Part shown: positions 1 to 30,838 of the stretch, piece after piece | Layout of the letters: each line of letters begins with the position of its first letter | Position numbering within the stretch: the stretch's first letter is position 1 | Virus record (IMG/VR): IMGVR_UViG_2917413769_000005 | Source of the DNA: a virus | Taxonomy: Duplodnaviria > Heunggongvirae > Uroviricota > Caudoviricetes | Strand: one strand, 5' to 3' | DNA length: 30,838 bases | Translations under genes and position numbers: made by a program | The notes under the pieces: generated by a model | Told to the model about the DNA's origin: nothing | Database searches by the model: none | The model's input: only the letters and a program-made list of their open reading frames with translations

Positions 1-384
1 TCACTCATCAGCGCCGCACTTATCTCTGTAGCTAGAAGGTACTGGCTCGCTAAATCGGGTATAGATTTTTTTATCTGTTACATAGTATGAAACGCCAGCT
101 GAAAATATACCTTTGGGTTTCATGCTGATTTTCATGATGAATGGAGAAAATCCTTCATAGGCTCCGAAGCCATTTTTTCCATTGATCTGGCCGCATACGT
201 AGCCAACAGTAGCGCCTTCCGATGATTGCTCAGTCTGAACAAATCTTAAATATCTAAATTTAACGCTATCTGGATCCCTAACGTCAGTTGCTATTTCCTT
301 CTTACCTAATTCAACTGCTTTTTCTGCGCTTGGCTTGCATCCAACGAGAGAAACCAAAGCCAGTATTAACAACACCTTTTTCAT
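1..384 (-). CDS. predicted lipoprotein, function unknown (possible moron or flanking host gene)
   Basis: 127-aa ORF; N-terminus MKKVLLILALVSLVGC is a type II signal peptide with lipobox Cys; ATG at 382-384 preceded by GGGATAGGGA; stop TGA at 1-3; visibly AT-richer than the phage genes. Confidence 0.55.
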   Translation of the reverse strand: MKKVLLILALVSLVGCKPSAEKAVELGKKEIATDVRDPDSVKFRYLRFVQTEQSSEGATVGYVCGQINGKNGFGAYEGFSPFIMKISMKPKGIFSAGVSYYVTDKKIYTRFSEPVPSSYRDKCGADE

Positions 385-509
385 ATCCCTATCCCATCAT
401 CGCTATTAATATGCTGACCGATGTTATCAAAGATATTTTCTCTGGAGAAAGCGTTTTACTTGAAGTTGCCCCCGCACTGAATGGATTTACGGGGGCGCTT
501 TGACTATGG

Positions 510-758
510 TCAGAGAGCCAGATTAAGCTGGTCTCTGCCGTAATGTGATGCCGGGAAGGCATCGCGGGGGATGAAGTCAGGCGGTAGCGATGCAACACCT
601 GCGCGTTTTGTTACTTCCCTTTCCACACTGTTAAGCGTGGTGAATGACCGGCTACATTCCAGATTCTGACACTGGTGATATTGCCGGATTGTCATATCGG
701 TTATTTTACGGCTGGTACGTGTGCGGGCCATAGCGCCGCAAAATGGACATCTGAACAT
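510..758 (-). CDS. ogr: Ogr/Delta-type zinc-finger late transcription activator
   Basis: Translation MFRCPFCG...RTSRKITD...YHQCQNLECSRSF matches the Cys4 Ogr pattern; ATG at 756-758 with GGGGAG upstream; the ORF-track start at 791 has no RBS. Confidence 0.75.
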   Translation of the reverse strand: MFRCPFCGAMARTRTSRKITDMTIRQYHQCQNLECSRSFTTLNSVEREVTKRAGVASLPPDFIPRDAFPASHYGRDQLNLAL

Positions 759-797
759 AATGATGGCTCCCCTGTGGGAGTTGAACTCCATTTCATT

Positions 798-1934
798 TTA
801 TTCAGTTTCCGCGATCCAGTCAGGTATTTTCGCTTCCAGCTCCAGCCGGGTGGTAAAACCGCTGTCGTCTATGACGTGCTCAGCACGCGCAATGATCCAA
901 TCCTGATTATCTATTTCATCCTTAAAACCACTTACCGTGACGTGCATTTCCGGGTAAAGCTCAGCGCGGCCACGCGCCAGGGTGATCGAAAACTCTGCTG
1001 CGCCACGCTGAAGCTGTTGCCACTTTGCCGCCGCCGCACGTTTCGCCGCCTCTTCATTCTGGTAGGTTTTGCGCAGCACATAAACGTTACCGTCTGCGCC
1101 CTCCATGTAATCGCCCTCGCGGCTGCTGCTCTTCTCTTTTTTGGGCTTTGCAGGTTTGCGGCGCTTAACGCTGACCTTTTTCTTTTTGCCAAAATTCAGA
1201 TCCAGCCAGTAAGCCCGGACGCCGGTATAGGCATCCCGATCGGCAATACGAAAGCGATGCCGGTCGCCACTTGTGCGATCAATACTGGCAGAGGGGAGCG
1301 CCTTCCCGTCAGCGGTCACACCACCACCCGGCAGGATAAACAGCAGACTGCCGTTCTTGACGGTGGCAATTGCGCCCAGCATGTCCGCCATGCGAGTAAG
1401 GAATGACATATCGCTTTCCTGCGTCTGGTCGGCGTGATCAATCTCAATATCTATGAGCATTTCACTGATCTGCGCCTTCAGTCCGTAGCGGTGCGCTATT
1501 GCCGACACAACTCGCTCAACGGTCACGTCATGCCATGAGACTTCGCGCTTTACGTTGAATTCTTCACGAAAATCAGCGCTGCGGGCAGTAACGCCAATGG
1601 TATCTGCCGGGCCTTCGTGGGAAACCTCGTCAACCGTGTACAGCCCCTTGTAAATCAGCGGTTCACCCAGCCAGCCAAATGATACGGCAAGCTCAGCCCC
1701 GCGCGGCGGCAGTGCAACCATACCGTCACTGTCATCAATGGAAATAGATAGCTGATCAGCATCAAAGCCCCTGTTGTCCGTCAGTGACAACGACATGATC
1801 CGATCATCAAGCTGCGTCAGTACCTTGCCGCCCATCGTAATGTTGAATCCCGGACTTTTTACCGCTTCGGTCAGTGAATCGTTATAACTGCTGACTGCGT
1901 CGTTAAGTGATTTGGTCAGGTCTGTAAGTGCCAT
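798..1934 (-). CDS. D: tail protein D (late control gene D family)
   Basis: 378 aa with GDRHRFR..RDAYTGV and C-terminal LQRGAAEFSITLARGR..TRLELE pattern typical of P2 gpD; RBS AAGGGGGA before ATG at 1932-1934. Confidence 0.85.
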   Translation of the reverse strand: MALTDLTKSLNDAVSSYNDSLTEAVKSPGFNITMGGKVLTQLDDRIMSLSLTDNRGFDADQLSISIDDSDGMVALPPRGAELAVSFGWLGEPLIYKGLYTVDEVSHEGPADTIGVTARSADFREEFNVKREVSWHDVTVERVVSAIAHRYGLKAQISEMLIDIEIDHADQTQESDMSFLTRMADMLGAIATVKNGSLLFILPGGGVTADGKALPSASIDRTSGDRHRFRIADRDAYTGVRAYWLDLNFGKKKKVSVKRRKPAKPKKEKSSSREGDYMEGADGNVYVLRKTYQNEEAAKRAAAAKWQQLQRGAAEFSITLARGRAELYPEMHVTVSGFKDEIDNQDWIIARAEHVIDDSGFTTRLELEAKIPDWIAETE

Positions 1935-1987
1935 GCTTTCCCCCTTCTTCCGGCGAAGGATCCCACGCGCGCGGGAGATACCAAATC

Positions 1988-2016
1988 GGTTTTTGTTGTC
2001 ACCGTCCTGCCAGACC
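1988..2016. promoter_or_regulatory. conserved motif GGTTTT(T)GTTGTC-N9-CCAGACC in the divergent D/FI intergenic region; putative late promoter activator site
   Basis: Same motif with identical spacing recurs at 18035-18062 in the O/P divergent region; read on the minus strand it gives TCT-N12-ACA, close to the Ogr-site pattern TGT-N12-ACA. Confidence 0.4.
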
Positions 2017-2042
2017 CGTAATAGCGTGAGTGGCGGTCAAAC

Positions 2043-3269
2043 ATGGGGGATTATCACTGCGAACTCAATAACGTAATGGTGGAAACTATGGCGGAAGATC
2101 GCTTTCATGGTGCCCGCATCCGGGAGAATACCGACCTTGTGGCGGCTATCAATGACATTGAATCGAATGTCATTGGGGTCGTCGCCGTGGCGGATGATGC
2201 CGATGCGGAAGCCTTTCCCCTGAATACCCCCGTGTTAGTGACGCGGGTTAACAACGTGCTGGGTAAGGCGGGTAAAACCGGCTCCCTGTACAAAACGCTT
2301 AAGGCCATCGCTGACCAGACCAGCCCGAAGGTGATCGTTGTGCGCGTGGCAGCAGCTACGGAAGAGGAAGGCGGTAAAACGCAGGCACAGCTTATCATGG
2401 GCGGCACGGCAGAAGACGGCAGCTATACCGGCATGTACGCATTCCTGACGGCAGAACAGAAGGTCGGCTATCGTCCGCGCATTCTGGCTGTGCCGGGATA
2501 CGACACGGAAGAAGTGACCTCCGCGTTGTGCGTCATTGCGCAAAACCTGCGCGCGTTTGTCTATGCCAGTTGTTACGGCTGTAAGACGATGGCGGAAGCC
2601 ATCACCTATCGCGCAACCTTCGCCTACCGCGAACTTATGCTTATCTGGCCTGATTTCATCGCCTATAACCCGCTGACCGGAGAAAACGAAACCTTCCCGG
2701 CCCCGGCGTATGCCTGCGGCCTGCGTGCGCTGATTGACAACAATCAGGGCTGGCATAAATCGCTTTCCAACGTATCAGTCAACAACGTGCTGGGTATTTC
2801 TCAGGATGTTTTCTGGTCGCTTCAGGCAGAAGACAGCGACGCGAACGAACTGAACAACAAGGAGATCACGACGCTCATCAAGCGTAACGGATTCCGGTTC
2901 TGGGGAAACCGCGTCACGGATACCAAAGATTACATCTTTGAGGTTTATACCCGTACCGCCCAGATTCTGGCTGACAGCATTGCGGAAGCGCAGTTTGAGG
3001 CCATTGACGAACCGCTTACCCCAGCGAACGTCAAGGACGTGGTGAGCGGTATCAGCGGGAAACTCAGCTCGCTGGTGACGCAGGGGCGGCTAATCGGCGC
3101 TGAATGCTGGTTTGATATCCTGGATAACCCGACAACCGGGCTTCGACAGGGTCAGGTGCGCATTCGCTATAAATATACGCCGGTTCCGCCGATGGAGGAT
3201 CTGACGATGTACCAGACCTTCACCGATGAATACTTTGAATCGGCGTTCTCTTCGCTGGGAGGTGCATAA
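2043..3269 (+). CDS. FI: contractile tail sheath protein
   Basis: 408 aa; N-terminal MGDYH and overall pattern (DADAEAFPLN, RAFVYAS, GFRFWGNR, YKYTPVPPMEDL) match P2 FI. Confidence 0.9.
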   Translation: MGDYHCELNNVMVETMAEDRFHGARIRENTDLVAAINDIESNVIGVVAVADDADAEAFPLNTPVLVTRVNNVLGKAGKTGSLYKTLKAIADQTSPKVIVVRVAAATEEEGGKTQAQLIMGGTAEDGSYTGMYAFLTAEQKVGYRPRILAVPGYDTEEVTSALCVIAQNLRAFVYASCYGCKTMAEAITYRATFAYRELMLIWPDFIAYNPLTGENETFPAPAYACGLRALIDNNQGWHKSLSNVSVNNVLGISQDVFWSLQAEDSDANELNNKEITTLIKRNGFRFWGNRVTDTKDYIFEVYTRTAQILADSIAEAQFEAIDEPLTPANVKDVVSGISGKLSSLVTQGRLIGAECWFDILDNPTTGLRQGQVRIRYKYTPVPPMEDLTMYQTFTDEYFESAFSSLGGA

Positions 3270-3785
3270 ATGGCGGTTCCCCACAAACTGCGCCTGTTCA
3301 CCTGCTTTGTGAACGGCAGCAACTGCATCGGCAAAGTCTCTTCCGTGACGCTGCCAAAGCTGACACGTAAAACGGAAGACTTTCAGGGCGGCGGGATGAT
3401 TGGATCCGCTGCGGTGGATCTCGGTCTGGACAGTGGCGCGCTGGATACCACGATGGTGGTTGGCGGTCTGGTTCAGTCGCTTCTGCTGAACTACTGCGGC
3501 GATATCGACGAGACCCGCTTCCGCTTCGCCGGCGAGTATTACACCGATGGTGAAAGCCTGCTGGTTGAGGTCGAACTGCGCGGCCGCATCACCGAAATGG
3601 ACGGCGGTGAAAGCAAGCAGGGAGAAGACACCTCCGTCAGCTACACGATGAAGAACACCTACTACAAGCTCACCATCGACGATAAGCCGTTGTTTGAGTT
3701 TGATCTGCTGAACTTCATCTACAAGAAAGACGGCAAGAATATCTACCCTGACCGCATTACGTCTGCGCTGGGAATGGGTAACTGA
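3270..3785 (+). CDS. FII: tail tube protein
   Basis: 171 aa; VTLPKLTRKTEDFQGGGMIGSAAVDLGLD matches P2 FII; starts directly after the FI stop. Confidence 0.9.
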   Translation: MAVPHKLRLFTCFVNGSNCIGKVSSVTLPKLTRKTEDFQGGGMIGSAAVDLGLDSGALDTTMVVGGLVQSLLLNYCGDIDETRFRFAGEYYTDGESLLVEVELRGRITEMDGGESKQGEDTSVSYTMKNTYYKLTIDDKPLFEFDLLNFIYKKDGKNIYPDRITSALGMGN

Positions 3786-3833
3786 TTAACCTGATAAGTG
3801 GCGGCACACCCGTGCCGCCCGGAGTATTCAACA

Positions 3834-4151
3834 ATGAGCAAAAAAAACGATAACGCCATTACGCTGGCAAAACCCGTTGTTCGCGGCGATGAGAAAATTA
3901 CTCAGGTAACGATCACTGATGAGATCAAACAGGCTGGTTCCCTGCGCGGGCTGAAGCTGGTTAACGTGATGAATATGGATGTGGATTCAGTAGCGATATT
4001 GCTGACCCGCGTCACGTCACCGCGCCTCAAACAAACCGAGATCAACGAAATGGATACCCGTGATTTTGTCAGCCTGTCAGAAGCGCTCGTCCCTTTTTTG
4101 ACGCCTGCGGGGTCTGGAGCATCGAACGAGGCGGAGACGGAGAATCAGTAA
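3834..4151 (+). CDS. E: tail assembly chaperone E
   Basis: ATG at 3834 (MSKKNDNAITLAKPVVRGDEK) with GGAG 9 nt upstream; contains slippery T_TTT_TTG at 4094-4100 near its 3' end as in P2 E. Confidence 0.8.
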   Translation: MSKKNDNAITLAKPVVRGDEKITQVTITDEIKQAGSLRGLKLVNVMNMDVDSVAILLTRVTSPRLKQTEINEMDTRDFVSLSEALVPFLTPAGSGASNEAETENQ

Positions 4152-4312
4152 CACTCCTGCGGTTCGACCTGATCGACGATCTGGTCGCTGATATCGCGGT
4201 TGTTTTCAACTGGCCGCCCTCTGAAGTCTTCACGATGGAACTGGGCGAAGTCATAGCCTGGCGTGAGCGGGCGGCTGTCCGAAGTGGAGCCAGTGACAGT
4301 GAAAAGCCTTAA
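3834..4312 (+). CDS. tail assembly chaperone E+E' fusion made by -1 programmed ribosomal frameshift
   Basis: Slippery heptamer TTTTTTG at 4094-4100; the -1 frame reads on through ...WPPSEVFTMELGEVIAWRERAAVRSG... to TAA at 4310-4312, overlapping the start of T. Confidence 0.6.
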
Positions 4313-6797
4313 TATCCGCGTCGCGTTCAGCGCGATCGATAAACTTACCCGCCCGGTCAATGCCGCCCGCCAGAGTGCGGGCGGTTTGTCTGAATCCCTC
4401 AAAAAAACGCAATCCAGCATTAAAGATCTGGACAGCCAGTCCCGCACGTTCAACCGTCTGCGCGACAGCGTACAAAAGACCTCTCGCAAAATTGACGAAG
4501 CCAGCCGGACGCTTGAAGGGCTGAATCAGGCGCAGCGGGAAGGTACACAGCTTACAGACAAGCAAAAAGCACATATGGCAGCACTGGCCGCAAAGCTGGA
4601 GCGCCTTAACTCTGCACGCACGCAGGAAATGGTTAAGCTGCGTGCTGCCTCACAGGCGCTGCGCAGCCACGGCGTTTCACTGGTCGGCAGTGATCGCACC
4701 ATTCAGAGCGCGATACGTCGAACCGAACAGTACAACCAGACGCTGGAGCGGGAACGGCGACAGCTTGCCGCTGTCACACAGGCACGGGCGCGCTATGACC
4801 AGATGCAGCAAACAGCGGGTAAACTTCGCGGCGGTGGCACGATGGCCGTTGCCGGGGCCACTGCTGCCGGTTACGCAGCGGGACGCTTCTTATCCCCCGC
4901 TGTTGGGTTTGACCGGGAAATGTCCCGCGTGCAGGCGCTGACCCGTATAGATAAAAGCTCAACAGACTTTTCAGCACTTCGTGAACAGGCCAAAAAGCTG
5001 GGCGCTGAAACGCAGTTCACCACGACTGACGCCGCCAGCGGGCAGGCGTTTCTCGCTATGGCCGGTTTCACTCCGCAGGCCATTCAGGCAGCACTGCCCG
5101 GCGTGCTCAATATGGCACTGGCCGGTGGCATGGATTTAGGTGAAAGCGCCGATATCAGCTCAAACATCCTGTCTCAGTTCCGCCTCGATCCCAAAGAAAT
5201 GGATCGCGTCAGTGACGTATTAACTGGCGCGTTCACACGTACCAACACCGATCTGCAAAATATCGGTGAGGCTATGAAGTACGCCGGGACAGGTCTTTCC
5301 AATCTTGGCGTCAGTGTTGAACAGACAACAGCCATGATCGGCGTGATGGCAAACGTTGGCCTGCGCGGGAGTATCGCCGGGACAGGATTACAGGCCGCGT
5401 TTTCACGCCTTGCCGCGCCAACCGGCAGGGCAAAAACCGCTCTCAAAGAACTGGGAGTAGACGTTGCTGATGCCACGGGGAAAATGCGCCCTGCTGAAGA
5501 GGTTCTCACTGAACTCTATAAAAAGATCAGCAAGTACGGCGATACCGACAAGCTCTCTTTCTTTAAAGATATCGCCGGTGAAGAGGCGTCAAAGTCATTG
5601 CAGGCACTGGTTATGTCAGCCGGGAGCGGCGAACTTCAAAAGCTGCTGGAAGCACTGAAAAACGCCAAAGGTGAGGCACAGAAAGCCGCCAAAATAATGG
5701 CGGATAACCTTGATGGCGATCTCAAGAATCTGGACAGCGCATGGGAAGGGTTTCGCATCCAGATTAACGATCTCGTCGATAACCAGCTTCGCGCCCTGAC
5801 TCAGGGGCTGAGTGATGTTGTGGGGAATATGACGCAGTGGGCGAAGGAGAATCCGAAGCTCGCTCAATCCCTGCTGGTTGTCGGCGGCAGCATTCTGGCA
5901 CTGACCGCCGCCATTGGCGGCACATCGCTGGCGATCGGCCTGCTGATGGGGCCACTGGCTAAACTCCAGTTAGGTTTTACCCTATTGACAGGGGGCGCAA
6001 CCGGAACAATCTCCGCCCTACGAACGCTCGGAACAGCTTCCGGCCCGGCAATGGCAAGTGTGCGCGGTTGGGGGCCTGTTCTCACATCAATGCTTAGTAA
6101 GCTGCGAGGCATATCGATCATCACGCCCGGCATTCGTGCCGGTCTTATGGGTGCGTTTCTTTCCCCAGGGGCTGCATTAGGATCTCTGTTCAAAAACATC
6201 GGAATGCTCGCTCTTCGCCTGACAGGCTTTACGACCATATGGAGCATTATCACGACCTCAGTATCTGTACTGGGTGCAGCGCTCTCACTTCTACTTAGTC
6301 CGATTGGTCTGATAGCGGCGGCTTTTATCGCTGCCGGATTGCTAATCTGGAGATTCTGGGAGCCGATAAGAGCCTTTTTCACCGGTTTTTTCAGCGGAGT
6401 TATGCAGCAACTGGCACCTTTCCGTGATGCCTTTTTCCCTTTGACGCTGGCCTTCTCAGCAATAGCCAAAGTCGTTGGTGAAGTCTGGGACTGGTTTGTA
6501 AAACTCTTATCACCTGTGGAAAGTAGCCGTGAATCCCTTGATAAATGCGCATCAGCAGGGGAAACATTCGGTAAAGTCCTGGGTAGCGCCCTTCAGTTGC
6601 TGCTATTACCTCTGACAACCCTCATGGAAGGCATTGGCTGGGTACTGGAAAAACTCGGCCTTATCCCTTCTGGTCTGGAAGCTGCACGCCTGAAAGCTGA
6701 AAGCCTTAAAAAAGACCCTGTTATGTGGGAGTGGGATCCGCAGCAGAAAAAAAATGGTGCAAAAGGGATGGAACTGGTCGCCAGTCTCATCAGGTAA
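4299..6797 (+). CDS. T: tail tape measure protein, N-terminal and main part (frame 0)
   Basis: Long coiled-coil-rich then hydrophobic Gly/Ala-rich protein typical of tape measure proteins; likely GTG start at 4299 (GGAG 9 nt upstream; alternative starts 4263-4293); frame ends at TAA 6795-6797 just after an A8 run. Confidence 0.8.
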   Translation: MKSLNIRVAFSAIDKLTRPVNAARQSAGGLSESLKKTQSSIKDLDSQSRTFNRLRDSVQKTSRKIDEASRTLEGLNQAQREGTQLTDKQKAHMAALAAKLERLNSARTQEMVKLRAASQALRSHGVSLVGSDRTIQSAIRRTEQYNQTLERERRQLAAVTQARARYDQMQQTAGKLRGGGTMAVAGATAAGYAAGRFLSPAVGFDREMSRVQALTRIDKSSTDFSALREQAKKLGAETQFTTTDAASGQAFLAMAGFTPQAIQAALPGVLNMALAGGMDLGESADISSNILSQFRLDPKEMDRVSDVLTGAFTRTNTDLQNIGEAMKYAGTGLSNLGVSVEQTTAMIGVMANVGLRGSIAGTGLQAAFSRLAAPTGRAKTALKELGVDVADATGKMRPAEEVLTELYKKISKYGDTDKLSFFKDIAGEEASKSLQALVMSAGSGELQKLLEALKNAKGEAQKAAKIMADNLDGDLKNLDSAWEGFRIQINDLVDNQLRALTQGLSDVVGNMTQWAKENPKLAQSLLVVGGSILALTAAIGGTSLAIGLLMGPLAKLQLGFTLLTGGATGTISALRTLGTASGPAMASVRGWGPVLTSMLSKLRGISIITPGIRAGLMGAFLSPGAALGSLFKNIGMLALRLTGFTTIWSIITTSVSVLGAALSLLLSPIGLIAAAFIAAGLLIWRFWEPIRAFFTGFFSGVMQQLAPFRDAFFPLTLAFSAIAKVVGEVWDWFVKLLSPVESSRESLDKCASAGETFGKVLGSALQLLLLPLTTLMEGIGWVLEKLGLIPSGLEAARLKAESLKKDPVMWEWDPQQKKNGAKGMELVASLIR

Positions 6798-7281
6798 AAA
6801 CAATAACGGGAATACACCCCCGCCCGGAACGCCGCAACCCACATCACCGCTGACCGGCGATAACGGCACTATGCGTCGATTGCAGAACATCGACAGCAAC
6901 ACCAAAGCGACAGCCGACAACACGAAGAAGATCGGCCCCGGCGATATTGTATTTAAAAACCTGCCGCGTGCTCTGGCCGTTCGTGGGGAATGGAAAGAAT
7001 CGCAGCTGGCCAGCACGGTCAGGAACAACGGGTTAAGCGCACGCCCCGCAGTGGTGGCGGCATCGCTTCCCGTAAAACAGGCGGAACTTCCGCCAGTCAG
7101 CCGCAGCGCCAACAATATACCGGTTGCCACTGGCGGCTTTACGGGAGAAATCCACGTACACCTGCACGGCGTTGACCGGCAGGACGCGCGCGAAATTGGC
7201 CGCATTGCTGCCGACGCGGTGAATGCCGAAATTGCCCGCCTTGCGCGGCTTAATCGCGGCAGTTTCAAAGACAGAGATTAA
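6754..7281 (+). CDS. tape measure protein C-terminal segment in +1 frame (frameshifted T or separate ORF)
   Basis: Frame open from 6694; fills the T-U gap where P2 has no gene; ends ...IGRIAADAVNAEIARLARLNRGSFKDRD right before the U RBS; frame change coincides with A8 at 6747-6754. Confidence 0.5.
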   Translation: MVQKGWNWSPVSSGKNNNGNTPPPGTPQPTSPLTGDNGTMRRLQNIDSNTKATADNTKKIGPGDIVFKNLPRALAVRGEWKESQLASTVRNNGLSARPAVVAASLPVKQAELPPVSRSANNIPVATGGFTGEIHVHLHGVDRQDAREIGRIAADAVNAEIARLARLNRGSFKDRD

Positions 7282-7295
7282 GGGGAGGCAACATT

Positions 7296-7784
7296 ATGAT
7301 GATGATATATGGGATGTTCGTTTTTGAACTGAAGACGCTGCCTTACCAGCAACTGCGCCACTCGCTGAACTGGCGTCATGTGAAGAATGATCGCATCAAC
7401 CGATCGGCAAAATGGCAGTACATCGGCGCAGGTGAGACGCAGATCAACCTTGATGGAGTGCTCTACCCTGAAATTACAGGCGGAGACGTATCTCTTACCG
7501 TGCTGGCAACGCAGGCATACACTGGGCGTCCGTGGCCTTTAATCAGCGGCGCGGGGCAGATTTACGGGATGTATGTGCTGACCGGACTACAGGCCACGCA
7601 TACGGAATTTGACCGCTACGGAAAGGCGAAAAAAATAGAGTTTTCGATCAGCTTCCAGCGCTGCGATGAAGACCTGCGCGAACGCCTGCAAGCGTCGTCT
7701 GTTGGCGATCTGCTTTCAGGGCTGAAGGATAAAGCCACGTCCGCCTATAATTCTGCCAGTAGTACGCTGTCGGGCCTGTTCTGA
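7296..7784 (+). CDS. U: tail protein U
   Basis: 162 aa MMMIYGMFVFELKTLPYQQLRHS...GVLYPEITGG pattern of P2 gpU family; strong RBS AAGGGGAGG 7 nt upstream. Confidence 0.85.
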   Translation: MMMIYGMFVFELKTLPYQQLRHSLNWRHVKNDRINRSAKWQYIGAGETQINLDGVLYPEITGGDVSLTVLATQAYTGRPWPLISGAGQIYGMYVLTGLQATHTEFDRYGKAKKIEFSISFQRCDEDLRERLQASSVGDLLSGLKDKATSAYNSASSTLSGLF

Positions 7785-7801
7785 CTGCACCCCATAAAAC
7801 T

Positions 7802-7826
7802 AAAGCGGGCTTTGCCCGCTTTATCT
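7802..7826. terminator. bidirectional rho-independent terminator between convergent U and G
   Basis: Perfect hairpin AAAGCGGGC-TTT-GCCCGCTTT at 7802-7822, flanked by T-runs on both strands. Confidence 0.7.
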
Positions 7827-7936
7827 TCCGGAACACACCGCCATAACTGACTGTGCTACAGCACCGTTAAAAATGACTGTACTCGATACGCACGGCCAGC
7901 ACGGTTATAACCGGCCATACGTGCCGGAATGAAAAC

Positions 7937-8533
7937 TTATTCCGGCTTATCCGGCCAGATGATATCCGGCGCTTTTGACGTGTCCACCGCCTGCACGGCT
8001 TTGATGTAGTGCATCCAGACGATCAGGCTAGTTTTATCTTCATCGCTGATAATGCCTAACTGTAGCTCCGTCTGCCAGAGACTGATCGTTGCCTGACCCC
8101 CACTCAATAACGCTGTTTTCTGTTGCTCTGCCGCTTCCACGTCCGCCGCGTGCTGCGCTTTGGTATCCGTCACCCACTCGCTACCGTTCCACGTATCGTA
8201 TGGCGTAGACGGTGCCAGCGTAGTGGTTTTTTCCGGATAATCACCCGGCGCAGTAATGGAAACCTCTTCACCTGTTTCAGTGCTGTATACCGTTTCGCCA
8301 CGATGATCAGCAACGTATTCCCACGCTTTCAAATCGGCTGTCCGGCAAATAGCCGAACCGGCTTTAGCCTCGCCCGGGGCGTCAGTACAGGAATTTGCGG
8401 GAAGACCTACTCCTATAGCCAAATACTCAACTGATGAAGAAAGGTATTCTCGCGTCTCGCCCTCGTAGTTAAACACTGTGATTTCACCTGCCACCGTGGC
8501 AATAAGTTCACTGTTTAATTTTGCCTGCGTCAT
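7937..8533 (-). CDS. G: tail fibre assembly chaperone
   Basis: 198 aa; C-terminal ...LWQTELQLGIISDEDKTSLIVWMHYIKAVQAVDTS..PDIIWPDKPE typical of tail fibre assembly proteins; ATG overlaps the H stop (TAATG). Confidence 0.8.
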   Translation of the reverse strand: MTQAKLNSELIATVAGEITVFNYEGETREYLSSSVEYLAIGVGLPANSCTDAPGEAKAGSAICRTADLKAWEYVADHRGETVYSTETGEEVSITAPGDYPEKTTTLAPSTPYDTWNGSEWVTDTKAQHAADVEAAEQQKTALLSGGQATISLWQTELQLGIISDEDKTSLIVWMHYIKAVQAVDTSKAPDIIWPDKPE

Positions 8534-9555
8534 TATGCGGCCCTCACAATGTAGTTAAACGCGACGTTACGTGGGCGTGTTTCCGCGCCGCCAGTATTGC
8601 CAACCCGGCCTTTTGTATGCAACGTAGGTGAAGCAATCAAAGTTCCGGGCGCTGCCGCGTCAATCCCTCGCCCTTGCACGTATGTTGATTTAACGATTAC
8701 CCCGATATCCCATTCATCCGTAGTATCGTAACCTTCATTTGCCACGATAATATGTCGGTGCTTTTCCAGCATTCCCAATTCTGTACTTAACAAACCCCGA
8801 CCAGAGTTGACACCGCGCCCATCATCCCAGCCCCGCAAAAATTCGCCTCGCAGATCTGGCAATTTGCCAGTTGAGTAAACTTTTGCCAGCTTCGGATATT
8901 TTGCTGTATCAAATGTTGCGCCGTTACACTTTAACCACCCCTCTGGAGGCGTTGCCTGCGGCCACGGAAGCGGAAAGCCCACAGGGATATATTTATCAAT
9001 ATCCGCTGTTTTGAGATATTGGGGGTGCGGGTCAGCGGCGGCAAGATGTGCGGCCAGTTGCTGATCCACATATGCCTTCACTTCAATAACGGCATCATCA
9101 ACATATTTACGGGTTGCCAGCACCACGGACGGATCGATTTTCAGCGTTACCGCCTCGGTACTGCTGACGATCAGGATTACGCGAATGACCTGCACGCGCC
9201 CGCTGCCTTCCTGCAACTGCGGTTTGTAGGTCTCAGCACAGTTGGCAACCGCAATCATATCGCCGTCTTTATCAAACAGGCCGATCTCACGGATCCACCA
9301 CCCGCCCACGTCTTCAGGTATAACCTGTTCCGCAATAATCTGATTGGTGTTTACGGGATCGATAGTCAGCATGTTCAGTTGCGCGCGGCGCAGCTCATGC
9401 GTCAGCGCGGTTTGTGCCGGGTTCGGTGTCGGCAGCACACCATTGCCATCACCCACGGCCATCTGGGTGATCTCAACCTTCGCACCCAATGCCGTGGCGT
9501 TTGCCAGCTTTGCCGCCCCGATGTTGGTTAACAGGGCAAAATATTTAGTCGCCAC
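8533..9555 (-). CDS. H: tail fibre protein (P2 H-like N-terminus, collar-type C-terminal domain)
   Basis: N-terminus ...NIGAAKLANATALGAKVEITQMAVGDGNG...GSGRVQVIRVILIVSS matches the P2 H anchor domain; C-terminus GWLKCNGATF...LPDLRGEFLRGW resembles the phage tail collar motif; GTG start at 9555 with GGAG upstream (ORF track gives 9576). Confidence 0.75.
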   Translation of the reverse strand: MATKYFALLTNIGAAKLANATALGAKVEITQMAVGDGNGVLPTPNPAQTALTHELRRAQLNMLTIDPVNTNQIIAEQVIPEDVGGWWIREIGLFDKDGDMIAVANCAETYKPQLQEGSGRVQVIRVILIVSSTEAVTLKIDPSVVLATRKYVDDAVIEVKAYVDQQLAAHLAAADPHPQYLKTADIDKYIPVGFPLPWPQATPPEGWLKCNGATFDTAKYPKLAKVYSTGKLPDLRGEFLRGWDDGRGVNSGRGLLSTELGMLEKHRHIIVANEGYDTTDEWDIGVIVKSTYVQGRGIDAAAPGTLIASPTLHTKGRVGNTGGAETRPRNVAFNYIVRAA

Positions 9556-10159
9556 TTGCGATCTCCACGGTATCAATTAAATGGACTGCCGCGCCGGTGT
9601 AGTCACCACCGCCCACGGATATGGTTTCCGGAAAATAAGGGTAAACGGTCAGCGTATCGCCGATATAACATCCCGCCCCGACTTCGATATACCCCTGCGA
9701 CTGAAGCGAAAGGGACAGGCCAGTCAGGTGGCGACTTCTCGGCTTTGCATCGTCAATAAGGCGCTCAAGCTCAAGATAGGTTTCCTCCGTAATCCCCTGT
9801 TCCTGAATACCGATTTCAAGCTTGAATGTTCCCGGTTCTTCGCCGCTTTGCCACCACTCGATCACGCGCAGCAGAAAGCCGAAAGGTTCAACGACGCGGC
9901 GCAAAGCGGAAATGGTGCCCTTCTGACGGTGAACCAGCCAGGAAGCTTTAATCACCTGCCGTTTAGTCTGTTCTGACCAGTTCTTATCCCAGCGGTCAAC
10001 AGACAGCGCCCAGGCGAGATAAGGCAGAAGATCAGCCGGACATTCGTCCGGGTTCCACAGCTTGCGCAGGTCAACAGGAATATCGGTAAGCCGTTCCGTC
10101 ACCTTCTCCGTACTGCGCATAAAACCGCTGGCCGAAGGCGGCAGCATGTTGTTATTCAT
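9545..10159 (-). CDS. I: baseplate assembly protein I
   Basis: ...LRKLWNPDECPADLLPYLAWALSVDRWD...VIKAS... matches P2 gpI; ATG at 10159 has a GGGGG RBS; overlaps the J stop. Confidence 0.8.
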   Translation of the reverse strand: MNNNMLPPSASGFMRSTEKVTERLTDIPVDLRKLWNPDECPADLLPYLAWALSVDRWDKNWSEQTKRQVIKASWLVHRQKGTISALRRVVEPFGFLLRVIEWWQSGEEPGTFKLEIGIQEQGITEETYLELERLIDDAKPRSRHLTGLSLSLQSQGYIEVGAGCYIGDTLTVYPYFPETISVGGGDYTGAAVHLIDTVEIASGD

Positions 10160-11048
10160 CGGTGCCCCCAGTCTCGATCGTGAAGGACTCACACCGCGCC
10201 GCCTGCGTATCGGCGATCACAATATCGCTGGCAGGCTCCAGCAGTTCTACCCTCTGCACGCCCTGAACATGCAGCGCCGCCATAATGGCTGAGCGGGCAA
10301 CGTCACGGCCAATCTTGCCCTGCTGATTCAGCCAGGACTGAAGCGCGTCCTGCGCGGCGGTATGGATTGGTTCAGACTCCGGGCCGGGGTAGAAATACAG
10401 CAGCGCATTGATCTGATAATTCACTATCTCCGCTGCCTGAACGGTCAGACGATCGGCAACGGGGCGCTTATCGTCAGCAGACAGCGCTTTATCCACCGTC
10501 GCCAGCAATTCCGCACTGGCAGTGCCGTCGCCTTCGGTGGACAGCACAGAGACCACCACCACGGCAGGCGACGGGCTGATCGCTTTGGCGTCCGCCACTT
10601 TGCCGCTGGCACTTTTGGCAAAATATTCATATGCGCCAGTTGGCCCCGCCACGCTTAGCCCTTCAAACGCAGCCTGCGCCCGCAAACGCAGTGCGGTATC
10701 ACTTTCCGTTACCGCGTCAGTAGTTGCCGTCTCCGGGTTGATGATCAGGCGTTCGGTGTTCAGGTTGCCCGCGAGATTATCAAGATCGGACGATACGGCA
10801 TGGCTCAACATGCACGCCGCCGCGCCATCATTAATCCGCTGCCTGAGCATCATTTCACGGTAGGCAACCACCTGGGCGATCACGTTCAGCGGTTCGGATT
10901 CCAGCTCCAGCGCGGCGGCAACAGAAACCTGCTGTTCCTGCGGGAATGCCGCCAGCATGACGGCTTTGACCTCGCTGAGAATGACTTCAAAGTCCAGCAC
11001 TTCGATAATTTGCGGCTGCGGTAGCTGCGATAAATCAACTGTTGCCAT
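10152..11048 (-). CDS. J: baseplate assembly protein J
   Basis: MATVDLSQLPQPQIIEVLDFE...RVELLEP...TGGTDE matches P2 gpJ; ATG 11048 preceded by CAGGAG. Confidence 0.85.
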   Translation of the reverse strand: MATVDLSQLPQPQIIEVLDFEVILSEVKAVMLAAFPQEQQVSVAAALELESEPLNVIAQVVAYREMMLRQRINDGAAACMLSHAVSSDLDNLAGNLNTERLIINPETATTDAVTESDTALRLRAQAAFEGLSVAGPTGAYEYFAKSASGKVADAKAISPSPAVVVVSVLSTEGDGTASAELLATVDKALSADDKRPVADRLTVQAAEIVNYQINALLYFYPGPESEPIHTAAQDALQSWLNQQGKIGRDVARSAIMAALHVQGVQRVELLEPASDIVIADTQAARCESFTIETGGTDE

Positions 11049-11403
11049 TGCTGCCACTCCTGAGCGTCAGCGCACTGCCTGCCGTCTGCATGGTTTCGGT
11101 GATAATGCCGACCAGTTCAGCGGTGACAACGCCATCCTTTGAATAACTGATATTGATGCCGTTCAGGGCAATACGCGGCTCCCACATCGTCAGGGCGATC
11201 ACCGCCGCACTCATACATTGCAGGCGCGTCACTTCGTTTTGCGGTTCATCCAGCAGATCGGGGATCATGCTGCCATAATCCCGCCGCATCACCCGGCTTG
11301 CCAGCGGCGTGGTCAGTATGTCGCGCACTGAATTCCACAGCTGATCGGTATCGGTAAGCTGGCCCGTGCCGTCCGGGTTCATGCCAATATAGCGGACTGT
11401 CAT
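11035..11403 (-). CDS. W: baseplate assembly protein W
   Basis: 122 aa MTVRYIGMNPDG...RVMRRDYGS... matches P2 gpW; ATG overlaps the V stop (ATGA). Confidence 0.85.
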   Translation of the reverse strand: MTVRYIGMNPDGTGQLTDTDQLWNSVRDILTTPLASRVMRRDYGSMIPDLLDEPQNEVTRLQCMSAAVIALTMWEPRIALNGINISYSKDGVVTAELVGIITETMQTAGSALTLRSGSNGNS

Positions 11404-11981
11404 TTCGGCCCCCCGGTGTTGCTGCTGCCACCCTGCACACCACTATGTACGTGCGAATGAACCGTCACCCCGTTAGACGTAAGCGATCCGCCAGAATGGG
11501 TAACATTGCCCTTCATCGTGCCGCCCTCCGACAGTTCGAACGTCCGCGCTTTCAGATGGTCGGTACATTCTACAATCGGTGTTTCAAGCGTGACGCTGGC
11601 AGAGGCTTTGATATGTGCTGTCTTCATGCCCTGCGCTTCCAGCGCGCTGGCTTCTGCGTCATAGCGGAAAGAGGCTCCGTCTGGCGCTGTCAGCACAATC
11701 TCTTTCAGGCTGCTGCCCGGCGCAGGGTTGTCACTGCTGTAGAGACTGCCGATAATGACCGCTGTTTCAGGGTTGCCACCGATACAGCCCAGCCAGACCT
11801 GCTCACCCACGGAAGGCGGCACCCAGATACTGAATGCTCCGGCGCGCGTGGTGTTCCAGCGCAGCCAGTCGGTCTGAAGCTCGCCGCTTTGCACGCGCAC
11901 GCGCCAGCTCTCTTCATCAACAGCAATAACGACGCCGACGCGGAGGATATTTTCCAGCAGGCGGATCAGTTCAGCGCTCAT
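11400..11981 (-). CDS. V: baseplate spike/assembly protein V
   Basis: 193 aa with ...WLRW...VGEQVW...G..THSGG..SNGVTVHSHVHSG... typical of P2 gpV; ATG overlaps the S stop. Confidence 0.85.
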   Translation of the reverse strand: MSAELIRLLENILRVGVVIAVDEESWRVRVQSGELQTDWLRWNTTRAGAFSIWVPPSVGEQVWLGCIGGNPETAVIIGSLYSSDNPAPGSSLKEIVLTAPDGASFRYDAEASALEAQGMKTAHIKASASVTLETPIVECTDHLKARTFELSEGGTMKGNVTHSGGSLTSNGVTVHSHVHSGVQGGSSNTGGPK

Positions 11982-12616
11982 CGTGCGGCACTCCCCAGGC
12001 TGTTAACCACCTGTTCCGTAATCATCCGCTCATCGCCAGCGGTAAAGCCCAGCAGCTCACGCACCGGATATTTAGCAAAGGCACCCGGCCCGACCTGATC
12101 GCGCTGGCCGTACTGGTGCACACGCGCAATGCGTGCCACCACACCGTCATAACCCACGGAAGTGCCGCCAGCATCAGCGCGCATTTTGAGAAAGCGATAG
12201 CTGCGCAGCCTCTGAAACATCGGCACTTTCTTTGCGGTGCTGCGGCGCACTGAGCGTGTATTGATCTCGATGTAACGCTCAATGTCGCTGCGGTAAAAGG
12301 TGCGAATATCGTTGCGCTCTTCGTCAAAGCCGGTAATGGTTCGCCCGTATTTTCCCCGGCCACCGTGCCAGTTTTTGAGGCGGCGGATCTCGCCCTGCCA
12401 GACAAACACAATGCCCTGTTGAGAACGTAGCACCCGGCGACGGCGGGCAGGATATGGCGAGCCTTCCGGGTTTTGCTGGGCTTTAATGCGCTGTTGCTGG
12501 CTCTTTCGCAGTGCCTGACCAACCGCGCGGGCGGTGCGAATACGTCCGGCCTGAGAGGTGCCCGCCAGTATGTCGCTGAAGACCTGATCCAGCTCACGGA
12601 AGAGATCGTTACTCAT
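11978..12616 (-). CDS. S: tail completion / virion morphogenesis protein (S-like)
   Basis: Sits between R and V as in P2; 212 aa; ATG 12616 with GGGAGG RBS, overlapping the R stop. Confidence 0.65.
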   Translation of the reverse strand: MSNDLFRELDQVFSDILAGTSQAGRIRTARAVGQALRKSQQQRIKAQQNPEGSPYPARRRRVLRSQQGIVFVWQGEIRRLKNWHGGRGKYGRTITGFDEERNDIRTFYRSDIERYIEINTRSVRRSTAKKVPMFQRLRSYRFLKMRADAGGTSVGYDGVVARIARVHQYGQRDQVGPGAFAKYPVRELLGFTAGDERMITEQVVNSLGSAAR

Positions 12617-13079
12617 GGGCGTCAGCCTCCCATGTCACATCCTCAAAGATGGCGCTCCAGTCACCGTCCGCTGACGGGATGCGCGGCTTAGGCTCCGGCA
12701 AATGTTCCGCGCGCGGAATGCCGTTTGCATCCAGAGTGACCTTCACGCGCTCGCGCAGCGGCATTTCAAAAAGAATGTCGGCGGTATCGTCGTTGTTGAT
12801 AAGGGTCGTAAATTTAATGTCCCGGTTTTTCTCAGGGTTCAGCAGCAGATCGGGCTGGTTGTGCCAGAGCCATGCCATTAACGGCAACGTGAAATCATCA
12901 ATATCACCGGCAAAATTCATCACAAACAGCACCAGGGTATAACGGTACATAAACGATGGTGTTTCGCCGGTCGTCTCGATGTTCCCTTCTTCCACAAAAA
13001 CGGTGAAGGCTTCAGGGTTGGCCCTGCACCATTTGTTAGCGCTGGTCAGGGTCTCGCGGAGTGAATCAGCTTTTAACAT
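12609..13079 (-). CDS. R: tail completion protein R
   Basis: MLKADSLRETLTSA...YRYTL...LMAWLWHNQPD matches P2 gpR; RBS AAGAGGT. Confidence 0.8.
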   Translation of the reverse strand: MLKADSLRETLTSANKWCRANPEAFTVFVEEGNIETTGETPSFMYRYTLVLFVMNFAGDIDDFTLPLMAWLWHNQPDLLLNPEKNRDIKFTTLINNDDTADILFEMPLRERVKVTLDANGIPRAEHLPEPKPRIPSADGDWSAIFEDVTWEADAHE

Positions 13080-13083
13080 GGCG

Positions 13084-13614
13084 CTACCTCTTAGGCGGAG
13101 TCGCTATTGAACCGTATGCGGCTTCACAGGCCAGCCCTCTGGCTCTTGCCTCATCAGCCTCTCTTGCCAGCTCTCCCGCTCGCTCGTCAGCGCGGCGGAA
13201 CAGGTCGGCGAGCAATACGGCTCCGCTGGTTTCTGTCTCGCCTCTGCCGGTAGTACCGGCACCGCAGGCGCGTTCACGTTCTTCCAGTTGCTTAGCGAGT
13301 TTATCGGCCCTGTCGTGCAGCCCACGAGAAGCAGCACGGGCACGATCGGCATCAGCCTGGACGCCAGCAAGCTGCTGGCGGGCTTGTTTTCTGATCTCAT
13401 CAACTTCCCCCTGTCGGCGTTGTTCTTCTTCCCTGGCCTCTACCTGACGCTTAGCCAGTTCTGTAGCATCGTCAGCATCACGCTGTTTCCATTTCAGCGC
13501 CCAGGCCGTATTAGCCTGACGGGTGCCGTGCCATGAACCAGAAAAGAACGCGCCCCCCAGAATTAGCGCAACCAGAAGGACGCGCCAGTGTGACCTGAAC
13601 CATGCCGGAATCAT
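13084..13614 (-). CDS. i-spanin (Rz/LysB-like)
   Basis: Start ATG 13612-13614 overlaps the endolysin stop (ATGA); N-terminal TM segment WRVLLVALILGGAFF followed by charged coiled-coil region. Confidence 0.7.
   Translation of the reverse strand: MIPAWFRSHWRVLLVALILGGAFFSGSWHGTRQANTAWALKWKQRDADDATELAKRQVEAREEEQRRQGEVDEIRKQARQQLAGVQADADRARAASRGLHDRADKLAKQLEERERACGAGTTGRGETETSGAVLLADLFRRADERAGELAREADEARARGLACEAAYGSIATPPKR
13104..13352 (-). CDS. o-spanin lipoprotein (Rz1/LysC-like), fully embedded in the i-spanin gene in another frame
   Basis: Embedded ORF with signal peptide and lipobox (MPIVPVLLLVGC), Pro-rich mature part; start could instead be at 13403. Confidence 0.55.
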   Translation of the reverse strand: MPIVPVLLLVGCTTGPINSLSNWKNVNAPAVPVLPAEARQKPAEPYCSPTCSAALTSERESWQERLMRQEPEGWPVKPHTVQ

Positions 13615-14000
13615 GCAGGGTAAACCGCATAAGGTAGCTGGAAGTGCGGCCCATCTTTCAGGGTCTTCCAGTCGCCGCCCCATTCAACGGGAATATTCAG
13701 CTCTTTGCCTGCCTGTTTGAAGGCGTCGGAAATCTGCTGGTAATATTTCCAGTCCCATGAGCCTGCCGGAGTGGGGTACGCAAACACATCCACCGCATGG
13801 CCTGAAATATGCCTGCTGTTCATCGTCTGGCTTTTCCCCTCAGCAACAAGCTGTTTTTGCCGCTCAACAGAGCGCAACCCTTCGGTGATACCAAAATCGA
13901 CGGCTGAAATCTGAAGGGCACGACGGACGATTTTCACAAGGTCAGCGTTAACACCTTTCAGGTTATTTTCACTTCTCTGACTGAATTTAAATTCACTCAT
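13611..14000 (-). CDS. endolysin, L-alanyl-D-glutamate peptidase type (M15-like)
   Basis: MSEFKFSQRSENNLKGVNADLVKIVRRAL...SRHISGHAVDV...WGGDW resembles T5-type peptidase endolysins; lies between holin and spanins. Confidence 0.7.
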   Translation of the reverse strand: MSEFKFSQRSENNLKGVNADLVKIVRRALQISAVDFGITEGLRSVERQKQLVAEGKSQTMNSRHISGHAVDVFAYPTPAGSWDWKYYQQISDAFKQAGKELNIPVEWGGDWKTLKDGPHFQLPYAVYPA

Positions 14001-14322
14001 TTCCTTTCGCTCCCCCGATACGGGTTTCAATAAAGCCGGTCACTTTGTTGCGTACCTTGTCAGCCCCCATAAATCCGATTGACGCACCCACGAAGGTGAC
14101 GGCATTGGATGGCAGGCCCAGATATTCAAGCGATCCGGCAACCGCCAGCGTGACAATCCCGCAGACCAGTGAACCGGTGGCGGTTTTCAGCATTGACTGG
14201 CCGTCATACAGACTCATCAGCGCCGATATGCTCAACGCTGCACCTGCCGCGTAGAGCGTCGGCAGATATGTAGCAATCCATTTCATTGTTTGTTCCAGCA
14301 TCCCCGTAGGTACGTCGCTCAT
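13993..14322 (-). CDS. holin
   Basis: 109-aa protein with hydrophobic membrane segments, directly upstream of the endolysin; ATG 14322 with GAGAGG RBS. Confidence 0.65.
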   Translation of the reverse strand: MSDVPTGMLEQTMKWIATYLPTLYAAGAALSISALMSLYDGQSMLKTATGSLVCGIVTLAVAGSLEYLGLPSNAVTFVGASIGFMGADKVRNKVTGFIETRIGGAKGNE

Positions 14323-14331
14323 GGCAACCTC

Positions 14332-14532
14332 TCAATCCCAAAGCTGCACCATCTCCCGCTGCGCTTTGCTCGCGATTTCCGGCAGTTCAATCTCCTGACC
14401 GGCATCAAGAAAAACCTGCTGGCTCAGTCCGGGATTGGCAGATAACACTTTTTCGGTCACGCCCTGGGTGGTGCCGTAGTGACGCCAGCAAAGCAAATCC
14501 ACCGTATCCCCCTGCAATGCCTTCACTTTCAT
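14332..14532 (-). CDS. X: tail protein X (LysM-like)
   Basis: MKVKALQGDTVDLLCWRHYG...VLSANPGL matches P2 gpX; start overlaps the L stop (TGATG). Confidence 0.8.
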   Translation of the reverse strand: MKVKALQGDTVDLLCWRHYGTTQGVTEKVLSANPGLSQQVFLDAGQEIELPEIASKAQREMVQLWD

Positions 14533-15056
14533 CAGCAAAGCTCCGCATAGAGGCGCGGCGTGTCGCGAATGTCGGCAATACTCCAGCGGGCATCCCGCCA
14601 GAGATCATCCCGTTGCAGGTCAAGCGCGGCGGCGTCTTTGTCGCCTTTAGCCGTGGTATCGACATCGCGATAACCTTCAAGTACCAGCGCCCTGGCAATC
14701 GAATAAACCGCACGCAGGAAGCGGTAGACCTTCACGTTTTCACCATTGATCATCAGCTTTTCCATCTCACCTGATGGCAGGGCTGAAGGCACATCTTCCA
14801 GAGTCTGAAAACCTGCTTTGAGCTGACAGGCGCGCCAGTCCAGCAACTGCGAGGTGACATGGGCGACCGCTTCCGTGGTGACGTGCATCAGCCTGGACGT
14901 GGTGATACCACCTGTGATGCGCGCGGCCAGACGGAGATCGGCGAGTTTAATCACCGGCCAGAAGTCCCCGGCACTGACGGTGGTATCACCATCATCAACA
15001 TCTGGGGTATCGCTGTCGGCAGGCAACACGCGCTTATTAGCCACAAGGCTGCTCAT
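14532..15056 (-). CDS. L: head completion/stabilisation protein L
   Basis: Position between M and X as in P2; ATG 15056 preceded by GGGAGA. Confidence 0.75.
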   Translation of the reverse strand: MSSLVANKRVLPADSDTPDVDDGDTTVSAGDFWPVIKLADLRLAARITGGITTSRLMHVTTEAVAHVTSQLLDWRACQLKAGFQTLEDVPSALPSGEMEKLMINGENVKVYRFLRAVYSIARALVLEGYRDVDTTAKGDKDAAALDLQRDDLWRDARWSIADIRDTPRLYAELC

Positions 15057-15154
15057 GCACTTATCTCCCATAAATCAGGCGGTGGGCGGGTGGTTAAAAG
15101 ACCGTAAACGGGCAGATATCCACCCGCGCCGCCTGTCGGACGGGGCCGAAGTCG

Positions 15155-16012
15155 TTAATTCTTTTTCTGGCTGGCAGGCTTGCGTTTTATCGCTTTGCCT
15201 GTTGCCGTCTTAGTCGTGGTTTTACGCGCCGTCGCTTTACCTGCTGCGCTGGCGGTGGTGGTCTTTTCAGGAACAGGCTCTGCAGTACCGTCAGTTTTGT
15301 CGGTGCTGGCCGTATCTCCTTCACCCGTGCCGCTATCCGCAGACAGCTTCTTAACTTCACGGGCAAGCGTGGCAATCTCTTTTTTCACCCCGGCGTTGGG
15401 GTTGCGCGTAAGCGCCTCACGGAACAGCGCCAGCGCTTCCACTTTGGTCGTGATATCAGTCGCACCGCGGCGGGCAAGTGCACGGGCCTTGCACAACTTG
15501 GCGCGCACCACATCCGGCATATCACTGTCGGCGACAATTCCCGCCACTTCGTCAAGCACTGCGATACCGGACGACAAATCAGCGTCGGCATCAGCAGCCG
15601 CGAGCGTCAACAGTGGCTTGCTCATTTCTTCGGTCAGGAAGGTCGCTGCCGTGCGGTTGAAGTTATCCGGCAACGTCAGCCCGTGGCGTACTACATAGCG
15701 CCCCAGCCTCAACGCAAGCGCATAGTCACGACAGTCAATCGCCCAGACCATCAGCCTGGTAATGACTTCATCCTGCCGCCCGCTGTCGCCGTCGAGCGTG
15801 CCTTCAATCCATCCCTCATATTCAGGCAGCATGGATTTTTTCATTTCGGCTTTGGTTTCTTCGGACTGCACGCCGCTGAGGCGGGACAAGTCCATACGCA
15901 GGCGATGCAGAATTTGCTCATGCGCGGTGCGCTGGATATCGGATTCTTCATCCGCCTGGCCCCGGCGTTCTGCCATGACCTTCTGAAAATGTCGTTGTGC
16001 CGGTGTTAACAT
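15155..16012 (-). CDS. M: terminase endonuclease (small) subunit M with basic Lys/Thr/Ala-rich C-terminal tail
   Basis: MLTPAQRHFQKV... P2 gpM-like body; C-terminal ~45 aa ...KTTTASAAGKATARKTTTKTATGKAIKRKPASQKKN; ATG 16012 preceded by GGGGAGAAG. Confidence 0.8.
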   Translation of the reverse strand: MLTPAQRHFQKVMAERRGQADEESDIQRTAHEQILHRLRMDLSRLSGVQSEETKAEMKKSMLPEYEGWIEGTLDGDSGRQDEVITRLMVWAIDCRDYALALRLGRYVVRHGLTLPDNFNRTAATFLTEEMSKPLLTLAAADADADLSSGIAVLDEVAGIVADSDMPDVVRAKLCKARALARRGATDITTKVEALALFREALTRNPNAGVKKEIATLAREVKKLSADSGTGEGDTASTDKTDGTAEPVPEKTTTASAAGKATARKTTTKTATGKAIKRKPASQKKN

Positions 16013-16057
16013 CGTCACTTCTCCCCGTCATGGCGGGGCAATGCCCCGCCGCTTCTG

Positions 16058-17107
16058 TCACTCGCCTGCCGGTTCGGCCTGGGCGAACTGAATGCCGTCA
16101 ATGAACGCAACATTGCCGTAGTCTTCAATGACGAAGTCATCGTTTGAAGATTGATACGTTGCGACACGGTTGTATTCCGGCTCTTCTTTGATCGTCCGGC
16201 GCAGACCGCCACGCTGGTAGTACACCGACAGGTTTTTGAACGGCGTGATCAGCACGCCATTTACCGGGAAGTAAGGCGCGATAAAGGTCGGCATATTGCC
16301 TACGCGCTCCTGCGCGACAATCAACTGACCGGCCAGCATTTCGGTATTCGGGTTGGTCTGGCTTAAGGCGTTGATGGCTGAGAAATTGCTGCTCGTCAGC
16401 AGGTCGCCCGCCAGAATCACCACGTTATCCGGGTTACGTTTGTGCCATTCATCCATCAGGCTGTTTTTGGCGTCGTACACCGCAGCGCCAATGTTGCCGT
16501 AGGTGCCTTTTGCGACAACCTTGTTATCTTCATCGCGCGAGGTGATCGTCACATTGGAAATGACGCGGTGCGGCGCTTCCTGGCGGATCTTTTCCAGCCA
16601 GCCAATGCCACAGTCCTGCAACAGCGGGTTAGCGGCACGGTCAGACGGATCGCTGTACTTAACGCCGTTAAAGCCAATCATGATGCGGTCAAGCGACATC
16701 TGGCGGGCCATTGCCTTGCTGATCAGCGGCTGGAACTCCGGCATATGCGCCCACGCATCAAGCTGTTCATAACTGATGCCGTAGTCATAGTTGACCTTGC
16801 GACACATGTAGTCGAACGGCTCCATTGAATGATTTGAGCCAGGGTTGCGACGACTGGTGACGCTGTTGTTTACGCCAGCCATCGGGCCTTTACTGCCGAT
16901 CAGGACTTTCTGGCCGATCTGCTGGTTGACGCCAAACACGTTAATTTTGCTCAGGAAGGAATCATTCTCCTGTGCGGCCTGCTCCAGGCGCTGCTGACGC
17001 GTCGGGTCTACAGCGAATTTTGCAGCAATAGCGGCGGTGGAAACGCCGTTGAGCTGTGCCTGCCGGGCGATGTACTGATCAAATAGCTGGCGGGTATTGT
17101 TATCCAT
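16058..17107 (-). CDS. N: major capsid protein N
   Basis: 349 aa with clear similarity pattern to P2 gpN; position between O and M. Confidence 0.9.
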   Translation of the reverse strand: MDNNTRQLFDQYIARQAQLNGVSTAAIAAKFAVDPTRQQRLEQAAQENDSFLSKINVFGVNQQIGQKVLIGSKGPMAGVNNSVTSRRNPGSNHSMEPFDYMCRKVNYDYGISYEQLDAWAHMPEFQPLISKAMARQMSLDRIMIGFNGVKYSDPSDRAANPLLQDCGIGWLEKIRQEAPHRVISNVTITSRDEDNKVVAKGTYGNIGAAVYDAKNSLMDEWHKRNPDNVVILAGDLLTSSNFSAINALSQTNPNTEMLAGQLIVAQERVGNMPTFIAPYFPVNGVLITPFKNLSVYYQRGGLRRTIKEEPEYNRVATYQSSNDDFVIEDYGNVAFIDGIQFAQAEPAGE

Positions 17108-17130
17108 GTTCTCTGCTCTCTTTGTGAATA

Positions 17131-17967
17131 TCAGTAATCAGCCAGTTGCGCGTTAGCGCCACCGCTCGCGGGTTCCCGCTGGCTGAAATTGGCGTCTGTG
17201 CTTCCCAGCTTGCTGGTCAGCGCGGCAAGATCGGAGGTCAGCTTCTGGATGGCCTGGCTGTCCTGTTCGCGAGCGCGGCTCAGGTCGTTGAAGCTGTCCA
17301 GCAGATCGGCATGGGATTGGGCGACGTTCTCCACGGCGTCACGCACCTGGCTGAACTGCTCACCGTCAGATTTACGGCCTTTGCCGATAATCCCCATGAC
17401 GCGCCCGAACCACTGTTTACCTTCATCGCTGCGCTGCTCAGCCAGTTCGATAATTTCTGCCTCAATGGCATCGGTGAACAGCGGGGCTTCGCCCTGCTGA
17501 TTGTTGAATGACATAACCTGCTGACGCTGCTGCGCGGCAAATTTCAGGCGCTCGGTGCCGAGGCTTGCCGGGGTATCGGTCATCGCCAGCCCCATCACAT
17601 ACGCCTTGCCGTTAAGCGCAAACTGCGGGTGCAGTTCAATGCTGGAGTAAATTTTCTTGCCTTCATCCGTCAGCTTCTTCATGCGCTCAGAAGGTTCAAT
17701 TTCGGCGTAAAGCGCGGTGCGTCCGGCGAGCGGGCCTTCGCTGATATCTTCAGCACTCAGCGCCGTCACATCCCCCATAGCGCCGAAATCACTGCCGGGG
17801 AAAGGCGAAAGATAGTGCTCCACGTTGACGCGTGCGCCGTACACGTCCGGGCTGTAGTTTGCTGCTGCATCACGAAGGTGCTCAGGGCGAATCTCACGCC
17901 CGTCAACGGTGGCACCGGAGACAGCAACGCGGAATTTCTTACGGGCTGGTTTAGCTGCGCTAGCCAT
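17131..17967 (-). CDS. O: capsid scaffolding protein O
   Basis: MASAAKPARKKFRVAVSGATVDGREI... matches the P2 gpO N-terminus; ATG 17967 with AGGA RBS; ORF-track start 18003 lacks an RBS. Confidence 0.85.
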   Translation of the reverse strand: MASAAKPARKKFRVAVSGATVDGREIRPEHLRDAAANYSPDVYGARVNVEHYLSPFPGSDFGAMGDVTALSAEDISEGPLAGRTALYAEIEPSERMKKLTDEGKKIYSSIELHPQFALNGKAYVMGLAMTDTPASLGTERLKFAAQQRQQVMSFNNQQGEAPLFTDAIEAEIIELAEQRSDEGKQWFGRVMGIIGKGRKSDGEQFSQVRDAVENVAQSHADLLDSFNDLSRAREQDSQAIQKLTSDLAALTSKLGSTDANFSQREPASGGANAQLADY

Positions 17968-18034
17968 GTCGATAATCCTGTTGAGTGGTTTCTGTACGGC
18001 CATGATGGCAGAGCGTAACTTGCTGTCTCAACGA

Positions 18035-18062
18035 GGTTTTGTTGTCGGAGGAGGGCCAGACC
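18035..18062. promoter_or_regulatory. second copy of the GGTTTTGTTGTC-N9-CCAGACC motif in the divergent O/P late promoter region
   Basis: Identical spacing to the copy at 1988-2016; lies about 70-80 bp upstream of the minus-strand O start, as the first copy does for D. Confidence 0.4.
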
Positions 18063-18126
18063 ATAAAGGGGGCGATAGCGGGATCGCGCGCGGGGTAATC
18101 TTCACTCCATAAACGGTGGAGGGCAG

Positions 18127-19857
18127 ATGATACAGGACGCTTTTGTACGTCAGAGGGCAAAACAACTTTACTGGCAGGGCTACCCGCCAGCGGAGATCGC
18201 ACGCCTGATGGGGATTAATCAGAACACAATTTACGCCTGGAAGAAACGCGATGAATGGGATGAAACGCCACCCGTCCAGCGCGTCAGCCAGTCTATGGAT
18301 GCCCGCCTCATCCAGCTTACGGACAAAAAAGACAAGACCGGGGGAGATTTCAAGGAGATTGACCTGCTGACCCGGCAACTGAAAAAGCTGTCTGACGGAC
18401 AACCGGCAGGGGCTGGCACGGGCAAAAAGCCGCGCAAGCGCAAGCTGAAAAATCACTTCACCGAAGAACAGATCGTCGCGCTGCGGGAGAAAATACTTGA
18501 TTCGCTTTCGTGGCATCAACGCGGATGGTATGAGCAACGCCACCACCGAAACCGCATGATACTGAAGTCCCGCCAGATTGGCGCAACCTGGTACTTTGCA
18601 CGCGAGGCGTTGCTTGATGCGCTGCGCGACGATGTGAAATACCCGTACCAGCGCAACCAGATATTTTTGTCTGCATCCCGCCGACAGGCGCACCAGTTCA
18701 GGGGATTCATTCAGAAGATGGCGGAAGAGGTGGACGTTGAGCTTAAGGGCGGTGACAAAATCGTACTGAGTAACGGCGCAGAACTGCATTTCCTCGGCAC
18801 GTCCGCTGCAACGGCGCAGTCATATACGGGCAACCTGAAGTTTGACGAATTCTTCTGGGTCAGCAACTTCACCAACCTGCGAAAGGTTGCGGGGGCGATG
18901 GCAACGCTGAAGGGGCTGACACGTACTTACTTTTCCACACCGTCAGGCGAGACCCATGAGGCTTACCCGTTCTGGACGGGCGATCGCTGGAATGAGAAAC
19001 GCCCGAAGGCACAGCGCAAAGCGTTTGATGTGGGCTGGAAAACGCTGAACAGCGGCCTGCTATGCCCGGATAAAACCTGGCGTCAGATTGTCACCCTGAA
19101 GGATGTGATAGACCACGGCTGGGAGTATACCGATCTTGAAGAAATTCAGGATGAAAACAGTGAGGATGAATTCCGCAACCTGTACATGTGCGAGTTCGTG
19201 CGCGATGGCGAGTCAGCCTTCAACCTTAACGCCCTGATTGGCTGCGGGGCAGATGGTTACGACGAATGGCCGGACTGGAAACCTTTTGCGTCCAGGCCGA
19301 TGGGTAACCGCCCGGTGTGGATAGGTTATGACGCCAACGGCAGCAGCGGCAACGGTGACAGCGGCGCGATTTGCGTTGTGGTGCCGCCACTGGTGCCGGG
19401 CGGTAAATTCCGCACGGTGGAAACGGAACAGGTGCGCGGCCTTGAATTTGAAGAGCAGGCGAAAGTTATCGAAAACTTCACCTTCAAATACAACGTGCAG
19501 CATGTCGGCATCGACGTGACGGGCGGTAACGGTGAGGCCGTTTACCAGATAGTGAAGAAGTTCTTCCCGATGGCAATGCCCTACACCATGTCAATGACGT
19601 CAAAGCGCGCCCTGGTGCTGAAAATGCTACAGCTGATCCGCGCCGGTCGCTGGGAATATGATCGCAGTGAGCGCGCCCTGATCAACGCCTTTAACTCTGT
19701 TCGCAAGGTAAAGACGCCTGGCGGATTCATCACCTATGACACTGACCGCTCGCGCGGCGTCAGCCACGGTGATTTAGCCTGGGCGAATATGCTCGCCATT
19801 ATTAACGAACCGCTGGGCCAGGAGAGTGGCAGCGGCGGGTTTGCTATGGAGTTCTGA
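18127..19857 (+). CDS. P: terminase ATPase (large) subunit P
   Basis: 576 aa P2 gpP-like; RBS GGAGGG; stop overlaps the Q start (TGATG). Confidence 0.9.
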   Translation: MIQDAFVRQRAKQLYWQGYPPAEIARLMGINQNTIYAWKKRDEWDETPPVQRVSQSMDARLIQLTDKKDKTGGDFKEIDLLTRQLKKLSDGQPAGAGTGKKPRKRKLKNHFTEEQIVALREKILDSLSWHQRGWYEQRHHRNRMILKSRQIGATWYFAREALLDALRDDVKYPYQRNQIFLSASRRQAHQFRGFIQKMAEEVDVELKGGDKIVLSNGAELHFLGTSAATAQSYTGNLKFDEFFWVSNFTNLRKVAGAMATLKGLTRTYFSTPSGETHEAYPFWTGDRWNEKRPKAQRKAFDVGWKTLNSGLLCPDKTWRQIVTLKDVIDHGWEYTDLEEIQDENSEDEFRNLYMCEFVRDGESAFNLNALIGCGADGYDEWPDWKPFASRPMGNRPVWIGYDANGSSGNGDSGAICVVVPPLVPGGKFRTVETEQVRGLEFEEQAKVIENFTFKYNVQHVGIDVTGGNGEAVYQIVKKFFPMAMPYTMSMTSKRALVLKMLQLIRAGRWEYDRSERALINAFNSVRKVKTPGGFITYDTDRSRGVSHGDLAWANMLAIINEPLGQESGSGGFAMEF

Positions 19858-20915
19858 TGAAGAAGCGCACCTACAAAAACAAACACACCGCCAGCAGTGG
19901 CAGTGCCGGACAGCCTGATATCTCTGACGCGCTCAGAAGCGATCCGGCGCTCAGCGCCTTCACGTTTGACGGGCCATATTCGGTAACAGACGGCTATGAT
20001 CTGCTGGACAGCATGTGCTGCGTCGATAACGGCCGGTACTACGAGACGCCAATAGACTGGAAGGGGTTAACCCGTGCGTTCGCACAGTCCCCACTGCATC
20101 AGTCGGCGCTTTACTTCAAACGCAATGTGCTGACCGGGTGCTATATCCCTCATCCGTTACTCTCGCGGCAGGCCTTCTCTGCGTTTGCGCTGGACTGGTT
20201 TGTCTTCGGCAATGCCTATCTTGAGCGTCGGTCTAATCGCCTGGGAGAGCCGCTAAAACTTAAGCATGTTCCGGCGCTGAACACGCGACGGGGAAGCGAT
20301 CTTGATACCTACTGGTTTATCCGGCAGTGGAAAGATGAATATGAGTTCAAGGCGGGCGAGGTCTGCCACATCATGAACCCGGACATTCATCAGGAAATCT
20401 ACGGTATGCCGGAATACATGGGGGCGCTTCTGTCCGCCAGCCTGTCACATTCCGCCGATAAATTCCGCAAACTCTATTACGACAACGGCTCCCATGCCGG
20501 ATGCATTCTCTATGTCGGTTCGGAGAAGGTGGATCAGGAAAGCATAAAGGTGGTGCAAAAAACGCTGTCACAGGCCAGAGGGAAAGGCTCCTTCAAAAAC
20601 GTGCTGATCCACGCGCCGGGTGGCGGCAAAGACGGCGTGCAACTGTTGCCGTTCAGCCAGATATCGGCAAAGGATGAGTTTCTTAACATCAAATCAGCAA
20701 CGCGCAACGATTTGCGCGACGCTCACCGCATCCCGCCGCAACTGATGGGCGCAATGCCGGAAGGCAACGGATCGCTCGGTGATGTTGAGAAGGCTGCGCG
20801 TGTCTTCGCCATCAACGAAATGTTGCCCGTGATGGAAGCAATGAAGGGCGTCAATGACTGGCTCGGTCAGGAAGTGATCCGCTTTAATCCCTACGCTCTA
20901 CTCAAAGACGAGTGA
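19857..20915 (+). CDS. Q: portal protein Q
   Basis: 352 aa P2 gpQ-like portal. Confidence 0.9.
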   Translation: MKKRTYKNKHTASSGSAGQPDISDALRSDPALSAFTFDGPYSVTDGYDLLDSMCCVDNGRYYETPIDWKGLTRAFAQSPLHQSALYFKRNVLTGCYIPHPLLSRQAFSAFALDWFVFGNAYLERRSNRLGEPLKLKHVPALNTRRGSDLDTYWFIRQWKDEYEFKAGEVCHIMNPDIHQEIYGMPEYMGALLSASLSHSADKFRKLYYDNGSHAGCILYVGSEKVDQESIKVVQKTLSQARGKGSFKNVLIHAPGGGKDGVQLLPFSQISAKDEFLNIKSATRNDLRDAHRIPPQLMGAMPEGNGSLGDVEKAARVFAINEMLPVMEAMKGVNDWLGQEVIRFNPYALLKDE

Positions 20916-20925
20916 CCCGCCCCAC

Positions 20926-20960
20926 CCGCCGCACATCCTGCGGCGGTTCTCCTTCAGTTA
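20926..20960 (+). terminator. rho-independent terminator after Q
   Basis: Perfect hairpin CCGCCGCA-CATCC-TGCGGCGG at 20926-20946 followed by T-rich TTCTCCTTCAGTTATTTTC. Confidence 0.6.
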
Positions 20961-21282
20961 TTTTCAATTCCCGTATGACCGGCCACCACCTGAGCACCAC
21001 TCAGCACAACCTTAACCCCCCTCACTCAGAGCGCATTAGCGCCACTCTGGCAGGCGCAATCTGCATTTTACCCCGAACACATCCAGAAGTGAGAAAAACG
21101 CGCGGAGAAGGCGAAAAAGGCCGGAGAATGGCAATTAAAGGCATCACCTCCCGACCCTCCGTCGCGTGGGCTGTTCCCCCGTCACCTGCGCGCGACATTT
21201 GCTTCGTTTTTTGTGCATTTCCCGATCTGGGGGCAGACCGCGCCACCACAGGGCGGAAAGGTCATAAACAGCATCAAAAAAA

Positions 21283-21309
21283 TTGTGCAAATTTGTGCAC
21301 TATTGTGCG
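21283..21309. repeat. three TTGTGC(A/G) direct repeats at 10-bp phasing (plus a fourth TTGTGCA at 21211), inside the probable cos/packaging region
   Basis: TTGTGCA at 21283 and 21293, TTGTGCG at 21303; non-coding stretch between the convergent ends of Q and doc. Confidence 0.4.
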
Positions 21310-21366
21310 ACAGAGAAAGAAGGCCCGGAGGGAAGAAAAGCCGCCTTTAAAAGACAGCTTCTCATG

Positions 21367-21750
21367 TCAGTGGGGATTGATGGATAGTCGGCGCAAAACA
21401 GCAGCAACATCGCCACTGCTTAATGAACCCGTCGCTGCGGATACGGTCAGTTCTTCCAGTTCATTACCTTCATCACGGATATCAATACCATTGCGCTTTA
21501 AAAAAGCCATCGCAACGAAAAAGGCGGTTCGCTTATTGCCGTCATTGAAGATATGACCACGCGAAATGGCGACGAGATACATCGCAGCGAGTTCGTGAAT
21601 ATCCTCAACGCCTTCATAGTAAAGCTGGTTCTGAACACGATAAATGATCGCCTCTGCTCTTCCCGGTTCTGGCATCCCCTGAACGCCGGGCAAAGCTGCA
21701 AGCAGACGATCATGAAACGCTATCACCTCCTGAGCGCTGATCCATTTCAT
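21367..21750 (-). CDS. doc: Doc toxin (Fic-fold)
   Basis: Strong resemblance to P1 Doc including HIFNDGNKRTA Fic-type motif and PGRAEAIIYRVQ; ATG overlaps the phd stop. Confidence 0.85.
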   Translation of the reverse strand: MKWISAQEVIAFHDRLLAALPGVQGMPEPGRAEAIIYRVQNQLYYEGVEDIHELAAMYLVAISRGHIFNDGNKRTAFFVAMAFLKRNGIDIRDEGNELEELTVSAATGSLSSGDVAAVLRRLSINPH

Positions 21751-21968
21751 CTGTCAGCCAGCGCCTTAATGGTACGACCGTGTCGCCCCATAATTTCAGC
21801 AAATTCAGCATCCAGTTTTGCTTCCTGCCACGCATTGAAATCATCCCGGCTGATAAGCACAGCGGCAGAGCCATCGCGGCGGGTAATTTCTACAGGCTCG
21901 CCAGCCGTAGCCGCCTCCATTACCTCAGCAATATTTTGCCGGGCCTGAGATGTGGTATAGGTTCGCAT
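21747..21968 (-). CDS. phd: Phd/YefM-family antitoxin
   Basis: MRTYTTSQARQNIAEVMEAATAGEPVEITRRDGSAAVLIS...AKLDAEFAEI resembles P1 Phd; strong RBS AAGGAGGT 5 nt before ATG 21968. Confidence 0.8.
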   Translation of the reverse strand: MRTYTTSQARQNIAEVMEAATAGEPVEITRRDGSAAVLISRDDFNAWQEAKLDAEFAEIMGRHGRTIKALADR

Positions 21969-21978
21969 ATAACCTCCT

Positions 21979-22005
21979 TTGATGTACATATTAAATGTAC
22001 ATCAA
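21979..22005. promoter_or_regulatory. putative phd-doc operator
   Basis: Perfect inverted repeat TTGATGTACAT-ATTAA-ATGTACATCAA immediately upstream of the phd RBS; another GTACA follows at about 22011. Confidence 0.5.
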
Positions 22006-22195
22006 AAACGTACAACAAGCAACGCTATCACCTGAGCCAGACCTATTTGCATTAAGCGCCACGTTGTGGCGCTAGCGGACTCTTTGCCGCCCGCGCCCGC
22101 AGAATCGTTATAACCTGCGCAACAAGTTGCGAAGGCTATAACGATTGCCATTTGATTCTTTTCCAGTGGTCTTACACACCTGAGATAAACCCATC

Positions 22196-22705
22196 TCAGA
22201 AAACTGGATTAATTTTGCGGTGGTAGAGCACTTCCCACAGAAGCGATATCAACTCTTCCTGCCTGATATCCACGGCTTCACTGGCGTCATATTTAGCCAT
22301 CAGCTCATTGATTCGCTCAACAGACAATGGCCCTGCGGAATTTACCGCTGATCGGGAAGATGGGAGACAGCTTTCTTCAGGCGGATGCTCTTCACGCCAT
22401 TTCTTTGCCGCCCTCTCATTCATCAACTGCCATTCGGGATATCGGTTAAATAGCTCACGCTCGGTACTGGTTCGCGCATCATGGCCTTCATCTGCCAGCC
22501 GCGCTGGTTCTGGCTCGCAGCTTTCAGACAAAGCAATATCGTCGGGAGCGTCAAACGGTTTTAACCCCTTGCAGGTGCAGCAAATGCGATCATTAAAATA
22601 ATACTTTTCCTTGTAGTGCAGCTCGTTACCACACTTACGGCATCGCTTAATTTTGTTACTGATGAAATCAATTACTTCCTGCTCTCGCTGTTCTTCGTCA
22701 AACAT
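22196..22705 (-). CDS. hypothetical zinc-ribbon protein
   Basis: Cys cluster CRKCGNELHYKEKYYFNDRICCTCKG; sits where P2 has orf91; 5' end overlaps the 3' end of A; start uncertain (22705 or 22747). Confidence 0.5.
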   Translation of the reverse strand: MFDEEQREQEVIDFISNKIKRCRKCGNELHYKEKYYFNDRICCTCKGLKPFDAPDDIALSESCEPEPARLADEGHDARTSTERELFNRYPEWQLMNERAAKKWREEHPPEESCLPSSRSAVNSAGPLSVERINELMAKYDASEAVDIRQEELISLLWEVLYHRKINPVF

Positions 22706-25281
22706 ACGCGCTGCCCCTGATTCCTGGTGCCAAACAACCTGTCCCACGCAGCCGGATCAGCTTTTTTCAACATTTCCGCATAGCTGCCAACGGGATCATG
22801 CCTGATATCTCTGCTGTCAACATTATGACTTAGCTTCATATGCTGCCACAAATCGGCAGTCTTACGGTCAGCTCCGTTATCTTTTCTGCGCCTCAGCTCT
22901 CCGCTGCTGGTTGCGGAGACAATAAAGCCATCAATTCGCAAACGCTCACCGCGTAGCAATAACGTTAACTGACCTGTGCTCAGTTCTATGCCTATAGATT
23001 TGGCAAAATCATCCAGTGCCGCAATGCGATCGACTGATACAGGAACTGGCCCGGTAACAGCAGGCATATCCCTTTCCTGCTGCCTCAATTCCTGAGCAAC
23101 TTTTAGATAGCTCTCGGCCCTGGCCTGCTCAATATCATCACAATCTGATGCCGTAATGGCATTAGCCAGCGCCTCAAACTCATCAGCAGGTGATTTTTGC
23201 CGTTCCGGTTTGTAGTTTCTGATGCTTTCGTTGAGCCTTTTTTTCTGCTCGTGGGTCATTTGACCAATTTCATACTGTTCAGGCTCAACTGGTGGCGAAT
23301 TTTCACCCTCTGAATTTGTATGTTTTTTGACCTCAGTACAGTTATTGACACGAGTCCTAGAGGGCGCGGACGCGCCCCGAAGGTCAAAATCAAAGTCAAC
23401 GGCCTGCCCGGAGTCGTCTAAAACTTCCGGTTTCTTACGCACAATGCGGTAGGTATGCAGGCGGGTTTCAATTGGTGGGATGTGAACGGCCGGCATCATC
23501 AGACCTTTGATAAGATCCAGATACTCGCCGTAATCATTTGGTTCGTCTTTCTGCTGGTACCAAATGCGCAACGGCAGATCACGGCGGGCAACCAACGCCC
23601 CGCCTTGCAATTGGGTGTATTGCTGCCAGTCGCCAGCATCCGCAGCACGGTGCAGCTCAGCAAATAGCGGGTTTATCTTGTCGGCCTGTTCCTGATTGCG
23701 GAACCGGCGCAGCTCACGCCAGACAGATACCGGCGCGCCGCCCAGAAACTGAAACTGACGGATGCCCCAGCAAGATGCCCAGGCGGTTGCATGTTTTGAA
23801 GTTTCTTTCAGCGGCCTGCCGCTCTCGTCGTCGGTTTCACCGTCGAGCGCGTAGCCGTCAATATTCTTACTGATGTACTTCACCACATAGCCGGTGGCGC
23901 TGCCGATTTCATGATCGATCGGCTTCATATCAAAACGCGGTTGGTTGCCGTGTTTGCCCTGCAACTCTTCCGCATCCTCGCGGGTTGCGTAGTCTTCCAT
24001 CACTTCCAGCAGCTCGGCAGAATGTTCCGGCAGGGAGAACAGCAGGCCGTGCCAGTGCGGCGTACCATCGTGATGAGACTCAGCCACCCGCAAACCAAAA
24101 ACAGGGATTTCACGGCGGGCCAGCTCAGCGCGGATCTGTTGCCATACCCGGTTAAGATAACGCTGCGTGGCTCTTGGGCTGGCACCGTTCCATTTGGCAT
24201 TACGATGACCGAATACGGTATATGCGTGGTATTTGGATGGCGCTGTCAGGGTAAAAAACTGTCCCGCGTATCCGCTTTCGGTGGCGACTTTCTCAAAACC
24301 ACCAATGCGGGTCATGAGTTCAACGCGGCGTAATGCTGGATTAGAAATGCTCTTATCGATCTGCTCAATAAGCGAAATACGCTCTTTGGTGTCCTGGTCT
24401 TCCAGCTCAAGGCGAGCCATGATCGCGCGGCTGCGTTTGCGCCTGGCATCCCACTCATCAACGTGGTGCTTACTGCAATAAGGCGCAGCGCCCCGCTTCA
24501 CATCACCAAAGGCGATATGCAGGTGCTCACGCCAGCGCGCCGCGTACTTTTTCAGGTTACGATGCCAATAGCGATCATCCAGCATCTTACTGATGCCAGT
24601 AGTAGCCTCATCAATAAACAGCGTTCCCCGGCAATACTTTGCCCAGCTCGGAGGCGTCAGGAAGAAAAGCCGCGCGAGGATAGCCGCTTCGGTGTAAAGG
24701 TATCCGGCATATTTGCGATCACTCTGAGTCTCTACCGTTTCGTGAACTTCGCTCAGCACAGACCGCATATAGATAGCAATATCCTGCGCCAGCAGCTCAA
24801 CATCTTCCGGCGTGAAATCCGGCAGGCGGTTAAAGCGCTCAACCAATCCGTGAAGAGTGTGAAACGTGTGGTAAAGCGGGTTTACCCCTTTGAATGCTGT
24901 ATCAGCCTGAGATTTAGCCTCATCGGTCACCGCAATAGCGTATTGCTCATTCACCATGTTGATGGGCGGGAGATCCCTGCGAATAATATCGCGTAGCGCC
25001 AGACGGGCGATGTGCCTGCCCTTCATGGTGTGAATGCTGTCAATACGGGAAGCCAGACGCAGGCGAATAAAGCGAGGTAGCGGCGCAAGGGTAACTTTCA
25101 CCCACGCCAAAAACTCCTGTTCTTGACCCAGCTCGACTAGATCAACAACGGGAGTCTTATCAACACAAATGGCAGCTTTCGGCTTCTGCCATTCGTAAGC
25201 GTACCGGGTGGCGTCTGGTGCGCTACCCGGATACGGAGGGGGCGGCGTTGGAGCGCCACGCCCACTGGCTGCGGTGGTCAT
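22672..25281 (-). CDS. A: replication initiation endonuclease A (rolling-circle HUH type)
   Basis: 869 aa; HUH-like motif ESHHDGTPHWHGLLF and Tyr region GYVVKYISKNIDGY as in P2 gpA; position upstream of the cos-proximal accessory slot. Confidence 0.85.
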   Translation of the reverse strand: MTTAASGRGAPTPPPPYPGSAPDATRYAYEWQKPKAAICVDKTPVVDLVELGQEQEFLAWVKVTLAPLPRFIRLRLASRIDSIHTMKGRHIARLALRDIIRRDLPPINMVNEQYAIAVTDEAKSQADTAFKGVNPLYHTFHTLHGLVERFNRLPDFTPEDVELLAQDIAIYMRSVLSEVHETVETQSDRKYAGYLYTEAAILARLFFLTPPSWAKYCRGTLFIDEATTGISKMLDDRYWHRNLKKYAARWREHLHIAFGDVKRGAAPYCSKHHVDEWDARRKRSRAIMARLELEDQDTKERISLIEQIDKSISNPALRRVELMTRIGGFEKVATESGYAGQFFTLTAPSKYHAYTVFGHRNAKWNGASPRATQRYLNRVWQQIRAELARREIPVFGLRVAESHHDGTPHWHGLLFSLPEHSAELLEVMEDYATREDAEELQGKHGNQPRFDMKPIDHEIGSATGYVVKYISKNIDGYALDGETDDESGRPLKETSKHATAWASCWGIRQFQFLGGAPVSVWRELRRFRNQEQADKINPLFAELHRAADAGDWQQYTQLQGGALVARRDLPLRIWYQQKDEPNDYGEYLDLIKGLMMPAVHIPPIETRLHTYRIVRKKPEVLDDSGQAVDFDFDLRGASAPSRTRVNNCTEVKKHTNSEGENSPPVEPEQYEIGQMTHEQKKRLNESIRNYKPERQKSPADEFEALANAITASDCDDIEQARAESYLKVAQELRQQERDMPAVTGPVPVSVDRIAALDDFAKSIGIELSTGQLTLLLRGERLRIDGFIVSATSSGELRRRKDNGADRKTADLWQHMKLSHNVDSRDIRHDPVGSYAEMLKKADPAAWDRLFGTRNQGQRVCLTKNSESRK

Positions 25282-26297
25282 TTCACCGCATCCATGTAAG
25301 CACTTATGAAGGTTGCTGCGACTTCCGCGCAGATGGCATTTCCGTAGGCGCGCAACTGGCCCACTCTTCCGGCAACCCCATTAACCAGCGGCTTAAGTCC
25401 TGGTTTAACTGGCCTCCACTTTCCATCATGGCAGAAGAGCCAGTCAGCATCTTGCCAGAAGCCGTTAACCTGATGGGGCCAATCATTTTTGATTGCTGGG
25501 TCAGACTGCTGCCCGTCATCGCCGGAGTGATCCCCCTCCCGCCCCTGGTTCCGTCCGATGCACTCGGAGTTGTCCAACCGGATAACTGTGCTGTCACATC
25601 CAGCCGATCCGTTGACAGCTTCCCGTTGCGAATCCTCCCTCCCTGATACCCCCCTTTCCCATCCGTTGCTGTTGGAGTATTCCACCCCGCTAGGCAGGCA
25701 AAATCTTGCAGATTCGACTGCCTGCCCGCCATCATTCTGGCTATAACTTTCAATGGATCCTGATACGCGTTTTTGACGTTGCTCGCGTTCGGAGTGGGCC
25801 ACCCAGAAGAGGCGCTGTCTTATATGCGGGGCACCGAAGCCCGCAGCGCAAAGATCGAGAGCTGTTGCGGCGTAGCCCGTTCCTTCCAAGTCAGTCTGTA
25901 CAATGTCGAACCAACCGAGGCCGTCCTTGCTTGCAACCTGCTCACCAAAGACAGTCTCAGGGCGGCACTGCTCAATGAGATAGTGGAAATGGGGCCAAAG
26001 GTGCCGCTCGTCAGTAACCCCTGCTCTTTTGCCTGACTGGCTGAAAGGTTGGCACGGGCAAGAGCCTGTCCAGATAGGGCGATCGTCCGCCCATCCAGCC
26101 CGGCGCAGGGCGTAAGACCAGACGCCGATCCCTGCAAAGAAATGGCATTGAGTGAATCCGTTAAGGTCATTTGGTGTTACTTCCTCAATAGAACGGGTGT
26201 CAACAACGCCCGGCGCTATGTGCCCAGCGTCAATAAGATTGCGCAGCCATTGAGCCGCAAAGGGATCGATCTCGTTGTAATAAGCCGTCACAATCAC
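25278..26297 (-). CDS. C5-cytosine DNA methyltransferase (frame integrity uncertain)
   Basis: Frame A carries FFAGIGVW (motif I-like), GSCPCQPFS (PCQ), FGEQV (ENV-like), APHIRQRLFWV (motif VIII-like) and C-terminal LRAYGNAICAEVA (motif X-like); GTG start overlaps the Dam stop; middle part is low complexity. Confidence 0.6.
   Translation of the reverse strand: MIVTAYYNEIDPFAAQWLRNLIDAGHIAPGVVDTRSIEEVTPNDLNGFTQCHFFAGIGVWSYALRRAGWADDRPIWTGSCPCQPFSQSGKRAGVTDERHLWPHFHYLIEQCRPETVFGEQVASKDGLGWFDIVQTDLEGTGYAATALDLCAAGFGAPHIRQRLFWVAHSEREQRQKRVSGSIESYSQNDGGQAVESARFCLPSGVEYSNSNGWERGVSGREDSQREAVNGSAGCDSTVIRLDNSECIGRNQGREGDHSGDDGQQSDPAIKNDWPHQVNGFWQDADWLFCHDGKWRPVKPGLKPLVNGVAGRVGQLRAYGNAICAEVAATFISAYMDAVK
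25307..25819 (-). other. alternate-frame open segment inside the C5 methyltransferase gene, with G-W-x-T-P-x-A-x-D repeats and a motif IX-like RWLMGLPEEW
   Basis: Frame open from the TAA at 25820-25822 to the stop at 25304-25306; three repeats (GWPTPNASN, GWNTPTATD, GWTTPSASD) differ mainly at this frame's synonymous positions. Confidence 0.4.
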
Positions 26298-27184
26298 GCC
26301 CCCTCAGCACACTGCCCGCAGCTCTCACAGTTCCCGCAACCACCTGCCGGGCATCCCTCAACGATGCCCAAAGTGCCGATCACCTCTTTGGCCTTCTGGC
26401 GGTTGCTGGCGTCAGTGCTAACAGAGCGCTGCACGTCGATTTCATGCAGGCGGAAACGGTGGTAAATCTCGCGGGTGGTTTCGGTGTCACTGTTGGAAAT
26501 GACAACCGGCGCGCCATATTTGCGGTTCACTTCCAGCAGCTCCGCCGCTAACTGGCGGTGGTGCTTCTCGGTGAATGGCTCGGTGTGGTATTGGGTGAAA
26601 TTGGCGGTTTCGCTGGCAGGCAGGTACGGGGGATCGCAGTAGATGGCTTCATCCGTTCCAACCATCACTTTGAGGGTGTTTTGAAACGAGCTGCACAGAA
26701 AAATAGCTTTGGTGTCGTTGGCCTTCTCAGCAAACTGGCGGATCTCCGCCTCCGGGAAGTAAGGCGCGCTTTTGTGCTGACCAAACGGGACGTTATAACC
26801 ACCGCTCTGGTTGTAACGCACCACGCCGTTGTAGCCGTGGCGGTTGAGGTACAGAAACAGAGCCGCGCGGGCCACATCAAGCAAGCCTTTTGTACCGTTG
26901 AAAATGCGGCGGTTCTGTAAGTATTCCTCTTTGGAATTGCCGGTCGCAAAGAGCGGGCGGGCAAGATCAATCACCAGCTCAGGATTGCTTTTTACCTCAC
27001 GATAAAGGCGGATCAGATCTGGGTTGATATCCGCAAGAATGTACCGGCGATAATCGGTATTGAGGAACACGGAAGCGCCGCCAACAAAAGGCTCAACGAG
27101 GCAACCAGCCTTTGGTAAATGCGGCAGTAATTCAGGCATCACGCGGCTTTTGCCACCGGGCCATTTGAGTAGAGATCGAATCAT
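26294..27184 (-). CDS. DNA adenine methyltransferase (Dam-like, D12 class)
   Basis: N-terminal KWPGGK and catalytic DPPY motifs; RBS AGGAGA 9 nt before ATG 27184; Cys-rich C-terminal tail. Confidence 0.85.
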   Translation of the reverse strand: MIRSLLKWPGGKSRVMPELLPHLPKAGCLVEPFVGGASVFLNTDYRRYILADINPDLIRLYREVKSNPELVIDLARPLFATGNSKEEYLQNRRIFNGTKGLLDVARAALFLYLNRHGYNGVVRYNQSGGYNVPFGQHKSAPYFPEAEIRQFAEKANDTKAIFLCSSFQNTLKVMVGTDEAIYCDPPYLPASETANFTQYHTEPFTEKHHRQLAAELLEVNRKYGAPVVISNSDTETTREIYHRFRLHEIDVQRSVSTDASNRQKAKEVIGTLGIVEGCPAGGCGNCESCGQCAEGA

Positions 27185-27253
27185 CTTGCTTTCTCCTGGG
27201 TGCAGGAAGCCCGGCGCGGTGATGCGCCTGACTACTGGTTAATCATTCAGTGG

Positions 27254-27646
27254 TTAATTGACTGCGCCATCCGGCGCGAGTGGTGGTGATTCGCGTAACG
27301 CCTGAATTTCAAGGCGTGGCGCAGCGTGATCGGGAAACTCCCACGGCAACGCCGCAGCAAGCTCGGCAAGGCGCTTAATGCCTAACATCAGGCTCACTTT
27401 GTCCTGAGAGCTGAACTGTTCAAAAGGCATAGTGAGATGGGAATGAGTCAGCGACGGCAGATCTTTAAACCGCTGCGCAGCTTCGTTTGCCAGCAGGATG
27501 ATCACCTTTTTCTGAGTCTCGCCCAGGCGATTGAAACGGCTCGCCGTGTCATTGGTGCGGGAAACTGAAATGCTCGACTGCAAACGGGCGCGCTGTTCAA
27601 GGAACATCTGACGCCCGGATACTGGTTTCTCTTGTCCGATATTCAT
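27254..27646 (-). CDS. hypothetical early-region protein
   Basis: ATG 27646 preceded by GGGGGATAGGA; sits in the cox-to-A early region where P2 has B and orf80-83; no motif recognised. Confidence 0.45.
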   Translation of the reverse strand: MNIGQEKPVSGRQMFLEQRARLQSSISVSRTNDTASRFNRLGETQKKVIILLANEAAQRFKDLPSLTHSHLTMPFEQFSSQDKVSLMLGIKRLAELAAALPWEFPDHAAPRLEIQALRESPPLAPDGAVN

Positions 27647-27816
27647 AATCCTATCCCCCATCACTGCCACTTATCAGGCGCACCACTCGCAAGTAATGCC
27701 TCGGATAAGAGCCGGGTTTTAGCCATGCCCGGCGCATGGTTTTGTGGTAATTTCGTGATGCCGCCTTCCAGCAAGAAGCGAGCGGCACAACTACTACCCA
27801 CCCAAAAGGAGACACC

Positions 27817-28104
27817 GTGTCTAACGATAAAAAGCCAGATACACAGGGAGCATTTAACAAGCTGATTTCTACGCTTACTCAAGCCAATGAAATGACCAGG
27901 TATCAGACGAATGCCGTTTCATTACTTGCTGTAGCGATGTTTAATGCCTTAACTCCTGAGCAACAGGAAAAAGTCTTGTCTACTCTGGAATCGACGGCTG
28001 CTCTTTCAAATTCTCCATCTGCAATTGCAGGTGTTTCATCAGAAATTCACGCTGAACTTGCGCTTCTTCTCCCTGCTTTTGCAAAGCGTCGCAAACTCTC
28101 TTAA
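27817..28104 (+). CDS. hypothetical protein, divergent from 27254..27646
   Basis: GTG start with near-ideal RBS AAGGAG 5 nt upstream; 3' part overlaps the minus-strand ORF 27980..28342. Confidence 0.4.
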   Translation: MSNDKKPDTQGAFNKLISTLTQANEMTRYQTNAVSLLAVAMFNALTPEQQEKVLSTLESTAALSNSPSAIAGVSSEIHAELALLLPAFAKRRKLS

Positions 28105-28342
28105 TCAATGATTCGATTTGTGCACCGATCTCAGTAATGGAATCGGTGCTTTCCGTTGTATTTGGGTCGCAAACTTCAATGTGATGTTCTTCGAACCATT
28201 TAGTTACCGCACGCCCATCAGCCGCGCGATAATGAATGTAATAATGGTTGCCGCTTGCTATGTATTTAGCGCAAGCCTCAACGGTGCCTTTCTCGCCGCT
28301 GGCTTTAATTGATACTTGCTGCCCTAAGTCGAACTTAAACAT
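27980..28342 (-). CDS. hypothetical protein
   Basis: 120-aa ORF with a globular-looking N-terminal half; ATG 28342; palindromic site in its upstream region. Confidence 0.45.
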   Translation of the reverse strand: MFKFDLGQQVSIKASGEKGTVEACAKYIASGNHYYIHYRAADGRAVTKWFEEHHIEVCDPNTTESTDSITEIGAQIESLIKRVCDALQKQGEEAQVQREFLMKHLQLQMENLKEQPSIPE

Positions 28343-28374
28343 AATTAACCCCGTTATTTAGGTGAGTGAATGCA

Positions 28375-28394
28375 CATCACTTAATAAAGTGATG
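28375..28394. promoter_or_regulatory. perfect palindrome CATCACTT-AATA-AAGTGATG in AT-rich intergenic DNA; putative operator
   Basis: 8-bp arms and 4-bp spacer, 33-52 bp upstream of the ATG at 28342. Confidence 0.35.
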
Positions 28395-28428
28395 ACAGGC
28401 AGAAAAAGTTTTATCAGTTACTTAATTA

Positions 28429-28656
28429 CTAAAGCAGTTTTCTAAATAATCTTGCTAAGGCACTAAATAAGCCTTTGTTTATCTTCTTCGTATAAACAAA
28501 AGGCTTACTCATACCTTTAATAAAGCGCACCTTATTTGGTTCCGGTTTAAAGAAACGCCCGTCCGGGCATTCAATCCAGCCGCGTGTATTGCGGTAATGC
28601 GTGACCTGGCAACCGTGCTTTAACAGGCTGGCAAGTGATGGGGCGTTATCGTTCAT
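28429..28656 (-). CDS. hypothetical protein
   Basis: 75-aa ORF; ATG 28656 directly after the stop of the upstream small ORF; AT-rich cargo-like DNA. Confidence 0.4.
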   Translation of the reverse strand: MNDNAPSLASLLKHGCQVTHYRNTRGWIECPDGRFFKPEPNKVRFIKGMSKPFVYTKKINKGLFSALARLFRKLL

Positions 28657-28668
28657 ATTGTGTACCTG

Positions 28669-28842
28669 CTACAGTTGCCTACGGGCTTTTAGTTCAACTT
28701 CTTCACGGCGGGTTTTATATTCAGCAAGTGCCTTAGCTCTTTGCTGCTTTACTTTTCTACTCCGCAGTCGGATTAAAAATTGAATTAAATACAACGCAAG
28801 AACAGCAAAGAGAGAAAGCCCGATAACCATTTCAGTTTTCAT
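28669..28842 (-). CDS. small predicted single-pass membrane protein
   Basis: Hydrophobic segment VIGLSLFAVLALYLIQFLI followed by a basic tail; start ambiguous (28830, 28842 or 28857). Confidence 0.4.
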   Translation of the reverse strand: MKTEMVIGLSLFAVLALYLIQFLIRLRSRKVKQQRAKALAEYKTRREEVELKARRQL

Positions 28843-29092
28843 AACCTTTACCACCATTCAGCCGTTCAATAGTTCGCATTGCTTCAGCTAAGGCAAAATC
28901 ACGCCCATAATAATTATCAATACCGCCGTTATCATCCCGCTTATTTATCAAATACGAATTGCTTCGATTAAAAGCATTGCGTGATGATTTGCGGATAGTG
29001 AAGCCGTTAAAGACATAAACGTTTTTGCTTACCTGAACCAATCCCGGAATGCTTCCGGCATGTGACCCATGCTGTGAATAGCGCTTTTTCAT
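28832..29092 (-). CDS. hypothetical protein
   Basis: ATG 29092 lies 2 nt after the cox stop (TGATTATG); position like P2 orf78. Confidence 0.4.
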   Translation of the reverse strand: MKKRYSQHGSHAGSIPGLVQVSKNVYVFNGFTIRKSSRNAFNRSNSYLINKRDDNGGIDNYYGRDFALAEAMRTIERLNGGKGYEN

Positions 29093-29094
29093 AA

Positions 29095-29376
29095 TCAAAG
29101 CCCAATCCACAGTAACCAGGCATCGCGCTGCTCTTTCGGACGATTGAAATAAGCGTCACGCATCGCACGGTTGAATTCAGGGATGTAGATCCAGTTCTCT
29201 GAGCGGTTCGTCAGAGACTCAGGATTCTTCATCTGAACCACCGGCAGCTTGCCGTCACGAACCATATCGCCAACCGCATTGGCGGTTTTACCGATCATTT
29301 CGGCAAATTTTGGGGCAGGCACCGCATCCACCGGATGGCGTAATTCAATGTAGCCCTCTGGGTATTTCTCTTTCAT
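29095..29376 (-). CDS. cox: Cox-like excisionase / early regulator
   Basis: C-terminal ...NWIYIPEFNRAMRDAYFNRPKEQRDAWLLWIGL resembles P2 Cox; divergent from C; RBS AAGGGGA. Confidence 0.75.
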   Translation of the reverse strand: MKEKYPEGYIELRHPVDAVPAPKFAEMIGKTANAVGDMVRDGKLPVVQMKNPESLTNRSENWIYIPEFNRAMRDAYFNRPKEQRDAWLLWIGL

Positions 29377-29448
29377 GTGTAATAATCCCCTTTGTTGTTC
29401 AGCCGCTTCTAGCTGGCTGTAGCTGCTTCTGGCGGATGTTTTAATGAG

Positions 29449-29490
29449 TCAGATATGACCCATCGAAAATGAGGATAGATCAGATATGAC
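29449..29490. promoter_or_regulatory. C/cox switch region with two 11-bp direct repeats TCAGATATGAC (putative C operator half-sites)
   Basis: Exact copies at 29449-29459 and 29480-29490, 31 bp apart; the second overlaps the C start codon; P2 C is known to bind direct repeats. Confidence 0.45.
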
Positions 29491-29791
29491 AAACTCGTCA
29501 AGCTTGGGCGAAAAAATTCGCCTGATTAGAGAGGCTGAGGGAGTAACAAGGACACAACTAGCTGAAATGCTGGAAATTCCTTATCCATCCATCACAAACT
29601 ATGAAATGAAAGGAATACAAGTTACTGAAAAGTTTATGGTTAGCTTCACAAACCACCCAAGATTTCAGAAATACACACTTTGGCTAATGACTGGCAAAAC
29701 TGCACCATCTGCGGGGCAGGTATCCCCGCCTCTCTCCCCTGATGGGCCAGGAAAAACAATGTCACGCCGATCAGGCCTCAAGGCTGGCTAA
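29486..29791 (+). CDS. C: C-type immunity repressor
   Basis: 101-aa ORF with N-terminal HTH-like segment (GEKIRLIREAEGVTRTQLAEMLEI), divergent from cox and upstream of int as in P2. Confidence 0.75.
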   Translation: MTNSSSLGEKIRLIREAEGVTRTQLAEMLEIPYPSITNYEMKGIQVTEKFMVSFTNHPRFQKYTLWLMTGKTAPSAGQVSPPLSPDGPGKTMSRRSGLKAG

Positions 29792-29857
29792 AAATCTGGT
29801 TTTTCTATGCGCTAGAACAAAAAGCGCATAACGACAACCTCACTGGAGGGCTTCGCT

Positions 29858-30838
29858 ATGTCGATTAAGAAGCTCGAAGGTGGTCAATATGAAGTAGACG
29901 TGTACCCGCGTGGGCGTAATGGAAAACGCATCCGCAGGCGCTTCGATAAGAAGCAAGAGGCAGTACTTTTTGAGCGGTATGTTGTAGTCAATGCCGACAA
30001 AAAAGAATGGTTAGGCGCGAGCGTAGATCGCCGCACCTTAAGCGAGTTGTTAGATACCTGGTGGTTGCTGTACGGACAAACGCTGGAAAATGGTGAGATT
30101 GAAAAACGGCACCTGAGCAAAACAATCAGGGCGCTGGGAGATCCAGCAGTAAACCGTTTAAGCAAACGTACGATAGCGCAACACCGTAGCCAGCGGCTGG
30201 ATGATGGGATCAGCTCCGCCACAATCAACCGTGATATGTATCGGCTATCAGGTATGTTCAGCGCGCTGATCAAACTGGATGAGTTCAGGAAGGAAAACCC
30301 CTGTAAGGGGCTGGAGCCACTGAAAGAAACGCCGCCAGCCATGACCTATCTCACAAAATCAGAGATCGGCAAATTGCTGGATACCCTGACAGGGGATGAT
30401 CGACGCGTAGCGCTGCTATGTCTCAGTACGGGTGCTCGCTGGGGCGAAGGAAGTACGTTACGGGGAGAGCAGGTTAATCACGGGCGTGTGACGTTCCTCA
30501 AAACCAAAAACGGGAAAAAGCGAACGGTTCCGATATCGGAAGATCTGGAGAAAGAGATCAAGACCAGCGACACAGGGCCACTGTTCAAAGTTGATTATGA
30601 AAACTTCTGCGAACGGCTCAAAAAGGTTAAGCCCGATCTTCCACGTGGTCAGGCTACGCATGTGCTTCGGCACACGTTCGCAAGTTGGTTCATGATGAAT
30701 GGGGGGAATATTATTGCGTTACAGCAGATTCTGGGGCACGCCAGCATACAGCAGACAATGGTTTATGCACACCTGGCCCCTGATTATCTGAAGCACGCAG
30801 TAACGTTAAACCCACTTGGTGGAGGGCTGACGATTTGA
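29858..30838 (+). CDS. int: tyrosine integrase
   Basis: 326 aa with C-terminal catalytic region HVLRHTFAS...LGHASIQQTMVYAHL; RBS GGAGGG; stop is the last codon of the window. Confidence 0.9.
   Translation: MSIKKLEGGQYEVDVYPRGRNGKRIRRRFDKKQEAVLFERYVVVNADKKEWLGASVDRRTLSELLDTWWLLYGQTLENGEIEKRHLSKTIRALGDPAVNRLSKRTIAQHRSQRLDDGISSATINRDMYRLSGMFSALIKLDEFRKENPCKGLEPLKETPPAMTYLTKSEIGKLLDTLTGDDRRVALLCLSTGARWGEGSTLRGEQVNHGRVTFLKTKNGKKRTVPISEDLEKEIKTSDTGPLFKVDYENFCERLKKVKPDLPRGQATHVLRHTFASWFMMNGGNIIALQQILGHASIQQTMVYAHLAPDYLKHAVTLNPLGGGLTI

Follow-up and report, generated by a model that had tools for sequence, protein, structure and literature searches.

The lysine/arginine-rich stretch of a P2-type gpD protein is a clade-typical loop at an insertion hotspot of the family

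The hub of a P2-type baseplate is formed by gpD (family Phage_GPD), which is expected to be a trimer joining the tube initiator gpU to the gpV spike. Polybasic linkers that tether proteins to membranes or partners are a generic class of short linear motifs; they are disordered and dense in lysine and arginine, and their charge is conserved while their sequence is not. In phage T4, the second tube-like domain of the hub protein gp27 consists of residues 207-239 and 307-368. It is interrupted after about 33 residues by the 67-residue segment 240-306 (PMC3004832). In phage Mu, the hub has the gpJ homologue's pin domain as a neighbor and makes contact, through its C-terminal domain, with the spike and with the tape measure protein (PMC11915804). 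A functional description of the gpD loop treated here was not found in our literature search, the scope of which stopped short of a 2026 bioRxiv preprint on the P2 virion/baseplate structure.

The window analyzed here is the whole 30,838-nucleotide stretch of the record IMGVR_UViG_2917413769_000005, which is, judged by its gene content, a P2-like prophage. The tail cluster was identified as ogr adjoining D, followed by sheath, tube, E, T (tape measure), U, G, H, I, J, W, V, S and R. Lysis genes lie beyond this cluster and an integrase at the far end. The gene order differs from that of P2 in that D and ogr are inverted and run divergently from FI. Prophages of this type are scarce in E. coli, where nine of 5,426 complete genomes matched. 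The nearest protein clusters come from Kluyvera, Enterobacter, Klebsiella and Serratia. Two genes are listed here, ogr for context only:

510-791, minus strand: ogr/Delta-type zinc-finger late activator, directly downstream of D (phrog_603 transcriptional regulator, E = 8e-16)
798-1934, minus strand: gpD, baseplate hub protein, 378 aa (open reading frame, PF05954, identity to P2 gpD, AlphaFold model)

The identity of gpD was established from several sides. Residues 132-357 match the Pfam family PF05954 (Phage_GPD) with 61.9 bits against a cut-off of 30.1 (E = 7e-17). Comparison with P2 gpD gave 48% identity over 371 residues (E = 1e-117, query residues 27-378), and protein AYD79773.1 of Enterobacter phage phiT5282H is 98% identical. 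An AlphaFold model built from a 45-sequence alignment reached a mean pLDDT of 83 and a pTM of 0.78. When this model was searched with Foldseek, the top matches were baseplate hubs only, namely those of AlgoCIS, Anabaena CIS, pyocin R2 (6u5h), PVC, P1, MuSo2, Mu (gp44), the T6SS (VgrG) and T4 (gp27). Hub structures of contractile injection systems and phages were matched with E = 1e-23 to 1e-17. By Pfam match, similarity to P2, fold and gene cluster, the protein is an ordinary orthologue of the P2 gpD family, that is, a P2-type baseplate hub with a predicted gp27-like fold.

Overall gpD is acidic (48 K/R versus 60 D/E; 12.7% K/R). An earlier note on this DNA had nevertheless pointed to a Lys/Arg-rich stretch within it, and this was borne out. 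The 24-residue peptide was found exactly in the translation, and 12 of its residues are lysine or arginine. Such a density exceeds chance, since only 52 of 100,000 shuffles of gpD reached the same local value and the binomial expectation over all gpD segments is 0.004. The position given earlier, 1130-1200, denotes the same feature, but is shifted by about 7-8 nt against the computed 1122-1193. The surrounding region is built from the following elements:

1206-1229, minus strand: upstream conserved anchor YTGVRAYW, aa 236-243, first strand of a β-hairpin (near-invariant residues; model strand 238-245)
1164-1187, minus strand: KKKKVSVK, aa 250-257, second hairpin strand and ancestral part of the basic segment (model strand; alignment with minimal homologues)
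1122-1193, minus strand: the basic peptide FGKKKKVSVKRRKPAKPKKEKSSS, aa 248-271 (exact match in the translation; K/R density)
1092-1163, minus strand: RRKPAKPKKEKSSSREGDYMEGAD, aa 258-281, clade-specific insertion predicted to be disordered (low pLDDT; absent from minimal homologues)
1005-1085, minus strand: downstream strand-helix unit, aa 284-310 (VYVLRKTY, then a helix), which closes the variable region (model; invariant residues)

In the AlphaFold model, strand 238-245 leads through a tight turn into strand 250-257, where the blocks have a pLDDT of 76-86. No secondary structure was predicted over residues 258-283, and the pLDDT drops below 50 for residues 262-281. Strand 284-291 and helix 294-310 follow with a pLDDT of 80-92. 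Both borders of the region are well conserved: G238, V239, A241 and W243 are almost invariant among the representative homologues, and A297 and A301 are invariant. Because the model gives a strand at 250-257 and then an unstructured stretch at 258-283, FGKKKKVSVKRRKPAKPKKEKSSS is predicted to be half hairpin strand and half disordered linker. The disorder that marks polybasic linkers is predicted for residues 262-281, whereas residues 250-257 instead form a confidently modelled strand. The insertion proper is only the second half of the peptide and what follows it, from R258 to about D281, roughly 24 residues rich in K, R, P and S. Its front is polybasic, and its end bears a conserved (R/K)(E/Q)GDY(M/L)xG motif, of which the form REGDYM is common to P2 and 186-like phages.

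The coding DNA of the segment contains the A-rich runs CCCAAAAAAG and GCAAAAAGAAAAAG, and an 86-aa open reading frame in the +1 frame (932-1192, minus strand) begins within it at nt 1192. Both observations would suit a programmed frameshift or an overlapping gene starting within the basic segment. However, neither of the two X_XXY_YYZ-like heptamers has the phase that -1 slippage would require. In the 98%-identical phiT5282H gene the open stretch of the alternative frame is cut short; P2 lacks it, and other relatives have it at a different position. The zero frame stays conserved across this region in every homologue. We therefore rejected this explanation, which is hardly credible; the basic stretch is no anomaly, frameshift or assembly artefact. 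Weak PDB matches of the loop to ribosomal and ribosome-biogenesis proteins (E = 0.3-0.9) were dismissed as compositional.

The length of the loop was measured between the anchors YTGVxAxW and NxKxLRxTY in gpD and in the hubs of named phages, with the following results:

Window gpD: 38 aa, net +7
P2 gpD: 56 aa, net +12
186-like Yersinia phage MLG42: 39 aa, net +6
Salmonella SEN5: 44 aa, net +8
Burkholderia Mana: 38 aa, net +11
Ralstonia RsoM1USA: 45 aa, net +5
Mannheimia PHL101: 76 aa, net +12
Pseudomonas Dobby (phiCTX-like): 17 aa, net about 0 to +3
Burkholderia KL3: 18 aa, net about 0 to +3
Vibrio vB_VpaM_MAR: 17 aa, net about 0 to +3
Wolbachia WO: 16 aa, net about 0 to +3
Xanthomonas M29: 16 aa, net about 0 to +3
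E. coli ECO1230-10: 16 aa, net about 0 to +3
Pyocin R2 hub PA0628: 25 aa, net 0

To cover the wider family, representatives at 50% identity were searched exhaustively with HMMER. This yielded 3,279 relatives, and the loops of the best 150 were analyzed. Several odd-length "representatives" are chimeric predictions, for example the GPO-GPD fusion P0126, and the loops were therefore de-duplicated before counting, which left 124 distinct loops from the best 150 of the 3,279. In many of these best 150, the alignment breaks at query residues ~250-256. Minimal loops of 16-19 aa, with the consensus H-D-x-x-x-A-K-R-x-x-V-x-V-G-x-x, account for 67 of the 124. Loops of 20-60 aa fall into 25 with a net charge of at least +5 and 23 without strong charge, and nine further loops have 99-176 aa. 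The medium inserts of the representatives average 23% K/R against 12% in the gpD core, and HPxAK recurs as a motif among the longer loops of P2 type.

KKKKVSVK corresponds in the alignment to the K-R-x-x-V-x-V strand found in the 16-aa homologues, the family form being (A/G)-K-R-x-x-V-x-V. Among the 67 minimal loops, a lysine or arginine occupies position 250 in 32 and position 251 in 44. The earlier description of the stretch as an insertion thus holds relative to the minimal form of gpD, but not for its first half, GKKKKVSVK, which aligns with the family-wide hairpin strand. Relative to the ancestral-looking minimal form the segment is an insertion, though a widespread one. The site itself, between the hairpin and the strand-helix unit, is an insertion hotspot throughout the family.

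Close relatives were examined as a separate set of 120 homologues with at least 72% identity to the window gpD. All 120 keep the loop, with 35-41 aa and a net charge of +3 to +10. In this set, conservation of GKKKKVSVK (84-95% identity per 10-residue block) and of SSSREGDYMEG (84%) equals or exceeds the gpD average. Variation is greatest in the central PAKPKKEK block, at 61% identity versus ~85% in the flanks. Here K and R are swapped and indels of one to three residues occur, and the charge is retained. With 79 distinct loop variants among the 120 proteins, charge is kept while sequence and length drift, as in polybasic linkers.

These data bear on the idea, raised in the earlier note, that the stretch is a lineage-specific insertion peculiar to this phage group and perhaps without an equivalent in P2. 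It is true that the segment is missing from 54% of the distinct loops (best 150 of 3,279), including those of phiCTX-like, KL3, VHML-like, WO and Xanthomonas phages, and that the pyocin R2 version is short and uncharged. Yet all 120 closest homologues and several other Peduoviridae genera carry it, and the P2 gpD loop at the same position is even longer and more basic, with 19 K/R. Lineage specificity is thus very improbable, and as far as P2 is concerned it is refuted. Presence of the segment in most gpD homologues, the observation named beforehand as speaking against it, was found among the P2-like phages of Enterobacterales, though not across the whole family. Since P2 gpD and close relatives carry the same loop, the polybasic stretch is an ordinary feature of the group: a normal flexible loop of gpD in P2 and its close relatives, not peculiar to this genome.

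A neighbor-joining tree of gpD was calculated with the loop masked; it is rough, has long branches and carries no support values. In this tree unrelated polybasic inserts sit beside 16-aa sisters at at least five places (P0232, P0230, P0169, P0142 and the P0157/P0173 group), which suggests that polybasic inserts were gained repeatedly at the hotspot. As a separate observation, the inserts of 100-176 residues resemble, by eye only, tandem copies of the neighboring strand-helix module ("KVLRxTY...A..AA..W"). When the homologues with very long inserts were compared with themselves by BLAST, no significant internal repeats emerged.

Such a site could also be a merely permissive surface turn, where slippage or duplication lengthens A-rich, lysine-coding low-complexity DNA and the product is tolerated although it serves no specific purpose. 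We regard this neutral expansion as unlikely, but as a serious possibility. It would fit with the range of inserts at the site, which are basic or non-basic and 16-176 aa long, with the poorly conserved and indel-prone loop center, with the AAA/AAG runs in the coding DNA and with the predicted disorder. It sits less well with the net positive charge, which is kept in all 120 close relatives and in P2, 186-like, SEN5, Mana, RsoM1USA and PHL101 loops despite sequence turnover. Neither would it predict that the flanking GKKKKVxVK and REGDY(M/L)xG are conserved above the protein average, that the longer P2-type loops have HPxAK in common, or that K/R enrichment recurs in unrelated inserts.

We next consider what the charge might do. 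Charge compensation inside gpD was rejected, as loops are not more basic where the core is more acidic (Spearman rho = +0.21). With a polybasic loop, the net charge of the hub subunit rises from about -4 to about +5. Because the loop charge goes without compensation in the core and the subunit turns net positive, the data point to an external partner rather than to intramolecular neutralization. A hint of specific docking comes from the conserved REGDY(M/L)xG motif and, in the longer loops of P2 type, from HPxAK. Positive charge is not obligatory at this site, because about half of the medium-length inserts (best 150 of 3,279 representatives) are non-basic.

The reading we prefer, although we give it slightly less than an even chance, is that the clade-typical polybasic loop of gpD, a hairpin strand plus a disordered insertion, acts as a flexible electrostatic tether. 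G249-K257 are predicted to form the second strand of a conserved β-hairpin in the second tube-like half of the hub, with a basic pair common across the family. The three loops of a hub trimer would add ~39 K/R side chains on flexible tethers. We infer that the loop faces outward or towards the spike; a position in the 25-30 Å lumen or in a tight interface is very unlikely, because homologues tolerate 100-176 extra residues there. In the assembled baseplate the loop would lie against acidic neighbors, with the wedge protein gpJ as the best candidate. Being disordered, such a tether could accommodate the step from a 3-fold hub to a 6-fold wedge ring. On contraction, the hub would carry the loop along into the anionic cell envelope. 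The baseplate neighbors are acidic, gpJ most of all, with a net charge of -22 in the window, -18 in P2 and -17 in Dobby. In these three phages gpJ is about equally acidic with the loop (window, P2) and with a minimal loop (Dobby), and there is therefore no sign of a co-evolved gpJ partner. The tether is preferred on account of the uncompensated charge, the acidic neighbors, the symmetry mismatch and the conserved motifs.

The main rival to the tether places the contact with the envelope first. It is somewhat unlikely in our judgment that the polybasic loops primarily bind the anionic envelope after contraction and so help the tube tip to dock for DNA transfer; the proposed targets, held with the same reserve, are LPS phosphates, phosphatidylglycerol and cardiolipin of the inner membrane, or peptidoglycan-associated anions. 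Modules that bind the envelope recur on this hub or close to it: the gpD homologue P0137 bears a C-terminal OmpA peptidoglycan-binding domain (E = 4e-22), and a tail-protein gene abuts D both in WO (gpX) and in ECO1230-10 ("putative phage tail protein"). We take the gpX next to D to be of LysM type. Kondou and colleagues reportedly described in 2005 a positively charged, membrane-facing surface on Mu gp44. A hub subunit that the loop renders net positive, not neutral, would be in line with such a contact, as would the apparently repeated gain of polybasic inserts in phages of Gram-negative hosts. Furthermore, the hub is located at the end of the tube and, after loss of the spike, presumably faces the periplasm and the inner membrane (PMC3004832; PMC11054660). 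On the other hand, T4 gp27 binds liposomes weakly, not firmly (PMC11054660). Many P2-family phages of similar hosts manage with a 16-aa turn, and in the virion the loop is probably enclosed by the wedge ring.

A stronger version of these ideas would hold the polybasic loop to be a repeatedly evolved and functionally required element, serving either as a flexible adaptor that keeps the 3-fold hub in the acidic 6-fold wedge ring until firing or as a first grip on the anionic envelope. We consider this quite unlikely. If true, length and charge of the loop would tune particle stability or host penetration.

For the genome of the window the result has little consequence: its gpD is ordinary, and the basic stretch was inherited from the P2 clade. 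The hotspot and the pattern of repeated gain are a small, testable side observation. A turn of a hub protein has acquired polybasic tails, non-basic linkers and, to all appearance, whole repeated modules, which marks it as an exposed, engineerable site. This may be modestly useful for work on contractile tails and tailocins, and it poses a testable question on the purpose of the positive charge.

Among the closest known systems is phiT5282H (Peduoviridae, Novemvirus). Its loop is near-identical (KRRKSVKPKK versus KRRKPAKPKK in the window), and it has the same divergent arrangement of D-ogr and FI. Its gpD homologue is annotated as a hypothetical protein only. The cargo gene downstream of ogr differs, being cpdA in phiT5282H and a lipoprotein-like open reading frame in the window.

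P2 gpD (AAD03295.1), an essential tail protein and baseplate hub, belongs to the same family and has the same architecture, with a polybasic loop between YTGVxAxW and the strand-helix unit. In the pairwise alignment it carries KDPKPQKQKVKLKRKKKEKHLRALEHPKAKPVRQKKAPKVPEAREGEYM at the position of the loop. Its KxKVKLK strand and REGEYMxGE end motif are counterparts of those in the window. The P2 loop is 18 residues longer and more basic (+12 versus +7), and has an extra HPKAKP element. The P2 gene D comes after U in the F operon and adjoins ogr; the window keeps this adjacency in inverted orientation, divergent from FI.

Of the solved structures, the pyocin hub PA0628 (PDB 6u5h) alone could be detected by sequence (E = 6e-40); it has the same hub fold (Foldseek E = 2e-22). 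Unlike the loop of the window, its 25-aa loop lacks a lysine run and net charge. In 6u5h, 318 of 329 PA0628 residues are modelled, and the short pyocin version of the loop is therefore probably ordered.

The hubs gp27 of T4 and gp44 of Mu (PDB 1k28, 1wru, 9ki1) share the gp27-like fold predicted for gpD (Foldseek E = 1e-14 to 6e-18). Sequence similarity between the gpD family and T4 gp27 was not significant in hhalign (probability 0.8%, 44-column match). The register of that match, query 320-364 against gp27 312-355, is plausible, and as part of a non-significant match it gives a weak hint. The interruption of the second tube-like domain in gp27 lies at the same general place as the gpD hotspot, but what is inserted in T4 is a folded domain, unlike the basic loop of gpD with its predicted disorder. 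If the electrostatic tether is the right reading, the gpD loop would work in the same mode as polybasic tethering linkers, by analogy and not by homology.

Very long inserts were observed in seven gpD homologues (P0130, P0134, P0136, P0137, P0141, P0158 and P0175), which carry 99-176 additional residues at the position of the polybasic loop, corresponding to window 1092-1205. Inspected by eye, these inserts contain one or two further copies of the adjoining module, composed of a Y-x-G-V-x-A-x-W hairpin, a KVLRxTY strand and an A..AA..W helix. By this visual reading, a sub-domain of the hub would have been duplicated in tandem. In a self-BLAST of the homologues with very long inserts, internal repeats stayed below significance. 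In one of them, P0137 (558 aa), the C-terminal residues 455-549 additionally match the OmpA-family peptidoglycan-binding domain (Pfam PF00691, E = 4e-22), which makes P0137 a fusion of a cell-wall-binding module onto the baseplate hub.

The longer loops (48-56 aa) of P2 gpD and of P0138, P0153, P0164, P0174, P0218 and P0233 share a short H-P-x-A-K motif, which may be a docking motif. In contrast to the P2 loop, the 38-aa loop of the window lacks it.

L001:1462-2625, P2 gpD, with the motif as LEHPKAKPV

Many representative proteins of odd length with 186-type loops were found to be chimeric gene predictions (P0126, P0127, P0129, P0133 and others); P0126 is the GPO scaffold protease fused to GPD. 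Such chimeras probably stem from misassembled short-read contigs and would falsely raise loop counts unless de-duplicated.

In the gpD of the window (798-1934, minus strand), residues 1-26 form a predicted helix (pLDDT 73-82) without a counterpart in P2 gpD. This is the least conserved part of the protein, with 26-33% identity among close homologues.

Two tail genes are covered by the following ORFs.

2043-3269, plus strand, sheath ORF as called mechanically, beginning at an ATG
4263-6797, plus strand, first part of the tape measure ORF, 844 aa, phrog_17114 positions 26-187
6754-7281, plus strand, second part of the tape measure ORF, 175 aa, phrog_17114 positions 212-388

The sheath ATG lies 15 codons 5' of the conserved MAEDRFHG. 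Since the PHROG match starts only at residue 11, translation probably begins at the internal Met near nt 2088. Two overlapping ORFs (844 and 175 aa), which match one PHROG in successive stretches, seem to be the halves of a split tape measure gene. In Enterobacter phage phiT5282H this gene is intact (988 aa), and blastn aligned it with the window only over nt 37-2102 and 2558-3019. Together, the split match and the partial alignment suggest that the gene, around 6365-6820, either carries a frameshift (as a pseudogene or through a sequencing error) or has had its middle section replaced.

The remaining comparisons concern gene order.

1-384, minus strand, 127-aa ORF with a lipoprotein-type signal MKKVLLILALVSLVGC, matching phrog_2320 (unknown function)
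510-1934, minus strand, D-ogr module
2043-7784, plus strand, FI-FII-E-T-U tail operon

The 127-aa ORF lies immediately past ogr, at the end of the prophage. Because phiT5282H instead carries the cpdA phosphodiesterase there, this slot is a variable cargo ('moron') position. D-ogr is oriented opposite to the FI-FII-E-T-U operon, separated from it by a divergent intergenic region of 108 nt (1935-2042). In P2, by contrast, D is the final gene of the F operon, after U and on the same strand. The inversion is also present in phiT5282H and is therefore a trait of the Novemvirus phage group.

Follow-up and report, generated by a model that had tools for sequence, protein, structure and literature searches.

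The window, that is, the whole stretch of 30,838 nucleotides analyzed here, is a P2-like temperate phage (Peduoviridae). The P2-type structural gene set and the P2-type blocks (Q-P / O-N-M-L, lysis, R-S-V-W-J-I-H-G, FI-FII-E-T-U-D, ogr and int-C-cox-A) are all present, as seen from open reading frames (ORFs), PHROG matches for ten tail and regulatory proteins and tblastn comparison with P2. Outside the region described below the order of the prophage is P2-like (int-C-cox...A...Q-P/O-N-M-L...V-W-J-I-H-G). The identities and strands of seven tail genes and of ogr were confirmed by the ORF list and PHROG profile matches, with FI, FII, E/E', T and U on the plus strand and ogr, D and G through V on the minus strand:

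510-758 (ORF to 791), minus strand: ogr, late activator (phrog_603; phiT5282H annotates an 82-aa homologue)
798-1934, minus strand: D, tail/baseplate hub protein (phrog_52, E = 5e-156)
2088-3269 (ORF open from 2043), plus strand: FI, tail sheath (phrog_23)
3270-3785, plus strand: FII, tail tube (phrog_55, E = 1.7e-53)
3834-4151 (ORF start at 3798), plus strand: E (phrog_103)
3834-4312, plus strand: E+E', predicted −1 frameshift product (slippery heptamer T TTT TTG at 4094-4100)
4263-7281, plus strand: T, tape measure (phrog_28; phrog_17114 matches both pieces)
7296-7784, plus strand: U, last gene of the inverted block (phrog_76, E = 9e-69)
7937-8533, minus strand: G, tail fibre assembly protein (phrog_105, E = 6.5e-88)
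8533-9576, minus strand: H, followed by the genes onward to V

The label "head closure" attached to phrog_55 is the library's own, and the homologue in P2-like records is FII. The heptamer TTTTTTG lies in the correct frame and the −1 frame stays open until 4312, which predicts the E/E' frameshift of P2-like phages from sequence and frame analysis. T is split here into two ORFs (4263-6797 and 6754-7281) by a run of eight A at 6747-6754; the same run has seven A in a relative of 96% identity, where comparison located the single-base gap, and T of the relatives is one ORF of about 1000 codons. The start codon of FI, placed by the first-pass annotation at 2043, is 45 nt off. The ATG at 2088 is conserved (a CAT column in 44/44 aligned relatives), while the upstream ATG is missing in the Erwinia relatives and indels that are not multiples of three occur between the two; the resulting N-terminus MAEDRFHG aligns with MSDYHHG of P2. 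D is 98% identical to D of phiT5282H and 47% to that of P2, and its ATG, preceded by a purine-rich Shine-Dalgarno sequence, is kept in 39/44 relatives. G is the final gene of the leftward late operon that comes from V, and probably from O, as S and V overlap by ATGA and leave no intergenic room for a separate pV. The only ORF of at least 60 aa in 7785-7936 is an antisense one of 62 aa overlapping the end of U, so a Z/fun-type gene is absent from the G junction, as had been supposed.

In the P2 record FI-FII-E-T-U-D-ogr runs co-directional with V-G. The first-pass annotation was thus right that the FI-U block is inverted relative to P2, and gene strands and order bear out its statement that the inversion has physically separated D from FI-U. 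The unusualness it implied is another matter: this orientation is normal in a P2-like lineage that has already been described, a refuting result it had itself named beforehand. The same layout is found in phiT5282H (Novemvirus), P88 (Xuanwuvirus), SEN4/SEN5 (Senquatrovirus) and Klebsiella 3LV2017 (Reginaelenavirus), and the inverted order is also seen in 500465-2 and the Klebsiella Kp48xx phages by comparing the strands of the D and FI matches in phage records.

A genome scan based on D yielded 63 genomic loci, on which tblastn synteny analysis was run together with four phage records. Where both D and FI were detected, all loci with D at least 63% identical to that of the window were inverted and all those with D at most 53% identical were canonical, giving a tally, with three further phage records and the window itself added, of 47 inverted and 20 canonical. 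A further 12 inverted and 3 canonical IMG/VR contigs obey the same rule on D identity. Trees of D and of FI, made quickly by neighbour joining from tblastn segments and lacking support values, each unite the inverted loci in a single clade, which spans over 30 enterobacterial species. Both trees put the window with phiT5282H and its relatives, and the outgroups (P2, ENT90 and Yersinia, Burkholderia and Cardiobacterium relatives) are canonical. As the sampling was seeded from the D protein of the window, distant lineages with other arrangements are under-sampled. A single orientation is found in 59/59 clade members (47 loci and 12 IMG/VR contigs). With the orientation fixed across the lineage, the feature is not specific to the window; the inverted FI-U block is the inherited layout of a large, already sequenced enterobacterial P2-like group and hence ordinary. 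The inversion goes unmentioned in the searchable literature, including the papers on P88, SEN4/5, PP4 and PhiSM, which is weak evidence given that subscription journals are thinly covered there.

This sharing of the layout bears directly on whether the block was simply mis-oriented during genome assembly. Beyond the general possibility we found nothing in favour of such an artefact, whose probability we regard as vanishingly small: the 47 loci are independent and include complete chromosomes and isolated phage genomes, so that, with the 12 contigs, the agreement of many assemblies excludes it, the junctions hold no repeats able to mislead an assembler, and they carry conserved signals specific to this orientation, namely a candidate promoter dyad flanked by two −10-like hexamers at D/FI and a candidate terminator at U/G.

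The uniform orientation also argues against an active invertible segment, flipped by a site-specific recombinase in the manner of the Gin/Cin/Hin tail-fibre switches. The idea draws on a DNA invertase present at the G/U junction of some relatives (P88 and E. coli EcPF16) and on a gix-like crossover site that adjoins a copy of the U/G cassette described below in canonical-order phages. Neither junction of the window, however, has an invertase gene according to the ORF list and PHROG, and no inverted repeats bracket 1935-7936; in a search of positions 1-9500 for inverted repeats the best pairs had 70%-89% matches over 18-34 nt at unrelated positions, none of them bracketing the block. Crossover repeats, an adjacent serine invertase and both orientations, which together mark segments of the Gin/Cin/Hin/Pin type, are thus all missing. 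The canonical orientation would moreover make D overlap U, whereas D here is provided with a Shine-Dalgarno sequence, a start codon and promoter-like signals of its own, and the invertases of the relatives adjoin duplicated tail-fibre genes. Such duplicated genes are the usual target of these invertases. We consider a present-day switch extremely improbable. Invertase action at the gix-like site was also considered as the cause of the original inversion and rejected, since the way in which cassette, invertase and block are placed and oriented relative to each other in canonical and inverted phages is at odds with a simple gix-mediated event.

Another route to the same arrangement is module replacement, in which illegitimate or homologous recombination would have introduced a reversed FI-U cassette taken from another P2-like phage. 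In its favour, the genomes of P2-like phages are mosaics whose tail modules can be rearranged, as in Smp131 (PMC3931495), and variable cargo accumulates at the G/U junction. On the other hand FI, which lies within the block, and D, which lies beyond its end, give the same clade and a similar identity to P2 (48% and 47%-48%, respectively), and this congruence leaves no sign of a separate origin of the block, which makes replacement unlikely in our judgment. Inversion in situ and module replacement have the same present-day consequence. We hold with high confidence that the window is a P2-like prophage of the Novemvirus/phiT5282H lineage, in which a single inversion between G and D turned round FI-FII-E/E'-T-U and its late promoter in the ancestor of a large enterobacterial clade and was then fixed. 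We take this clade to include Novemvirus, Xuanwuvirus (P88), Senquatrovirus (SEN4/5), Reginaelenavirus (3LV2017) and many prophages. The inverted order is compatible with infectious particles, which are made by P88 (PMC5285337) and SEN4/5 (PMC5261728), and also come from PhiSM (PMC6456863) and PP4/KSP20 (PMC9826266), linked to the inverted clade here by FI identity.

A close examination of the spacer between D and FI, in an alignment of 44 non-redundant relatives, identified the following elements:

1935-2087, no strand assigned: D/FI control region of 153 bp (the 3LV2017 annotation also gives 153 bp)
1957-1962, minus strand: predicted −10 element of the D promoter, GATCCT, preceded by a CGCGCGCG box at 1966-1973
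1997-2014, no strand assigned: Ogr-type dyad TGT-N12-AGA, within the extended motif GGTTTTTGTTGTC-N9-CCAGACC
2049-2054, plus strand: predicted −10 element of the FI promoter, GATTAT

The region is divergent, as first described, but its length of 108 bp (1935-2042) has to be corrected to the 153 bp given above. The consensus of P2 late promoters is TGT-N12-ACA (PMC3931495). In the alignment the ACA half of the dyad is invariant (44/44) and the other half is TGT or TCT in 41/44, so that T(G/C)T-N12-ACA is found in 41/44 spacers, with a constant dyad length and a variable inner sequence; the window has one mismatch, its half-site being TCT/AGA and not TGT/ACA, and 17/44 relatives match perfectly. 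The two −10-like hexamers have A at the second and T at the sixth position in 44/44 relatives. The one on the D side, GATCCT, which is weak as a −10, is always 43-44 nt away from the centre of the dyad; the one on the FI side stands at 44 nt in 43/44 relatives, and in the window both lie symmetrically at 43.5 bp. Distances from hexamer to start codon vary among relatives while those from hexamer to dyad are fixed, and the implied FI leader of about 25 nt is the same as that of P2 pF.

A scan of the whole window for TGT-N12-ACA stayed at chance level (4 exact matches against 5.3 expected, and 105 against 117 with one mismatch). The simple motif is therefore uninformative alone, and the extended motif and comparative conservation are needed. 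For TTGTC-N8-12-CAGA the only other match in the window is at 18042-18060, in the P/O divergent region, and the layout CGCGCGCG-NGG-hexamer recurs at the P promoter (18085-18101). The partial dyad and the −10 elements, in the geometry of the P2 annotation, predict Ogr-dependent late transcription from the D/FI spacer. From the conserved hexamer and dyad, D almost certainly has its own promoter, as had been proposed; its dependence on Ogr, and the use of one Ogr site to drive both FI-U and D-ogr, we infer from conservation and geometry.

The true start of ogr is the ATG at 758 (MFRCPFC...), giving a product of 82 aa whose translation contains the zinc-finger motif CX2CX22CX4C (C4, C7, C30 and C35), by which Ogr-type activators are defined (PMC3931495) and which places it among late activators of the Ogr/B/Delta type. 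A candidate sigma-70-like promoter, CTGACT-17 nt-TAAAAT with 9/12 consensus matches, overlaps the stop codon of D:

795-823, minus strand: candidate sigma-70-like promoter of ogr

In P2 the ogr promoter is annotated just after D, an analogous position, and ogr of the window probably keeps its own sigma-70-like promoter as well.

At the other end of the block, U and G converge on two elements:

7802-7822, no strand assigned: GC-rich hairpin AAAGCGGGC-ttt-GCCCGCTTT, candidate bidirectional intrinsic terminator
7826-7936, plus strand: conserved non-coding cassette, from the terminator to the stop codon of G

The terminator assigned to this convergent junction by the first-pass annotation holds up as a real hairpin and a candidate bidirectional one. 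It folds at −17.6 kcal/mol on the plus strand (z = −4.2, with 0/200 shuffles folding as well), has a stem of 9-10 pairs including 6 GC pairs, and is flanked by AAAACTAAAG... and ...CTTTATCTT, these flanks being an A-run and a T-rich run, with the T-run of the plus strand interrupted. These features predict an intrinsic terminator, and in nearly every clade member a strong hairpin of varying sequence lies directly 3′ of U.

The junction holds more than a terminator. The cassette of about 110 nt contains two imperfect palindromes with arms AGCACNG and is 92.6% identical to that of SEN4/SEN5, whose flanking proteins are only 40%-63% identical. Multiple copies are present in SEN5; the cassette was found in at least four genomic contexts across 57 IMG/VR contigs and in 40/5426 E. 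coli genomes, and it recurs in P2-like phages upstream of dam, Rz and invertase genes. RNAalifold of 42 copies gave weak consensus structures (−1.3 and −6.6 kcal/mol), and Rfam found no family in the whole window or the U/G junction, the only junction match, SraB, being meaningless at E = 0.44. Comparison with the C/cox immunity region (29377-29485) showed no operators in common with the cassette. Among relatives the junction varies in its cargo, of which H-to-U distances proved an unreliable catalogue, the C-termini of H being too variable.

Taken together, these elements suggest how the lineage may have accommodated the inversion. The event would have brought the dyad-symmetric Ogr-binding site of pF beside D, and D could then have gained a −10 element at the matching distance from the dyad, because two divergent promoters can share a dyad-symmetric site, as pP and pO do in the P2 annotation. 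A single Ogr site would activate FI-U rightward and D leftward, with read-through into ogr, and the leftward O-to-G and rightward FI-U transcripts would end head to head at the shared hairpin. A broader and more tentative proposal, about which we are somewhat doubtful, is that the whole late programme of the clade may be run from two Ogr dyads, each feeding a divergent pair (P/O and D/FI), with pD as a late promoter that has no P2 counterpart and arose by re-use of the pF site after the inversion; and, separately, that the U/G cassette may have a regulatory role not yet described, as a site bound by protein or as a structured RNA.

As a discovery the inversion carries little weight, and its modest interest is regulatory. 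The "P2 order" is not universal within Peduoviridae, and annotators should expect FI-U on the opposite strand in the P88, SEN4, 3LV2017 and phiT5282H group. An ancient inversion cut D from its operon, and the symmetric layout of dyad and −10 elements suggests that this may have been tolerated by way of a bidirectional activator site, which makes the D/FI spacer an easily testable case of promoter evolution after rearrangement.

Among known phages, phiT5282H (Novemvirus T5282H, NC_049429 / MG589387), classified in Peduoviridae, matches the window gene by gene: G, then U-T-E-FII-FI on the opposite strand, then D-ogr, in the same order and on the same strands. Nucleotide identity is 91.8% over 512-8582, covering 85% of window positions 1-9000, and the D and FI proteins are 98% and 95% identical. 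Its D/FI gap, extrapolated from coordinates, is 108 bp, as in the window when the upstream FI start is used. T of phiT5282H is one intact ORF whereas that of the window is split by an extra A; the tail-fibre and accessory genes differ, and the identity is below the usual same-species level. Synteny, 92% nucleotide identity over the 9-kb query and both trees place the window in the Novemvirus-like inverted-block lineage. An inverted FI-U block with divergent D/FI and convergent U/G ends is also the arrangement of P88, SEN5 and 3LV2017. In the D and FI trees these three phages fall within the clade of the window, and their spacers contain the conserved dyad; their D proteins are 63%-79% identical to that of the window, and their junction cargo differs, with an invertase and alternative fibre genes in P88 and a macro-domain gene in SEN5. 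Serratia KSP20/PP4 (PMC9826266) and Citrobacter PhiSM (PMC6456863), compared with P88 in the literature and known here by FI identity, have FI 74% identical to that of the window, in the same range as P88.

P2 (AF063097) and the other canonical phages (ENT90, Yersinia vB_YenM_42.18, phiCTX and Burkholderia KS5/KL3) share with the window the gene set, the TTTTTTG frameshift of E/E', an activator of the Ogr type and, in their annotated or predicted late promoters, a dyad near −55. In these phages, however, a single operon, FI-FII-E-T-U-D, runs in the direction of V-G, with the last part of U overlapping the beginning of D, and P2 has Z/fun between G and FI as well as orf30 and pV between S and V. 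The window, unlike P2, has the block inverted, D alone with ogr, no Z/fun and an overlap of S with V. The closest parallel to the predicted D/FI control region is pP/pO of P2, where one annotated activator site (3057-3087) lies midway between divergent starts 111 bp apart, each mapped start being 55-56 bp from the site centre; the predicted D/FI geometry is the same, and the P/O region of the window itself carries the extended dyad motif of D/FI. The P2 pair is experimentally mapped and serves head and packaging genes, whereas the D/FI pair is predicted and would serve tail genes.

Matches to PHROG families and the ORF list of the window place the late genes as follows, with the start of ogr taken also from translation, that of FI from an alignment of 44 clade members, E from a reading of the sequence, and the heptamer from the sequence.

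510-791, minus strand: ogr (mechanical ORF), with its start at 758 (MFRCPFC)
798-1934, minus strand: D
2043 onward, plus strand: FI ORF, with the conserved start at 2088
3270-3785, plus strand: FII
3834 (start) to 4151 (end), plus strand: E
4094-4100, plus strand: slippery heptamer T TTT TTG of E/E'
4263-7281, plus strand: T (tape measure)
7296-7784, plus strand: U
7802-7822: candidate terminator hairpin of 9-10 pairs, -17.6 kcal/mol, z = -4.2
7826-7936, plus strand: conserved non-coding cassette of ~110 nt, bounded by the candidate terminator of U and the stop codon of G
7937-8533, minus strand: G, followed by H, I, J, W, V and the remaining late genes, also on the minus strand

The first-pass annotation was right to put FI through U on the plus strand, with ogr/D and G through V on the minus strand, and to report no Z/fun-type gene at the G junction, as the ORF list of the window holds no Z/fun-like ORF between U and G. 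In the annotated P2 record, FI-FII-E/E'-T-U-D-ogr form a single rightward operon co-directional with V-W-J-I-H-G, so the block is inverted relative to P2, and the departure from the P2 gene order is real. An A8 run at 6747-6754 breaks the tape measure gene into a pair of overlapping ORFs, 4263-6797 and 6754-7281. The corresponding run is A7 in an Izhakiella prophage of 96% identity, and all close relatives carry a single T ORF of ~1000 codons. The A8 run reflects either a sequencing error in a homopolymer or a real inactivating frameshift, which would leave the prophage tail-defective.

The inverted order is widely distributed. With window 1-9000 as megablast query, Enterobacter phage phiT5282H (Novemvirus) matched over a single collinear stretch with 91.8% identity, and the strands in its RefSeq annotation agree with those of the window (G plus, U/T/E/FII/FI minus, D and ogr plus). 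Position and strand of tblastn matches place the divergent D/FI pair also in Escherichia phage 500465-2, the Klebsiella Kp48xx phages, 3LV2017, and SEN5, and the strands of D and FI matches give the canonical order in phiCTX and vB_Pae_BR319a. Full annotations have the inverted order in P88, SEN5, and 3LV2017 and the canonical one in P2, ENT90, and Yersinia vB_YenM_42.18. A genome scan with the D protein, using one genome per species, yielded 63 loci, which were searched together with four phage records by tblastn with twelve window proteins. Wherever D and FI were both detected, a D protein at least 63% identical went with the inverted order (Pantoea, Kosakonia, Enterobacter, Izhakiella, Mixta, Erwinia, Symbiopectobacterium, Serratia, Edwardsiella, Citrobacter, Pectobacterium, Klebsiella, Brenneria, Kluyvera, Salmonella, Raoultella, Yokenella, Rouxiella, and Trabulsiella); the canonical order was present in all loci whose D did not exceed 50% identity (Siccibacter, Burkholderia, Paraburkholderia, Undibacterium, Cardiobacterium, and Roseibium). 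Neighbor-joining trees of D, which lies outside the block, and of FI, which lies inside it, both group the 47 inverted loci as one clade with the 20 canonical loci outside. IMG/VR contigs retrieved for a different purpose add 12 inverted cases (D at least 63% identical) and three canonical ones (D ~53%). We also noticed enterobacterial-type P2-like prophage sequence in two records labeled as Firmicutes, one titled Vagococcus sp. WN89Y (L029, D 78% identical) and one a Planococcaceae MAG (L061, a D fragment of 148 residues, 89% identical); those assemblies appear to be contaminated or mis-binned.

An assembly artefact is excluded by the recurrence of the same order throughout the clade loci, the phage records, and the IMG/VR contigs. 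An active switch is excluded as well: the window search found no inverted repeats bracketing the block, neither the D/FI nor the U/G junction of the window has an invertase gene, and a second orientation was never seen within the clade. The simplest reading is a single ancient inversion that was later fixed. The inverted order is normal and inherited in an already described lineage, the outcome that the first-pass annotation had itself named as refuting, and the unusualness implied by the first-pass annotation does not hold. Viable phages with this order include P88, probably PhiSM and PP4/KSP20, and SEN4/5; the papers on these phages make no mention of the inversion (PMC5285337, PMC6456863, PMC9826266, PMC5261728).

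At the convergent U/G junction, the proposed hairpin is supported as a stable structure by its predicted folding energy, and a strong GC hairpin directly 3' of U, with a sequence that varies by member, is found in almost all of the clade. The G-side junction contains a serine DNA invertase in P88 (record L002, 24860-27564), EcPF16 (L071, 6080-6661), and ENT90 (L068, 12044-12433), accompanied in P88 by duplicated tail-fibre and assembly genes. Since an invertase occurs at the G junction of several relatives, in inverted and canonical gene orders alike, this junction is a cargo hotspot comparable to the P2 Z/fun site, of which the window has the minimal version.

The cassette at 7826-7936 is more than neutral spacer: it shares 92.6% identity with SEN4/5, whereas the neighboring proteins are only 40-63% identical, and it contains two imperfect palindromes with AGCACNG arms; no Rfam match to it was found. 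SEN5 (L003) has three copies, near 7557, 15047, and 31294, all intergenic, and the core AAAATGACnGTnCTCGATA is carried by 57 IMG/VR contigs. At least four contexts were seen: at the G/U junction, immediately ahead of a dam gene, immediately ahead of a gene for an Rz-like spanin, and, with the left half alone, between a gix-like site (AAACCGAGGTTT) and the start of a DNA invertase gene in canonical-order phages. The cassette is present in 40 of 5426 E. coli genomes (median two copies), where it is repeated within prophages, and in E. coli EcPF16 it is flanked by U and the 3' end of the invertase gene. No link between cassette and inversion was established.

The divergent D/FI region exists as described, though its size of 108 bp (1935-2042) had to be corrected. 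In a junction alignment of 44 non-redundant clade members, the FI start is ATG 2088, with the CAT column kept in 44/44 and a GGTGGA Shine-Dalgarno sequence upstream, and the resulting N-terminus, MAEDRFHG, matches the P2 MSDYHHG. ATG 2043 is missing from Erwinia relatives, and non-triplet indels fall between the two ATGs. This extends the spacer to 1935-2087 (153 bp), the same length as in the 3LV2017 annotation. The nearest same-strand gene upstream of D is G, 6 kb off, with the predicted terminator and the antisense strand of FI-U in between, so D needs its own promoter. The predicted promoter elements are as follows.

823-795, minus strand: candidate ogr promoter CTGACT-17-TAAAAT, sigma-70-like, overlapping the D stop codon upstream of the ogr start
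1962-1957, minus strand: D-side hexamer in CGCGCGCG-TGG-GATCCT
1997-2014, read on plus: dyad TGT-N12-AGA, inside GGTTTTTGTTGTC-N9-CCAGACC
2049-2054, plus strand: FI-side -10-like hexamer GATTAT
18004-18126: P/O divergent region, with a dyad at 18043-18060 in GGTTTTGTTGTC-N10-CCAGACC, the same extended motif and flanks as at D/FI
18096-18101: P-side TAATCT in CGCGCGCG-GGG-TAATCT, arranged as on the D side
18007-18002, minus strand: O-side -10-like CATCAT, at the mirror position of TAATCT

Among the 44 aligned sequences, the ACA half of the D/FI dyad is invariant, the other half reads TGT (17), TCT (24), or CCT (3), and the 12-nt spacer is constant in length with 34 different sequences. A2 and T6 of both hexamers are kept in 44/44, and each hexamer lies 43-44 nt from the dyad center in at least 41; the distance from dyad center to start codon varies (67-76 nt for D, 79-89 nt for FI). 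Constant activator-promoter spacing with free leader length gives this spacer the look of a functional promoter pair.

Besides the D/FI copy, the window matches TTGTC-N8-12-CAGA just once, in the P/O region (18042-18060), and the extended motif does not recur elsewhere in it. The second ATG, 17967, is the true start of O; the mechanical ORF start at 18003 falls inside the predicted promoter. S and V overlap by ATGA at 11978-11984, leaving no room for a P2-style pV or an orf30-type gene, in contrast to the 157-bp S/V gap of SEN5; the leftward late operon from O to G may be uninterrupted in this lineage. This overlap, with the lack of a third extended motif, suggests that two dyads may serve four late units in this clade. 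The candidate ogr promoter could be ogr's own, as in P2. The 39-nt D/ogr gap also holds a small hairpin, GGAGTTgaaCTCC, at 777-789.

The window's Ogr has the motif CX2CX22CX4C, which is stated together with the late-promoter consensus TGT-N12-ACA in PMC3931495. From this motif, the D/FI conservation, and the geometry of pP/pO in P2, we infer that one shared Ogr site would activate both a leftward start near 1951 (D, then ogr) and a rightward start near 2062 (FI to U). The inversion would have brought the symmetric pF site beside D, leaving only a -10 element to evolve. This predicted single-dyad bidirectional late promoter is the only mildly new idea here, and it is well supported by comparison. 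In P2, the pV and pF sites lie 55-58 bp upstream of their starts, and one activator site (3057-3087) serves the divergent pP and pO, with mapped starts 111 bp apart and each 55-56 bp from the site center; in Smp131, one dyad is likewise assigned to both pP' and pO' (PMC3931495).

Follow-up and report, generated by a model that had tools for sequence, protein, structure and literature searches.

Two predicted Ogr-family activator sites between divergent late genes of a P2-like prophage with an inverted tail-gene block

Late gene layout

The stretch of DNA analysed here, 30,838 nucleotides in length and called the window throughout, is a P2-like prophage; over its first 8 kb it shares 93% identity with Enterobacter phage phiT5282H (Peduoviridae, Novemvirus). 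Gene identities were assigned from open reading frames, Pfam domains and comparisons with P2 proteins. The genes, gene blocks and terminator relevant to late expression are the following:

510..758, minus strand: ogr homologue, an Ogr/Delta zinc finger (PF04606, E 6e-17)
798..1934, minus strand: gene D, tail/baseplate hub (Pfam Phage_GPD; 48% identity with P2 gpD)
2088..3269, plus strand: gene FI, tail sheath (Pfam sheath domains; 48% identity with P2 FI)
2088-7784, plus strand: block of FI, FII, E, T and U
7801..7823: hairpin terminator, TAAAGCGGGC-ttt-GCCCGCTTTA, between the convergent ends of U (plus) and G (minus)
7937-17967, minus strand: block of G, H, I, J, W, V, S, R ... L, M, N and O
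17131..17967, minus strand: gene O, capsid scaffold (Pfam Phage_GPO, E 2e-95)
18127..19857, plus strand: gene P, large terminase (Pfam Terminase_6N/6C/Terminase_5)
18127-20915, plus strand: block of P and Q

Compared with P2, the FI-U block is inverted in place, and D is separated from FI and reads away from it. The identical layout is annotated in phiT5282H, in Escherichia phage P88 (Xuanwuvirus) and in Klebsiella phage 3LV2017 (Reginaelenavirus), and it is therefore a trait of the lineage and no assembly artefact. Among the late genes only two gaps are divergent, D|FI (1935-2087) and O|P (17968-18126). The ogr homologue follows D on the minus strand after 39 bp and encodes a CX2CX22CX4C protein that is 48% identical to P2 Ogr. 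All relatives examined have it at this distance after D, among them P88 and 3LV2017, whose records leave it unannotated.

The start codon of FI differs from the one in the phiT5282H record, which uses an upstream ATG corresponding to position 2043. In the alignment of relatives the ATG at 2088 is conserved and the one at 2043 is not, and residue 19 of the long window ORF is where its match to P2 FI starts, opposite P2 residue 3. Because the P2 alignment begins there and only that ATG is conserved, the true FI start is, on these alignments, 2088. The FI transcription start predicted below, near 2061, requires a start codon at 2088 and not at 2043.

A motif shared by the two divergent gaps

A preliminary description of this prophage reported an identical motif in the only two divergent late intergenic regions. 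Both the positions and the placement hold when the plus strand is read again: GGTTTTTGTTGTC-N9-CCAGACC spans 1988-2016 in the D|FI gap, and GGTTTTGTTGTC-N9-CCAGACC spans 18035-18062 in the O|P gap. The motif is better called shared than identical, as its 13 specified bases are equal in both copies but its nine spacer bases differ. That description had proposed a motif scan of the whole prophage. Run on both strands, the scan finds exact matches to GTTGTC-N9-CCAGACC (13 specified bases) at 1995-2016 and 18041-18062 and nowhere else; allowing up to two mismatches adds no further copy in the window, and 100 dinucleotide-preserving shuffles contain no match. The motif is also the best ungapped 26-nt match in an unbiased comparison of the two gaps (1935-2087 against 17968-18126), with 19/26 positions equal; shuffled sequences gave a mean of 15.8 (sd 0.8), and one of 200 reached 19.

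Read in register, the motif is GTTGT-N12-AGACC, a variant of the Ogr/B/delta activator dyad TGT-N12-ACA, which is the published consensus of the P2 late promoters (PMC3931495). On the minus strand the copies had been read as TCTGG followed by ten spacer bases and likened to this consensus. The likeness stands, but the spacer is nine bases: the reading is TCTGG-N9-GACAAC, or TCT-N12-ACA. The two dyads are:

1988..2016, plus strand: D|FI dyad, GGTTTTT-GTTGT-N12-AGACC (core TGT 1997-1999 and AGA 2012-2014, centre 2005.5)
18035..18062, plus strand: O|P dyad, GGTTTT-GTTGT-N12-AGACC (core TGT 18043-18045 and AGA 18058-18060, centre 18051.5)

Both sites fit TGT-N12-ACA with one mismatch each, the second half-site being off consensus with AGA in place of ACA. 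In more distant relatives (~76–80% protein identity), and also in 3LV2017, the corresponding positions of both gaps read GTTGT-N12-ACAAC, a perfect dyad. The strict consensus alone is uninformative, because an exact scan of the window returns four matches against 5.3 expected, none of them intergenic. P2's own late sites also deviate from the exact consensus. The sites of P2, whose annotation like that of 186 has an experimental basis, are GTTGT-N12-CCATC (pO/pP) and GTTGT-N12-CCAAC (pF), and those of 186 are GTTGT-N12-CCAGT (pV/p12) and GTTGT-N12-CCAGC (pJ). The family pattern is a strong GTTGT half with a degenerate nnAnC half 12 bp away, and the AGACC of the window fits it. With the motif class matching the annotated P2 and 186 sites, and an Ogr homologue encoded in the window, the earlier assignment to an Ogr-type late-promoter element is borne out at the level of prediction; the motif is a predicted Ogr-family activator site of the TGT-N12-ACA class.

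A third candidate site, the perfect dyad TGTTGTC-N6-TGACAAC at 1772-1791 within D, was rejected. Relatives alter synonymous positions in it (TTG to CTG, GAC to GAT, and others), and we treat it as a probable by-product of the coding sequence for SLSLTDN.

Promoter elements around the two sites

Candidate promoter elements lie on both sides of each dyad:

1957..1965, minus strand: PD extended -10, TG-g-GATCCT (hexamer 1962..1957, 43.5 bp from the dyad centre 2005.5)
1966..1973: (CG)4 run adjoining the PD -10 on its upstream side (~-23 to -16 relative to the predicted start)
2049..2054, plus strand: PF -10 hexamer GATTAT (43.5 bp from the dyad centre 2005.5)
18002..18010, minus strand: PO extended -10, TG-c-CATCAT (hexamer 18007..18002, 44.5 bp from the dyad centre 18051.5)
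18026..18031, minus strand: PO -35-like TTGAGA with an 18-bp spacer (sigma-70 scan; the CTCAACG block is conserved in the O|P alignment)
18085-18092: (CG)4 run before the PP -10
18096..18101, plus strand: PP -10 hexamer TAATCT (44.5 bp from the dyad centre 18051.5)

From these -10 elements we derive four predicted transcription starts, near 1950 for D (minus), 2061 for FI (plus), 17995 for O (minus) and 18108 for P (plus); the FI start would lie 27 nt before the start codon at 2088. The preliminary description put the motif about 70–80 bp upstream of the D and O start codons, which is roughly right; measured from the dyad centres, the distances are 71.5 bp to the D ATG and 84.5 bp to the O ATG. 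More informative is the interval between dyad centre and predicted transcription start, ~55–56 bp on both sides. The placement of the hexamers relative to the dyads, at 43.5, 43.5, 44.5 and 44.5 bp, is as in P2, where both -10 hexamers, placed from the mapped starts, are 43.5 bp away from the centre. Each gap is symmetric about its dyad, D|FI at 43.5 bp and O|P at 44.5 bp, and both sites stand in front of late morphogenetic operons.

The -35 regions of three of the candidate promoters, judged by eye, are poor (TTTGGT for PD, GTGAGT for PF, AGCGGG for PP). For PO, the sigma-70 scan returns TTGAGA-18-TGcCATCAT, which matches the consensus at 9/12 positions and has the TG in addition; this fair -35 might allow some transcription independent of the activator. 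The D-side hexamer GATCCT equals TATAAT at 3/6 positions. PD could also be independent of Ogr, as extended -10 promoters can act without an activator. We considered whether PD derives from a duplication of the PP half-promoter. Both halves have (CG)4 before the -10, little is shared beyond that, and the dyad orientation is opposite.

Conservation among relatives

Conservation was assessed on 80 loci encoding D relatives (504 viral contigs encode D) and 80 loci encoding O relatives. An alignment of the D|FI gap from 13 diverged relatives has a mean column identity of 58%. Within its dyad, GTTGT, A2012 and A2014 are invariant and C2016 is nearly so. The invariant columns of the -10 elements are the TG, A2 and T6 on the D side and A2, A5 and T6 on the FI side, and the further invariant columns are part of the CG run and a few leader bases. 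All relatives compared retain an alternating CG-rich block ahead of the PD -10. In the alignment of related O|P intergenic regions, ATCA and the T of the TG are invariant in PO, and the TAATCT of PP is nearly invariant.

The spacing is conserved more widely. All 62 distinct D|FI sequences have a TGn-NAnnnT element on the D side, at 43.5 bp from the dyad centre in 60 and at 44.5 bp in the other two, and all 62 have an NAnnnT hexamer at 43.5 bp on the FI side. Of 66 distinct O|P sequences, 63 carry the two elements at 44.5 bp, with a single one of these at 43.5 bp on the O side. Among the same relatives the leaders differ in length and sequence, and the fixed distance from dyad to hexamer therefore looks selected; in part, conservation of spacing among related sequences is inherited and not independently selected. 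The D-side element reads TGcGACCAT in P88 and TGaAACCAT in 3LV2017, and a divergent D|FI gap with a dyad and a D-side TGn-extended -10 occurs in three genera of Peduoviridae. A direct alignment of the P2 O|P region with those of the relatives broke down in the middle, because the P2 site is flipped and diverged, and geometry was compared instead.

The second half-site varies between genomes and tends to be the same at both sites of one genome. It is AGACC at both sites in the window, in phiT5282H and in several viral contigs, one of which (loci L040/L121) also shares the preceding T between its two sites; AGAAC at both sites in P88; and ACAAC at both sites in 3LV2017 and at the locus pairs L050/L124 and L054/L131. 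An exception is the pair L045/L122, with AGACC at D|FI and AGAAT at O|P, which differ in the last two bases. Half-sites that change together within genomes are expected if one protein reads both sites. The Ogr residues after the second cysteine pair run, by group, CSRS/CSES, CGVC/CGVG and CSIT/CGLS. With few independent lineages, this co-variation of half-site and Ogr residues is a lead only.

A proposed late regulatory circuit

We consider it likely that the two motif copies are Ogr-family activator sites, each lying midway between two back-to-back late promoters and activating both. The preliminary description had proposed them as promoters of D and O. The D and O sides do have -10 elements, but each dyad lies midway between divergent -10s and so also faces FI and P. 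Each is read as one site shared by two promoters, as in the annotation of the P2 (pO/pP) and 186 (pV/p12) records. From the sequence we infer Ogr binding, the transcription starts, Ogr dependence and the two-way use of the sites. D very likely has its own late promoter, given the invariant extended -10 on its side (TGnNAnnnT), and the sites most likely also serve the plus-strand operons FI-FII-E-T-U and P-Q, which they probably already did in ancestral phages, as PF and PP. The earlier proposal that D is expressed independently after the inversion is still the best reading, with a conserved promoter-like element correctly placed from the site and facing D.

In the circuit that we propose, following P2, 186 and P4, an activator bound ~55 bp upstream of the start would recruit RNA polymerase to promoters with a usable -10 and a poor -35, and a near-dyad site could act in both directions. 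Late promoters of this class in P2-like phages and P4 need the activator and the RNA polymerase alpha subunit (rpoA109 phenotype). As in P2 and 186, the copy at 18035-18062 would drive PP, for P and Q on the plus strand, and PO, for O, N, M ... S, V ... G on the minus strand. The copy at 1988-2016 would drive PF (plus strand: FI, FII, E, T, U) and the D-ogr promoter (minus strand). The FI-U inversion would have cut D off from PF, and D would use the other face of the same site through TGgGATCCT. In time, ogr would be expressed first from a promoter of its own, and Ogr would then activate PD/PF and PO/PP from the two sites. Read-through from PD into ogr would add positive feedback on top of ogr's own promoter; in P2, read-through from PF likewise adds to ogr expression.

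The candidate for ogr's own promoter is:

795..823, minus strand: candidate ogr promoter CTGACT-17-TAAAAT (sigma-70 scan), overlapping the D stop codon and the end of D

Relatives retain a -10 of the form TAnAAT or CATAAT ahead of ogr, including those with a shifted D stop codon. The P2 hexamer at this location is TAAAAT, and the P2 record has annotated -35 and -10 signals in the interval from D to ogr.

A site of the PV type was sought upstream of V; no dyad there scores 8/10 or better, and S and V overlap. From that overlap and the lack of a dyad upstream of V, the genes from O to G would probably form one operon of ~10 kb. It probably ends, like the FI-U operon, at the hairpin at 7801-7823. 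Within V, a TTGT-N12-AGA at 11680-11698 was rejected as a candidate, occurring at chance frequency (six seen, ~7.5 expected by our own calculation).

These parts can be joined into one account, in which the inversion made a one-way PF site two-way, the late regulon consists of two Ogr sites and four promoters with no V promoter, D and ogr form a minimal feedback operon, and the half-site co-varies with Ogr residues. This joint account is tentative; we regard it as possible, and lean against every part of it being right at once.

Alternative explanations

The two-way use of the sites is where another reading comes closest. The sites could be one-way, acting as PF and PP for the plus-strand operons only, with D and possibly O transcribed from adjacent extended -10 promoters that are independent of the activator. 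P2 PF and 186 pJ are indeed one-way promoters, and the TGn-extended -10 elements on the D and O sides, with TTGAGA as a -35 for O in addition, can bypass an activator. The P2 and 186 records, however, annotate an O-side promoter that shares its site with the P-side promoter, and the D-side -10 stands at a fixed 43.5 bp, mirroring the FI side, in 60/62 sequences despite variable leaders. GATCCT is moreover a poor hexamer for unaided transcription, and D is a late structural gene, for which co-regulation with the other tail genes is expected. One-way sites are thus, in our view, unlikely, though they deserve some weight. Binding of the motif by another regulator (the immunity repressor, Cox or a host factor) in place of the Ogr homologue would account for a second half-site of AGACC against CCAnC in P2 and 186, and Ogr binding is deduced. 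But the annotated Ogr/B sites of P2 and 186 agree with the motif in position, in the GTTGT half, in the N12 spacing and in how far the -10 lies from the site, and the early and immunity regions of the window hold no copy of the motif; we consider a different regulator very unlikely.

One copy of the motif lies at an inversion breakpoint, the D|FI junction, as a recombination scar or an invertase or crossover site of the FI-U inversion would. Such an origin is contradicted by the second copy, which lies at O|P, and by the other breakpoint, U|G (7785-7936), which has none. The copies are also direct repeats and not inverted ones; conservation of the O|P copy extends to many further relatives, in which the O|P region was compared; and P2 and 186, which are colinear, carry a site of the same class (GTTGT-N12-CCAnC) at their O|P junction. 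A functionless chance similarity is excluded by the shuffle statistics and the conservation. We therefore give a scar or a chance repeat hardly any credence, and retain Ogr-family activation of two back-to-back promoters from each site as the preferred reading.

Implications

Activation from two shared sites would give a coherent regulatory map for widespread P2-like prophages of Enterobacter, Klebsiella, Escherichia and relatives with rearranged tail genes, in which four late promoters share two activator sites and D, no longer part of the F operon, is transcribed with ogr. With a near-symmetric site, a gene stranded by an inversion could regain co-regulation by gaining merely a -10 element. 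On the practical side, the analysis corrects the start codon that the phiT5282H record gives for FI, and it locates ogr genes that two phage records leave without annotation. If true, the co-variation of half-sites and Ogr residues would offer a starting point for working out how zinc fingers of the Ogr family recognise DNA.

Comparison with known systems

Among relatives with the inverted FI-U block, the D|FI gaps of phiT5282H, P88 and 3LV2017 resemble that of the window in having the dyad, a D-side TGn-extended -10 and ogr directly after D. They differ in their half-site variants (AGACC, AGAAC and ACAAC), and their promoters are unannotated in the records. A literature search found no publications on the late promoters of phiT5282H, its genus or P88.

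In satellite phage P4, the sites of the late promoters Psid and PLL are of the same TGT-N12-ACA class, centred ~55 bp upstream and read by an Ogr-family zinc-finger protein. These promoters are bound by the Delta protein, as Julien and Calendar reportedly described in 1995, in a paper cited by PMC3931495, which gives the consensus. P4 is a different element with a different activator, and the likeness drawn here is one of site class.

The record of phage 186 (NC_001317) lists B-protein sites at 3798-3817 (pV and p12) and 14091-14110 (pJ). These protein_bind features, GTTGT-N12-CCA, have the same form as the sites of the window; one is common to the divergent head promoters, and the other precedes the gene for the tail sheath. 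In 186, however, pJ acts one-way, with D the last gene of its operon, whereas the sheath site of the window also faces D. The P2 PF promoter has its activator site at 17555-17583 and starts at 17626-17628. That site precedes FI and has its weaker half nearer to FI and its GTTGT half farther away, the orientation also seen at 1995-2016 in the window. In P2, FI through D form one operon, whereas in the window D is unreachable from PF and has a -10 of its own on the opposite side.

The closest counterpart of the O|P site is annotated in the P2 record (NC_001895), where a single activator site named 'pO, pP promoters' spans 3057-3087; the mapped starts, 3016 (minus) and 3127 (plus), are each 55.5 bp away from the centre of the dyad. 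Both sites lie between the O and P homologues, midway between two divergent starts (mapped in P2, predicted in the window), and have a GTTGT half, a 12-bp spacer and a weaker second half, and in both phages Ogr is encoded next to D. The differences are in detail: the -10s are 43.5 bp from the centre in P2 and 44.5 bp in O|P of the window; the second half is CCATC in P2 and AGACC in the window; the GTTGT half faces P in P2 and O in the window; and the O side of the window has a candidate extended -10 and a TTGAGA -35. The element class and the sharing of one site by two promoters are thus already documented for P2 and 186, and the proposed promoter facing D reuses these parts in a rearrangement specific to this lineage, without a new mechanism.

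Two proposed activator sites for the late genes

Two activator sites appear to run all late genes in the window lineage: the predicted Ogr-type dyads, GTTGT-N12-AGACC, between D and FI (1988–2016) and between O and P (18035–18062). This reading follows from an overlap of S and V at 11978–11981 together with the lack of any dyad upstream of V; no P2-type V promoter was found in the late region of the window. S and V are likewise contiguous in Escherichia phage P88 and Klebsiella phage 3LV2017, relatives with the same inverted FI–U layout. One further element lies where U and G converge, between their ends:

7801–7823, strong hairpin TAAAGCGGGC-ttt-GCCCGCTTTA

The hairpin is likely a two-way terminator marking the other FI–U inversion breakpoint.

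The second half-site (2012–2016 and 18058–18062) co-varies between both sites of one genome, reading AGACC, AGAAC or ACAAC; the exception is one contig pair, L045/L122, whose two loci are unlike in the last two bases. It also co-varies with residues 36–39 of Ogr, the zinc-finger late activator homologue, where the variants after the second Cys pair are CSRS or CSES, CGVC or CGVG, and CSIT or CGLS. As this pattern comes from few independent lineages, we treat the co-variation of half-site and Ogr residues as a lead only.

A third dyad lies inside D, at a distance of 224 bp from the one between D and FI:

1772–1791, perfect extended dyad TGTTGTC-N6-TGACAAC (TGT-N12-ACA, arms GTTGTC/GACAAC), within the D coding sequence

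Because changes at synonymous codon positions abolish this dyad in relatives, it is probably a by-product of coding rather than a conserved site. Ogr might nonetheless bind it in the window phage.

The ogr gene and its surroundings

The ogr gene (510–758, minus strand) lies directly downstream of D, and three features surround it:

795–823, minus strand, candidate ogr promoter CTGACT-17-TAAAAT, overlapping the D stop codon
777–789, small hairpin GGAGT-TCA-ACTCC in the ogr leader, after the candidate promoter
1–384, minus strand, ORF following ogr in the same orientation

The GAGTTCAAC core of the leader hairpin is retained in most relatives examined. The ORF at 1–384 has no match in Pfam; its N-terminus, MKKVLLILALVSLVGC, is a lipoprotein-type signal sequence, and the ORF may be a lysogenic-conversion gene.

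Clear homologues of ogr are unannotated in the published records of P88 (NC_026014, our locus L165) and 3LV2017 (NC_047817, L166), where they directly follow D (D itself ends at 34433 and 33234, respectively). Their products begin MFRCPLCG and MFKCPICG and carry a CX2C...CX4C zinc-finger motif. In the record of Enterobacter phage phiT5282H, the FI start is placed at an upstream ATG that relatives do not conserve.

The tape-measure gene

Gene T, encoding the tape-measure protein, occupies two overlapping ORFs:

4263–6797, first T ORF
6754–7281, second T ORF

In phiT5282H, by contrast, T is a single protein of 988 aa. Since the second ORF shares 94% identity with its C-terminal residues 833–988, the comparison indicates a frameshift in the window T near 6754–6797. 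The prophage may be defective, the frameshift may be a sequencing error, or slippage may be programmed there.

Short blocks at the predicted late promoters and leaders

Several short blocks accompany the predicted late promoters and leaders:

1966–1973, (CG)4 run directly upstream of the D-side promoter −10
18085–18092, (CG)4 run directly upstream of the P-side promoter −10
1959–1962, GATC (Dam) site that is part of a BamHI site and overlaps the −10 hexamer (GATCCT) on the D side
18082–18085, GATC (Dam) site abutting the (CG)4 run of the P-side promoter
2061–2068, plus strand, GAACTCAA at the start of the predicted FI leader
17980–17988, minus strand, element CCACTCAAC within the O leader

The (CG)4 runs fall at about −23 to −16 relative to the predicted D-side and P-side starts; the FI-side and O-side promoters have no (CG)4 directly upstream of the −10. 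Across genera, relatives keep an alternating CG-rich block at each of these two positions; the GATC sites are kept in closer relatives only. A Dam-like methyltransferase is encoded by phiT5282H.

In relatives, GAACTCAAC lies exactly at the predicted O start. The FI and O leader sequences may represent a common leader or initial-transcribed motif. At the position equivalent to the (CG)4 block, the P2 pP promoter carries CGCGGGGCGCG, and the P2 FI leader contains CCACTCA, which can be compared with GAACTCAA of the window.

Follow-up and report, generated by a model that had tools for sequence, protein, structure and literature searches.

The tape measure gene T of the P2-like prophage recorded here is broken into two reading frames at a run of adenines, which raises the question of whether the break exists in the organism or only in the sequence record. 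We refer to the whole stretch of DNA that was analysed, 30,838 bp in length, as the window; it covers the prophage practically in full, beginning with a 127-aa ORF beside ogr at its left end (1–384) and extending to the integrase at its right end (29858–30838). A sequence-only reading of this stretch had offered three causes for the split: a sequencing error, an inactivating mutation, or a slippage-prone tract that gives two T isoforms. An artefact can be distinguished from recoding by three checks, namely whether synonymous changes break the run in relatives, whether homologues are in frame, and whether assemblies of the same strain disagree with one another.

When the sequence is read directly, the window record has eight adenines (A8) at 6747–6754 on the plus strand. 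The frame-0 ORF of T occupies 4263..6797 and encodes 844 aa from a GTG at 4263 or 832 aa from a GTG at 4299; the latter is the T start annotated in a sibling assembly of the same strain, and the former lies upstream of it. Frame 0 ends at a TAA at 6795–6797, 14 codons past the A8 run. Following a TGA at 6691–6693, the +1 frame stays open between 6694 and a TAA at 7279–7281, and an ATG at 6754 in this frame begins an ORF of 175 aa. The positions that the sequence-only reading had assigned to the A8 run, to the frame-0 TAA and to the +1 frame at 6694–7281 all hold on re-reading. Its further statement that removal of a single A would fuse the two parts into about 1000 aa is also correct, as in silico deletion of one A opens one uninterrupted reading frame of 1005 aa, or of 993 aa when counted from GTG 4299, and the 993-aa product is 100% identical to T of a second assembly of the source strain, Escherichia sp. 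E1130. The features are collected in Table 1.

Table 1. Positions in the window of T, its two displaced parts and the neighbouring tail genes
Feature	Position	Strand	Basis
Tail operon: sheath FI	2043-3269		
Tail operon: tube FII	3270-3785		
Tail operon: E (PF10109)	3834-4151		
Tail operon: E' (PF06528)	4157-4312		
T N-terminal part, frame 0, premature TAA	4299..6797	+	ORF list, translation, PF10145
A8 homopolymer, almost certainly A7 in reality (AAA AAA A-TG = Lys Lys Met)	6747..6754	+	Other assemblies, homologues, platform
T C-terminal 175 codons, displaced to +1 frame	6754..7281	+	Identity to P0123 C-terminus
U, tail protein, PF06995, directly 3' of the true T end	7296..7784	+	Gene calls with Pfam

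That both parts belong to one tape measure gene is seen from several comparisons. T sits between the E/E' chaperone genes and U, which is the position of a tape measure gpT, and Pfam-labelled gene calls in ten related prophages, as in the source contig, run in the order tube, TAC_7, GpE, T, GpU. The frame-0 part carries the gpT domain PhageMin_Tail (PF10145) at residues 228–427 (E=1.6e-53), and once the frame is restored, the tape measure family phrog_28 covers T residues 1–992 (E=8.5e-179). In the Pfam search, the 175-aa ORF has no family of its own; the PHROG entries that it matches are C-terminal fragments, and these match the fused T too. At the DNA level, approximately 6820–7350 shares about 94% identity with the 3' ends of tape measure genes annotated as intact, with 988-aa products, in phiT5282H and in several E. 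coli prophages. These matches come from a megablast of 6300–7350 against phage and E. coli collections, in which nothing 5' of about 6820 matched, owing to the mosaic nature of the segment that has the A run; since the matches miss this run, they identify the 3' ORF as the end of T and do not give the ancestral run length.

Of the systems known, the P2-family tape measure protein gpT is closest; an example is the gpT of Enterobacter phage phiT5282H (YP_009879843.1, 988 aa; Peduoviridae, Novemvirus), the gene for which lies in the same order of FI, FII, E/E', T and U. It aligns end to end with the fused T, with near identity over the first ~600 and the last ~165 residues. The two genes differ in that the window has one extra A that breaks the ORF, and in a mosaic segment at approximately 6000–6820 that holds the A run and resembles phiT5282H only loosely. 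This segment matches prophages of Enterobacter hormaechei, Izhakiella, Serratia and Symbiopectobacterium, which have the motif WEWDPQQKKMV in common, and its mosaic nature suggests that recombination has taken place within the tape measure gene. The proposal that the two ORFs are parts of one P2-family T is thus borne out by protein and DNA comparison with intact tape measure genes. We also looked for what would have spoken against it, homologues that end with frame 0 together with a separate gene at 6754–7281, and found this nowhere: among the homologues compared, none ends at the frame-0 stop, and no independent gene corresponds to 6754–7281. The window record as written does not have the single ORF of ~990 aa that is expected of a gpT, having instead 844/832 aa plus 175 aa, and we attribute this to a sequencing artefact for the reasons given below.

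Only one contig in the public collection has the 175-aa ORF, namely PDIL01000022.1 of assembly GCA_004745435.1 (Escherichia sp. E1130), and this contig is 100% identical to the window. RefSeq names the ORF 'hypothetical protein' (WP_240782964.1, Escherichia sp. E1130). The E1130 draft PDIL00000000 was made from Ion Torrent single-end reads of 35–400 bp at 50x and assembled with MIRA and SPAdes (PMC6639607); the reads are therefore flow-based in origin, as they must be for an Ion Torrent artefact. Homopolymer indels that produce frameshifts are well documented for this platform, and adenine runs are affected most; longer runs are more prone to such errors, which do not recur from one sequencing to the next (PMC12046094).

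The prophage can be followed in other assemblies of the same strain. Loci of the same prophage were located through gpA, the tail fibre and the 127-aa ORF at the left end; U, which occurs in more than 1500 blocks, did not help to identify the strain. A 993-aa 'phage tail tape measure protein' from E1130 (TLI76117.1 / WP_138211388.1; P0123 in our set) falls in the 90% cluster of the 175-aa ORF. Its initiator is a GTG read as M, and the 992 residues that follow all match the one-A-deleted fusion. The frame-0 part of the window is identical to residues 1–818 of P0123 up to the A run, and the product of 6754–7281 is identical to its C-terminus. P0123 is encoded on VATL01000001.1 of a second E1130 assembly, GCA_005781065.1, on which three overlapping loci (L112, L115 and L117) span window positions 1–30838. 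Across these 30,838 bp, there are only two differences and no substitutions: the run at 6747–6754 is A8 in the window and A7 in VATL01000001.1, and a run at 21094–21098 is A5 in the window and A4 in VATL01000001.1, so that in each case the window has one A extra. In this comparison, the differences between assemblies of one strain are confined to homopolymer indels, as expected of an artefact. No paper on VATL00000000 was found in the literature search.

Two Logan assemblies give the same answer at the A run of T. SRR8835199 has A7 and agrees with VATL01, and a contig of SRR6148301 (SRR6148301_198) also has A7; the VATL01, SRR8835199 and SRR6148301 assemblies are otherwise identical around the site. 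The frameshifted genotype thus does not reappear in any of the three other assemblies of this strain, although it should if the site were one of slippage. The SRR6148301 assembly equals the window over 12672–29774, including A5 at 21094, which means that it shares the read set or the chemistry of the window; from this shared A5 and the proximity of the accessions, we infer that SRR6148301 is the read set behind PDIL01 (SRX3260321). Its T (L118, 3106–6086) has a private 1-nt deletion at window 5331–5332 (CC to C) that splits T into 345+648 aa. The position of the T frameshift therefore shifts with the assembler, which looks like indel noise rather than mutation. Neither frame-0 product, of 844 aa or of 832 aa, has an exact match in the protein collection, so no other record there has the same truncation. 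In a related prophage on a complete genome (L103; GCA_009914055.1, CP028271.1, 7019–9986), T is split into 382+593 aa at another site, and split T calls recur at differing sites in records of related and identical prophages (L103 and L118).

A real mutation in the sequenced E1130 culture, in which replication slippage lengthened A7 to A8 or left a mixed A7/A8 population, would give an assembly of identical appearance, and such a mutation would leave a T of 832 aa and a prophage that cannot build tails. In its favour, slippage mutations do arise in homopolymers, prophage genes do decay, T of CP028271.1 is split as well, and the PDIL01 consensus calls A8. However, SRR6148301, which probably represents the same reads because of the shared A5 at 21094, nevertheless has A7; VATL01 and SRR8835199 also have A7; the strain assemblies differ by two A-run overcalls only, with zero SNPs; and the platform of the source draft is Ion Torrent. 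We consider a real mutation quite unlikely.

To compare run length beyond the strain, we scanned the IMG/VR and GTDB representative genomes with a degenerate pattern for the junction, which tolerated spacings from 1 base shorter to 2 bases longer than in-frame (A6 to A9; gaps 1–4). With the window's own contig left out, this gave 102 sites in 97 IMG/VR and GTDB loci. The in-frame spacing (gap 2) is found in 102/102 of these homologous sites, and the ORF goes on for 160–250 codons past the site; none of the 102 is out of frame, each being a single ORF through the site, and the two-frame arrangement that a slippage site would have is seen at none. The Lys-Lys codons at the junction are AAAAAAA in 51 sites, AAGAAAA in 37 and AAAAAGA in 14. 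A synonymous G therefore breaks the A run in 51/102 sites, and the run lacks the nucleotide-level conservation of a slippery sequence. Since the Lys codons vary synonymously, what is under selection is the Lys-Lys-Met peptide, not a slippery tract. The same scan argues against a phase-variable homopolymer of the contingency-locus type, because no variation in length between in-frame and out-of-frame states was seen among the 102 sites with gaps 1–4 allowed. In the protein search with the fusion, P0001 and P0005 (both from Enterobacter hormaechei) read through the mosaic segment with …DPVMWEWDPQQKKMVQKGWNWSP…, and more distant tape measure proteins retain QKKMV.K.W.

Five of the scanned loci (L011, L020, L051, L080 and L100) have two pattern matches 63 bp apart in the tape measure gene, corresponding to a tandem 21-codon duplication of the WEWD..QKKMV.K.W unit in these five related genes. 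Such a duplication amounts to a minor length polymorphism of the tail ruler, which, if functional, would be expected to make the tail a little longer.

Runs of A are known slippery sequences, and programmed slippage at the T run, either by RNA polymerase or by a ribosome shifting +1 at tRNA-Lys, would produce T isoforms of 832 aa and 993 aa in the manner of E/E'. What speaks for such a scheme is that a +1 shift at the second AAA codon of the A8 run regains the wild-type …QQKKMVQ… exactly, and a +1 slip of tRNA-Lys on AAA AAA A has this effect because the insertion sits inside the run. Against it, the shift is needed in none of the 102 relative sites, with a pattern that covers A6 to A9; the G that interrupts the run in half of them leaves the protein unchanged; and three further assemblies of this prophage from the same strain have A7. 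Programmed slippage at this run is effectively refuted, and we assign it a negligible probability.

The operon itself provides a positive control for these comparisons. A TTTTTTG slip site at 4094–4100, near the end of E, is the canonical P2-type programmed −1 site, and the −1 frame there encodes a GpE-family extension (PF06528) to 4312 that overlaps the start of T. The T run resembles this site in that E/E' lies in the same operon, immediately upstream of T, and in that its slip site is also of the homopolymer type. The two differ in conservation: the nucleotide sequence of the E/E' site is conserved, a T6+ run being kept in 65/69 relatives, and its two-frame arrangement is universal, whereas the A run in T is not conserved and its two-frame arrangement exists in one assembly only. 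Thus, the likeness of the T frameshift to the genuine E/E' programmed frameshift is superficial.

Because the source is an Ion Torrent draft, three assemblies have A7, and 102/102 relatives are in frame, we read the eighth A as an artefact. With a probability of roughly 0.93, the eighth A at 6747–6754 is a homopolymer-length miscall in the Ion Torrent draft PDIL01 and T is intact. The genomic run in E1130 would then be A7, encoding Lys-Lys-Met, with the eighth A absent from the DNA of the organism, and T in the organism would be one continuous, ordinary 993-aa gene of P2 type (…WEWDPQQKKMVQKGWNWSP…) between E/E' and U, at whose A run no recoding, isoform production or inactivation would occur. 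We infer that the raw reads leave the count at this position ambiguous, at 7 or 8 A. The case is like Ion Torrent indel artefacts in other bacterial drafts, where an error in the length of an A run yields an apparently frameshifted gene, and, as in those artefacts, independent sequencing of the same strain does not reproduce the frameshift, and the choice of assembler alters it; we found no respect in which it differs from them. With regard to the causes that the sequence-only reading had offered, the sequencing error is supported by the platform and by A7 in three assemblies, and slippage isoforms are contradicted by the in-frame relatives and the unconserved run. The apparent split of T is almost certainly not a real biological feature. 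It is very improbable that the A7 tract, which about half of the relatives also have, allows low-level slippage to a minor T of ~832 aa with a role in tail assembly, or that the culture was a mixture of A7 and A8.

The T case matters for data hygiene only and holds no new biology, but it illustrates clearly how the three checks named at the outset separate a homopolymer artefact from recoding. Taken at face value, the frameshift would wrongly flag an otherwise intact-looking P2-like prophage as tail-defective, and it presumably also yields a pseudogene call for T in GCA_004745435.1. WP_240782964.1 is almost certainly an artefactual RefSeq entry created by the frameshift; it corresponds to the C-terminus of WP_138211388.1.

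The second discrepancy, at 21094–21098, lies between the portal gene (19857–20915) and a Fic/Phd cargo module. With A5, it gives a 214-aa ORF (20912–21556) that is implausible in composition and overlaps Fic on the opposite strand. The region around it is probably non-coding and the A5 probably another homopolymer miscall; as the site looks intergenic, it is uninformative on coding.

By Pfam labels, the prophage has two cargo regions, both on the minus strand. Beside the portal gene, 21367–21970 encodes a Fic-domain protein and a PhdYeFM-type antitoxin, and upstream of the gpA replication gene, 25278–27184 encodes adjacent D12-class N6-adenine and C5-cytosine DNA methyltransferases. The flanks in L115 and L117 place the prophage in its host between the cpxP/cpxRA locus and the fieF-pfkA locus.

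Follow-up and report, generated by a model that had tools for sequence, protein, structure and literature searches.

Introduction

Among the described systems that come closest to the locus studied here are the lysis genes of the phages lambda and P2 and the cassettes of type 10 secretion systems (T10SS). In lambda, the o-spanin gene Rz1 lies wholly inside the i-spanin gene Rz, in frame +1, where it occupies 0.48-0.87 L (L being the length of the i-spanin gene). Rz has been described with a helix-linker-helix layout, the mature o-spanin measures 40 aa, and the endolysin is a transglycosylase. A Met-Lys-Met dual start gives both a holin and an antiholin from the lambda S gene; this dual start is a trait of lambda S itself and is not obligatory for the members of its family.

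P2 is organised differently. Its record lists the genes Y, K, lysA, lysB and lysC between the tail gene X and the tail completion gene R. The membrane protein LysA, whose gene is marked as non-essential in the same record, stands between the endolysin (the lysozyme-type enzyme K) and the spanins, and lysC (8202-8492) starts inside lysB (7922-8347), runs beyond it and overlaps R. The spanin census of 2018 lists P2 and 14 relatives, the 15 phages that form its P2 o-spanin family, under the overlapped architecture; for embedded o-spanins it gives a typical extent of about 0.4-0.5 L to 0.9-1 L, which applied to roughly 70% of the cases (Kongari et al., PMC6139136).

T10SS cassettes, such as chiWXYZ of Serratia and YenLC of Yersinia entomophaga, are chromosomal, lie outside prophages and stand beside cargo and regulator genes (PMC10847048). 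Their spanins have been drawn as two cistrons (PMC4259817, PMC10847048).

Here, we describe the lysis cassette of a P2-like prophage and compare it with these systems. The window, i.e. the whole stretch of DNA that was analysed, is a viral record of 30,838 nucleotides (IMGVR_UViG_2917413769_000005).

Results

Layout of the locus

The window holds the full gene set of a P2-like prophage, with genes for capsid, terminase, portal, sheath, tube, tape measure, baseplate and fibre, a replication protein and an integrase. As judged from its genes, the prophage (Peduoviridae) is apparently complete, and its lysis cassette lies in the late operon, in the same slot as in P2 between tail gene X and tail completion gene R. 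All genes of the cassette are on the minus strand, in the order holin, endolysin, i-spanin with the nested o-spanin, and then R:

14332..14532, minus strand: tail gene X (P2 gpX homologue), upstream boundary of the slot; Phage_tail_X, E = 2e-23
13993..14322, minus strand: holin gene; 109 aa, lambda S family (class I)
13611..14000, minus strand: endolysin gene; 129 aa, predicted soluble M15 metallopeptidase of the L-alanyl-D-glutamate endopeptidase type
13084..13614, minus strand: i-spanin gene; 176 aa, Pfam DUF2514, PHROG 312
13525-13587, minus strand: predicted transmembrane helix of the i-spanin, about residues 10-30
13406..13412, minus strand: Shine-Dalgarno-like AGGGGGA for the o-spanin, 5 nt 5' of its ATG
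13104..13400, minus strand: o-spanin ORF, nested in the i-spanin gene; 98-aa precursor, frame +1
13317..13328, minus strand: sequence of the o-spanin lipobox L-V-G-C
12609..13079, minus strand: tail completion gene R (P2 gpR homologue), downstream boundary of the slot; P2_Phage_GpR, E = 3e-40

Gene X, for which the RefSeq boundaries were taken from a near-identical E. coli prophage, shares 49% identity with P2 X, and gene R shares 39% identity with P2 R. The holin stop and the endolysin start overlap in ATGAGTGA (8 bases), the endolysin stop and the i-spanin start overlap in ATGA (4 bases), and the i-spanin stop is followed by gene R at a spacing of 4 nt. RefSeq places the i-spanin boundaries at the same positions in an E. 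coli prophage of 99.2% identity. A scan for promoters and terminators along the cassette's coding strand gave nothing above the shuffle expectation, and no terminator-like site was found within the cassette.

Longer versions of two genes were rejected. An i-spanin start at the upstream ATG at 13683 (199 aa) is at odds with the relatives and RefSeq, which start at the stop/start overlap. Similarly, an endolysin start at the TTG at 14030 disagrees with the overlap used by the relatives and RefSeq, and homologues in the PDB align from residue 2-4.

For comparison, 40 related loci were collected, comprising four annotated records, five bacterial genomes and 31 viral contigs. The original prediction had stated that no lysA-like gene is present between the endolysin and the spanins, and this was borne out. 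The overlapping stop and start codons leave no space for an extra gene at this position, and P2 LysA matched nothing in the window (tblastn, best E = 0.78). The endolysin abuts the i-spanin in the four annotated relatives and in most loci; elsewhere, the two are separated by about 75-150 nt, which is too short for a gene of the size of lysA. In three of the loci the endolysin was not identified with two reference endolysins.

The P2 genes L, X, R, S, V and W were found in the window by tblastn at 25-49% identity, whereas P2 Y, K, LysA, LysB and LysC had no homologue in the whole window (best E values of 0.05-2.2). Hence, the cassette occupies the P2 lysis slot, and it is non-homologous to the P2 lysis genes in every gene.

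Holin and endolysin

The holin matched Pfam PF05106 (Phage_holin_3_1; E = 1e-20, 74.4 bits against a cutoff of 23.8), TIGR01594 (holin_lambda; 61.0 bits against a curated cutoff of 55.05) and PHROG 126 (holin/anti-holin). Compared with lambda S by BLASTP, it showed 25% identity across 81 aa (E = 1e-8). The sequence GAGG lies 5 nt 5' of its ATG. Its N-terminus reads M-S-D-V-P-T-G-M-L-E-Q-T-M-K-W, in which the Met-Lys-Met dual start of the lambda type is absent and no basic residue separates the alternative starts; Met8 is replaced by Val in close relatives. Since lysA is absent and the holin is without a Met-Lys-Met dual start, no antiholin is recognisable in the cassette.

The endolysin had been described in the original prediction as a peptidase rather than a lysozyme, and domain prediction agreed. 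The protein matched Pfam PF13539 (Peptidase_M15_4) with E = 2e-12, above the cutoff, and PHROG 465 (endolysin) with E = 2e-71. It is homologous to L-alanyl-D-glutamate endopeptidases with solved structures (PDB 23ri, E = 4e-54; PDB 8q2g, E = 5e-52), aligned end to end with ChiX of Serratia (PDB 5opz, E = 2e-47), and aligned over residues 3-116 with the endolysin of phage T5 (PDB 2mxz, E = 4e-20). Two motifs, S62-x-H64-x-x-G67-x-A69-x-D71 and D116-x-x-H119, contain the segments SRHISGHAVD (with H64 and D71) and DGPH (with D116 and H119), which align with identical residues in ChiX. By the pattern of the family, H64, D71 and H119 are the presumed zinc ligands (His-x6-Asp ... His type), accompanied by a catalytic Asp. 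These matches point to an M15 endolysin of the L-Ala-D-Glu endopeptidase type, an activity that is predicted for the 129-aa protein. No signal or SAR segment and no hydrophobic window of 19 residues was found in the endolysin; it is therefore expected to be soluble and to depend on the holin.

The i-spanin

The i-spanin aligned over profile positions 1-159 of 161 with Pfam DUF2514 (E = 3e-28, 99.3 bits against a cutoff of 26) and over positions 3-169 of 173 with PHROG 312 (Rz-like spanin; E = 7e-51). Its only hydrophobic peak is at residues 10-30. A single-sequence AlphaFold2 model (mean pLDDT of 79) consists of a helix from residue 5 to 117, a coil from 118 to 130 and a second helix from 131 to 170; the linker formed by residues 118-130 is rich in Gly and Thr. 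The predicted topology is thus an N-terminal membrane helix followed by a periplasmic helix-linker-helix. Cys163 is invariant, and Cys117 is found in 22 of 30 relatives.

A sequence search of the PDB with the i-spanin yielded no relevant structure. Among deposited phages, tblastn at E <= 1e-5 retrieved only SEN4/SEN5 and an Erwinia phage, in a search whose low-complexity filter probably masked further matches to this Ala/Arg/Glu-rich protein. A few relatives, three in number, carry frameshifted i-spanin genes.

The nested o-spanin

According to the original prediction, a lipoprotein ORF for the o-spanin is embedded out of frame within the i-spanin gene, as in lambda Rz/Rz1 and not in the overlapped arrangement of P2. 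Both statements stood: the coordinates proved exact, and the ORF lies fully inside the i-spanin gene, on the same strand and in frame +1, from 0.40 L to 0.96 L. It ends 20 nt ahead of the i-spanin stop, and no part extends past it. This span is in the typical range for embedded spanins. Like the i-spanin, its product matched a PHROG family of Rz-like spanins (PHROG 11621, E = 4e-17); PHROGs alone recognised it, and no family was found for it in the local copies of Pfam and NCBIfam. An antisense ORF of 128 aa (13061-13447, plus strand) also crosses the nested region.

The anatomy of the 98-aa precursor is that of a lipoprotein. Its signal peptide, MRSENKPASSLLASRLMPIVPVLLLVG, has an n-region with Arg and Lys followed by a hydrophobic core, and the lipobox LVGC fits the consensus [LVI][ASTVI][GAS]C (PMC6139136). 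The mature protein of 71 aa starts with Cys28-Thr-Thr and contains 10 Pro as well as two more conserved Cys (C-x-P-T/S-C). An Asp at position +2 of a lipoprotein leads to retention in the inner membrane (the +2 rule). As the o-spanin has Thr instead of Asp at this position, it is expected to be sorted to the outer membrane. Both spanins carry Cys beyond their membrane or lipid anchor, namely C163 (and C117) in the i-spanin and two in the o-spanin, and the pair may be joined by disulfide bonds. A second Met (MPIVP...) was also considered as the o-spanin start and rejected. Several relatives have Leu at this position, and we therefore place the start at the first ATG (13400).

Conservation and dual coding

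The related loci contained 30 distinct intact i-spanin genes. Their o-spanins amounted to 27 different sequences, or 28 with that of the window. The nested +1 ORF was present in 30 of the 30 genes. The first ATG, a lipobox [LA][VT]GC, the motif C-x-P-T/S-C and the motif L-P-x-x-A-R-Q-x-P were all kept in 28 of 28 o-spanins, such that neither a missing lipobox nor a missing ORF, either of which would have spoken against the original prediction, was encountered. The ORF and its lipobox were retained down to an i-spanin identity of about 57-65%. Furthermore, a Shine-Dalgarno-like A(A/G)GG(T/G)GA stands at a constant distance from the o-spanin ATG in all close relatives, and L-P-x-x-A-R-Q-x-P ... 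C-x-P-T-C is still present in two far more distant contigs. In several lineages the o-spanin ends 27-33 nt earlier.

The overlap also left its mark on the codons of the i-spanin. In the 30 genes, third-position entropy was 0.93 in the non-overlapping periplasmic part (codons 36-71), dropped to 0.56 where the two genes overlap (Mann-Whitney, p = 1e-4) and rose again to 1.17 past the o-spanin stop. In contrast, the first and second codon positions showed no change (p = 0.67). In codons 121-130 the pattern is inverted, with an entropy of 0.99 at position 1 and 0.17 at position 3, which implies that the +1 frame is the frame under selection there.

In the databases, this nested gene leaves few traces. 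All four related records that were inspected lack an annotation for it, and its exact 98-aa product is absent from a collection of 15 billion protein sequences. A homology search with the o-spanin found only 13 proteins, most of them 149-171 aa long compared with the 98 aa of the query, and six combined DUF2514 with PF28595 in the o-spanin frame; we read these as over-long or frame-mixed gene calls. The exact i-spanin is known as WP_135495388.1, a 'DUF2514 domain-containing protein' of Escherichia sp. E1130. DUF2514 is labelled 'unknown function' in Pfam and RefSeq, and the i-spanin is a 'DUF2514 family protein' in RefSeq and UniRef. The endolysin and holin of the window are common multispecies proteins of Enterobacteriaceae. 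With the nested gene unannotated and the i-spanin of 'unknown function', a four-gene lysis cassette is routinely recorded as three genes.

The nested +1 ORF might be an unexpressed chance frame in a GC-rich, stop-poor gene, so that the DUF2514 protein alone, or nothing, disrupts the outer membrane. Its length is weak evidence against this, because 6.8% of codon shuffles of the i-spanin gene yield a same-strand ORF of at least 98 aa in an alternative frame, and the same region accommodates the antisense ORF. The absence of the exact protein from the collection and of an annotation from RefSeq also fits a chance frame. Gene callers, however, commonly miss embedded genes, and missing annotation is their usual behaviour in such cases. 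Lipoprotein-like ORFs, defined by a Met, an n-region with K/R, a canonical lipobox and a mature part of at least 40 aa, arose in only 0.46% of the shuffles. A chance frame also accounts poorly for the PHROG 11621 match, for the start ATG, lipobox and two further Cys shared by all distinct o-spanins, for the Shine-Dalgarno-like site kept in close relatives, and for a suppression of wobble-position variation that is confined to the overlap and turns into a frame inversion at codons 121-130. We consider a chance frame extremely unlikely, as the conservation and codon-position analyses effectively refute it. The lipoprotein anatomy, the conservation, the dual coding and the position typical of embedded genes together indicate that the nested o-spanin gene is real.

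Prophage setting and exchange of the lysis module

The prophage of E. coli XYEH3783 is 99.2% identical to the window cassette across 1.7 kb. Among deposited phages, the closest is phiT5282H of Enterobacter (Peduoviridae, Novemvirus), with 93.9% identity over 76% of window positions 1-25000. The match extends as far as tail gene X and does not include the lysis genes, where this phage has a different holin, endolysin and spanin of its own.

Where the holin and the DUF2514 spanin are shared, the endolysin of the cassette is either the M15 peptidase of the window or a lysozyme. In E. coli CFSAN051542, flanks that are about 97% identical to the window enclose a lysozyme, and the Salmonella phages SEN4/SEN5 (Peduoviridae, Senquatrovirus) have the lysozyme version in the same slot. 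The SEN5 i-spanin, labelled 'Rz-like spanin' in RefSeq, is 69% identical to that of the window. Judged from these comparisons, the lysis cassette is a swapped module within the P2 slot.

An intact cassette may nevertheless reside in a defective or cryptic prophage and never be used. Such decay is seen among the relatives: CFSAN051542 has an internal stop in its terminase gene M, and the frameshifted i-spanins would fit the same picture. In the window, however, all late genes are full-length ORFs with strong family matches, and the lysis genes bear the signature of purifying selection across many hosts. Moreover, this lineage includes deposited phages, of which SEN4/SEN5 share the spanin family and phiT5282H shares the backbone. 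A cassette that is never used is therefore improbable in our view.

Discussion

We are highly confident that the locus represents a complete lysis cassette of a P2-like prophage, composed of a holin, an endolysin and an embedded two-component spanin. No observation spoke against this reading. Its activities, its topology, the spanin complex and the timing are inferred, the mechanism being modelled on the canonical holin-endolysin-spanin pathway. The lambda-S-type holin would build up in the inner membrane and form holes at a set time. Through these holes, the soluble M15 L-Ala-D-Glu endopeptidase would cross and cleave the peptide stems of the peptidoglycan. The o-spanin would be translated from its own ribosome-binding site within the i-spanin gene, in frame +1. 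With the i-spanin held in the inner membrane by its N-terminal helix and the o-spanin lipoprotein held in the outer membrane, the C-terminal parts of the spanins would bridge the periplasm beforehand. Once the wall meshwork is gone, the spanin pair would collapse and fuse or disrupt the outer membrane, which would complete lysis.

The main value of these results lies in the correction of the annotation of the nested o-spanin and of the DUF2514 i-spanin. The locus also illustrates modular exchange, with a non-homologous cassette in the P2 slot, another in phiT5282H, and swaps of peptidase and lysozyme. To a specialist in phage lysis nothing here is surprising; it is an ordinary cassette of a standard type.

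In its combination of a lambda-S-family holin, a soluble M15 endopeptidase of the ChiX type and a two-component spanin, the cassette resembles the T10SS of Serratia (chiWXYZ) and Y. entomophaga (YenLC). The holin and endopeptidase families are those of ChiW and ChiX in Serratia and of HolA and PepB in Yersinia (PMC4259817, PMC10847048). This likeness raises the question whether the cassette works, or doubles, as a T10SS-like module for protein release to the benefit of the host. The full-length match of the endolysin to ChiX argues in this direction, as does the holin, which has no obvious dual start, like ChiW (PMC4259817). The setting argues otherwise: in an apparently complete prophage, the cassette is part of the late operon for virion assembly, where it is translationally coupled to its neighbours and flanked by X and R, and the same slot houses P2's own lysis genes in P2. 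Next to it, neither a gene for cargo, a toxin or a chitinase nor one for a dedicated regulator was found. A secretory role is thus very unlikely, and phage lysis remains the preferred function.

The cassette type with a holin without dual start, a ChiX-type endopeptidase and nested DUF2514 spanins is widespread in P2-like prophages of Enterobacteriaceae. This cassette lineage may be the source of the chromosomal T10SS cassettes (chiWXYZ, YenLC), with which it shares the holin and endopeptidase families, although we regard such an origin as a tentative idea that is rather doubtful.

The endolysin of T5, an L-alanyl-D-glutamate peptidase, is likewise a small M15 enzyme of a single domain that lacks a signal sequence. 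It is, however, a far more distant relative of the window endolysin than ChiX or 8q2g are. In addition, the holin of T5 is a different one and its spanins are overlapped (PMC6139136).

With lambda, the cassette shares the gene order holin, endolysin, spanins, a holin of the lambda S family, and an o-spanin gene that lies wholly inside the i-spanin gene in frame +1. In both systems, the i-spanin starts with a membrane helix, which a helix-linker-helix follows; a short lipoprotein rich in Pro serves as the o-spanin, and periplasmic Cys occur in each of the two proteins. The differences concern the sequences and the enzyme: the i-spanin belongs to Pfam DUF2514 and not to the Rz family, the o-spanin measures 71 aa in its mature form instead of 40 aa, the endolysin is a peptidase instead of a transglycosylase, and the holin has no Met-Lys-Met dual start. 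BLASTP of the two spanins against lambda Rz/Rz1 detected no similarity (E > 0.5). Hence, 'lambda-like' refers to the architecture only, and the spanins of the window are outside the Rz/Rz1 sequence families.

With P2, the cassette shares its slot. It differs in having an embedded instead of an overlapped o-spanin, in having no membrane protein like LysA between endolysin and spanins, and in using an M15 peptidase instead of a lysozyme-type enzyme. The supplementary tables of the 2018 spanin census contained no match to peptide motifs of the DUF2514-type spanin family (PMC6139136). The closest counterparts are SEN4/SEN5 and the prophages of E. coli XYEH3783, ECONIH4 and CFSAN051542, which have, in the same slot, a lambda-family holin, an endolysin and a DUF2514 i-spanin with a nested lipoprotein ORF, followed by R. 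This variant of the module is already present in sequenced Peduoviridae and in many enterobacterial prophages.

Replacement within the lysis slot

Among deposited phages, Enterobacter phage phiT5282H was closest to the window, with 93.9% identity over most of the structural genes. The interval between tail genes X and R in phiT5282H (positions 2545-4008 of the locus compared) encoded a wholly different set of holin, endolysin and spanins from that in the window (13084-14322). The whole cassette is replaced here, while its slot is fixed.

Exchange was also observed within the cassette. The endolysin differed among cassettes with the same holin and DUF2514 spanin (window 13611-14000 versus 2718-3158 in the E. 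coli CFSAN051542 locus, L002, and the related loci L006-L041). M15 peptidase or lysozyme was found in turn in about half of 40 related loci. In a pair of E. coli prophages, including that of CFSAN051542, the peptidase was swapped for a lysozyme between flanks that were ~97% identical.

Spanin and holin genes

The o-spanin stop codon shifted by lineage, lying 5 to 53 nt upstream of the i-spanin stop (window 13104-13130; relatives L003, L004 and L019-L037). The window-type o-spanin carries an additional C-terminal tail, WPVKPHTVQ, which many relatives lack. This variable stop is consistent with the extreme C-terminus being dispensable, as has been reported. An antisense ORF, probably a by-product of GC-rich, stop-poor dual-coding sequence, also spans most of the region in which the spanin genes overlap:

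13061-13447, + strand, antisense ORF of 128 aa

The N-terminus of the holin (window 14281-14322) reads MSDVPTGMLEQTMKW and contains no lambda-type Met-Lys-Met dual start; Met8 is replaced by Val in close relatives. No antiholin was recognisable in the window cassette, from which lysA is also missing.

Genes elsewhere in the window

Two ORFs that overlap by 4 nt lie directly downstream of the portal gene, at a site that often holds accessory or defence cargo in P2-like phages. Neither ORF (20912-21948) had a match in PHROGs, Pfam or PADLOC. Two overlapping DNA methyltransferase genes, matching PHROG 363 and PHROG 56, adjoin the gene of an 869-aa replication/nicking protein (22672-25281).

20912-21556, + strand, ORF of 214 aa
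21553-21948, + strand, ORF of 131 aa
25278-26297, - strand, DNA methyltransferase gene
26294-27184, - strand, DNA methyltransferase gene

Gene order and transcription compared with P2

798-1934, - strand, gpD
2043-7784, + strand, block of sheath, tube, E, tape-measure and U
11400-11981, tail gene V
11978-12616, tail gene S

Compared with the order of genes in P2, the FI-to-U block looks inverted, because it lies on the + strand whereas gpD and the fibre, baseplate, lysis and head genes are all on the - strand. The arrangement across 798-7784 is collinear with that of phiT5282H. The head, lysis and tail genes of the window appear to form a single uninterrupted transcription unit. In P2, S and V are set apart by a terminator, by orf30 and by a promoter of V's own, whereas in the window these two genes overlap by 4 nt (11978-11981).

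Follow-up and report, generated by a model that had tools for sequence, protein, structure and literature searches.

Phd and Doc Genes of the Locus

Two small overlapping genes lie on the minus strand of the window, i.e., the whole 30,838-bp stretch of DNA analysed here. The antitoxin gene phd is found immediately upstream of the toxin gene doc, and the stop codon of phd and the start codon of doc share the sequence ATGA, which gives a 4-nt overlap (21747–21750). The phd start codon (ATG at 21968) is separated from an AGGAGG ribosome-binding site by a 3-nt gap (21969–21971). The initial annotation had named the pair Phd-Doc and had described the ATGA overlap, the gene positions and a Fic motif HIFNDGNKR in Doc. 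The overlap and the positions were read on the minus strand as described, and the motif is present at residues 66–74 of Doc.

The naming of the proteins is borne out by family models as well as by structures, as both proteins exceed the curated cut-offs of their families and show full-length homology to the structures of the phage P1 proteins. Doc matched the Pfam Fic family PF02661 (E-value 1.9e-11, 45.1 bits; cut-off 24) and the NCBIfam model TIGR01550 DOC_P1 (1.5e-25, 89.8 bits; curated cut-off 38.65). Phd matched PF02604 PhdYeFM (4.5e-15, 55.6 bits; cut-off 29.8) and NCBIfam TIGR01552 (44.1 bits; curated cut-off 20.8). The comparison of the P1 Doc structure 3k33 with the window Doc gave an E-value of 9.5e-35, with residues 1–122 aligned to 1–121, and that of the P1 Phd structure 3hry with the window Phd gave 1.8e-11 for proteins of equal length.

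The published Fic motif of Doc is HXFX(D/N)(A/G)NKR (PMC13034048). The motif of the window Doc is intact, fits this pattern and has the same residue numbering as in P1 Doc. In Phd, the N-terminal part is predicted to form the DNA-binding and dimerisation domain, while C-terminal residues ∼52–73 (21750–21815) would be the Doc-neutralising segment. An alanine scan of the C-terminal segment of the Salmonella Phd identified F56, I59, M60, H63, L67, and L70 as hot spots (PMC9207808). Five of these six residues (F56, I59, M60, H63, and L70) are identical in the window Phd, and the sixth, L67, is conservatively replaced by I67. Judged from their sequences, the two translationally overlapping genes thus encode an antitoxin of the Phd type and a Doc toxin whose catalytic motif is intact.

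An alternative 80-aa reading of Phd, starting from an ATG at 21989, was rejected because this ATG lies inside one of the operator boxes described below and because the 73-aa form equals P1 Phd in length.

RefSeq contains exact copies of both the Doc and the Phd sequence, under the names Doc-family toxin and Phd/YefM antitoxin, respectively, in MULTISPECIES Enterobacterales entries. The exact proteins are present in several genera, and the index of the collection lists the exact Doc sequence in 387 blocks. Among complete E. coli genomes, one of 5,426 has the Phd-Doc module. A near-identity DNA search of 21300–22200 against phage records gave no match.

Table 1. Features of the Phd-Doc locus and its surroundings, with positions in the window.
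Feature	Position	Strand	Basis or remark
Portal protein gpQ, 352 aa, downstream border of slot	19857..20915	+	phrog_68, 1.3e-144
Candidate cos core GGTGACGGGGGAACAGCCC, weak	21168..21186	-	Putative, from P2 cosL alignment
Weak terminator-like hairpin GTGCA/TGCAC, then T7 run	21276..21300	-	Terminator scan
13-bp-stem hairpin, 4 nt past doc stop	21335..21363	-	Possible terminator or mRNA 3' stabiliser
doc toxin gene, 127 aa, Fic-fold kinase	21367..21750	-	TIGR01550 DOC_P1, PF02661, P1 Doc structure
Doc catalytic motif codons, H66-I-F-N-D-G-N-K-R74	21529..21555	-	Direct reading of sequence
phd antitoxin gene, 73 aa	21747..21968	-	PF02604, TIGR01552, P1 Phd structure match
Ribosome-binding site AGGAGG	21972..21977	-	Direct reading; kept in relatives
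Long inverted repeat, 12-bp perfect arms, 5-nt spacer	21978..22006	.	Proximal and middle boxes plus symmetric flanks
Proximal box ATGTACAT, perfect 8-bp palindrome	21982..21989	.	GTAC core 21984–21987
Predicted phd-doc promoter, -35 TTGCTT (22017–22022), 17-nt spacer, -10 TACATT (21994–21999)	21994..22022	-	Putative, from conservation
Middle box ATGTACAT, perfect 8-bp palindrome, overlaps predicted -10	21995..22002	.	GTAC core 21997–22000
Distal box TTGTACGT, imperfect palindrome	22008..22015	.	GTAC core 22010–22013
gpA-type replication initiator, 869 aa, upstream border of slot	22672..25281	-	phrog_91, 1.7e-251

The Slot Between gpA and gpQ

The gene pair is bordered by a gpA-type replication initiator and by the portal gene gpQ (Table 1). 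At the equivalent loci the gpA position is marked by PF05840 (Phage_GPA) and the portal by PF04860, and the genes past the portal are those for the terminase, the scaffold and a P2-type capsid. Accessory and anti-phage genes have a hotspot beside cos, the gpA-gpQ interval, which in P2 itself is occupied by old and tin (Rousset et al., 2022, PMC9122126). The initial annotation had placed the module in the slot where P2 carries tin and old, known as variable. This placement holds, as the pair lies between gpA and gpQ in the hotspot of Rousset et al. and the cargo of the slot varies beside an identical portal.

All 10 sampled places with the exact Doc sequence have the same order of genes, i.e., gpA, a small variable ORF, phd, doc, and the portal gene. 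The variable ORF beside Phd-Doc is 61, 95, 112, 125, or 169 aa long. The 169-aa form was considered as a third component of the module and rejected, because it is also found beside an unrelated M78/HTH cargo (locus L086) and because Phd-Doc pairs with the 61-, 95-, 112-, and 125-aa alternatives.

In 10 places with an identical portal protein, at least five types of cargo were found in the slot: Phd-Doc, an HTH/Peptidase_M78 protein together with a 197-aa protein, an S8 peptidase with an AAA ATPase, a YafO toxin, and a different Fic gene. Differing cargo beside an identical portal means that the slot is variable within the phage lineage. The slot of the Enterobacter phage phiT5282H also holds an S8 peptidase and an AAA ATPase. 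In the window, the GC content is 0.46–0.51 from about 21250 to 23350, compared with 0.55–0.58 in the backbone. One related prophage (L077) is decaying, with gpA in fragments, and the Phd-Doc cassette is intact there.

Bases 1–186 of P2 (cosL to the Q terminator) gave a collinear local alignment of low similarity with 20916–21366. The 19-mer of P2 cosL aligned weakly with the candidate cos core in Table 1, with 13 of 19 positions identical by manual count. A second cos look-alike, GGGAAATGCAC, was spotted by eye at 21213–21223.

Predicted Promoter, Possible Terminators and Limits of the Cassette

A phd-doc promoter was predicted from conservation, as the closest subfamily has a conserved TTGCNT-N17-TACAT(T/C) pattern upstream of phd. 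The predicted hexamers of the window match the consensus at three of six positions (-35) and four of six positions (-10), and a consensus promoter scan returned no sigma-70 site at the scan threshold.

Independent support for the promoter comes from the limits of the cassette. When solitary chromosomal copies from Mangrovibacter, Pseudescherichia, and Pantoea are compared with the window, the homology starts at 22017–22026 and ends at 21360–21389, although it reaches 21277 in one locus. The mobile unit therefore runs from the predicted -35 to just past doc (about 22022 to about 21360), and its upstream limit coincides with the predicted -35. The loci L076, L084, L085, L089, and L090, two of them from the assembly GCA_005781065.1, were compared with the window for exact identity, and no exact match was obtained.

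A hairpin follows closely on the doc stop codon (Table 1) and its sequence is conserved in the loci L069–L078. The RNA fold of the surrounding 21268–21366 has a free energy of -28.5 kcal/mol (z = -2.6). The terminator scan returned 2 sites where 1.8 were expected, so the weaker hairpin at 21276–21300 is not significant on its own. An Rfam search gave no match at the gathering thresholds for the whole window and none at E ≤ 1 for 20900–22800, and the hairpins are therefore without explanation by a known RNA family.

Three Phased Boxes Upstream of phd

The initial annotation had also described a perfect inverted repeat with 11-bp arms just 5' of the phd ribosome-binding site, and had read it as a palindromic operator. 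The repeat is real, perfect and found at that place, but its arms (21978–21989 and 21995–22006) are 12 bp long. No other inverted repeat in the window combines perfect arms of 11 bp or more with a spacer no longer than 10 nt. In 200 dinucleotide-preserving shuffles, the mean number of such repeats was 0.075, and 6% of the shuffles had any.

The repeat includes two of three short palindromic boxes with GTAC cores. The three cores are 13 and 13 bp apart, at -45, -32, and -19 from the phd ATG, and no other 13/13 GTAC triple occurs in the window. In the P1 phd-doc operator, two 8-bp palindromes with GTAC cores have their centres 13 bp apart; one Phd dimer binds each palindrome, and Doc acts as a corepressor that promotes cooperative binding (Kedzierska et al., PMC1802561). 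We also found the two GTAC-core palindromes 13 bp apart in the P1 sequence itself. By sequence, the boxes of the window correspond to a P1-type phd-doc operator, taken as at least two palindromes 13 bp apart directly upstream of phd. The earlier reading of the region as an operator is consequently upheld in its position, which is that of P1, and in its 13-bp GTAC geometry; the unit, however, is made up of three boxes, the third of which lies outside the end coordinate 22005 of the annotated feature.

The operator was compared among 40 homologous loci from P1, Salmonella, and Enterobacterales genomes, with Phd identities down to about 40%. Within 100 nt upstream of phd, the GTAC-GTAC distances of up to 30 nt were 13 (56 pairs) and 26 (18 pairs), with no others. 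A control stretch from -300 to -200 in the same loci had zero GTAC pairs within 30 nt. Downstream of doc the only distances were 12 or 17, and inside the genes the only ones were 7, 10, or 24. At least two phased boxes are present in 38 of the loci and at least three in 17, including Salmonella STM3558/9, and one locus has four. The box consensus across the loci is T-GTAC-A, followed by T-rich bases.

Loci that encode an identical Doc have four different inter-box sequences, while the GTAC cores and their spacing are invariant. The long palindrome is restricted to the allele of the window: even the closest relatives are without it, and its symmetric flanks are not kept in the identical-Doc loci. 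Since the cores and the 13-bp phasing are conserved and the long palindrome is not, the functional unit is probably the array of three boxes rather than one long palindrome. That the operator cores are kept while neighbouring bases drift also indicates purifying selection. If the promoter is placed as predicted above, its spacer would contain the distal box and its -10 would be covered by the middle box, with the proximal box at the expected start site.

Comparison With Known Phd-Type Systems

The closest system is the phd-doc addiction operon of phage P1 (Lehnherr, 1993; Magnuson and Yarmolinsky; Garcia-Pino, 2010, 2016). As in P1, the antitoxin gene precedes the toxin gene with overlapping stop and start codons, the proteins are of the same size (73 aa for Phd and 126/127 aa for Doc), and the ribosome-binding site is closely preceded by 8-bp palindromes with GTAC cores whose centres are 13 bp apart. 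Over their full lengths, Phd and Doc are 42% and 54% identical to their P1 counterparts, respectively, and the catalytic motif is HIFNDANKR in P1 Doc. The window differs from P1 in having three boxes instead of two. Both P1 boxes are downstream of the annotated -10, whereas the predicted promoter of the window overlaps the distal and middle boxes. The carriers also differ, as the window is an integrated P2-like prophage and P1, the source of the addiction precedent, is a plasmid prophage.

The closest experimentally studied pair is STM3559/STM3558 of Salmonella Typhimurium, whose Doc and Phd are 58% and 52% identical to those of the window, respectively. The Doc motif GHIFNDGNKRTA is identical in the two, and the Salmonella pair likewise has three TGTACA boxes with 13-bp spacing. 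The flanks of the boxes and the promoter context are different. Unlike the pair in the window, the Salmonella pair is not carried by a prophage but has its fixed place in the chromosome, flanked by the liv and ugp operons. No experimental study of a three-box Phd operator was found in the literature.

A pair of the same type has been catalogued in the E. coli P2 hotspot as system 52, 'PhdYeFM_antitox | Fic', with 77 occurrences and the label TA (Rousset et al., 2022, Table S5, PMC9122126). Like the pair in the window, it combines a Phd-family antitoxin with a Fic toxin of the Doc type and occupies the gpA-gpQ slot in P2-like prophages, yet the two pairs are of different lineages. The 136-aa Doc of system 52 carries the motif HAFHDGNKR and shares 42% identity with the window Doc over 105 residues, and the Phd of system 52 is 114 aa long and resembles the window Phd only over the first 42 residues.

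The E. coli yefM-yoeB system also has a Phd-homologue antitoxin and paired palindromes with TGTACA cores, one of which overlaps the -10 (PMC1802561). Its centre-to-centre spacing is 12 bp instead of 13 bp, and its toxin is the unrelated RNase YoeB.

Functional Interpretation

Taken together, it is highly probable that the locus is a self-contained P1-type Phd-Doc type II toxin-antitoxin cassette of ∼660 bp, which a P2-like (Peduoviridae) prophage carries in its gpA-gpQ hotspot as cargo that can be exchanged. Doc from both P1 and Salmonella is reported to phosphorylate EF-Tu at Thr382/383 and to arrest growth (PMC4803016; PMC9207808), and P1 Phd is reported to be proteolytically labile via ClpXP (PMC4803016). 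By analogy with homologues that are 42–58% identical, toxicity, EF-Tu phosphorylation, Phd binding to the operator, and Phd lability can be expected for the pair in the window.

On the same analogy, Doc would phosphorylate EF-Tu (Thr382/383) and so stop translation, and the C-terminal helix of Phd would block Doc. One Phd dimer may bind each box. Doc may bridge neighbouring dimers, so that repression would be set by the Phd:Doc ratio (conditional cooperativity). As the boxes overlap the predicted spacer, -10 and start site, bound Phd would be able to exclude RNA polymerase. If Phd is labile as in P1, any halt in its synthesis would free Doc; this might happen when the prophage segment is lost or when an infecting phage shuts synthesis off.

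Biologically, the cassette most likely acts by addiction, i.e., selfish persistence, which would make it and its carrier DNA hard to lose. This is favoured because close copies stand alone among housekeeping-looking genes and because the cassette is intact in the decaying prophage L077. Protection against other phages is possible as an extra benefit.

A stronger version of the latter, which we regard as a possibility clearly behind addiction, is that abortive-infection defence is the main reason why the cassette persists in the P2 hotspot. Once host transcription or translation is shut off by a superinfecting phage, labile Phd would decay, and Doc would phosphorylate EF-Tu; translation would then stop, the cycle of the invader would be left incomplete and the lysogen population would be protected. 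The slot is documented to harbour anti-phage systems, the cargo of sibling phages in it is defence-like (S8 peptidase with AAA ATPase, the M78/HTH pair, and YafO), and TA modules are increasingly associated with defence. Doc also matches the PADLOC families PDC-M59B (1.7e-09) and PDC-S23 (7e-09), but these matches are weak and the families are candidate families only. Against a defence role, our literature search found no published anti-phage phenotype for any Phd-Doc pair. System 52 is labelled only as a TA system, and in the supplementary files of Rousset et al. no Fic, Doc, or Phd term was found other than in the occurrence tables and the article itself. Moreover, the close copies (77–91% DNA identity) are solitary among housekeeping-looking genes, as would be seen for selfish TA cassettes.

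A more specific proposal joins this defence role to the operator. The three boxes might hold a Phd2-Doc-Phd2-Doc-Phd2 chain over the promoter that sharpens the ratio switch compared with P1, and the cassette might be retained in the hotspot because Doc, acting on EF-Tu, aborts competing phages. We consider this combination rather doubtful; if EF-Tu phosphorylation by Doc does abort competing phages, a Doc kinase would for the first time be shown to act against phages.

The long palindrome could also work as an RNA hairpin in read-through from the gpA operon, where it would stop transcripts or mask the phd ribosome-binding site. The region 21960–22025 does fold as a 14-bp hairpin (-21.1 kcal/mol, z = -3.6) that abuts the AGGAGG, two palindromic boxes being always complementary to each other. 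However, the hairpin is not followed by a U-tract, and the predicted start site is inside the proximal box, which would leave the native mRNA without the 5' arm. The loci with identical Doc lose the extended pairing without compensating changes while the GTAC cores and the 13-bp spacing stay, and the phasing is equal whether a locus has two, three, or four boxes, and despite unrelated flanks. The P1 boxes are, moreover, experimentally bound by Phd (PMC1802561). A role as RNA hairpin thus seems unlikely.

Least probable of all, and hardly to be expected, is that the cassette is an inactive relic whose genes look intact while Doc or Phd is non-functional: the related prophage L077 is visibly decaying with its split gpA, but both reading frames of the window are full length and match those of P1 in length, neither the catalytic motif nor the set of Phd hot-spot residues is disrupted, the exact Doc sequence recurs in 387 collection blocks and the exact proteins in several genera, and the operator cores are conserved amid drifting neighbours in a pattern of purifying selection.

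Implications

For the toxin-antitoxin cassette as such, the discovery value is small. The proteins are correctly named in RefSeq, the P1 mechanism is textbook knowledge, and a Phd/Fic pair is already catalogued in the P2 hotspot. The refinement over the annotation is that the "palindromic operator" is, as read from the sequence, three short predicted antitoxin-binding boxes 13 bp apart.

The comparison of loci gives an operator rule for P1-type Phd repressors, namely two to four (T)GTAC(A) boxes spaced by exactly 13 bp. The same comparison illustrates that a long palindrome can arise by accident from two adjacent short palindromes. The solitary copies, in turn, delimit the mobile cassette, which begins at the predicted -35 hexamer and ends shortly after the doc stop codon. 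Finally, a slot with several TA-like cargoes offers a natural set for asking whether such modules serve in defence or are hitch-hiking.

Alternative cargo in the gpA–gpQ slot

The slot that holds the phd-doc cassette carries other cargo in the comparison loci L081-L090 and in phiT5282H (L079), and the portal protein of these loci is identical. Several of the alternative cargoes are toxin-antitoxin-like (see the table). The GC content of the window is 0.46–0.51 from approximately 21250 to 23350 and 0.55–0.58 in the backbone. This low-GC segment spans the cargo and the 169-aa ORF and extends over approximately the final 220 codons of gpA. Among the sibling loci the size of gpA ranges from 749 to 875 aa. 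As the low-GC segment reaches into gpA and the length of gpA is variable, the 3' part of this gene seems to have been exchanged together with the slot.

Features around the phd-doc cassette and alternative cargo of the same slot
Feature	Position	Strand	Context
Two ORFs (339 and 296 aa)	25278-27184	-	Directly upstream of gpA
169-aa ORF, CxxC...CxxC spacing	22196-22705	-	Directly after gpA
49-aa ORF	22002-22151	-	Ends within the operator in the window
21-bp hairpin	arms 22103-22123 and 22126-22146	-	Precedes two GC-rich hairpins
Three direct GCACAA repeats, 10-bp period, then T7 run	21283-21308	-	In the interval from doc to the candidate cos site
S8 peptidase + AAA ATPase			Alternative cargo, L081-L090/L079 set
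HTH/Peptidase_M78 protein + 197-aa protein			Alternative cargo, L081-L090/L079 set
YafO toxin + 197-aa protein			Alternative cargo, L081-L090/L079 set
Second type of Fic gene		opposite	Alternative cargo, L081-L090/L079 set

ORFs and structured elements flanking the cassette

The 169-aa ORF matches phrog_21788, a family of unknown function (1.5e-85), while searches against Pfam, NCBIfam and PADLOC gave no match. It accompanies Phd-Doc, but since it is also found beside unrelated M78/HTH cargo, it is a variable element of the gpA–gpQ slot in its own right. In two comparison loci (L076 and L089) an ORF equal to the 49-aa ORF in length and placement has been annotated as a gene. The 49-aa ORF has no match among the Pfam and PHROG families and is probably spurious. 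For the two ORFs upstream of gpA, ORFs of equal lengths in L076 match PF00145 (C5 DNA methylase) and PF02086 (MethyltransfD12), both matches being read in L076.

A strongly structured stretch of DNA (22050-22160, minus strand), which contains the 21-bp hairpin and the two GC-rich hairpins of the table, separates the 169-aa ORF from the predicted phd promoter. Its predicted RNA fold has an energy of -50 kcal/mol (z = -5.4), and none of 200 shuffled sequences was equally stable. The structure is partially conserved among sibling prophages with differing upstream ORFs, and an Rfam search of the stretch gave no match. The stretch might insulate or terminate the early operon, or mark a boundary at which the slot recombines.

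Downstream of doc, the GCACAA repeats are kept in all of the sibling loci (10/10) and fall within the homology to the Mangrovibacter copy, which reaches 21277. The repeats may act in transcription termination or form an array of protein-binding sites.

The cassette in Mangrovibacter and in a decaying prophage

Mangrovibacter phragmitis (L005) carries a solitary cassette adjoining an integrase-like fragment, and its Phd is 99% identical to that of the window. Four phased GTAC boxes lie upstream of phd in this copy, and the four-box array apparently arose by a 13-bp duplication, judging from GTACATCTATGTT, which is present twice.

A sibling prophage (L077; GCA_042665675.1, locus 2656-5586) is decaying, with gpA broken into several short ORFs and no terminase gene called. 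Both phd and doc are intact in this prophage, a single case that is compatible with addiction-type retention of the cassette.

Follow-up and report, generated by a model that had tools for sequence, protein, structure and literature searches.

The window analysed here, a stretch of 30,838 nucleotides from a Caudoviricetes virus (IMG/VR record IMGVR_UViG_2917413769_000005), carries on its minus strand a gene of 339 codons (frame A, 26297..25278) with a GTG start and no internal stop, whose product matches exactly WP_135495394.1, labelled 'DNA cytosine methyltransferase', of Escherichia sp. E1130. Upstream lies a Dam-family N6-adenine methyltransferase gene (PF02086; 26294..27184, minus strand), whose TGA stop shares bases with the GTG start of frame A (GTGA), and downstream lies a P2 gpA-type replication endonuclease gene (PF05840; 22672..25281, minus strand), whose ATG shares bases with the TGA stop of frame A (ATGA). 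Nested inside frame A (26297-25278), on the same strand and in the +1 frame, is a second reading frame, frame B, with a full span of 26170-25304. In this copy it consists of an N-terminal piece of 116 codons (26170..25820, from ATG 26170-26168 to TAA 25822-25820) and a C-terminal open segment (25819..25304; 171 codons plus the stop 25306-25304). An earlier note had reported methyltransferase-like motifs in two overlapping frames at 25278-26297, and all the features it described are found there on the minus strand. It had placed frame B at 25819-25307; the frame is indeed open from 25819 but extends upstream to the ATG at 26170, so that the boundary at 25819 is a single in-frame stop within a 288-codon frame. 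A Shine-Dalgarno-like GAGGA (26182..26186, minus strand) lies 11 nt 5' of the frame B ATG, within the conserved S-I-E-E-V codons of frame A, and from its sequence may play a role in initiation. Frame +2 of this gene contains 24 stops, and the GC content is 56%.

The proteins of frames A and B

The frame A protein (A) has the motifs of a C5-cytosine methyltransferase, all encoded on the minus strand: motif I (FFAGIG, 26141-26124), which aligns with FAGLGG of M.HhaI, and, by alignment to M.HhaI, motifs IV (CPCQPFS, 26060-26040), VI (FGEQV, 25949-25935) and VIII (GAPHIRQR, 25835-25812). Motifs IV, VI and VIII match M.HhaI residues 71-178 with an E value of 5e-16, and hhalign aligns residues 38-171 of A with the M.HhaI family at a probability of 98.4. 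Near the C terminus, motif X (YGNAI, 25346-25332) is invariant among homologues and forms part of a conserved block, CHDGKWRPVKPGLKPLVNGVAGRVGQLRAYGNAI (25433..25332, minus strand), most of which is dual-coded with the C terminus of frame B. At its length, motif X cannot give a significant profile match, and likeness to C5-methyltransferases is limited to motifs I-VIII. PF00145 matches only residues 76-175, a TIGR00675 score of 41 bits lies below the cut-off of 100.65, and the phrog_363 match spans all of A. In an AF2 model, residues 1-170 are folded, residues 172-288 have a pLDDT of ~25 and a helix is predicted at 324-338, after motif X; the best Foldseek matches are C5-methyltransferases. 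A is thus made up of the large catalytic domain of a C5-methyltransferase, a linker of ~110 residues that is unconstrained in sequence (residues ~168-278, rich in G, S, R, E and D), and a C-terminal segment with motif X. The middle varies from ~100 to 300 residues across homologues, and a target-recognition domain (TRD) and motif IX, expected between motifs VIII and X, are absent from A in this copy and in every homologue examined. The canonical order I, II, III, IV is not kept in A, where hhalign leaves a gap of ~35 residues at M.HhaI motifs II-III; by eye, the N-terminal YYNEID..AA.WL.N...VD.RSI, ahead of motif I, looks like motifs II/III. In Firmicutes-phage homologues, the motif order is canonical.

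The frame B protein (B) begins with a tail of ~45 residues that is unconstrained, followed by a conserved module, LSASQAK..GLLTSGT...GSTLYRLTWKERATP...LRASVPRI*, which overlaps motifs IV-VIII of frame A. The C-terminal segment carries three repeats, GWPTPNAS (25804..25781), GWNTPTATDGKGG (25687..25649) and GWTTPSASDGTRGG (25579..25538), and a motif IX-like segment, LSRWLMGLPEEW (25396..25361), all on the minus strand; the last follows QLNQ and overlaps the conserved KPGLKPLVNGVAGRVG of frame A, and this region is conserved in both frames. The repeats differ from one another at frame B third positions (GGG/GGG/GGT, CCG/CCA/CCG, GCG/GCA/GCA), as had been noticed earlier. In the family consensus, B has GWxTPxAxDxxGG repeats, with a copy number of 2 to ~11, and ends in QLNPxxSRWLMGxPxxW. 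phrog_31772 matches the C-terminal segment at 1e-44, and phrog_1008 also matches, while searches of PDB sequences, Pfam, NCBIfam and PADLOC gave no match to B and no description of B-type proteins was found in the literature. The sole alignment that hhalign produces between the B profile and M.HhaI or its family pairs QLNPxxSRWLMGlPxeW with KLHPRECARVMGYPDSY (M.HhaI residues 273-292, motif IX), at an E value of 0.23 and a probability of 0.3%. The AF2 model of B alone is poor (pLDDT 55, pTM 0.26). Counted by the B profile alone, 19,836 clusters at 50% identity match. In GenBank, B is found only under the labels 'Mte8-like', a second 'methyltransferase' or 'hypothetical', and it is left uncalled in the RefSeq (PGAP) annotation that was opened.

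Both frames are protein-coding under purifying selection

Using the 288-residue frame B of this prophage copy as a tblastn query, we found matches in 241 phage records, and in 167 of these a single piece spans 80% or more of the query; all loci that were inspected had the match in the +1 frame of an annotated cytosine methyltransferase gene. Among phages and prophages of Proteobacteria, Firmicutes and cyanobacteria, ~160 homologous genes, at 47-69% GC, have long open reading frames in both frames. In 163 genes, frame B is free of stops from A codon 64 at the latest to near the end of A, and frame +2 of these genes contains 5-28 stops. Frame B starts at an ATG of its own ~40 codons into A, ends almost where A ends, and is typically ~290 codons long (up to 488); relative to QCHFFAG, the ATG lies at -11 in 62/92 and at -7 in 37/92 non-redundant genes. 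The middle of frame A is stop-free in all but one of the ~160 genes, even where the repeats have expanded to ~10 copies and their region reaches ~300 codons. Homologues thus conserve frame B and also follow frame A colinearly across its low-complexity middle, which differs from both outcomes that the earlier note had named as refuting its proposal, namely colinearity with A with no conservation of B, and a single indel that restores one continuous frame. Indeed, neither frame is broken by an indel, so no single indel restores one frame.

Codon shuffling indicates how rarely such openness arises by chance. When frame B synonymous codons in the middle of this copy were shuffled, frame A acquired a mean of 3.6 stops and stayed open in 0.35% of 2000 shuffles. 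Across homologues, shuffling that kept the B protein left A open through the middle in 15%, against 118/118 observed, and shuffling of the 120 N-terminal codons that kept the A protein left B open in 23%, against 114/118 observed. In one homologue with 303 middle codons (L007), A was open in 0/2000 shuffles.

Selection could also be followed frame by frame. In the middle, omega_A is 1.11 and omega_B is 0.49 by pairwise site classes, which bears out the earlier suggestion that frame B is the selected frame there; in the C terminus the values are 0.35 for A and 0.42 for B, and ~26 codons there are at least 80% conserved in both frames. In the N-terminal region omega_B is 0.62, a value confounded by the normally slower evolution of second than of first codon positions; the case for this region therefore rests on the maintenance of the open reading frame and on fixed third positions. 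Frame A third positions vary freely in columns 0-43 (71 non-redundant genes, GC3 0.64) and are nearly fixed from PCQPFS onwards (TTT 71/71, GTT 71/71, GTA 63/71, GAA 71/71). Furthermore, B residues such as the W and K of LTWK are conserved at 1.00 at sites where the residue of A varies. Codon-position patterns thus reveal purifying selection on A alone, on B alone (in the middle), or on both (~75 + 40 codons). The statistical signal of dual coding is unambiguous, and throughout the family both frames code for protein and are subject to purifying selection. Of the four origins that the earlier note had considered (indels, sequence errors, recoding and true dual coding), it is the last that the comparative data on homologues back.

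A putative two-subunit methyltransferase

We consider it likely that this is a dual-coding gene for a two-subunit enzyme, in which A is catalytic and B supplies recognition and motif IX, B being broken in this copy. One stretch of DNA would give two proteins, the catalytic subunit A and the nested second polypeptide B. The linker of A would be disordered and unselected in sequence, and required to stay free of stops. B would be translated from its own internal ATG in the +1 frame, with a predicted product of ~290 to 490 residues in the family, and by analogy with M.EcoHK31I, A and B would assemble, B providing target recognition and motif IX. To our knowledge, a TRD and motif IX are needed by every C5-methyltransferase; since A has neither, we infer that B supplies both and that the two proteins assemble. 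Any TRD must lie in B, as the middle of A shows no amino-acid constraint and varies in length. We offer only tentatively, as a doubtful extension, the idea that the GWxTPxAxD array is a set of expandable target-recognition modules (2 to ~11) that are exchanged as cassettes, which would make this a multispecific methyltransferase with its specificity subunit overprinted on the catalytic gene.

Alternatively, B could be a genuine, selected overlapping gene unrelated to methylation, for example an accessory or anti-defence gene, with A acting unaided or together with a host factor. B does not significantly resemble any methyltransferase or curated family, its first 66 residues and much of the remainder are predicted to be disordered, and its repeat architecture differs from known TRDs. 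We nevertheless regard an unrelated function as unlikely. A TRD and motif IX are missing from A in every homologue examined, and B is inherited together with A wherever examined, including in Firmicutes phages with an otherwise canonical A. The most conserved end of B, L-N-P-x4-W-L-M-G-x-P-x-x-W, is the only segment that hhalign pairs with M.HhaI, at motif IX, with the E value and probability given above; the link of B to methylation thus depends on a short motif. Furthermore, the best 150 of the 19,836 B-type representatives all begin at B's own N terminus and none is extended N-terminally, and the B-specific middle has moved as a unit from one diverged gene to another, in the manner of specificity domains.

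Far less probable is a recoding event, in which ribosomes would leave A for B once past motif VIII and return to A ahead of GNAI to make a single chain with motifs I-VIII, a TRD, and motifs IX and X. Read across the frames, the motifs (I-VIII from A, a IX-like one from B and X from A) come in exactly the order of a single-chain enzyme, and the earlier note had suggested such shifts near 25800-25820 and, possibly, near 25360. Homologues instead keep a full-length A and a B with its own ATG, and over the ~115 codons that precede the proposed shift site, B stays open and is conserved in part; a hybrid A-B-A protein would omit the conserved N-terminal module of B that overlaps A motifs IV-VIII. 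After the junction, the zero frame is not closed, A running on for ~170-370 codons to a conserved C terminus, and the middle of A is held stop-free despite its unconstrained amino-acid sequence. At the junction itself (columns 120-124) there is no nucleotide-level conservation and third positions of A vary freely, and hence no conserved slippery sequence is apparent there. In addition, we know of no precedent for two shifts in opposite directions within one gene, which also weighs against recoding.

An artefact or decay (sequencing or assembly indels, a compensated frameshift pseudogene, or GC-rich 'shadow' ORFs), to which the internal stop in frame B of this copy and a GC content of 56%, which lengthens chance ORFs, might point, is already contradicted by the identical sequence in independent assemblies, the ~160 homologues (47-69% GC) that hold both frames open while frame +2 is rich in stops, the excess of open frames over the shuffle nulls, and the codon-periodic conservation in both frames.

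The proposed two-subunit enzyme has a close parallel in M.EcoHK31I, a heterodimeric C5-cytosine methyltransferase whose beta chain is encoded wholly in another frame of the alpha gene (PMC2836561; original work by Lee, Kam and Shaw, as cited therein). Its beta chain carries motif IX and associates through its N terminus, internal Met codons of the nested chain can serve as starts, and the TRD resides in alpha, not in beta (PMC2836561). M.EcoHK31I, which we compare here as described in PMC2836561, could itself be a member of this phage family. Both systems have a second polypeptide fully within the methyltransferase gene, in a different frame of the same strand. Here, however, the nested ORF is far longer (~290-490 codons, ~85-90% of the host gene, including motifs IV-VIII) and contains a variable tandem repeat array, and the family is phage-borne and very large. 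The large chain here has an unconstrained linker in place of a recognisable TRD, so that recognition would fall to the nested chain, and the division of labour would differ from that in M.EcoHK31I, as the TRD there is in alpha.

In M.AquI, a C5-methyltransferase that is split in nature, the alpha and beta chains are encoded by consecutive ORFs that overlap slightly. It too consists of two polypeptides split around the variable region, whereas here one ORF is nested in the other, with long doubly constrained stretches. The Bacillus phages SPR, phi3T and rho11s encode multispecific C5-methyltransferases as single chains in one frame. These enzymes share with the present family a phage origin and, between motifs VIII and IX, a tandem array of modules whose number varies, but their TRDs are not GWxTP repeats, and the repeats here are candidate target modules only. 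Classical overprinted phage genes, such as phiX174 B within A and E within D, and bacterial 'shadow ORF' candidates likewise show same-strand overlap, a shifted-frame protein and skewed composition in the unconstrained frame. Here, by contrast, the overlap extends over 0.9-1.5 kb in dsDNA phages and is retained in phages of different bacterial phyla. Some 100 codons or more are conserved in both frames at once, and instead of being unrelated, the two products seem to belong to a single enzyme.

In bacteria and dsDNA phages, long and conserved same-strand overlaps in which both products function are seldom found, and such cases are frequently contested. The nested B protein constitutes a hidden family that has no entry in Pfam, NCBIfam or PADLOC. 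If B does serve as the subunit for recognition and motif IX, the 'DNA cytosine methyltransferase' annotations of this family cover only half an enzyme, and specificity prediction, heterologous expression and methylome interpretation lack a subunit. Should the multispecific reading also hold, the overlap (0.9-1.5 kb) would rank with the longest known in which purifying selection acts on both frames, shared by Proteobacteria and Firmicutes phages yet missing from those three databases, and would offer a ready natural setting in which to examine how one set of codons serves two functional proteins.

Interruption of frame B in this prophage copy

B is broken in this copy. A C-to-A change at 25821 is silent in frame A (Ile, ATC to ATA) and turns a frame B Ser codon, TCA, into TAA (25822..25820, minus strand). 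This Ser codon is 97-99% conserved in the family, and TCA is present at this site in a Hafnia alvei allele whose middle is almost the same. A further C-to-A change, at 25401 (minus strand), is again silent in frame A (Pro, CCC to CCA) and replaces the invariant Pro of QLNP in frame B with Gln. Mutations that are silent in the annotated frame can thus knock out a gene, as here. Among the ~160 genes, this copy alone has B interrupted within its constrained part. The earlier note had raised indels or sequence errors, but the same allele, including the stop, occurs in independent assemblies (NCBI GCA_005781065.1, SRR6148301 and SRR8835199), and the stop is therefore not a sequencing error; it is a lineage-specific nonsense mutation. 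If B is essential, the intact look of frame A in this copy is not accounted for. The mutations in B appear recent, as 5 differences in 450 nt separate this copy from an allele with an intact B. Beyond the TAA, the first in-frame starts are TTG at 25753 and ATG ATG at ~25735, and B is here either a fresh pseudogene or made as fragments only. The enzyme is probably impaired in the Escherichia sp. E1130 prophage.

Layout of the two frames in the window

The gene lies in a P2-like prophage with the gene order integrase, Cox, Fil, Dam, frame A/B gene and gpA replication endonuclease. Frame A, the annotated cytosine methyltransferase ORF (26297-25278, minus strand, 339 codons), encodes a protein identical to WP_135495394.1 of Escherichia sp. 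E1130. Its GTG start overlaps the Dam stop (GTGA, 26294-26297) and its TGA stop overlaps the gpA start (ATGA, 25278-25281), so that Dam, frame A and gpA look translationally coupled; the internal start of frame B falls inside this chain, which is joined by start/stop overlaps on both sides. Frame A contains, in order, FFAGIG, CPCQPFS, FGEQV and GAPHIRQR, followed by ~110 residues rich in G, S, R, E and D and then by CHDGKWRP...LRAYGNAI. Frame B, in the +1 frame of A on the same strand, reads MTLTDS...GSTLYRLTWKERATP...LRASVPRI up to a TAA, and past it DSASSGWPTPNAS...GWNTPTATDGKGG...GWTTPSASDGTRGG...QLNQDLSRWLMGLPEEW... up to a stop at 25306-25304. Re-reading both frames in the sequence showed the account of the locus in the earlier note to be accurate, including an open frame B from 25819 to the stop at 25306-25304; position 25819, however, is not a start, and what lies there is a frame of 288 codons with a single in-frame stop. 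Downstream of gpA, a Phd/YefM-type antitoxin (73 aa) and a Fic-domain protein (127 aa; ~21367-21968, minus strand, equal to L171:8330-8931) look like toxin-antitoxin or abortive-infection cargo.

In frame A, the PF00145 match is confined to residues 76-175 and that to PHROG 363 spans the full length (1e-92). For frame B, PHROG 1008 gives a full-length match (residues 2-278 against profile positions 11-286, 1e-33) and PHROG 31772 a match to the C-terminal part; these are its sole family matches, and their 'DNA methyltransferase' label has no evidence behind it. Homology searches of Pfam, NCBIfam, PADLOC and PDB sequences gave no match to frame B. The B profile collects 19,836 representatives at 50% identity (7,969 at E <= 1e-30), the best 150 of which all start at B's own N-terminus, and thus none of these 150 has a fused catalytic domain. 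None of the relatives among the best matches listed has the WPTP repeats and the catalytic domain in one frame.

Constraint on both frames among homologues

A tblastn search with frame B retrieved 241 phage records, 167 of them with one piece covering at least 80% of the query, and in each locus opened (including N15 gene 58, BcepC6B gp33 and Bordetella PHB09) the match lies beneath an annotated cytosine methyltransferase, in its +1 frame. Another 160 loci, drawn from collections of viruses and genomes, represent phages and prophages of the alpha-, beta-, gamma-, delta- and epsilon-proteobacteria and of further groups; a usable gene was obtained for 163 of all loci then gathered. In these 163 genes the open stretch of frame B begins no later than A codon 64 and ends ~5-30 codons from the end of A, while frame +2 has 5-28 stops. 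In Firmicutes phages (47% GC), frame A is a canonical C5-methyltransferase (LFSGIGG...PCQ...ENV...GNAV) and the nested frame reads ...LTWK...VPRT.G...WxTPxAxD (several copies)...QLNPDWVECLMGFPIGWTD. Two metagenomic contigs, L007 (3001-4467) and L009 (2106-3539), have ~10 WxTP repeats each, with B proteins of 488 and 477 aa inside frames A of 541 and 516 codons, and in both frame A is open from the catalytic domain to GNAI across the repeat region. Read in frame A, these repeats appear as a recurring G-L/M-A-D-T. Frame A is interrupted in only one gene of ~160, that of Consotaella salsifontis (L120:1501-2622), which has a stop in the linker of A (…GIWPQSS, stop, RGATD…) and an intact B, the reciprocal of the window.

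The overlap was compared with a null in which synonymous codons are shuffled within each gene; this null errs on the conservative side, as the codons used in a gene already fit the overlap. With the A protein kept over the 120 N-terminal codons, shuffles average 1.3 B stops and leave B open in 23%, against 114 of 118 genes observed; with the B protein kept over the middle, they average 2.1 A stops and leave A open in 15%, against 118/118 observed. For single genes, the probability that the middle of A stays open is 0.0035 in the window, and no shuffle out of 2000 left it open in L007 (303 middle codons).

Site classes counted on 56 disjoint sequence pairs identify B as the selected frame in the middle of the gene (omega_B 0.49, omega_A 1.11), as the earlier note had argued from the repeat copies. 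At the C-terminus both ratios are low (omega_A 0.35, omega_B 0.42). At the N-terminus omega_A is 0.19, and the omega_B of 0.62 is discounted because it is confounded by the slower rate at second than at first codon positions: N-terminal dNN/dNS equals the ratio of the rates at second and first positions of A codons, and that ratio stays below 1 where no second gene overlaps. Here the decisive evidence for B is column-wise conservation in 71 genes (<85% nucleotide identity, GC3 0.64). Third positions of A vary freely in the first 44 columns and are nearly fixed from the Pro of PCQPFS on, with Pro CCT in 65/71, Phe TTT and Val GTT each in 71/71, Val GTA in 63/71, Glu GAA in 71/71 and Ile ATC in 70/71. 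The corresponding B residues, LSARQAK..GL.TSGT...GSTLY.LTWK.R.TP...LRAS.RRTS, are mostly 80-100% conserved, even where the A residue varies (1.00 for B's Trp, 0.56 for A's Leu). The C-terminal block shows the same pattern, ~26 codons being at least 80% conserved in both frames, and the constraint on B stops at ...EW..CA, exactly where the YGNAI of A starts. On the basis of regional omega and column-wise conservation, the gene divides into five zones: the first ~85 codons (A only), ~75 codons (A plus B), the repeats (100-300 codons, B only), ~40 codons (A plus B) and motif X (A only).

The first ~45 codons of B are open but unconstrained. In 62 of 92 genes an ATG precedes the Q of QCHFFAG by 11 codons and in 37 by 7 codons, and just three of the 92 lack an ATG there; in the window the −7 ATG is at 26170, with GAGGA 11 nt upstream. 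We infer from this arrangement that B initiates at an internal ATG.

The allele of the window

Among ~160 genes, that of the window alone has a break within the constrained part of B. Its segment 25386-25835, from motif VIII to KPGLKPL, is 98.9% identical over 450 nt to L178:1957-2406 of Hafnia alvei (OZ061315.1), a gene in a different prophage context, and the parts of the gene to either side reach 77-78% identity. Such a mosaic would be expected from exchange of a specificity cassette and suggests that the repeat region has been exchanged. All five differences within the 450 nt change B and four are silent in A. Compared with the Hafnia allele, a C to A change at 25821 is silent in A (Ile, ATC to ATA) and turns a B Ser codon, TCA, into TAA, the Ser being 97-99% conserved in the B family; a second C to A change, at 25401, is again silent in A (Pro, CCC to CCA) and replaces the invariant Pro of QLNP in B by Gln. 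These two sites are the only departures of the window among the 54 B-family columns that are at least 90% conserved, and the damage to B is therefore recent. Either B in the window has newly become a pseudogene, or it is produced in fragments; past the TAA, in-frame starts first occur at 25753 (TTG) and ~25735 (ATG), and their use would lose repeat 1. Around the stop (25812-25823), the H-I-R-Q-R of frame A uses the rare codons ATA and AGA; AGA is common to the Hafnia allele and ATA is the change that creates the stop in B.

A proposed two-subunit methyltransferase and competing readings

The best-supported reading is that A and B would form a two-subunit methyltransferase. In M.EcoHK31I, the precedent, the beta chain is encoded wholly in another frame of the alpha gene, carries motif IX, associates with alpha by means of its N-terminal part and has internal Met codons that can serve as starts (PMC2836561). 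Unlike that beta chain, the nested chain here is far longer, overlaps the catalytic motifs themselves and contains a repeat array of variable length, and the large chain lacks any target-recognition domain (TRD). The A profile aligns to M.HhaI over residues 2-174 (hhalign probability 98.4), with a ~35-residue gap at the position of motifs II-III, and the alignments to M.HhaI never reach beyond motif VIII; against TIGR00675 the score is under the cut-off. In the AF2 model, residues 1-170 are folded, 172-288 have a pLDDT of ~25 and the C-terminal helix is confident, and Foldseek matches of the model are C5-methyltransferases over ~170-190 columns. Together, these results describe A as a large domain plus motif X on a disordered tether, without a small domain. 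Since A has no TRD at all, recognition would sit in B, consistent with the mosaic shared with Hafnia alvei. The linker of A would have to stay open because motif X must share a chain with motifs I-VIII and could be reached solely through the repeat region of B. A segment resembling motifs II-III, YYNEID..AA.WL.N...G.VD.RSI (26186-26297, A residues 1-37), precedes motif I FFAGIG (26124-26141), and the motif order of frame A thus seems permuted; A homologues of Firmicutes phages have the canonical I-II-III order.

AF2 models B alone poorly (pLDDT 55). In this model the N-terminus is disordered, GSTLY.LTWK...LRAS forms a hairpin, and a single long helix and short inter-repeat helices are present, as one expects of a chain that folds on a partner. 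Comparison of the B profile with M.HhaI or its family by hhalign gave a single alignment, of QLNPxxSRWLMGlPxeW to KLHPRECARVMGYPDSY (motif IX), at a non-significant E of 0.23; its position is suggestive. M.HhaI was used as a single sequence and as a 25-sequence family, and the family profile gained little because the retrieved homologues are all at least 71% identical. As the link to motif IX lacks statistical significance, the serious rival reading takes B for a real protein without a connection to methylation. The switch from frame A to B and back proposed in the earlier note is contradicted: the middle of A is kept open, the part of B upstream of the supposed junction is also maintained, B has its own start, and third positions are free at the junction. 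An indel or a sequence error, also among its options, is excluded by the same allele in independent assemblies and read sets.

Viewed as a two-subunit enzyme, the locus belongs with the nested two-chain C5-methyltransferases already known, and some annotators, as well as PHROGs, have called the nested ORF before. A literature search, of incomplete coverage, found no paper describing it, and the published account of the Paenibacillus phage names two methyltransferase genes but makes no remark on them. New here are how far the overlap extends and that it is doubly constrained, a nested subunit that bears repeats, and how large and phylogenetically broad the family is. Both ORFs were annotated by the submitters in Xanthomonas PhiXhv-28 and PhiXhv-5, in Paenibacillus phage Bloom (gp56 and the nested gp57) and in Escherichia phage K1ind2 (ORF29 'C-specific methylase', nested ORF28 'Mte8-like protein', the latter an annotation label only). 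The PGAP record of E. coli TOK-001, whose homologue (WP_338816646.1) is intact, lists frame A and omits frame B, and in the cyanophage Cr-LKS3 of Cylindrospermopsis (L177:1390-2127) the B frame alone is annotated, as 'methyltransferase'. Public names of the nested ORF are thus inconsistent, ranging from 'methyltransferase' and 'Mte8-like protein' to a second 'DNA cytosine methyltransferase'.

Follow-up and report, generated by a model that had tools for sequence, protein, structure and literature searches.

The window (the whole stretch of 30,838 nucleotides of Caudoviricetes DNA that was analysed) carries on its minus strand a Dam-family methyltransferase gene, a C5-methyltransferase gene and replication gene A, in the order claimed by an earlier note made from the sequence alone. 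A second open reading frame, in the +1 frame and missed by that note, covers about 85% of the C5 gene. The features are the following:

26294-27184, minus strand: Dam-family (D12 class) N6-adenine DNA methyltransferase gene, 296 aa (PF02086, TIGR00571, PADLOC oMTase)
26309-26356, minus strand: Cys-rich C-terminal tail of the Dam-family protein
25278-26297, minus strand: C5-methyltransferase frame-0 ORF, the alpha chain, 339 aa (PF00145, phrog_363)
Alpha residues 1-172: catalytic large domain (FFAGIG, PCQ, GEQV, RQRLF)
Alpha residues 173-286 (25440-25781, minus strand): disordered linker, or "passenger", overlapping the W-x-T-P modules of the +1 protein
Alpha residues 318-339: motif X helix (GNAI)
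26182-26186, minus strand: Shine-Dalgarno-like GAGGA, 11 nt upstream of the +1 ATG (26168-26170)
25304-26170, minus strand: embedded +1-frame ORF, the beta-like chain, 288 codons, interrupted here (from translation and homologues)
25835-25912, minus strand: conserved helix and hairpin of the beta-like ORF (GSTLYRLTWK...ALRAS), after a weakly constrained leader
25820-25822, minus strand: in-frame TAA, codon 117 of the +1 ORF
25685-25801, 25577-25684 and 25478-25576, minus strand: three W-x-T-P modules of the beta-like ORF
25361-25423, minus strand: C-terminal motif of the beta-like ORF (ESGGQLNxxLSRWLMGLPEEW)
22672-25281, minus strand: replication gene A, 869 aa (PF05840, E=2.9e-100)

Both gene junctions are as the earlier note described them, the Dam stop and the C5 GTG sharing GTGA (26294-26297) and the C5 stop and the gene A ATG sharing ATGA (25278-25281). 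An alternative C5 start is the second GTG, at 26289-26291, and the homologues begin MTAYYNEID; this second GTG may be the true start, in which case translation would begin 2 nt after the Dam stop with no overlap. Dam, C5 and gene A form an early operon of a P2-like prophage, as had been proposed: they all point the same way in one block that follows cox, DUF4761 and fil, a promoter-like site precedes cox, and no internal terminator was convincing. The rest of the window consists of P2-type structural genes. The claim that the methylases have no restriction partner was borne out by the neighbouring ORFs, which gave no endonuclease or defence match in Pfam or PADLOC, and no cognate restriction gene was recognised elsewhere in the prophage within the window. 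Two cargo ORFs, at 20912-21556 and 21553-21948, had no match of any kind, and one of them could, strictly, encode a novel nuclease. A megablast of the region against phages returned only a fragment of 78% identity in a Bordetella phage and no close annotated relative there.

The suggestion that two methylase classes in tandem are worth noting did not survive comparison, since the Dam / C5 / gene A order recurs in 51 of 163 related loci as well as in SEN5 and SW3, and the arrangement is ordinary. The Peduoviridae Salmonella phages SEN4/SEN5 and SW3/SI7 share this layout, with Dam / (small ORF) / C5 / gene A. Both methylases of the window match one family, phrog_116 (779 positions; C5 protein at 232-378, Dam at 509-778), that of the phage P1 Dmt-like fused adenine and cytosine methylases, and these matches indicate that the Dam and C5 pairing is a recurrent phage solution. 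The window genes differ from that fusion in being separate, translationally coupled and in the opposite order along the DNA.

The Dam motifs were found as claimed, KWPGGK at 27149-27166 (residues 7-12) and DPPY at 26624-26635 (residues 184-187), and the protein matched PF02086 over residues 8-254 (E=4.7e-64; 217 bits vs a cut-off of 22; profile positions 1-252 of 253) and TIGR00571 "dam" with 267.9 bits vs a cut-off of 114.85. Its 289 bits against the E. coli Dam equivalog NF008152 fall under the cut-off of 441, so the protein is a family member and not a Dam orthologue. Its best PADLOC model is "orphan methyltransferase" (oMTase, E=3.8e-96).

The claim that the ORF at 25278-26297 is a C5-methyltransferase gene stood, with a limit that the earlier note had missed. 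The identity is supported by the PCQ, ENV-like GEQV, RQRLF and GNAI motifs; the catalytic motifs IV, VI, VIII and X (SCPCQPFS, FGEQV, HIRQRLFWVA and YGNAICAEVA) all lie in frame 0, and phrog_363 matches the protein with E=1.3e-92. What is lacking is self-sufficiency as a single chain, since alpha holds motifs I-VIII and X without motif IX, and the TRD is also absent from frame 0. The PF00145 match (E=4.3e-14) covers only residues 76-175 and profile positions 65-168 of 324, TIGR00675 reaches 41 bits, below its cut-off of 100.65, and the Pfam, TIGRFAM and all PADLOC methylase models end at about residue 180. In the AF2 model, residues 1-172 and 321-339 have a pLDDT of 80-94 and the 114-residue middle (173-286) one of about 25, and Foldseek aligned alpha with M.HhaI and M.HaeIII at probability 1.0, and also with DNMT1/2, over about 170 columns only. 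Profiles, AF2 and Foldseek thus concur that no folded small domain (TRD plus motif IX) lies between motifs VIII and X. The motif order is atypical too, with an NE(I)D motif-II-like strand first and FFAGIG at residues 53-58 after a VVD strand, so that motif I does not stand at the N-terminus ahead of II and III as it does canonically. From the structure-function relationships of M.HhaI and M.HaeIII, a C5 methylase without its small domain or TRD is unable to recognise its target. Taken together, the profiles and the structural model indicate that the C5 gene does not encode a self-sufficient single-chain enzyme.

We compared the embedded frame across 147 unique homologues (38-78% amino acid identity) that span Enterobacterales, Desulfovibrio, Sphingomonas, Chloroflexota, Acidobacteriota and Leptospiraceae. 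In these genes the +1 frame is open for a median of 299 codons, compared with a median open run of about 55 codons and many stops in the +2 frame, and with only 39-141 open +1 codons in canonical C5 genes. The beta-like ORF lies wholly inside the alpha gene in the window (26170..25304 within 26297..25278) and likewise in the 147 homologues. Its start is conserved as well: enterobacterial homologues keep TTGAGGAAGTAAC(C/A)(G/C)CAAATG, a Shine-Dalgarno-like core occurs within 20 nt upstream of the +1 ATG in 94 of 137 genes, and in 110 of 121 genes the distance from the first in-frame ATG to the GSTLY anchor downstream is 86-98 codons.

Selection on the second frame was apparent at the four-fold degenerate third positions of frame 0, whose entropy is 1.67 bits before the +1 ATG. 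Directly beneath the +1 motifs, in codons 107-167 and 292-317, many sites drop to about 0-0.6 bits, and the sites from codon 319 onward stand at 1.5-1.95 bits. Because the homologous C5 genes range from 51 to 70% GC, this drop is not explained by codon bias. Synonymous shuffling of frame 0 gave a mean of 130 open +1 codons, and for 48 of 137 genes one or more of the 200 shuffles matched the observed length; this is a weak null for +1 openness, because the overlap itself shapes the frame-0 protein, and it was replaced by the third-position entropy and by the reciprocal, +1-synonymous shuffle. In the reciprocal shuffles the middle of the gene acquired a median of 2.3 frame-0 stops (median probability of no stop 0.045), and frame 0 is stop-free through this unconserved middle in all 118 of 118 genes. 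Per-column conservation in the alpha linker is 0.18-0.40 in frame 0 vs 0.24-0.60 in +1. Frame 0 is thus kept open despite poor conservation, and both products appear to be needed. These patterns show both frames to be under purifying selection in a very large family and mark the C5 gene as dual-coding. As a separate observation, beta conservation over alpha motifs IV-VIII is partly a by-product of frame-0 conservation.

The +1 protein belongs to a family with at least 4818 database homologues and no Pfam domain, with 19,893 representatives of 50%-identity clusters at E<=1e-3, and it matches phrog_1008 and phrog_31772. Its members combine a conserved core with 1 to about 10 modules of at least 28 types, as defined by clustering at 62% identity and 85% coverage; single-linkage clustering at loose thresholds lumped all modules together and was discarded. 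Module orders are permuted, with BAD in the window, CDA in SEN5, and also BAF and BFA. Such shuffling resembles by its architecture the C5-methyltransferases of the Bacillus phages SPR, phi3T and rho11s, orphan and multispecific enzymes whose variable region is built of tandem exchangeable target-recognising modules; theirs, however, are carried by a single polypeptide in one frame.

Searches for a known fold or domain in the +1 protein were largely negative. Neither the window +1 pieces nor intact +1 homologues matched Pfam or NCBIfam, and a profile built from 58 +1 proteins had no match at E<=10 when compared with every PDB sequence. The AF2 model of a +1 protein was of low confidence (mean pLDDT 55.7), and Foldseek with it returned nothing below E=0.26. 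The sole hhalign match of the beta profile, against M.HhaI or a 15-sequence canonical profile, aligned LNPahSRWLMGLPxeW with motif IX (HhaI 273-289) over 16-20 columns at a non-significant E=0.12-0.24; the M.HhaI homologues collected are all at least 71% identical and added little.

The best reading of the +1 ORF, by analogy of described architecture, is that it would correspond to the beta chain of M.EcoHK31I. According to PMC2836561 and PMC3404938, M.EcoHK31I is a two-polypeptide C5-methyltransferase of YGGCCR (Lee, Kam & Shaw 1995). The coding sequence of its beta chain is contained wholly within the alpha gene, in a different frame; motifs I-VIII and X are on alpha, motif IX is on beta, and both chains are required for activity. 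As in the window gene, the second chain lies inside the methylase gene on the same strand and in another frame; the large chain, of about 38 kDa as suggested by the plasmid name pET3a-M38, is similar to the 339-aa alpha here, and the small chain carries motif IX, compared with a motif-IX-like element here, and has an N-terminal part that is dispensable or flexible. M.EcoHK31I differs in belonging to a restriction-modification system, whereas the gene here is a phage orphan, and in having its TRD assigned to alpha, where the window gene has a disordered passenger as its "variable region"; unlike M.EcoHK31I, the window gene also has an embedded ORF of most of its length, in a family with a shuffled and variable set of W-x-T-P modules. 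[quoted passage not shown] A literature search on overlapping or dual-coding phage methylase genes, "WPTP" and "Mte8" returned no description of the present architecture.

We consider it about an even chance that the locus comprises three genes, an orphan Dam-family methylase together with C5 alpha in frame 0 and beta-like in +1, the latter two forming a two-chain enzyme. Alpha would give the AdoMet-binding and catalytic large domain (motifs I-VIII), to which its long disordered tether would return the motif X helix, and beta would be translated from an ATG of its own, some 130 nt into alpha. The W-x-T-P-x-A-x-D-x-K-G-G modules of beta, as a variable set, are the proposed target-recognition units and its C-terminal L-N-P-x-x-S-R-W-L-M-G-L-P-x-E-W element the proposed equivalent of motif IX; the +1 protein is probably the missing DNA-recognition half of the enzyme. 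Alpha and beta would assemble into an active enzyme, as experiments have shown for those of M.EcoHK31I, and this enzyme would methylate the phage DNA early in infection or induction and so allow escape from host restriction. We infer that beta is translated, that it assembles with alpha, that the modules act in specificity and that the enzyme counters restriction; for the predicted methylases in general, an anti-restriction or epigenetic role, as proposed in the earlier note, is plausible.

The alternative that fares best, which we think unlikely, is that the +1 ORF encodes a selected protein that is no methylase subunit (an anti-defence factor, a regulator or a DNA-binding protein) and that alpha acts alone or with a host factor. 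The selection signals are silent on function, beta has no significant homology to any methylase domain, and to our knowledge its N-terminal helix and hairpin have no counterpart in C5 methylases, all of which would suit an accessory protein. Such a protein would, however, leave alpha with a disordered region exactly where the small domain and TRD belong, and so with no means of target recognition; moreover, the one hhalign match of beta, non-significant as it is, falls on motif IX, beta was found nowhere without alpha among the loci examined, and the M.EcoHK31I precedent fits a two-chain enzyme. Overprinted accessory genes are common in viruses, according to PMC8227390, which also speaks for this alternative.

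Programmed frameshifting could in principle yield a single chain, reading frame 0 through motif VIII, shifting +1 into the W-x-T-P and IX-like region and shifting -1 back to motif X, and along the DNA the elements succeed one another as they do canonically, I-VIII lying in frame 0, the TRD-like and IX-like parts next in +1, and X again in frame 0. We nevertheless rejected it as the main mechanism and hold it very improbable: two opposite shifts would be required, the open and constrained stretch of the +1 frame already begins about 60 codons ahead of motif VIII, the conserved ATG and Shine-Dalgarno-like site would be left unexplained, frame 0 stays open through the entire middle, which frameshifting would make unnecessary, and an alpha-N / beta / alpha-C chimera neither lengthened the PF00145 match nor gained Pfam score. 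The weakest alternative, strongly disfavoured and with only a very slight chance of being right, holds that the locus has two ordinary orphan methylase genes and that the +1 ORF has no function and results from composition and frame-0 conservation, as the frame-0 shuffles and the near-universal calling of frame 0 alone by annotators might suggest, but the entropy collapse is confined to the +1 motifs, the frame is open in about 140 divergent genes with GC down to 51%, the ATG position is conserved, the +1 protein is built of repeats that vary in copy number and whose module types are shuffled, and the stretches conserved in +1 are disordered and little conserved in frame 0.

Returning to the proposed two-chain enzyme, its second chain is interrupted in this prophage. 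The TAA splits the +1 ORF into a 116-aa N-terminal piece (25823-26170) and a C-terminal piece (25304-25819), in which the next in-frame starts are a TTG at 25753 and ATG ATG at 25730-25735. The closest relative, from Hafnia alvei (87% amino acid identity in frame 0), has CAT ATC AGA at the site of CAT ATA AGA in the window, a single C-to-A change that is silent in frame 0 (Ile) and turns TCA into TAA in +1. An internal +1 stop is absent from every other non-frameshifted homologue among the 147, the TAA is not shared with the relatives, and in the C5 gene of SEN5 this +1 ORF is uninterrupted. The C5 activity of this prophage is thus predicted to be lost or altered, unless the beta pieces complement each other or the base call is wrong, and the prophage may lack the predicted C5 methylation for a reason outside the scope of the earlier note.

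For the wider group, we advance tentatively, as possible yet rather doubtful, the reading that the large phage and prophage "orphan Dcm-like" family (N15 gp58, epsilon15-like, SEN5, K1ind and BcepC6B types; ~20,000 50%-identity +1-protein clusters) consists of obligate two-chain enzymes from one almost fully dual-coding gene, with specificity set by the shuffled, copy-number-variable W-x-T-P array on the +1 chain. If so, this would be a modular, possibly multispecific, anti-restriction methylase, and the overlap would rank among the longest and most widespread on one strand that are known from dsDNA phages. Were the +1 protein the recognition half, thousands of "DNA cytosine methyltransferase" annotations would describe half an enzyme, and an equally large "hypothetical protein" family without a Pfam domain would gain a function. 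The gene would then also be a clean and ancient example, open to bioinformatic study, of extended dual coding on one strand, where the stretch for a conserved domain in one frame serves the other as a disordered leader or linker, and it would be useful to the debate on how frequent long overlapping genes are in prokaryotic genomes. The module array would offer a natural system in which to study, and perhaps engineer, C5-methylase specificity, and any prediction of phage methylation, and with it of restriction evasion, which matters for phage therapy and for the host range of plasmids or phages, would have to take the second frame into account. In this prophage itself, the C5 methylase may be dead because of a mutation which the annotated frame does not reveal.

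The C5-methyltransferase gene of this P2-like prophage contains, in its +1 frame, a well-supported long overlapping gene. We refer to the frame-0 product of the C5 gene as alpha and to the embedded +1 product as beta. Every gene under discussion lies on the minus strand, and the methylase and replication block is organized as follows:

26294..27184, minus strand: Dam ORF, 296 aa, with KWPGGK and DPPY in the raw sequence
25278..26297, minus strand: C5 ORF, 339 aa, with PCQ, GEQV, RQRLF and GNAI (alpha, frame 0)
25304..26170, minus strand: embedded +1 ORF (beta)
22672..25281, minus strand: gene A, 869 aa, from the ORF listing and the raw sequence

The tandem of Dam-like and C5 genes coupled to gene A, described in the earlier note, is present in the raw sequence, where the GTG of the C5 gene overlaps the Dam stop in GTGA and the ATG of gene A overlaps the C5 stop in ATGA. 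The Dam-like gene was confirmed by a full-length PF02086 match (E=4.7e-64) and by TIGR00571, which scored 268 bits (cut-off 115), and its top PADLOC model was "orphan methyltransferase". The C5 assignment proved half solid, as PF00145 did match, but only at residues 76-175, corresponding to profile positions 65-168 of 324, and TIGR00675 scored under its cut-off. The C5 start may be the second GTG (26289-26291), since the homologues begin with MTAYYNEID. Outside its PF02086 domain, the Dam protein ends in a Cys-rich tail (aa 277-292, window 26309-26356; GCPAGGCGNCESCGQC), which may form a small metal-binding knuckle; variable but related tails, such as G(H/Y)CPDCGPCAGYSAGCG and GGGCPDCGAV, are found on many Dam homologues from P2-like loci. 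In gene A (22672-25281), the Phage_GPA domain spans only aa 160-477 of the 869 residues, the N-terminus is Pro-rich (GAPTPPPPYPGSAP) and the C-terminal ~390 residues have no Pfam match.

The window carries the sheath, tape measure, fibre, baseplate, capsid, terminase and portal genes of the prophage, then gene A, with an HTH repressor-like gene and the integrase on the strand opposite to the early block. The early block and the ORFs of the cargo region between portal and gene A are:

29095-29376, minus strand: cox, followed in the early block by DUF4761
28429-28656, minus strand: fil, followed by two unknown ORFs, dam, C5 and A
21367-21750, minus strand: Fic/Doc-family ORF (PF02661, E=1.9e-11)
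20912-21556, plus strand: ORF without matches, antisense to the Fic/Doc ORF
21553-21948, plus strand: ORF without matches, antisense to the Fic/Doc ORF

Because a promoter-like site lies upstream of cox and no convincing terminator was found within the block, the single early operon proposed previously is a reasonable inference for the whole cox-to-A stretch. The portal-to-A interval is where P2 typically carries its accessory or defence genes. Here it contained just the Fic/Doc ORF and unmatched ORFs, and at most one set, the Fic/Doc ORF or the two overlapping plus-strand ORFs, can be real. Neither beside the methylases nor in this cargo region was a restriction or defence protein recognised, in agreement with the absence of a restriction partner claimed from the sequence.

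What had seemed worth noting, two methylase classes in tandem, turned out to be ordinary: a Dam homologue lies directly upstream and a gene A homologue directly downstream in 51 of the 163 fetched loci with a C5 homologue, and comparable orders occur in SEN5 (methylase, methylase, gene A) and SW3 (Dam, small ORF, Dcm, replication endonuclease), while phrog_116 is a phage family with Dam and C5 fused. The C5 unit is also found without Dam, as in a Hafnia lambdoid prophage, which holds the closest relative, in the nin region of Erwinia phage 59, and adjoining a helicase in eiAU and K1ind2.

The +1 translation of the window C5 gene is protein-like, reading through GSTLYRLTWKERATP..ALRASVPRI, a stop, DSASSGWPTPNASN, GWNTPTATDGKGG, GWTTPSASDGTRGG and ESGGQLNQDLSRWLMGLPEEW, and in Erwinia phage 59, SEN5 and eiAU the +1 frame encodes recognisably the same protein and runs without a stop from a conserved ATG to near the gene end. 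We fetched 160 further loci. The 147 unique homologous genes, with frame-0 identities of 38-78%, belong to Enterobacterales, Desulfovibrio, Sphingomonas, Chloroflexota, Acidobacteriota, Leptospiraceae and other groups. In these 147 genes the +1 open run had a median of 299 codons; the +2 frame had many stops and a median open run of ~55 codons, and canonical C5 genes had only 39-141 open +1 codons. The +1 frame stays open in family members of 51-55% GC. Each of the 121 genes that have a GSTLY-type anchor has an in-frame ATG, the first +1 ATG lying 86-98 codons 5' of this anchor in 110 of them, and enterobacterial members keep GAGGA 11 nt 5' of the +1 ATG. Very long frame-0 ORFs (458-659 codons), from Desulfovibrio, Terriglobia, Hyphomicrobiales and Methylocystis MAGs (loci L157, L160, L161 and L162), have 385-627 open +1 codons and up to 7 W-x-T-P modules, the repeat units of beta; dual coding thus scales with module number.

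Among the canonical genes, the upper value of 141 open codons belongs to the Streptococcus phage P0095 group, versus 39-86 in the others. In P0095 (KY705255; L172 352-771), a 139-aa +1 ORF, P0095_51, is annotated inside the canonical single-chain P0095_50, also as a DNA methyltransferase, and could be a chance ORF or a second case of embedding.

Selection on both frames was assessed with the entropy of frame-0 four-fold-degenerate third positions as an internal control. Many sites within codons 107-167 and 292-317 had only ~0-0.6 bits, against 1.67 bits 5' of the +1 ATG and 1.5-1.95 bits at the sites from codon 319 on. The low-entropy sites, with near-invariant frame-0 codons such as CTT (87/87 sequences), GTT (118/118) and CCT (130/136), coincide exactly with the +1 motifs GSTLYxLTWK..ALRAS..GWPTP and ESGGQLNP..WLMGLP.EW. 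In mid-gene, frame 0 is poorly conserved and predicted to be disordered, and it had no stop in any of 118 genes, against a median of 2.3 frame-0 stops after +1-synonymous codon shuffling. Each frame is thus kept open where only the other is conserved, for which the simplest reading is that both products are required.

The beta family is very large, matching no fewer than 4818 90%-identity clusters, all "hypothetical" and without a Pfam domain, and 19,893 representatives at 50% identity with E<=1e-3 (7,881 with E<=1e-30). In PHROGs it corresponds to phrog_1008 and phrog_31772, both labelled "DNA methyltransferase". Its architecture has four parts: a weakly constrained leader predicted to be disordered, a conserved helix and hairpin, an array of 1 to ~10 W-x-T-P modules, and a C-terminus that is again conserved. 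At least 28 module types occur, in varying numbers and orders (B-A-D in the window, C-D-A in SEN5, both BAF and BFA elsewhere). Both frames had been annotated in two GenBank records: Escherichia phage K1ind2 (GU196280; L177 529-1326), with ORF29 as "C-specific methylase" and +1 ORF28 as "putative Mte8-like protein", a label reused without functional comment in a 2017 K1-phage paper (PMC5582158), and Xanthomonas phage PhiXhv-28, with "DNA methyltransferase" for both. With tblastn, beta was found beneath an annotated methylase in 204 phage records, N15 gene 58 among them. Our search, in a literature collection with few subscription journals, found no paper on the conserved dual coding or on a +1 function, a weak negative.

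An AF2 model of alpha built with the frame-0 protein alignment showed, with confidence, a Rossmann-type domain over residues 1-172 and a C-terminal helix over 321-339, joined through a 114-residue stretch with pLDDT ~25. Foldseek gave a probability of 1.0 against M.HhaI, M.HaeIII, DNMT1/2 and the prophage CP-933R methylase. By this model and by alignments covering only ~170 columns, alpha consists of the large domain of a C5 methylase and motif X, and lacks the small domain. Its first 60 residues (window 26124-26141 and 26270-26297) show an atypical motif order, with a motif-II-like AYYNEID strand at the start and an FxGxG-like FFAGIG at aa 53-58 behind a VVD strand, which suggests an N-terminal half permuted or rearranged relative to M.HhaI.

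According to two papers (PMC2836561, PMC3404938), M.EcoHK31I is a two-chain C5 methylase with motifs I-VIII, X and the TRD on alpha and motif IX on beta, both needed for activity, and its beta chain lies wholly inside the alpha gene in a different frame. The anatomy of the window family fits this scheme and extends it; the +1 chain would supply motif IX and the frame-0 chain motifs I-VIII and X. The sole hhalign match of the +1 family to M.HhaI, whose sequence was identical to 10mh_A, aligned LNPahSRWLMGLPxeW with residues 273-289, motif IX, and the identical match was obtained against a 15-sequence canonical profile, both non-significant (E=0.12-0.24); Pfam gave no match on the +1 protein. 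For these reasons we infer its role as a methylase subunit from anatomy and precedent, rather than from demonstrated homology. By eye only, the module core T-P-(T/S)-A-x-D-x-K-G-G resembles the canonical T-L-(S/T)-A-x-x-x-K-D-G.

In the window copy, +1 codon 117 is TAA (25820-25822). The closest relative, from Hafnia alvei (L167, 6001-7020), is 87% identical in frame 0 and virtually identical over the entire module region, and it has ATC AGA where the window has ATA AGA, a single C-to-A change that is synonymous in frame 0 and turns a +1 Ser into a stop. The resulting N-piece has 116 aa and retains the hairpin; for the C-piece, the only restart candidates are TTG 25753 and ATG 25735/25732, with part of module B lost. 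Alternatively, the TAA is a base-call error; once frameshifted, truncated or contig-cut copies are set aside, the window gene is the only one with an internal +1 stop. If the codon is as read and beta is needed, the C5 methylase of this prophage is predicted to be inactive or altered.

The overlapping gene thus changes the understanding of the window C5 methylase, and its family is best regarded as a new and very widespread form of two-chain enzyme of the M.EcoHK31I type, to which the functional link is putative.

Follow-up and report, generated by a model that had tools for sequence, protein, structure and literature searches.

What is a plus-strand gene doing inside an operon that is read on the other strand? 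At positions 27254–29092 of the window, by which we mean the whole 30,838-nucleotide stretch of phage DNA that was analysed, five small minus-strand ORFs surround a sixth that faces the opposite way and runs into one of its neighbours. A preliminary description of the locus had proposed that, of the two overlapping ORFs, one is mis-called or that both belong to a cis-antisense pair. The explanation we favour, with a probability of about 60%, is that an autonomous cassette of the moron type has been inserted backwards into the early operon of a P2/186-like phage, in a cargo-swapping slot that has not been described before. Five minus-strand early genes would host a single reverse-facing unit consisting of a 5′ element, a gene for a 95-aa protein and an intrinsic terminator.

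An accessory stretch of an early operon

The six ORFs of the preliminary description are all present: 27254–27646 (−), 27817–28104 (+), 27980–28342 (−), 28429–28656 (−), 28669–28842 (−) and 28832–29092 (−). We found a PHROG family match for each of them (6 of 6). Pfam profiles scored above the cut-off for one ORF only, the homologue of Fil, and gave a sub-threshold match to DUF4761 for another. By Pfam profile, none of the six appears to be an ordinary P2 early gene (B or orf80–83); the Pfam equivalents of P2 orf80 and orf82 were taken from product notes in the SopEPhi record and from the Pfam labels at the same positions in a relative, L017.

The minus-strand ORF at 28429–28656 encodes a 75-aa homologue of the phage 186 cell-division inhibitor. 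It matches Pfam PF10893 (Phage_186_Fil) with an E value of 4e-24 (84.5 bits; cut-off 25) and phrog_816, 'cell division inhibitor', with an E value of 3e-23, and RefSeq names it 'phage filamentation protein Fil family'. No other ORF of the six combines a Fil profile score above the curated cut-off with a position in the early operon. The 86-aa ORF at 28832–29092 (−) is DUF4761-like (phrog_2492, E 1e-24; Pfam DUF4761, E 5e-5, 23.8 bits, under the 27-bit cut-off), and relatives carry a DUF4761 protein at the equivalent position. The earlier view that the ORFs lack recognisable motifs thus has to be given up for fil and softened for the DUF4761-like ORF; the other four have no Pfam match. Among these, the 57-aa ORF at 28669–28842 (−) matches phrog_19198 (E 2e-31) and is also called in RefSeq relatives. 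Its translation reads as a single hydrophobic stretch, VIGLSLFAVLALYLIQFLI, with a basic tail, and it is probably a small membrane protein. The 130-aa ORF at 27254–27646 (−) belongs to a conserved P2-like family with no function assigned. It matches phrog_7428 over its full length (E 8e-67), had no match in Pfam, NCBIfam, PADLOC or a PDB sequence search, and is annotated as hypothetical in its E. coli relatives.

We take the interval to be an accessory stretch of a P2/186-like prophage early lytic operon, read leftwards from the cox side. It had been called AT-rich, which is accurate for 27817–29092 (GC 0.40–0.46); the ORF at 27254–27646 and the adjoining 170-bp region, up to 27816, have a GC of 0.545–0.547 and so match the window as a whole (0.54).

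The plus-strand gene and its antisense partner

The plus-strand ORF (27817–28104) starts with GTG, and the favourable ribosome-binding site (RBS) noted for it earlier is AAGGAG at 27806–27811, 5 nt ahead of the start codon. The view implicit in RefSeq is that it is a chance antisense ORF and that only the minus-strand genes are real: PGAP leaves it uncalled in two near-identical E. coli prophages, and the window is rich in antisense ORFs of ~100 aa, so the mere presence of one of 95 aa is not evidence for a gene. Its status rests on homologues and substitution patterns. The protein matches phrog_10549 (E 1.5e-9) and has homologues at 93–62% identity, with more distant ones down to 32%. These relatives are 91–98 aa long, occur in P2/186-like prophages and include two (L003 and L014) that have no minus-strand partner. 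Across the family the start codon is GTG, TTG or ATG at one same site, and the RBS is conserved. Compared with L006, the window has 7, 5 and 25 substitutions at codon positions 1, 2 and 3 of the plus frame outside the overlap and 8, 5 and 21 inside it, a third-position excess that persists where the two genes coincide; the corresponding counts for L003 are 15, 5 and 26, and 13, 9 and 27. The comparative data already contradict a chance origin, to which we give hardly any credence. Judged by these patterns, the plus-strand ORF is a real conserved gene, under purifying selection at the protein level.

The encoded protein is predicted to be all-helical. An AF2 model has four helices but low confidence (pLDDT 62.6), and a Foldseek search of the PDB returned E values of 6.8 or worse only; for these reasons we base no argument on the fold. 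Pfam, NCBIfam, PADLOC and PDB sequence searches yielded nothing usable for the family, and PADLOC profiles gave no significant match for the six ORFs and four distant relatives of the protein (best E 0.009, 12.9 bits). A tblastn search of GenBank phages with the protein, and a protein-pattern scan of genome contigs for its family, returned no match; with the distant relative P0020 as query we found SopEPhi, the only sequenced phage with the family. The protein is most likely an accessory factor expressed in the lysogen, perhaps for superinfection exclusion, counter-defence or host modulation, which is our guess from context.

The overlapping minus-strand ORF (27980–28342, 120 aa) falls into two parts. 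Residues 1–58 (approximately 28169–28342) form a conserved beta-rich N-domain, and phrog_8618 and phrog_1935 match the ORF there only. The tail (27980–28168) passes over the terminator of the cassette and the 3′-most 125 bp of the plus-strand gene; this convergent overlap, previously put at about 125 bp, is exactly that (27980–28104). Homologues of 87–96 aa have other tails, and the same tail is found on three unrelated N-termini, those of the window ORF, of a 178-aa ORF in L006 and of P0017. The AF2 model of the ORF is of low confidence (pLDDT 57.7). The last ~40 codons of the ORF are read-through into the cassette.

We considered whether the overlap is itself functional, with the 95-aa and 120-aa genes forming a cis-antisense pair that is either dual-coding or mutually controlled at the RNA level, such that convergent transcription or an RNA duplex sets the amount of the 120-aa protein and of the products of the downstream early genes. 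The 125-bp overlap recurs in L006 and L007 with the same minus-frame stop, L013 has a 98-bp overlap, and every cassette is placed in antisense inside the early transcript, ahead of the replication genes. However, the stop recurs because the plus-frame codons TCT ACT or ACT AAC happen to read TAG on the opposite strand. Second positions of the minus frame vary freely in the overlap when the window is set against L006 (21 of 41 changed, compared with 5 of 41 in the plus frame), which is not the pattern of purifying selection on both frames, and our hand-read translations of the overlap share ~76% amino acid identity in the plus frame and ~45% in the minus frame. Furthermore, the N-domains of the partners are unrelated, and many cassettes have no overlapping partner. 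The comparison with L007 points the other way: the overlap is the best-conserved stretch (93–98%), as dual coding predicts within a close lineage, and the tail may therefore not be purely passive. On balance, we regard a functional pair as unlikely. The antisense layout recurs wherever the cassette occurs, which makes it a property of the inserted cassette rather than of a dedicated two-gene module. The alternatives first offered for this pair therefore hold in part: the convergent antisense layout is real at the DNA level and the plus-strand gene is conserved among P2-like prophages, but neither ORF is spurious and the two are unequal partners.

A conserved 5′ element and a terminator

The cassette extends from about 27711 to 28163 and comprises dyads, an extended −10 element, a leader hairpin, the RBS, the 95-aa gene and a terminator. 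Hairpins had been reported in the 170-bp region from which the flanking ORFs diverge, and we located three inverted repeats there. Two of them are nested, dyad A (GCCGGG, 27711–16; CCCGGC, 27728–33) and dyad B (CCATGC, 27723–28; GCATGG, 27734–39), the latter placed around CCGGC, which is invariant. The two dyads make up the conserved core of the 5′ element (27711–27739, plus strand), which has one copy in the window, and their DNA is conserved where the accompanying protein is just 34–47% identical. The whole element is 65–110 nt long and near-invariant in Escherichia, Salmonella, Klebsiella, Yersinia, Pantoea, Erwinia, Kosakonia and Pectobacterium. Pairing in stem B reaches 91.7%, with changes on both sides at three of its six pairs and a covariation score that was reached by none of 500 shuffles. 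If the cassette reading holds, an element this short that stays near-invariant across genera and undergoes compensatory changes must be read by something specific.

As RNA, hairpins A and B cannot form together, and stem A has the greater stability. We note that exclusive hairpins fit an RNA switch as well as an operator, and that dyad B followed by TTTTGTGG also resembles an intrinsic terminator. By eye, the dyads do not fit a LexA box, a CRP site, a DnaA box or a REP element, the P2 Ogr/186 B site (TGT-N12-ACA), or sigma-54 or sigma-28 promoters. An H-type pseudoknot of A and B would have a loop 3 of 1 nt, which is too short, and a minus-strand promoter or terminator inside the element was rejected, also by eye, for want of a consistent −10 or U-tract.

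Directly downstream of the dyads we predict an extended −10 element for the plus-strand gene, TGGTAATTT at 27745–27753 (+), of the form TGnTAnnnT. Positions G27744, T27745, G27746, T27748, A27749 and T27753 are invariant in all 35 aligned leaders, and the three inner hexamer positions vary. Short-form leaders have TGGTATTCT 8 nt further upstream in place of TGGTAATTT. A generic sigma-70 promoter scan did not report the element at 27745–27753, and a −35 of good quality is absent. The signature suggests that the gene has its own plus-strand promoter at this position, and the most probable role of the dyads is that of an operator or insulator covering the −35/spacer region. Host sigma-70 RNA polymerase would then transcribe the cassette independently of the early promoter, so that the cassette would be expressed in a lysogen, where the early operon is repressed; in the lytic cycle, convergent early transcription would oppose it.

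Between the −10 and the RBS lies leader hairpin C (27756–27793, plus strand), whose core arms are TGCCGC (27759–64) and GCGGCA (27782–87), with an inner stem CUUC/GAAG. A two-tier hairpin occurs at the same place in at least seven sequence types and is missing from the short-form leaders. RNAalifold on a MAFFT alignment recovered stem B alone, because the variable loops misalign stem C. The outer pairing of hairpin C starts 2 nt past the −10 hexamer, a poor fit to a start site 7 nt downstream, and transcription could therefore begin further upstream. That position, the covariation of hairpin C across the sequence types, the exclusively compensatory changes in stem B and the mutually exclusive pairing of A and B, with TTTTGTGG after B, all agree with an account in which the 5′ element works as RNA: A as anti-terminator, B and its U-tract as terminator, and C as a further hairpin, within a plus-strand transcript started further upstream or within the early minus-strand mRNA.

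Several observations speak against an RNA element. The sequence upstream of dyad A is not conserved between sites, which leaves no shared upstream promoter. The U-tract, TTTTGTGG in the long forms, is poor in the short-form leaders and L013, where TATTCTGG or GCGTGTTA follows dyad B. The five extended −10 positions are invariant while the intervening positions vary, and the short form retains TGnTAnnnT yet loses hairpin C. Stem B has no G–U intermediates, and hairpin C shows no strand preference when judged by G–U pairs and folding energy (the sense strand was better in 14 of 34, p 0.71). The covariance models of Rfam 15 gave no match at E values up to 1 on either strand of 27200–29500. An RNA device is therefore an improbable reading of the element, and we prefer a predicted promoter governed by a DNA site.

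At the other end of the cassette, a terminator-like hairpin follows the gene at 28122–28163 (+), inside the minus-strand ORF. It is written GCACCGAT-N12-ATCGGTGC and then TTTCCGTTGTATTT, that is, an 8-bp GC-rich stem followed by a T-run, and it lies directly downstream of the gene as a moron's own terminator should; a general terminator scan did not list it. In other contexts, homologues of the gene are followed by different, unrelated terminator-like hairpins. Using an admittedly crude detector, we found such a hairpin in 16 of 38 distinct cargo 3′ flanks on the cassette strand and in 1 of 38 on the opposite strand. The backwards orientation would be forced, because the other orientation would let the one-way terminator cut the early operon short. 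Transcription of the cassettes sited between cox and C may continue into C and int.

Insertion sites, cargo and known systems

The 95-aa gene is found between fil and the 130-aa gene in the window, L007 and L008, between cox and C in L003–L006, between cII and fil in L012, L017, L019 and SopEPhi (AY319521, 4028–4300, minus strand, unannotated), a phage carried by S. Typhimurium SL1344, and at other sites in L013 and L014. Gene and upstream element thus move jointly between several sites of related prophages. Wherever the gene lies, it is read in the direction of the repressor and integrase genes. Across the 67 viral contigs with a marker gene, gpA (−) lies to the left of the element and C/CI (+) and Int (+) to the right.

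The same 5′ element precedes at least eight unrelated small ORFs of 27–158 aa in ~67 viral contigs of P2/186-like phages, and it is present in 82 of 5,426 E. coli genomes. Homology among the three largest cargo families was rejected (hhalign probabilities 0.2–7%). In E. coli CFSAN051542 (NZ_CP020835) the cassette is at 4646866–4647300. It is present in just 2 of the 36 E. coli genomes that match, and the ECONIH4 class of near-identical prophages has TerB and DUF3927 genes in the slot instead. The cassette thus shows the presence and absence among close relatives and the deviating composition expected of a moron (GC of 0.43 for the gene, 0.54 for the whole window).

The fixed orientation raises the question of whether the 95-aa protein is a core regulator of lysis and lysogeny, for example an auxiliary switch factor, rather than accessory cargo. 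Its gene is always in or beside the switch and early region, runs in the direction of C and int, and lies directly upstream of C in L003–L006. Against this, it is absent from most P2/186-like phages, close relatives included, with a single carrier among sequenced phages; the same sites are occupied interchangeably by unrelated ORFs of 27–158 aa; and no DNA-binding motif was found by Pfam or other profile and sequence searches. We consider a core regulator quite improbable and retain the cargo reading.

Morons, a concept of Hendrix and colleagues, are autonomous promoter–gene–terminator cassettes of temperate phages that are expressed from the repressed prophage; the non-essential P2 genes old, tin and Z/fun are examples. 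The cassette resembles them in its predicted promoter and terminator, its variable presence among near-identical prophages, a GC content below that of the backbone and an orientation that leaves the host operon uninterrupted. Unlike morons, its cargo is one of at least eight unrelated ORFs behind a single conserved 65–110-nt nested-dyad element, and its place is within the early lytic operon, not at one end of the genome or next to the late genes; its expression in the lysogen is a prediction.

The described defence hotspots of P2 and P4 hold large multi-gene defence systems. Here, by contrast, cargos are 27–158 aa with no PADLOC match (window ORFs and four 95-aa relatives), and what defines the slot is a conserved regulatory element, not flanking core genes. 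Fast gene turnover at fixed positions in enterobacterial P2-like prophages is common to both (Rousset et al. 2022, PMC9122126; 2026 follow-up, PMC13586616). Looking up 'cox' and 'early' in PMC13586616 turned up nothing on the early region. Literature on the phage 186 switch, SopE/P2-like transcriptomics, P2 regulatory-region phylogeny and P2 hotspots, together with searches for peptide strings, did not yield the gene, the element or the slot.

Short antisense units that converge with lytic transcription are known from the regulatory regions of temperate phages, among them lambda OOP and P22 sar. The antisense RNA STnc6030 of BTP1 is made in lysogens and functions in exclusion (PMC7067206). The cassette is likewise a short unit convergent with lytic transcription, but these three act as RNAs, whereas the cassette clearly encodes a protein, one that is under purifying selection. 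In anti-CRISPR and other anti-defence loci, interchangeable small genes lie behind a common promoter region. The slot shares with them a fixed position in related phages at which unrelated small ORFs are swapped behind a regulatory region that is conserved; it differs in that its cargo has no conserved aca-like regulator gene beside it and no match to a known anti-defence family, and in that the cassette follows the direction of the lysogeny genes, not the early genes.

A broader proposal, which we put forward tentatively and hold to be somewhat more doubtful than not, is that the nested-dyad element is the regulatory 'socket' of a cargo-swapping slot in Peduoviridae, read by a conserved regulator or as a structured RNA. 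It would control at least eight unrelated small proteins (27–158 aa) produced from the lysogeny strand within the early operon, a pool that could serve as a reservoir of small effectors, for example for superinfection exclusion, counter-defence or host takeover, and through their convergent placement their expression would vary inversely with early lytic transcription. If the cassette reading is right, RefSeq has missed a real gene family in E. coli prophages and in phage SopEPhi, and the C terminus of the 120-aa ORF is an insertion by-product; both annotations would need correction. Interchangeable small genes on a conserved element, always set against early transcription, would constitute a new type of hotspot, and the element would offer a handle on small prophage effectors that are invisible to homology searches.

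We also examined the inverted repeat at 28375–28394, downstream of fil, which had been described as a perfect palindrome. The repeat is present and its 8-nt arms are 100% complementary, but they are separated by a 4-nt non-palindromic spacer (AATA), and the 20 nt are not a perfect palindrome. Nothing is unusual about its RNA fold (z −1.3 and −2.3), a T-run is absent on both strands, and one stem pair is mismatched in relatives. The intergenic stretch around it is 88% conserved, even where the downstream gene differs, as in the TerB variant (L002).

Small early genes of the prophage

A P2/186-like prophage has its lysogeny and early region at the end of the window. Genes for the replication endonuclease gpA (22672-25281), a C5 cytosine methyltransferase (25278-26297), Dam (26294-27184) and Cox (29095-29376) lie on the minus strand, followed on the plus strand by those for an HTH repressor (29486-29791) and an integrase (29858-30838). 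The two methyltransferase genes (25278-27184) are adjacent, with overlapping stop and start. A 94%-identical prophage copy is present in two complete E. coli genomes, where the integration site adjoins cpxP; the RefSeq annotation of both copies shows minus-strand genes only across the interval.

Between Dam and Cox lie six small ORFs, and these, a 125-bp convergent overlap, a strong RBS and inverted repeats were all found where the preliminary description had placed them. As first described, the interval is an ordinary run of small accessory early genes, fil among them. The ORFs had been said to carry no recognizable motifs, but 28429-28656 (minus strand) is clearly homologous to Fil, the cell-division inhibitor of phage 186 (Pfam, E 4e-24), 28832-29092 (minus strand) resembles DUF4761 and all six fall into PHROG families. 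The lower GC content reported for the block holds for 27817-29092 (0.40-0.46) but not for the 130-aa ORF (27254-27646, minus strand) and the 170-bp divergent region, which at 0.54-0.55 equal the window average. The supposed perfect palindrome at 28375-28394 proved to be an 8-bp stem whose arms are separated by 4 nt, with an unremarkable fold. It is contained in the 86-bp intergenic region downstream of fil (28343-28428; GC 0.31), which is 88% conserved as a whole across prophages, even with a different next gene, and could represent either a recombination junction or a site of regulation.

An unannotated plus-strand gene and its convergent neighbour

Behind the overlapping pair is a real gene that the annotation lacks, on a cassette of the moron type. 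By size alone, a 95-aa antisense ORF is no evidence of a gene; we regard the comparative evidence for the plus-strand ORF (27817-28104) as decisive. It matches phrog_10549 in a PHROG profile search, and homologues of its product were found at 93, 91, 80, 67 and 62% identity. An exhaustive profile search extended the family to members at 32-47% identity; the family is small: 11 of 1.8 billion representatives matched, and some of these matches are partial and inside long proteins. Translation starts at one shared site with GTG, TTG or ATG. Differences at plus-frame positions 1/2/3 numbered 7/5/25 outside and 8/5/21 inside the overlap between the window and the related locus L006, and 15/5/26 and 13/9/27, respectively, for L003. 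Judged from sequence comparison, the 95-aa gene is under protein-level selection. Phage SopEPhi also carries a gene of this family, unannotated.

Of this gene and the convergent minus-strand ORF (27980-28342, 120 aa), it had been proposed that one is mis-called or that the two form a cis-antisense pair. The plus-strand member is a gene. Plus-frame position 3 is position 2 of the minus frame, so the same substitution counts reveal a lack of minus-frame conservation in the overlap. Translated in the two frames, this one stretch of DNA gives amino-acid identities, by manual count, of about 76% (plus) and about 45% (minus). PHROG profiles cover only residues 1-58 of the 120-aa ORF, and homologues of 87-96 aa share this N-domain with different tails. 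Its own tail recurs only beside the plus-strand gene, fused to two unrelated N-termini in L006 (178 aa) and in the protein P0017 (131 aa). From this pattern we identify the tail as read-through: the 120-aa ORF reads into the cassette (about 27711-28163), and such tails are thus acquired when a minus-strand gene runs in as far as the first in-frame stop, here a minus-strand TAG made by the plus-frame codons TCT ACT. We do not take the neutrality of the tail as proven, because the overlap is where the window and L007, the Yersinia copy, agree best (93-98%), as dual constraint would predict.

A conserved 5' element shared by interchangeable cargos

About 60 nt upstream of the 95-aa gene are conserved as DNA even where protein identity is only 34-47%. 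This element comprises dyad A (GCCGGG/CCCGGC); dyad B, which surrounds an invariant CCGGC and is nested within A; a T-rich stretch with a predicted extended -10 (TGnTAnnnT); in its long form, a leader hairpin of two tiers, present in at least seven sequence types; and a CA-rich tract followed by the RBS. Dyad B occurs as CCATGC/GCATGG, CCACGC/GCGTGG, CCCTG/CAGGG, CGTGT/ACACG and CACGC/GCGTG. It is 91.7% paired, both sides are changed in three of six pairs, and none of 500 shuffles matched its covariation score. Exactly the extended -10 positions are invariant in 35/35 leaders, and the inner positions vary. The short form has no leader hairpin and carries TGnTAnnnT 8 nt further upstream, which looks like selection to retain a -10. 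Each invariant dyad contains CCGG, and a C5 methyltransferase gene lies nearby in the window; carriers of the element without such a methylase exist.

Every member of the 95-aa family is followed by its own terminator-like hairpin (28122-28163 in the window, inside the 120-aa ORF), unrelated in sequence between members. With a crude detector, such hairpins were found in 16 of 38 distinct cargo flanks on the cassette strand versus 1 of 38 on the other.

BLAST with the element alone matched prophages of E. coli without the 95-aa gene, in which the element precedes other small plus-strand ORFs. A pattern search retrieved 70 viral contigs: 67 P2/186-like, one chance match and two too short to place. 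In all 67, gpA (minus strand) lies left of the element, and C/CI and Int (plus strand) lie right. The ORFs behind it are 27-158 aa long and fall into at least eight families unrelated to one another. A Pfam search of these families gave no match, a PHROG search matched three, all function-unknown, and profile-profile comparison of the three largest found no similarity. The element was present in 82 of 5,426 complete E. coli genomes, every time in unannotated DNA, in species-representative genomes of Escherichia albertii, Pantoea, Erwinia, Kosakonia and Pectobacterium, and, by BLAST, in the sequenced phages SEN4/SEN5, vB_YenM_42.18 and vB_YpM_115/117. Five more matches, in unrelated GC-rich genomes, were attributed to chance. 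L017, a prophage near-identical to SopEPhi, carries the short form directly upstream of its 95-aa-family gene. The element appears to mark an undescribed cargo-swapping slot in P2/186-like phages; a search of the accessible literature turned up no account of the gene, element, cassette or slot.

In three Erwinia tracheiphila loci (L094, L095 and L114) the cargo, a relative of a 78-aa family, is interrupted by a stop after 15 codons; these loci carry the only stem-B mismatch observed (CCATT in place of CCATG) and are possibly a decaying cassette. The very short cargos, of 28 aa (L035, L070, L075, L085, L089, L109) and 39 aa (L050, L078, L081), share an FH(V/I)xxKPAP motif and an acidic tail (for example, MSDTDKFHVPRKPAPSPEKGKGGEEDED) and fall below the size range of standard gene callers.

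Orientation and proposed working of the cassette

The 95-aa gene lies between fil and the 130-aa gene in the window, L007 and L008, between cox and the repressor gene in L003-L006, between cII and fil in 186-like prophages and SopEPhi, and at other sites in L013 and L014. In every case it is co-directional with the repressor and integrase genes and opposed to the early operon; cassette orientation is fixed. The early region of the Yersinia enterocolitica prophage L007 holds two small plus-strand genes, the 95-aa gene (4001-4288) and, next to cox, a 62-aa ORF of the MSYDKK...KYP cargo family (5494-5682). Dyad A is closely preceded by an imperfect inverted repeat of 18 nt (27670-27709; CTTATCAGGC.../...GCCTCGGATAAG, 72% complementary). 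This repeat is common to all cassettes at this site (L032, L041, L075, L090, L094, L104, L105, L114) and is therefore part of the insertion site rather than the cassette. The prophages of E. coli ECONIH4 (L002 3548-4161) and 0H24 (L028 1829-2445) encode TerB-family and DUF3927 proteins on the minus strand in the equivalent of window 27647-28342 (the 120-aa ORF and cassette); these close relatives retain the fil-side junction sequence.

The structure of the cassette is well supported; its expression timing, the reader of its dyads and the function of its proteins are not, and are putative. Sigma-70 RNA polymerase would start a few bases after TGGTAATTT, so that transcription of the cassette would not depend on the early promoter. 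The cassette would be active in the lysogen, and early transcription, converging on it, would oppose it in lytic growth. Its backwards orientation would follow because a one-way terminator inserted the other way would cut the early operon. Our guess is that the cargo proteins are lysogen-expressed accessory factors. The dyads span the -35 and spacer region of the predicted promoter, which would suit an operator role, and dyad B followed by TTTTGTGG resembles a terminator. As RNA hairpins A and B are mutually exclusive; every change is Watson-Crick on both sides, which leaves the DNA and RNA readings inseparable. The outer pairs of the leader hairpin begin just 2 nt past the -10, which is uncomfortable for the promoter model.

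Many of the cassettes between cox and C (L033, L049, L058, L054, L047 and others) have no terminator by the crude detector. These cassettes occupy the exact place of the lysogenic promoter Pc in P2. Their transcription may continue into the genes for the repressor and integrase, in which case the element would be an extra lysogenic promoter.
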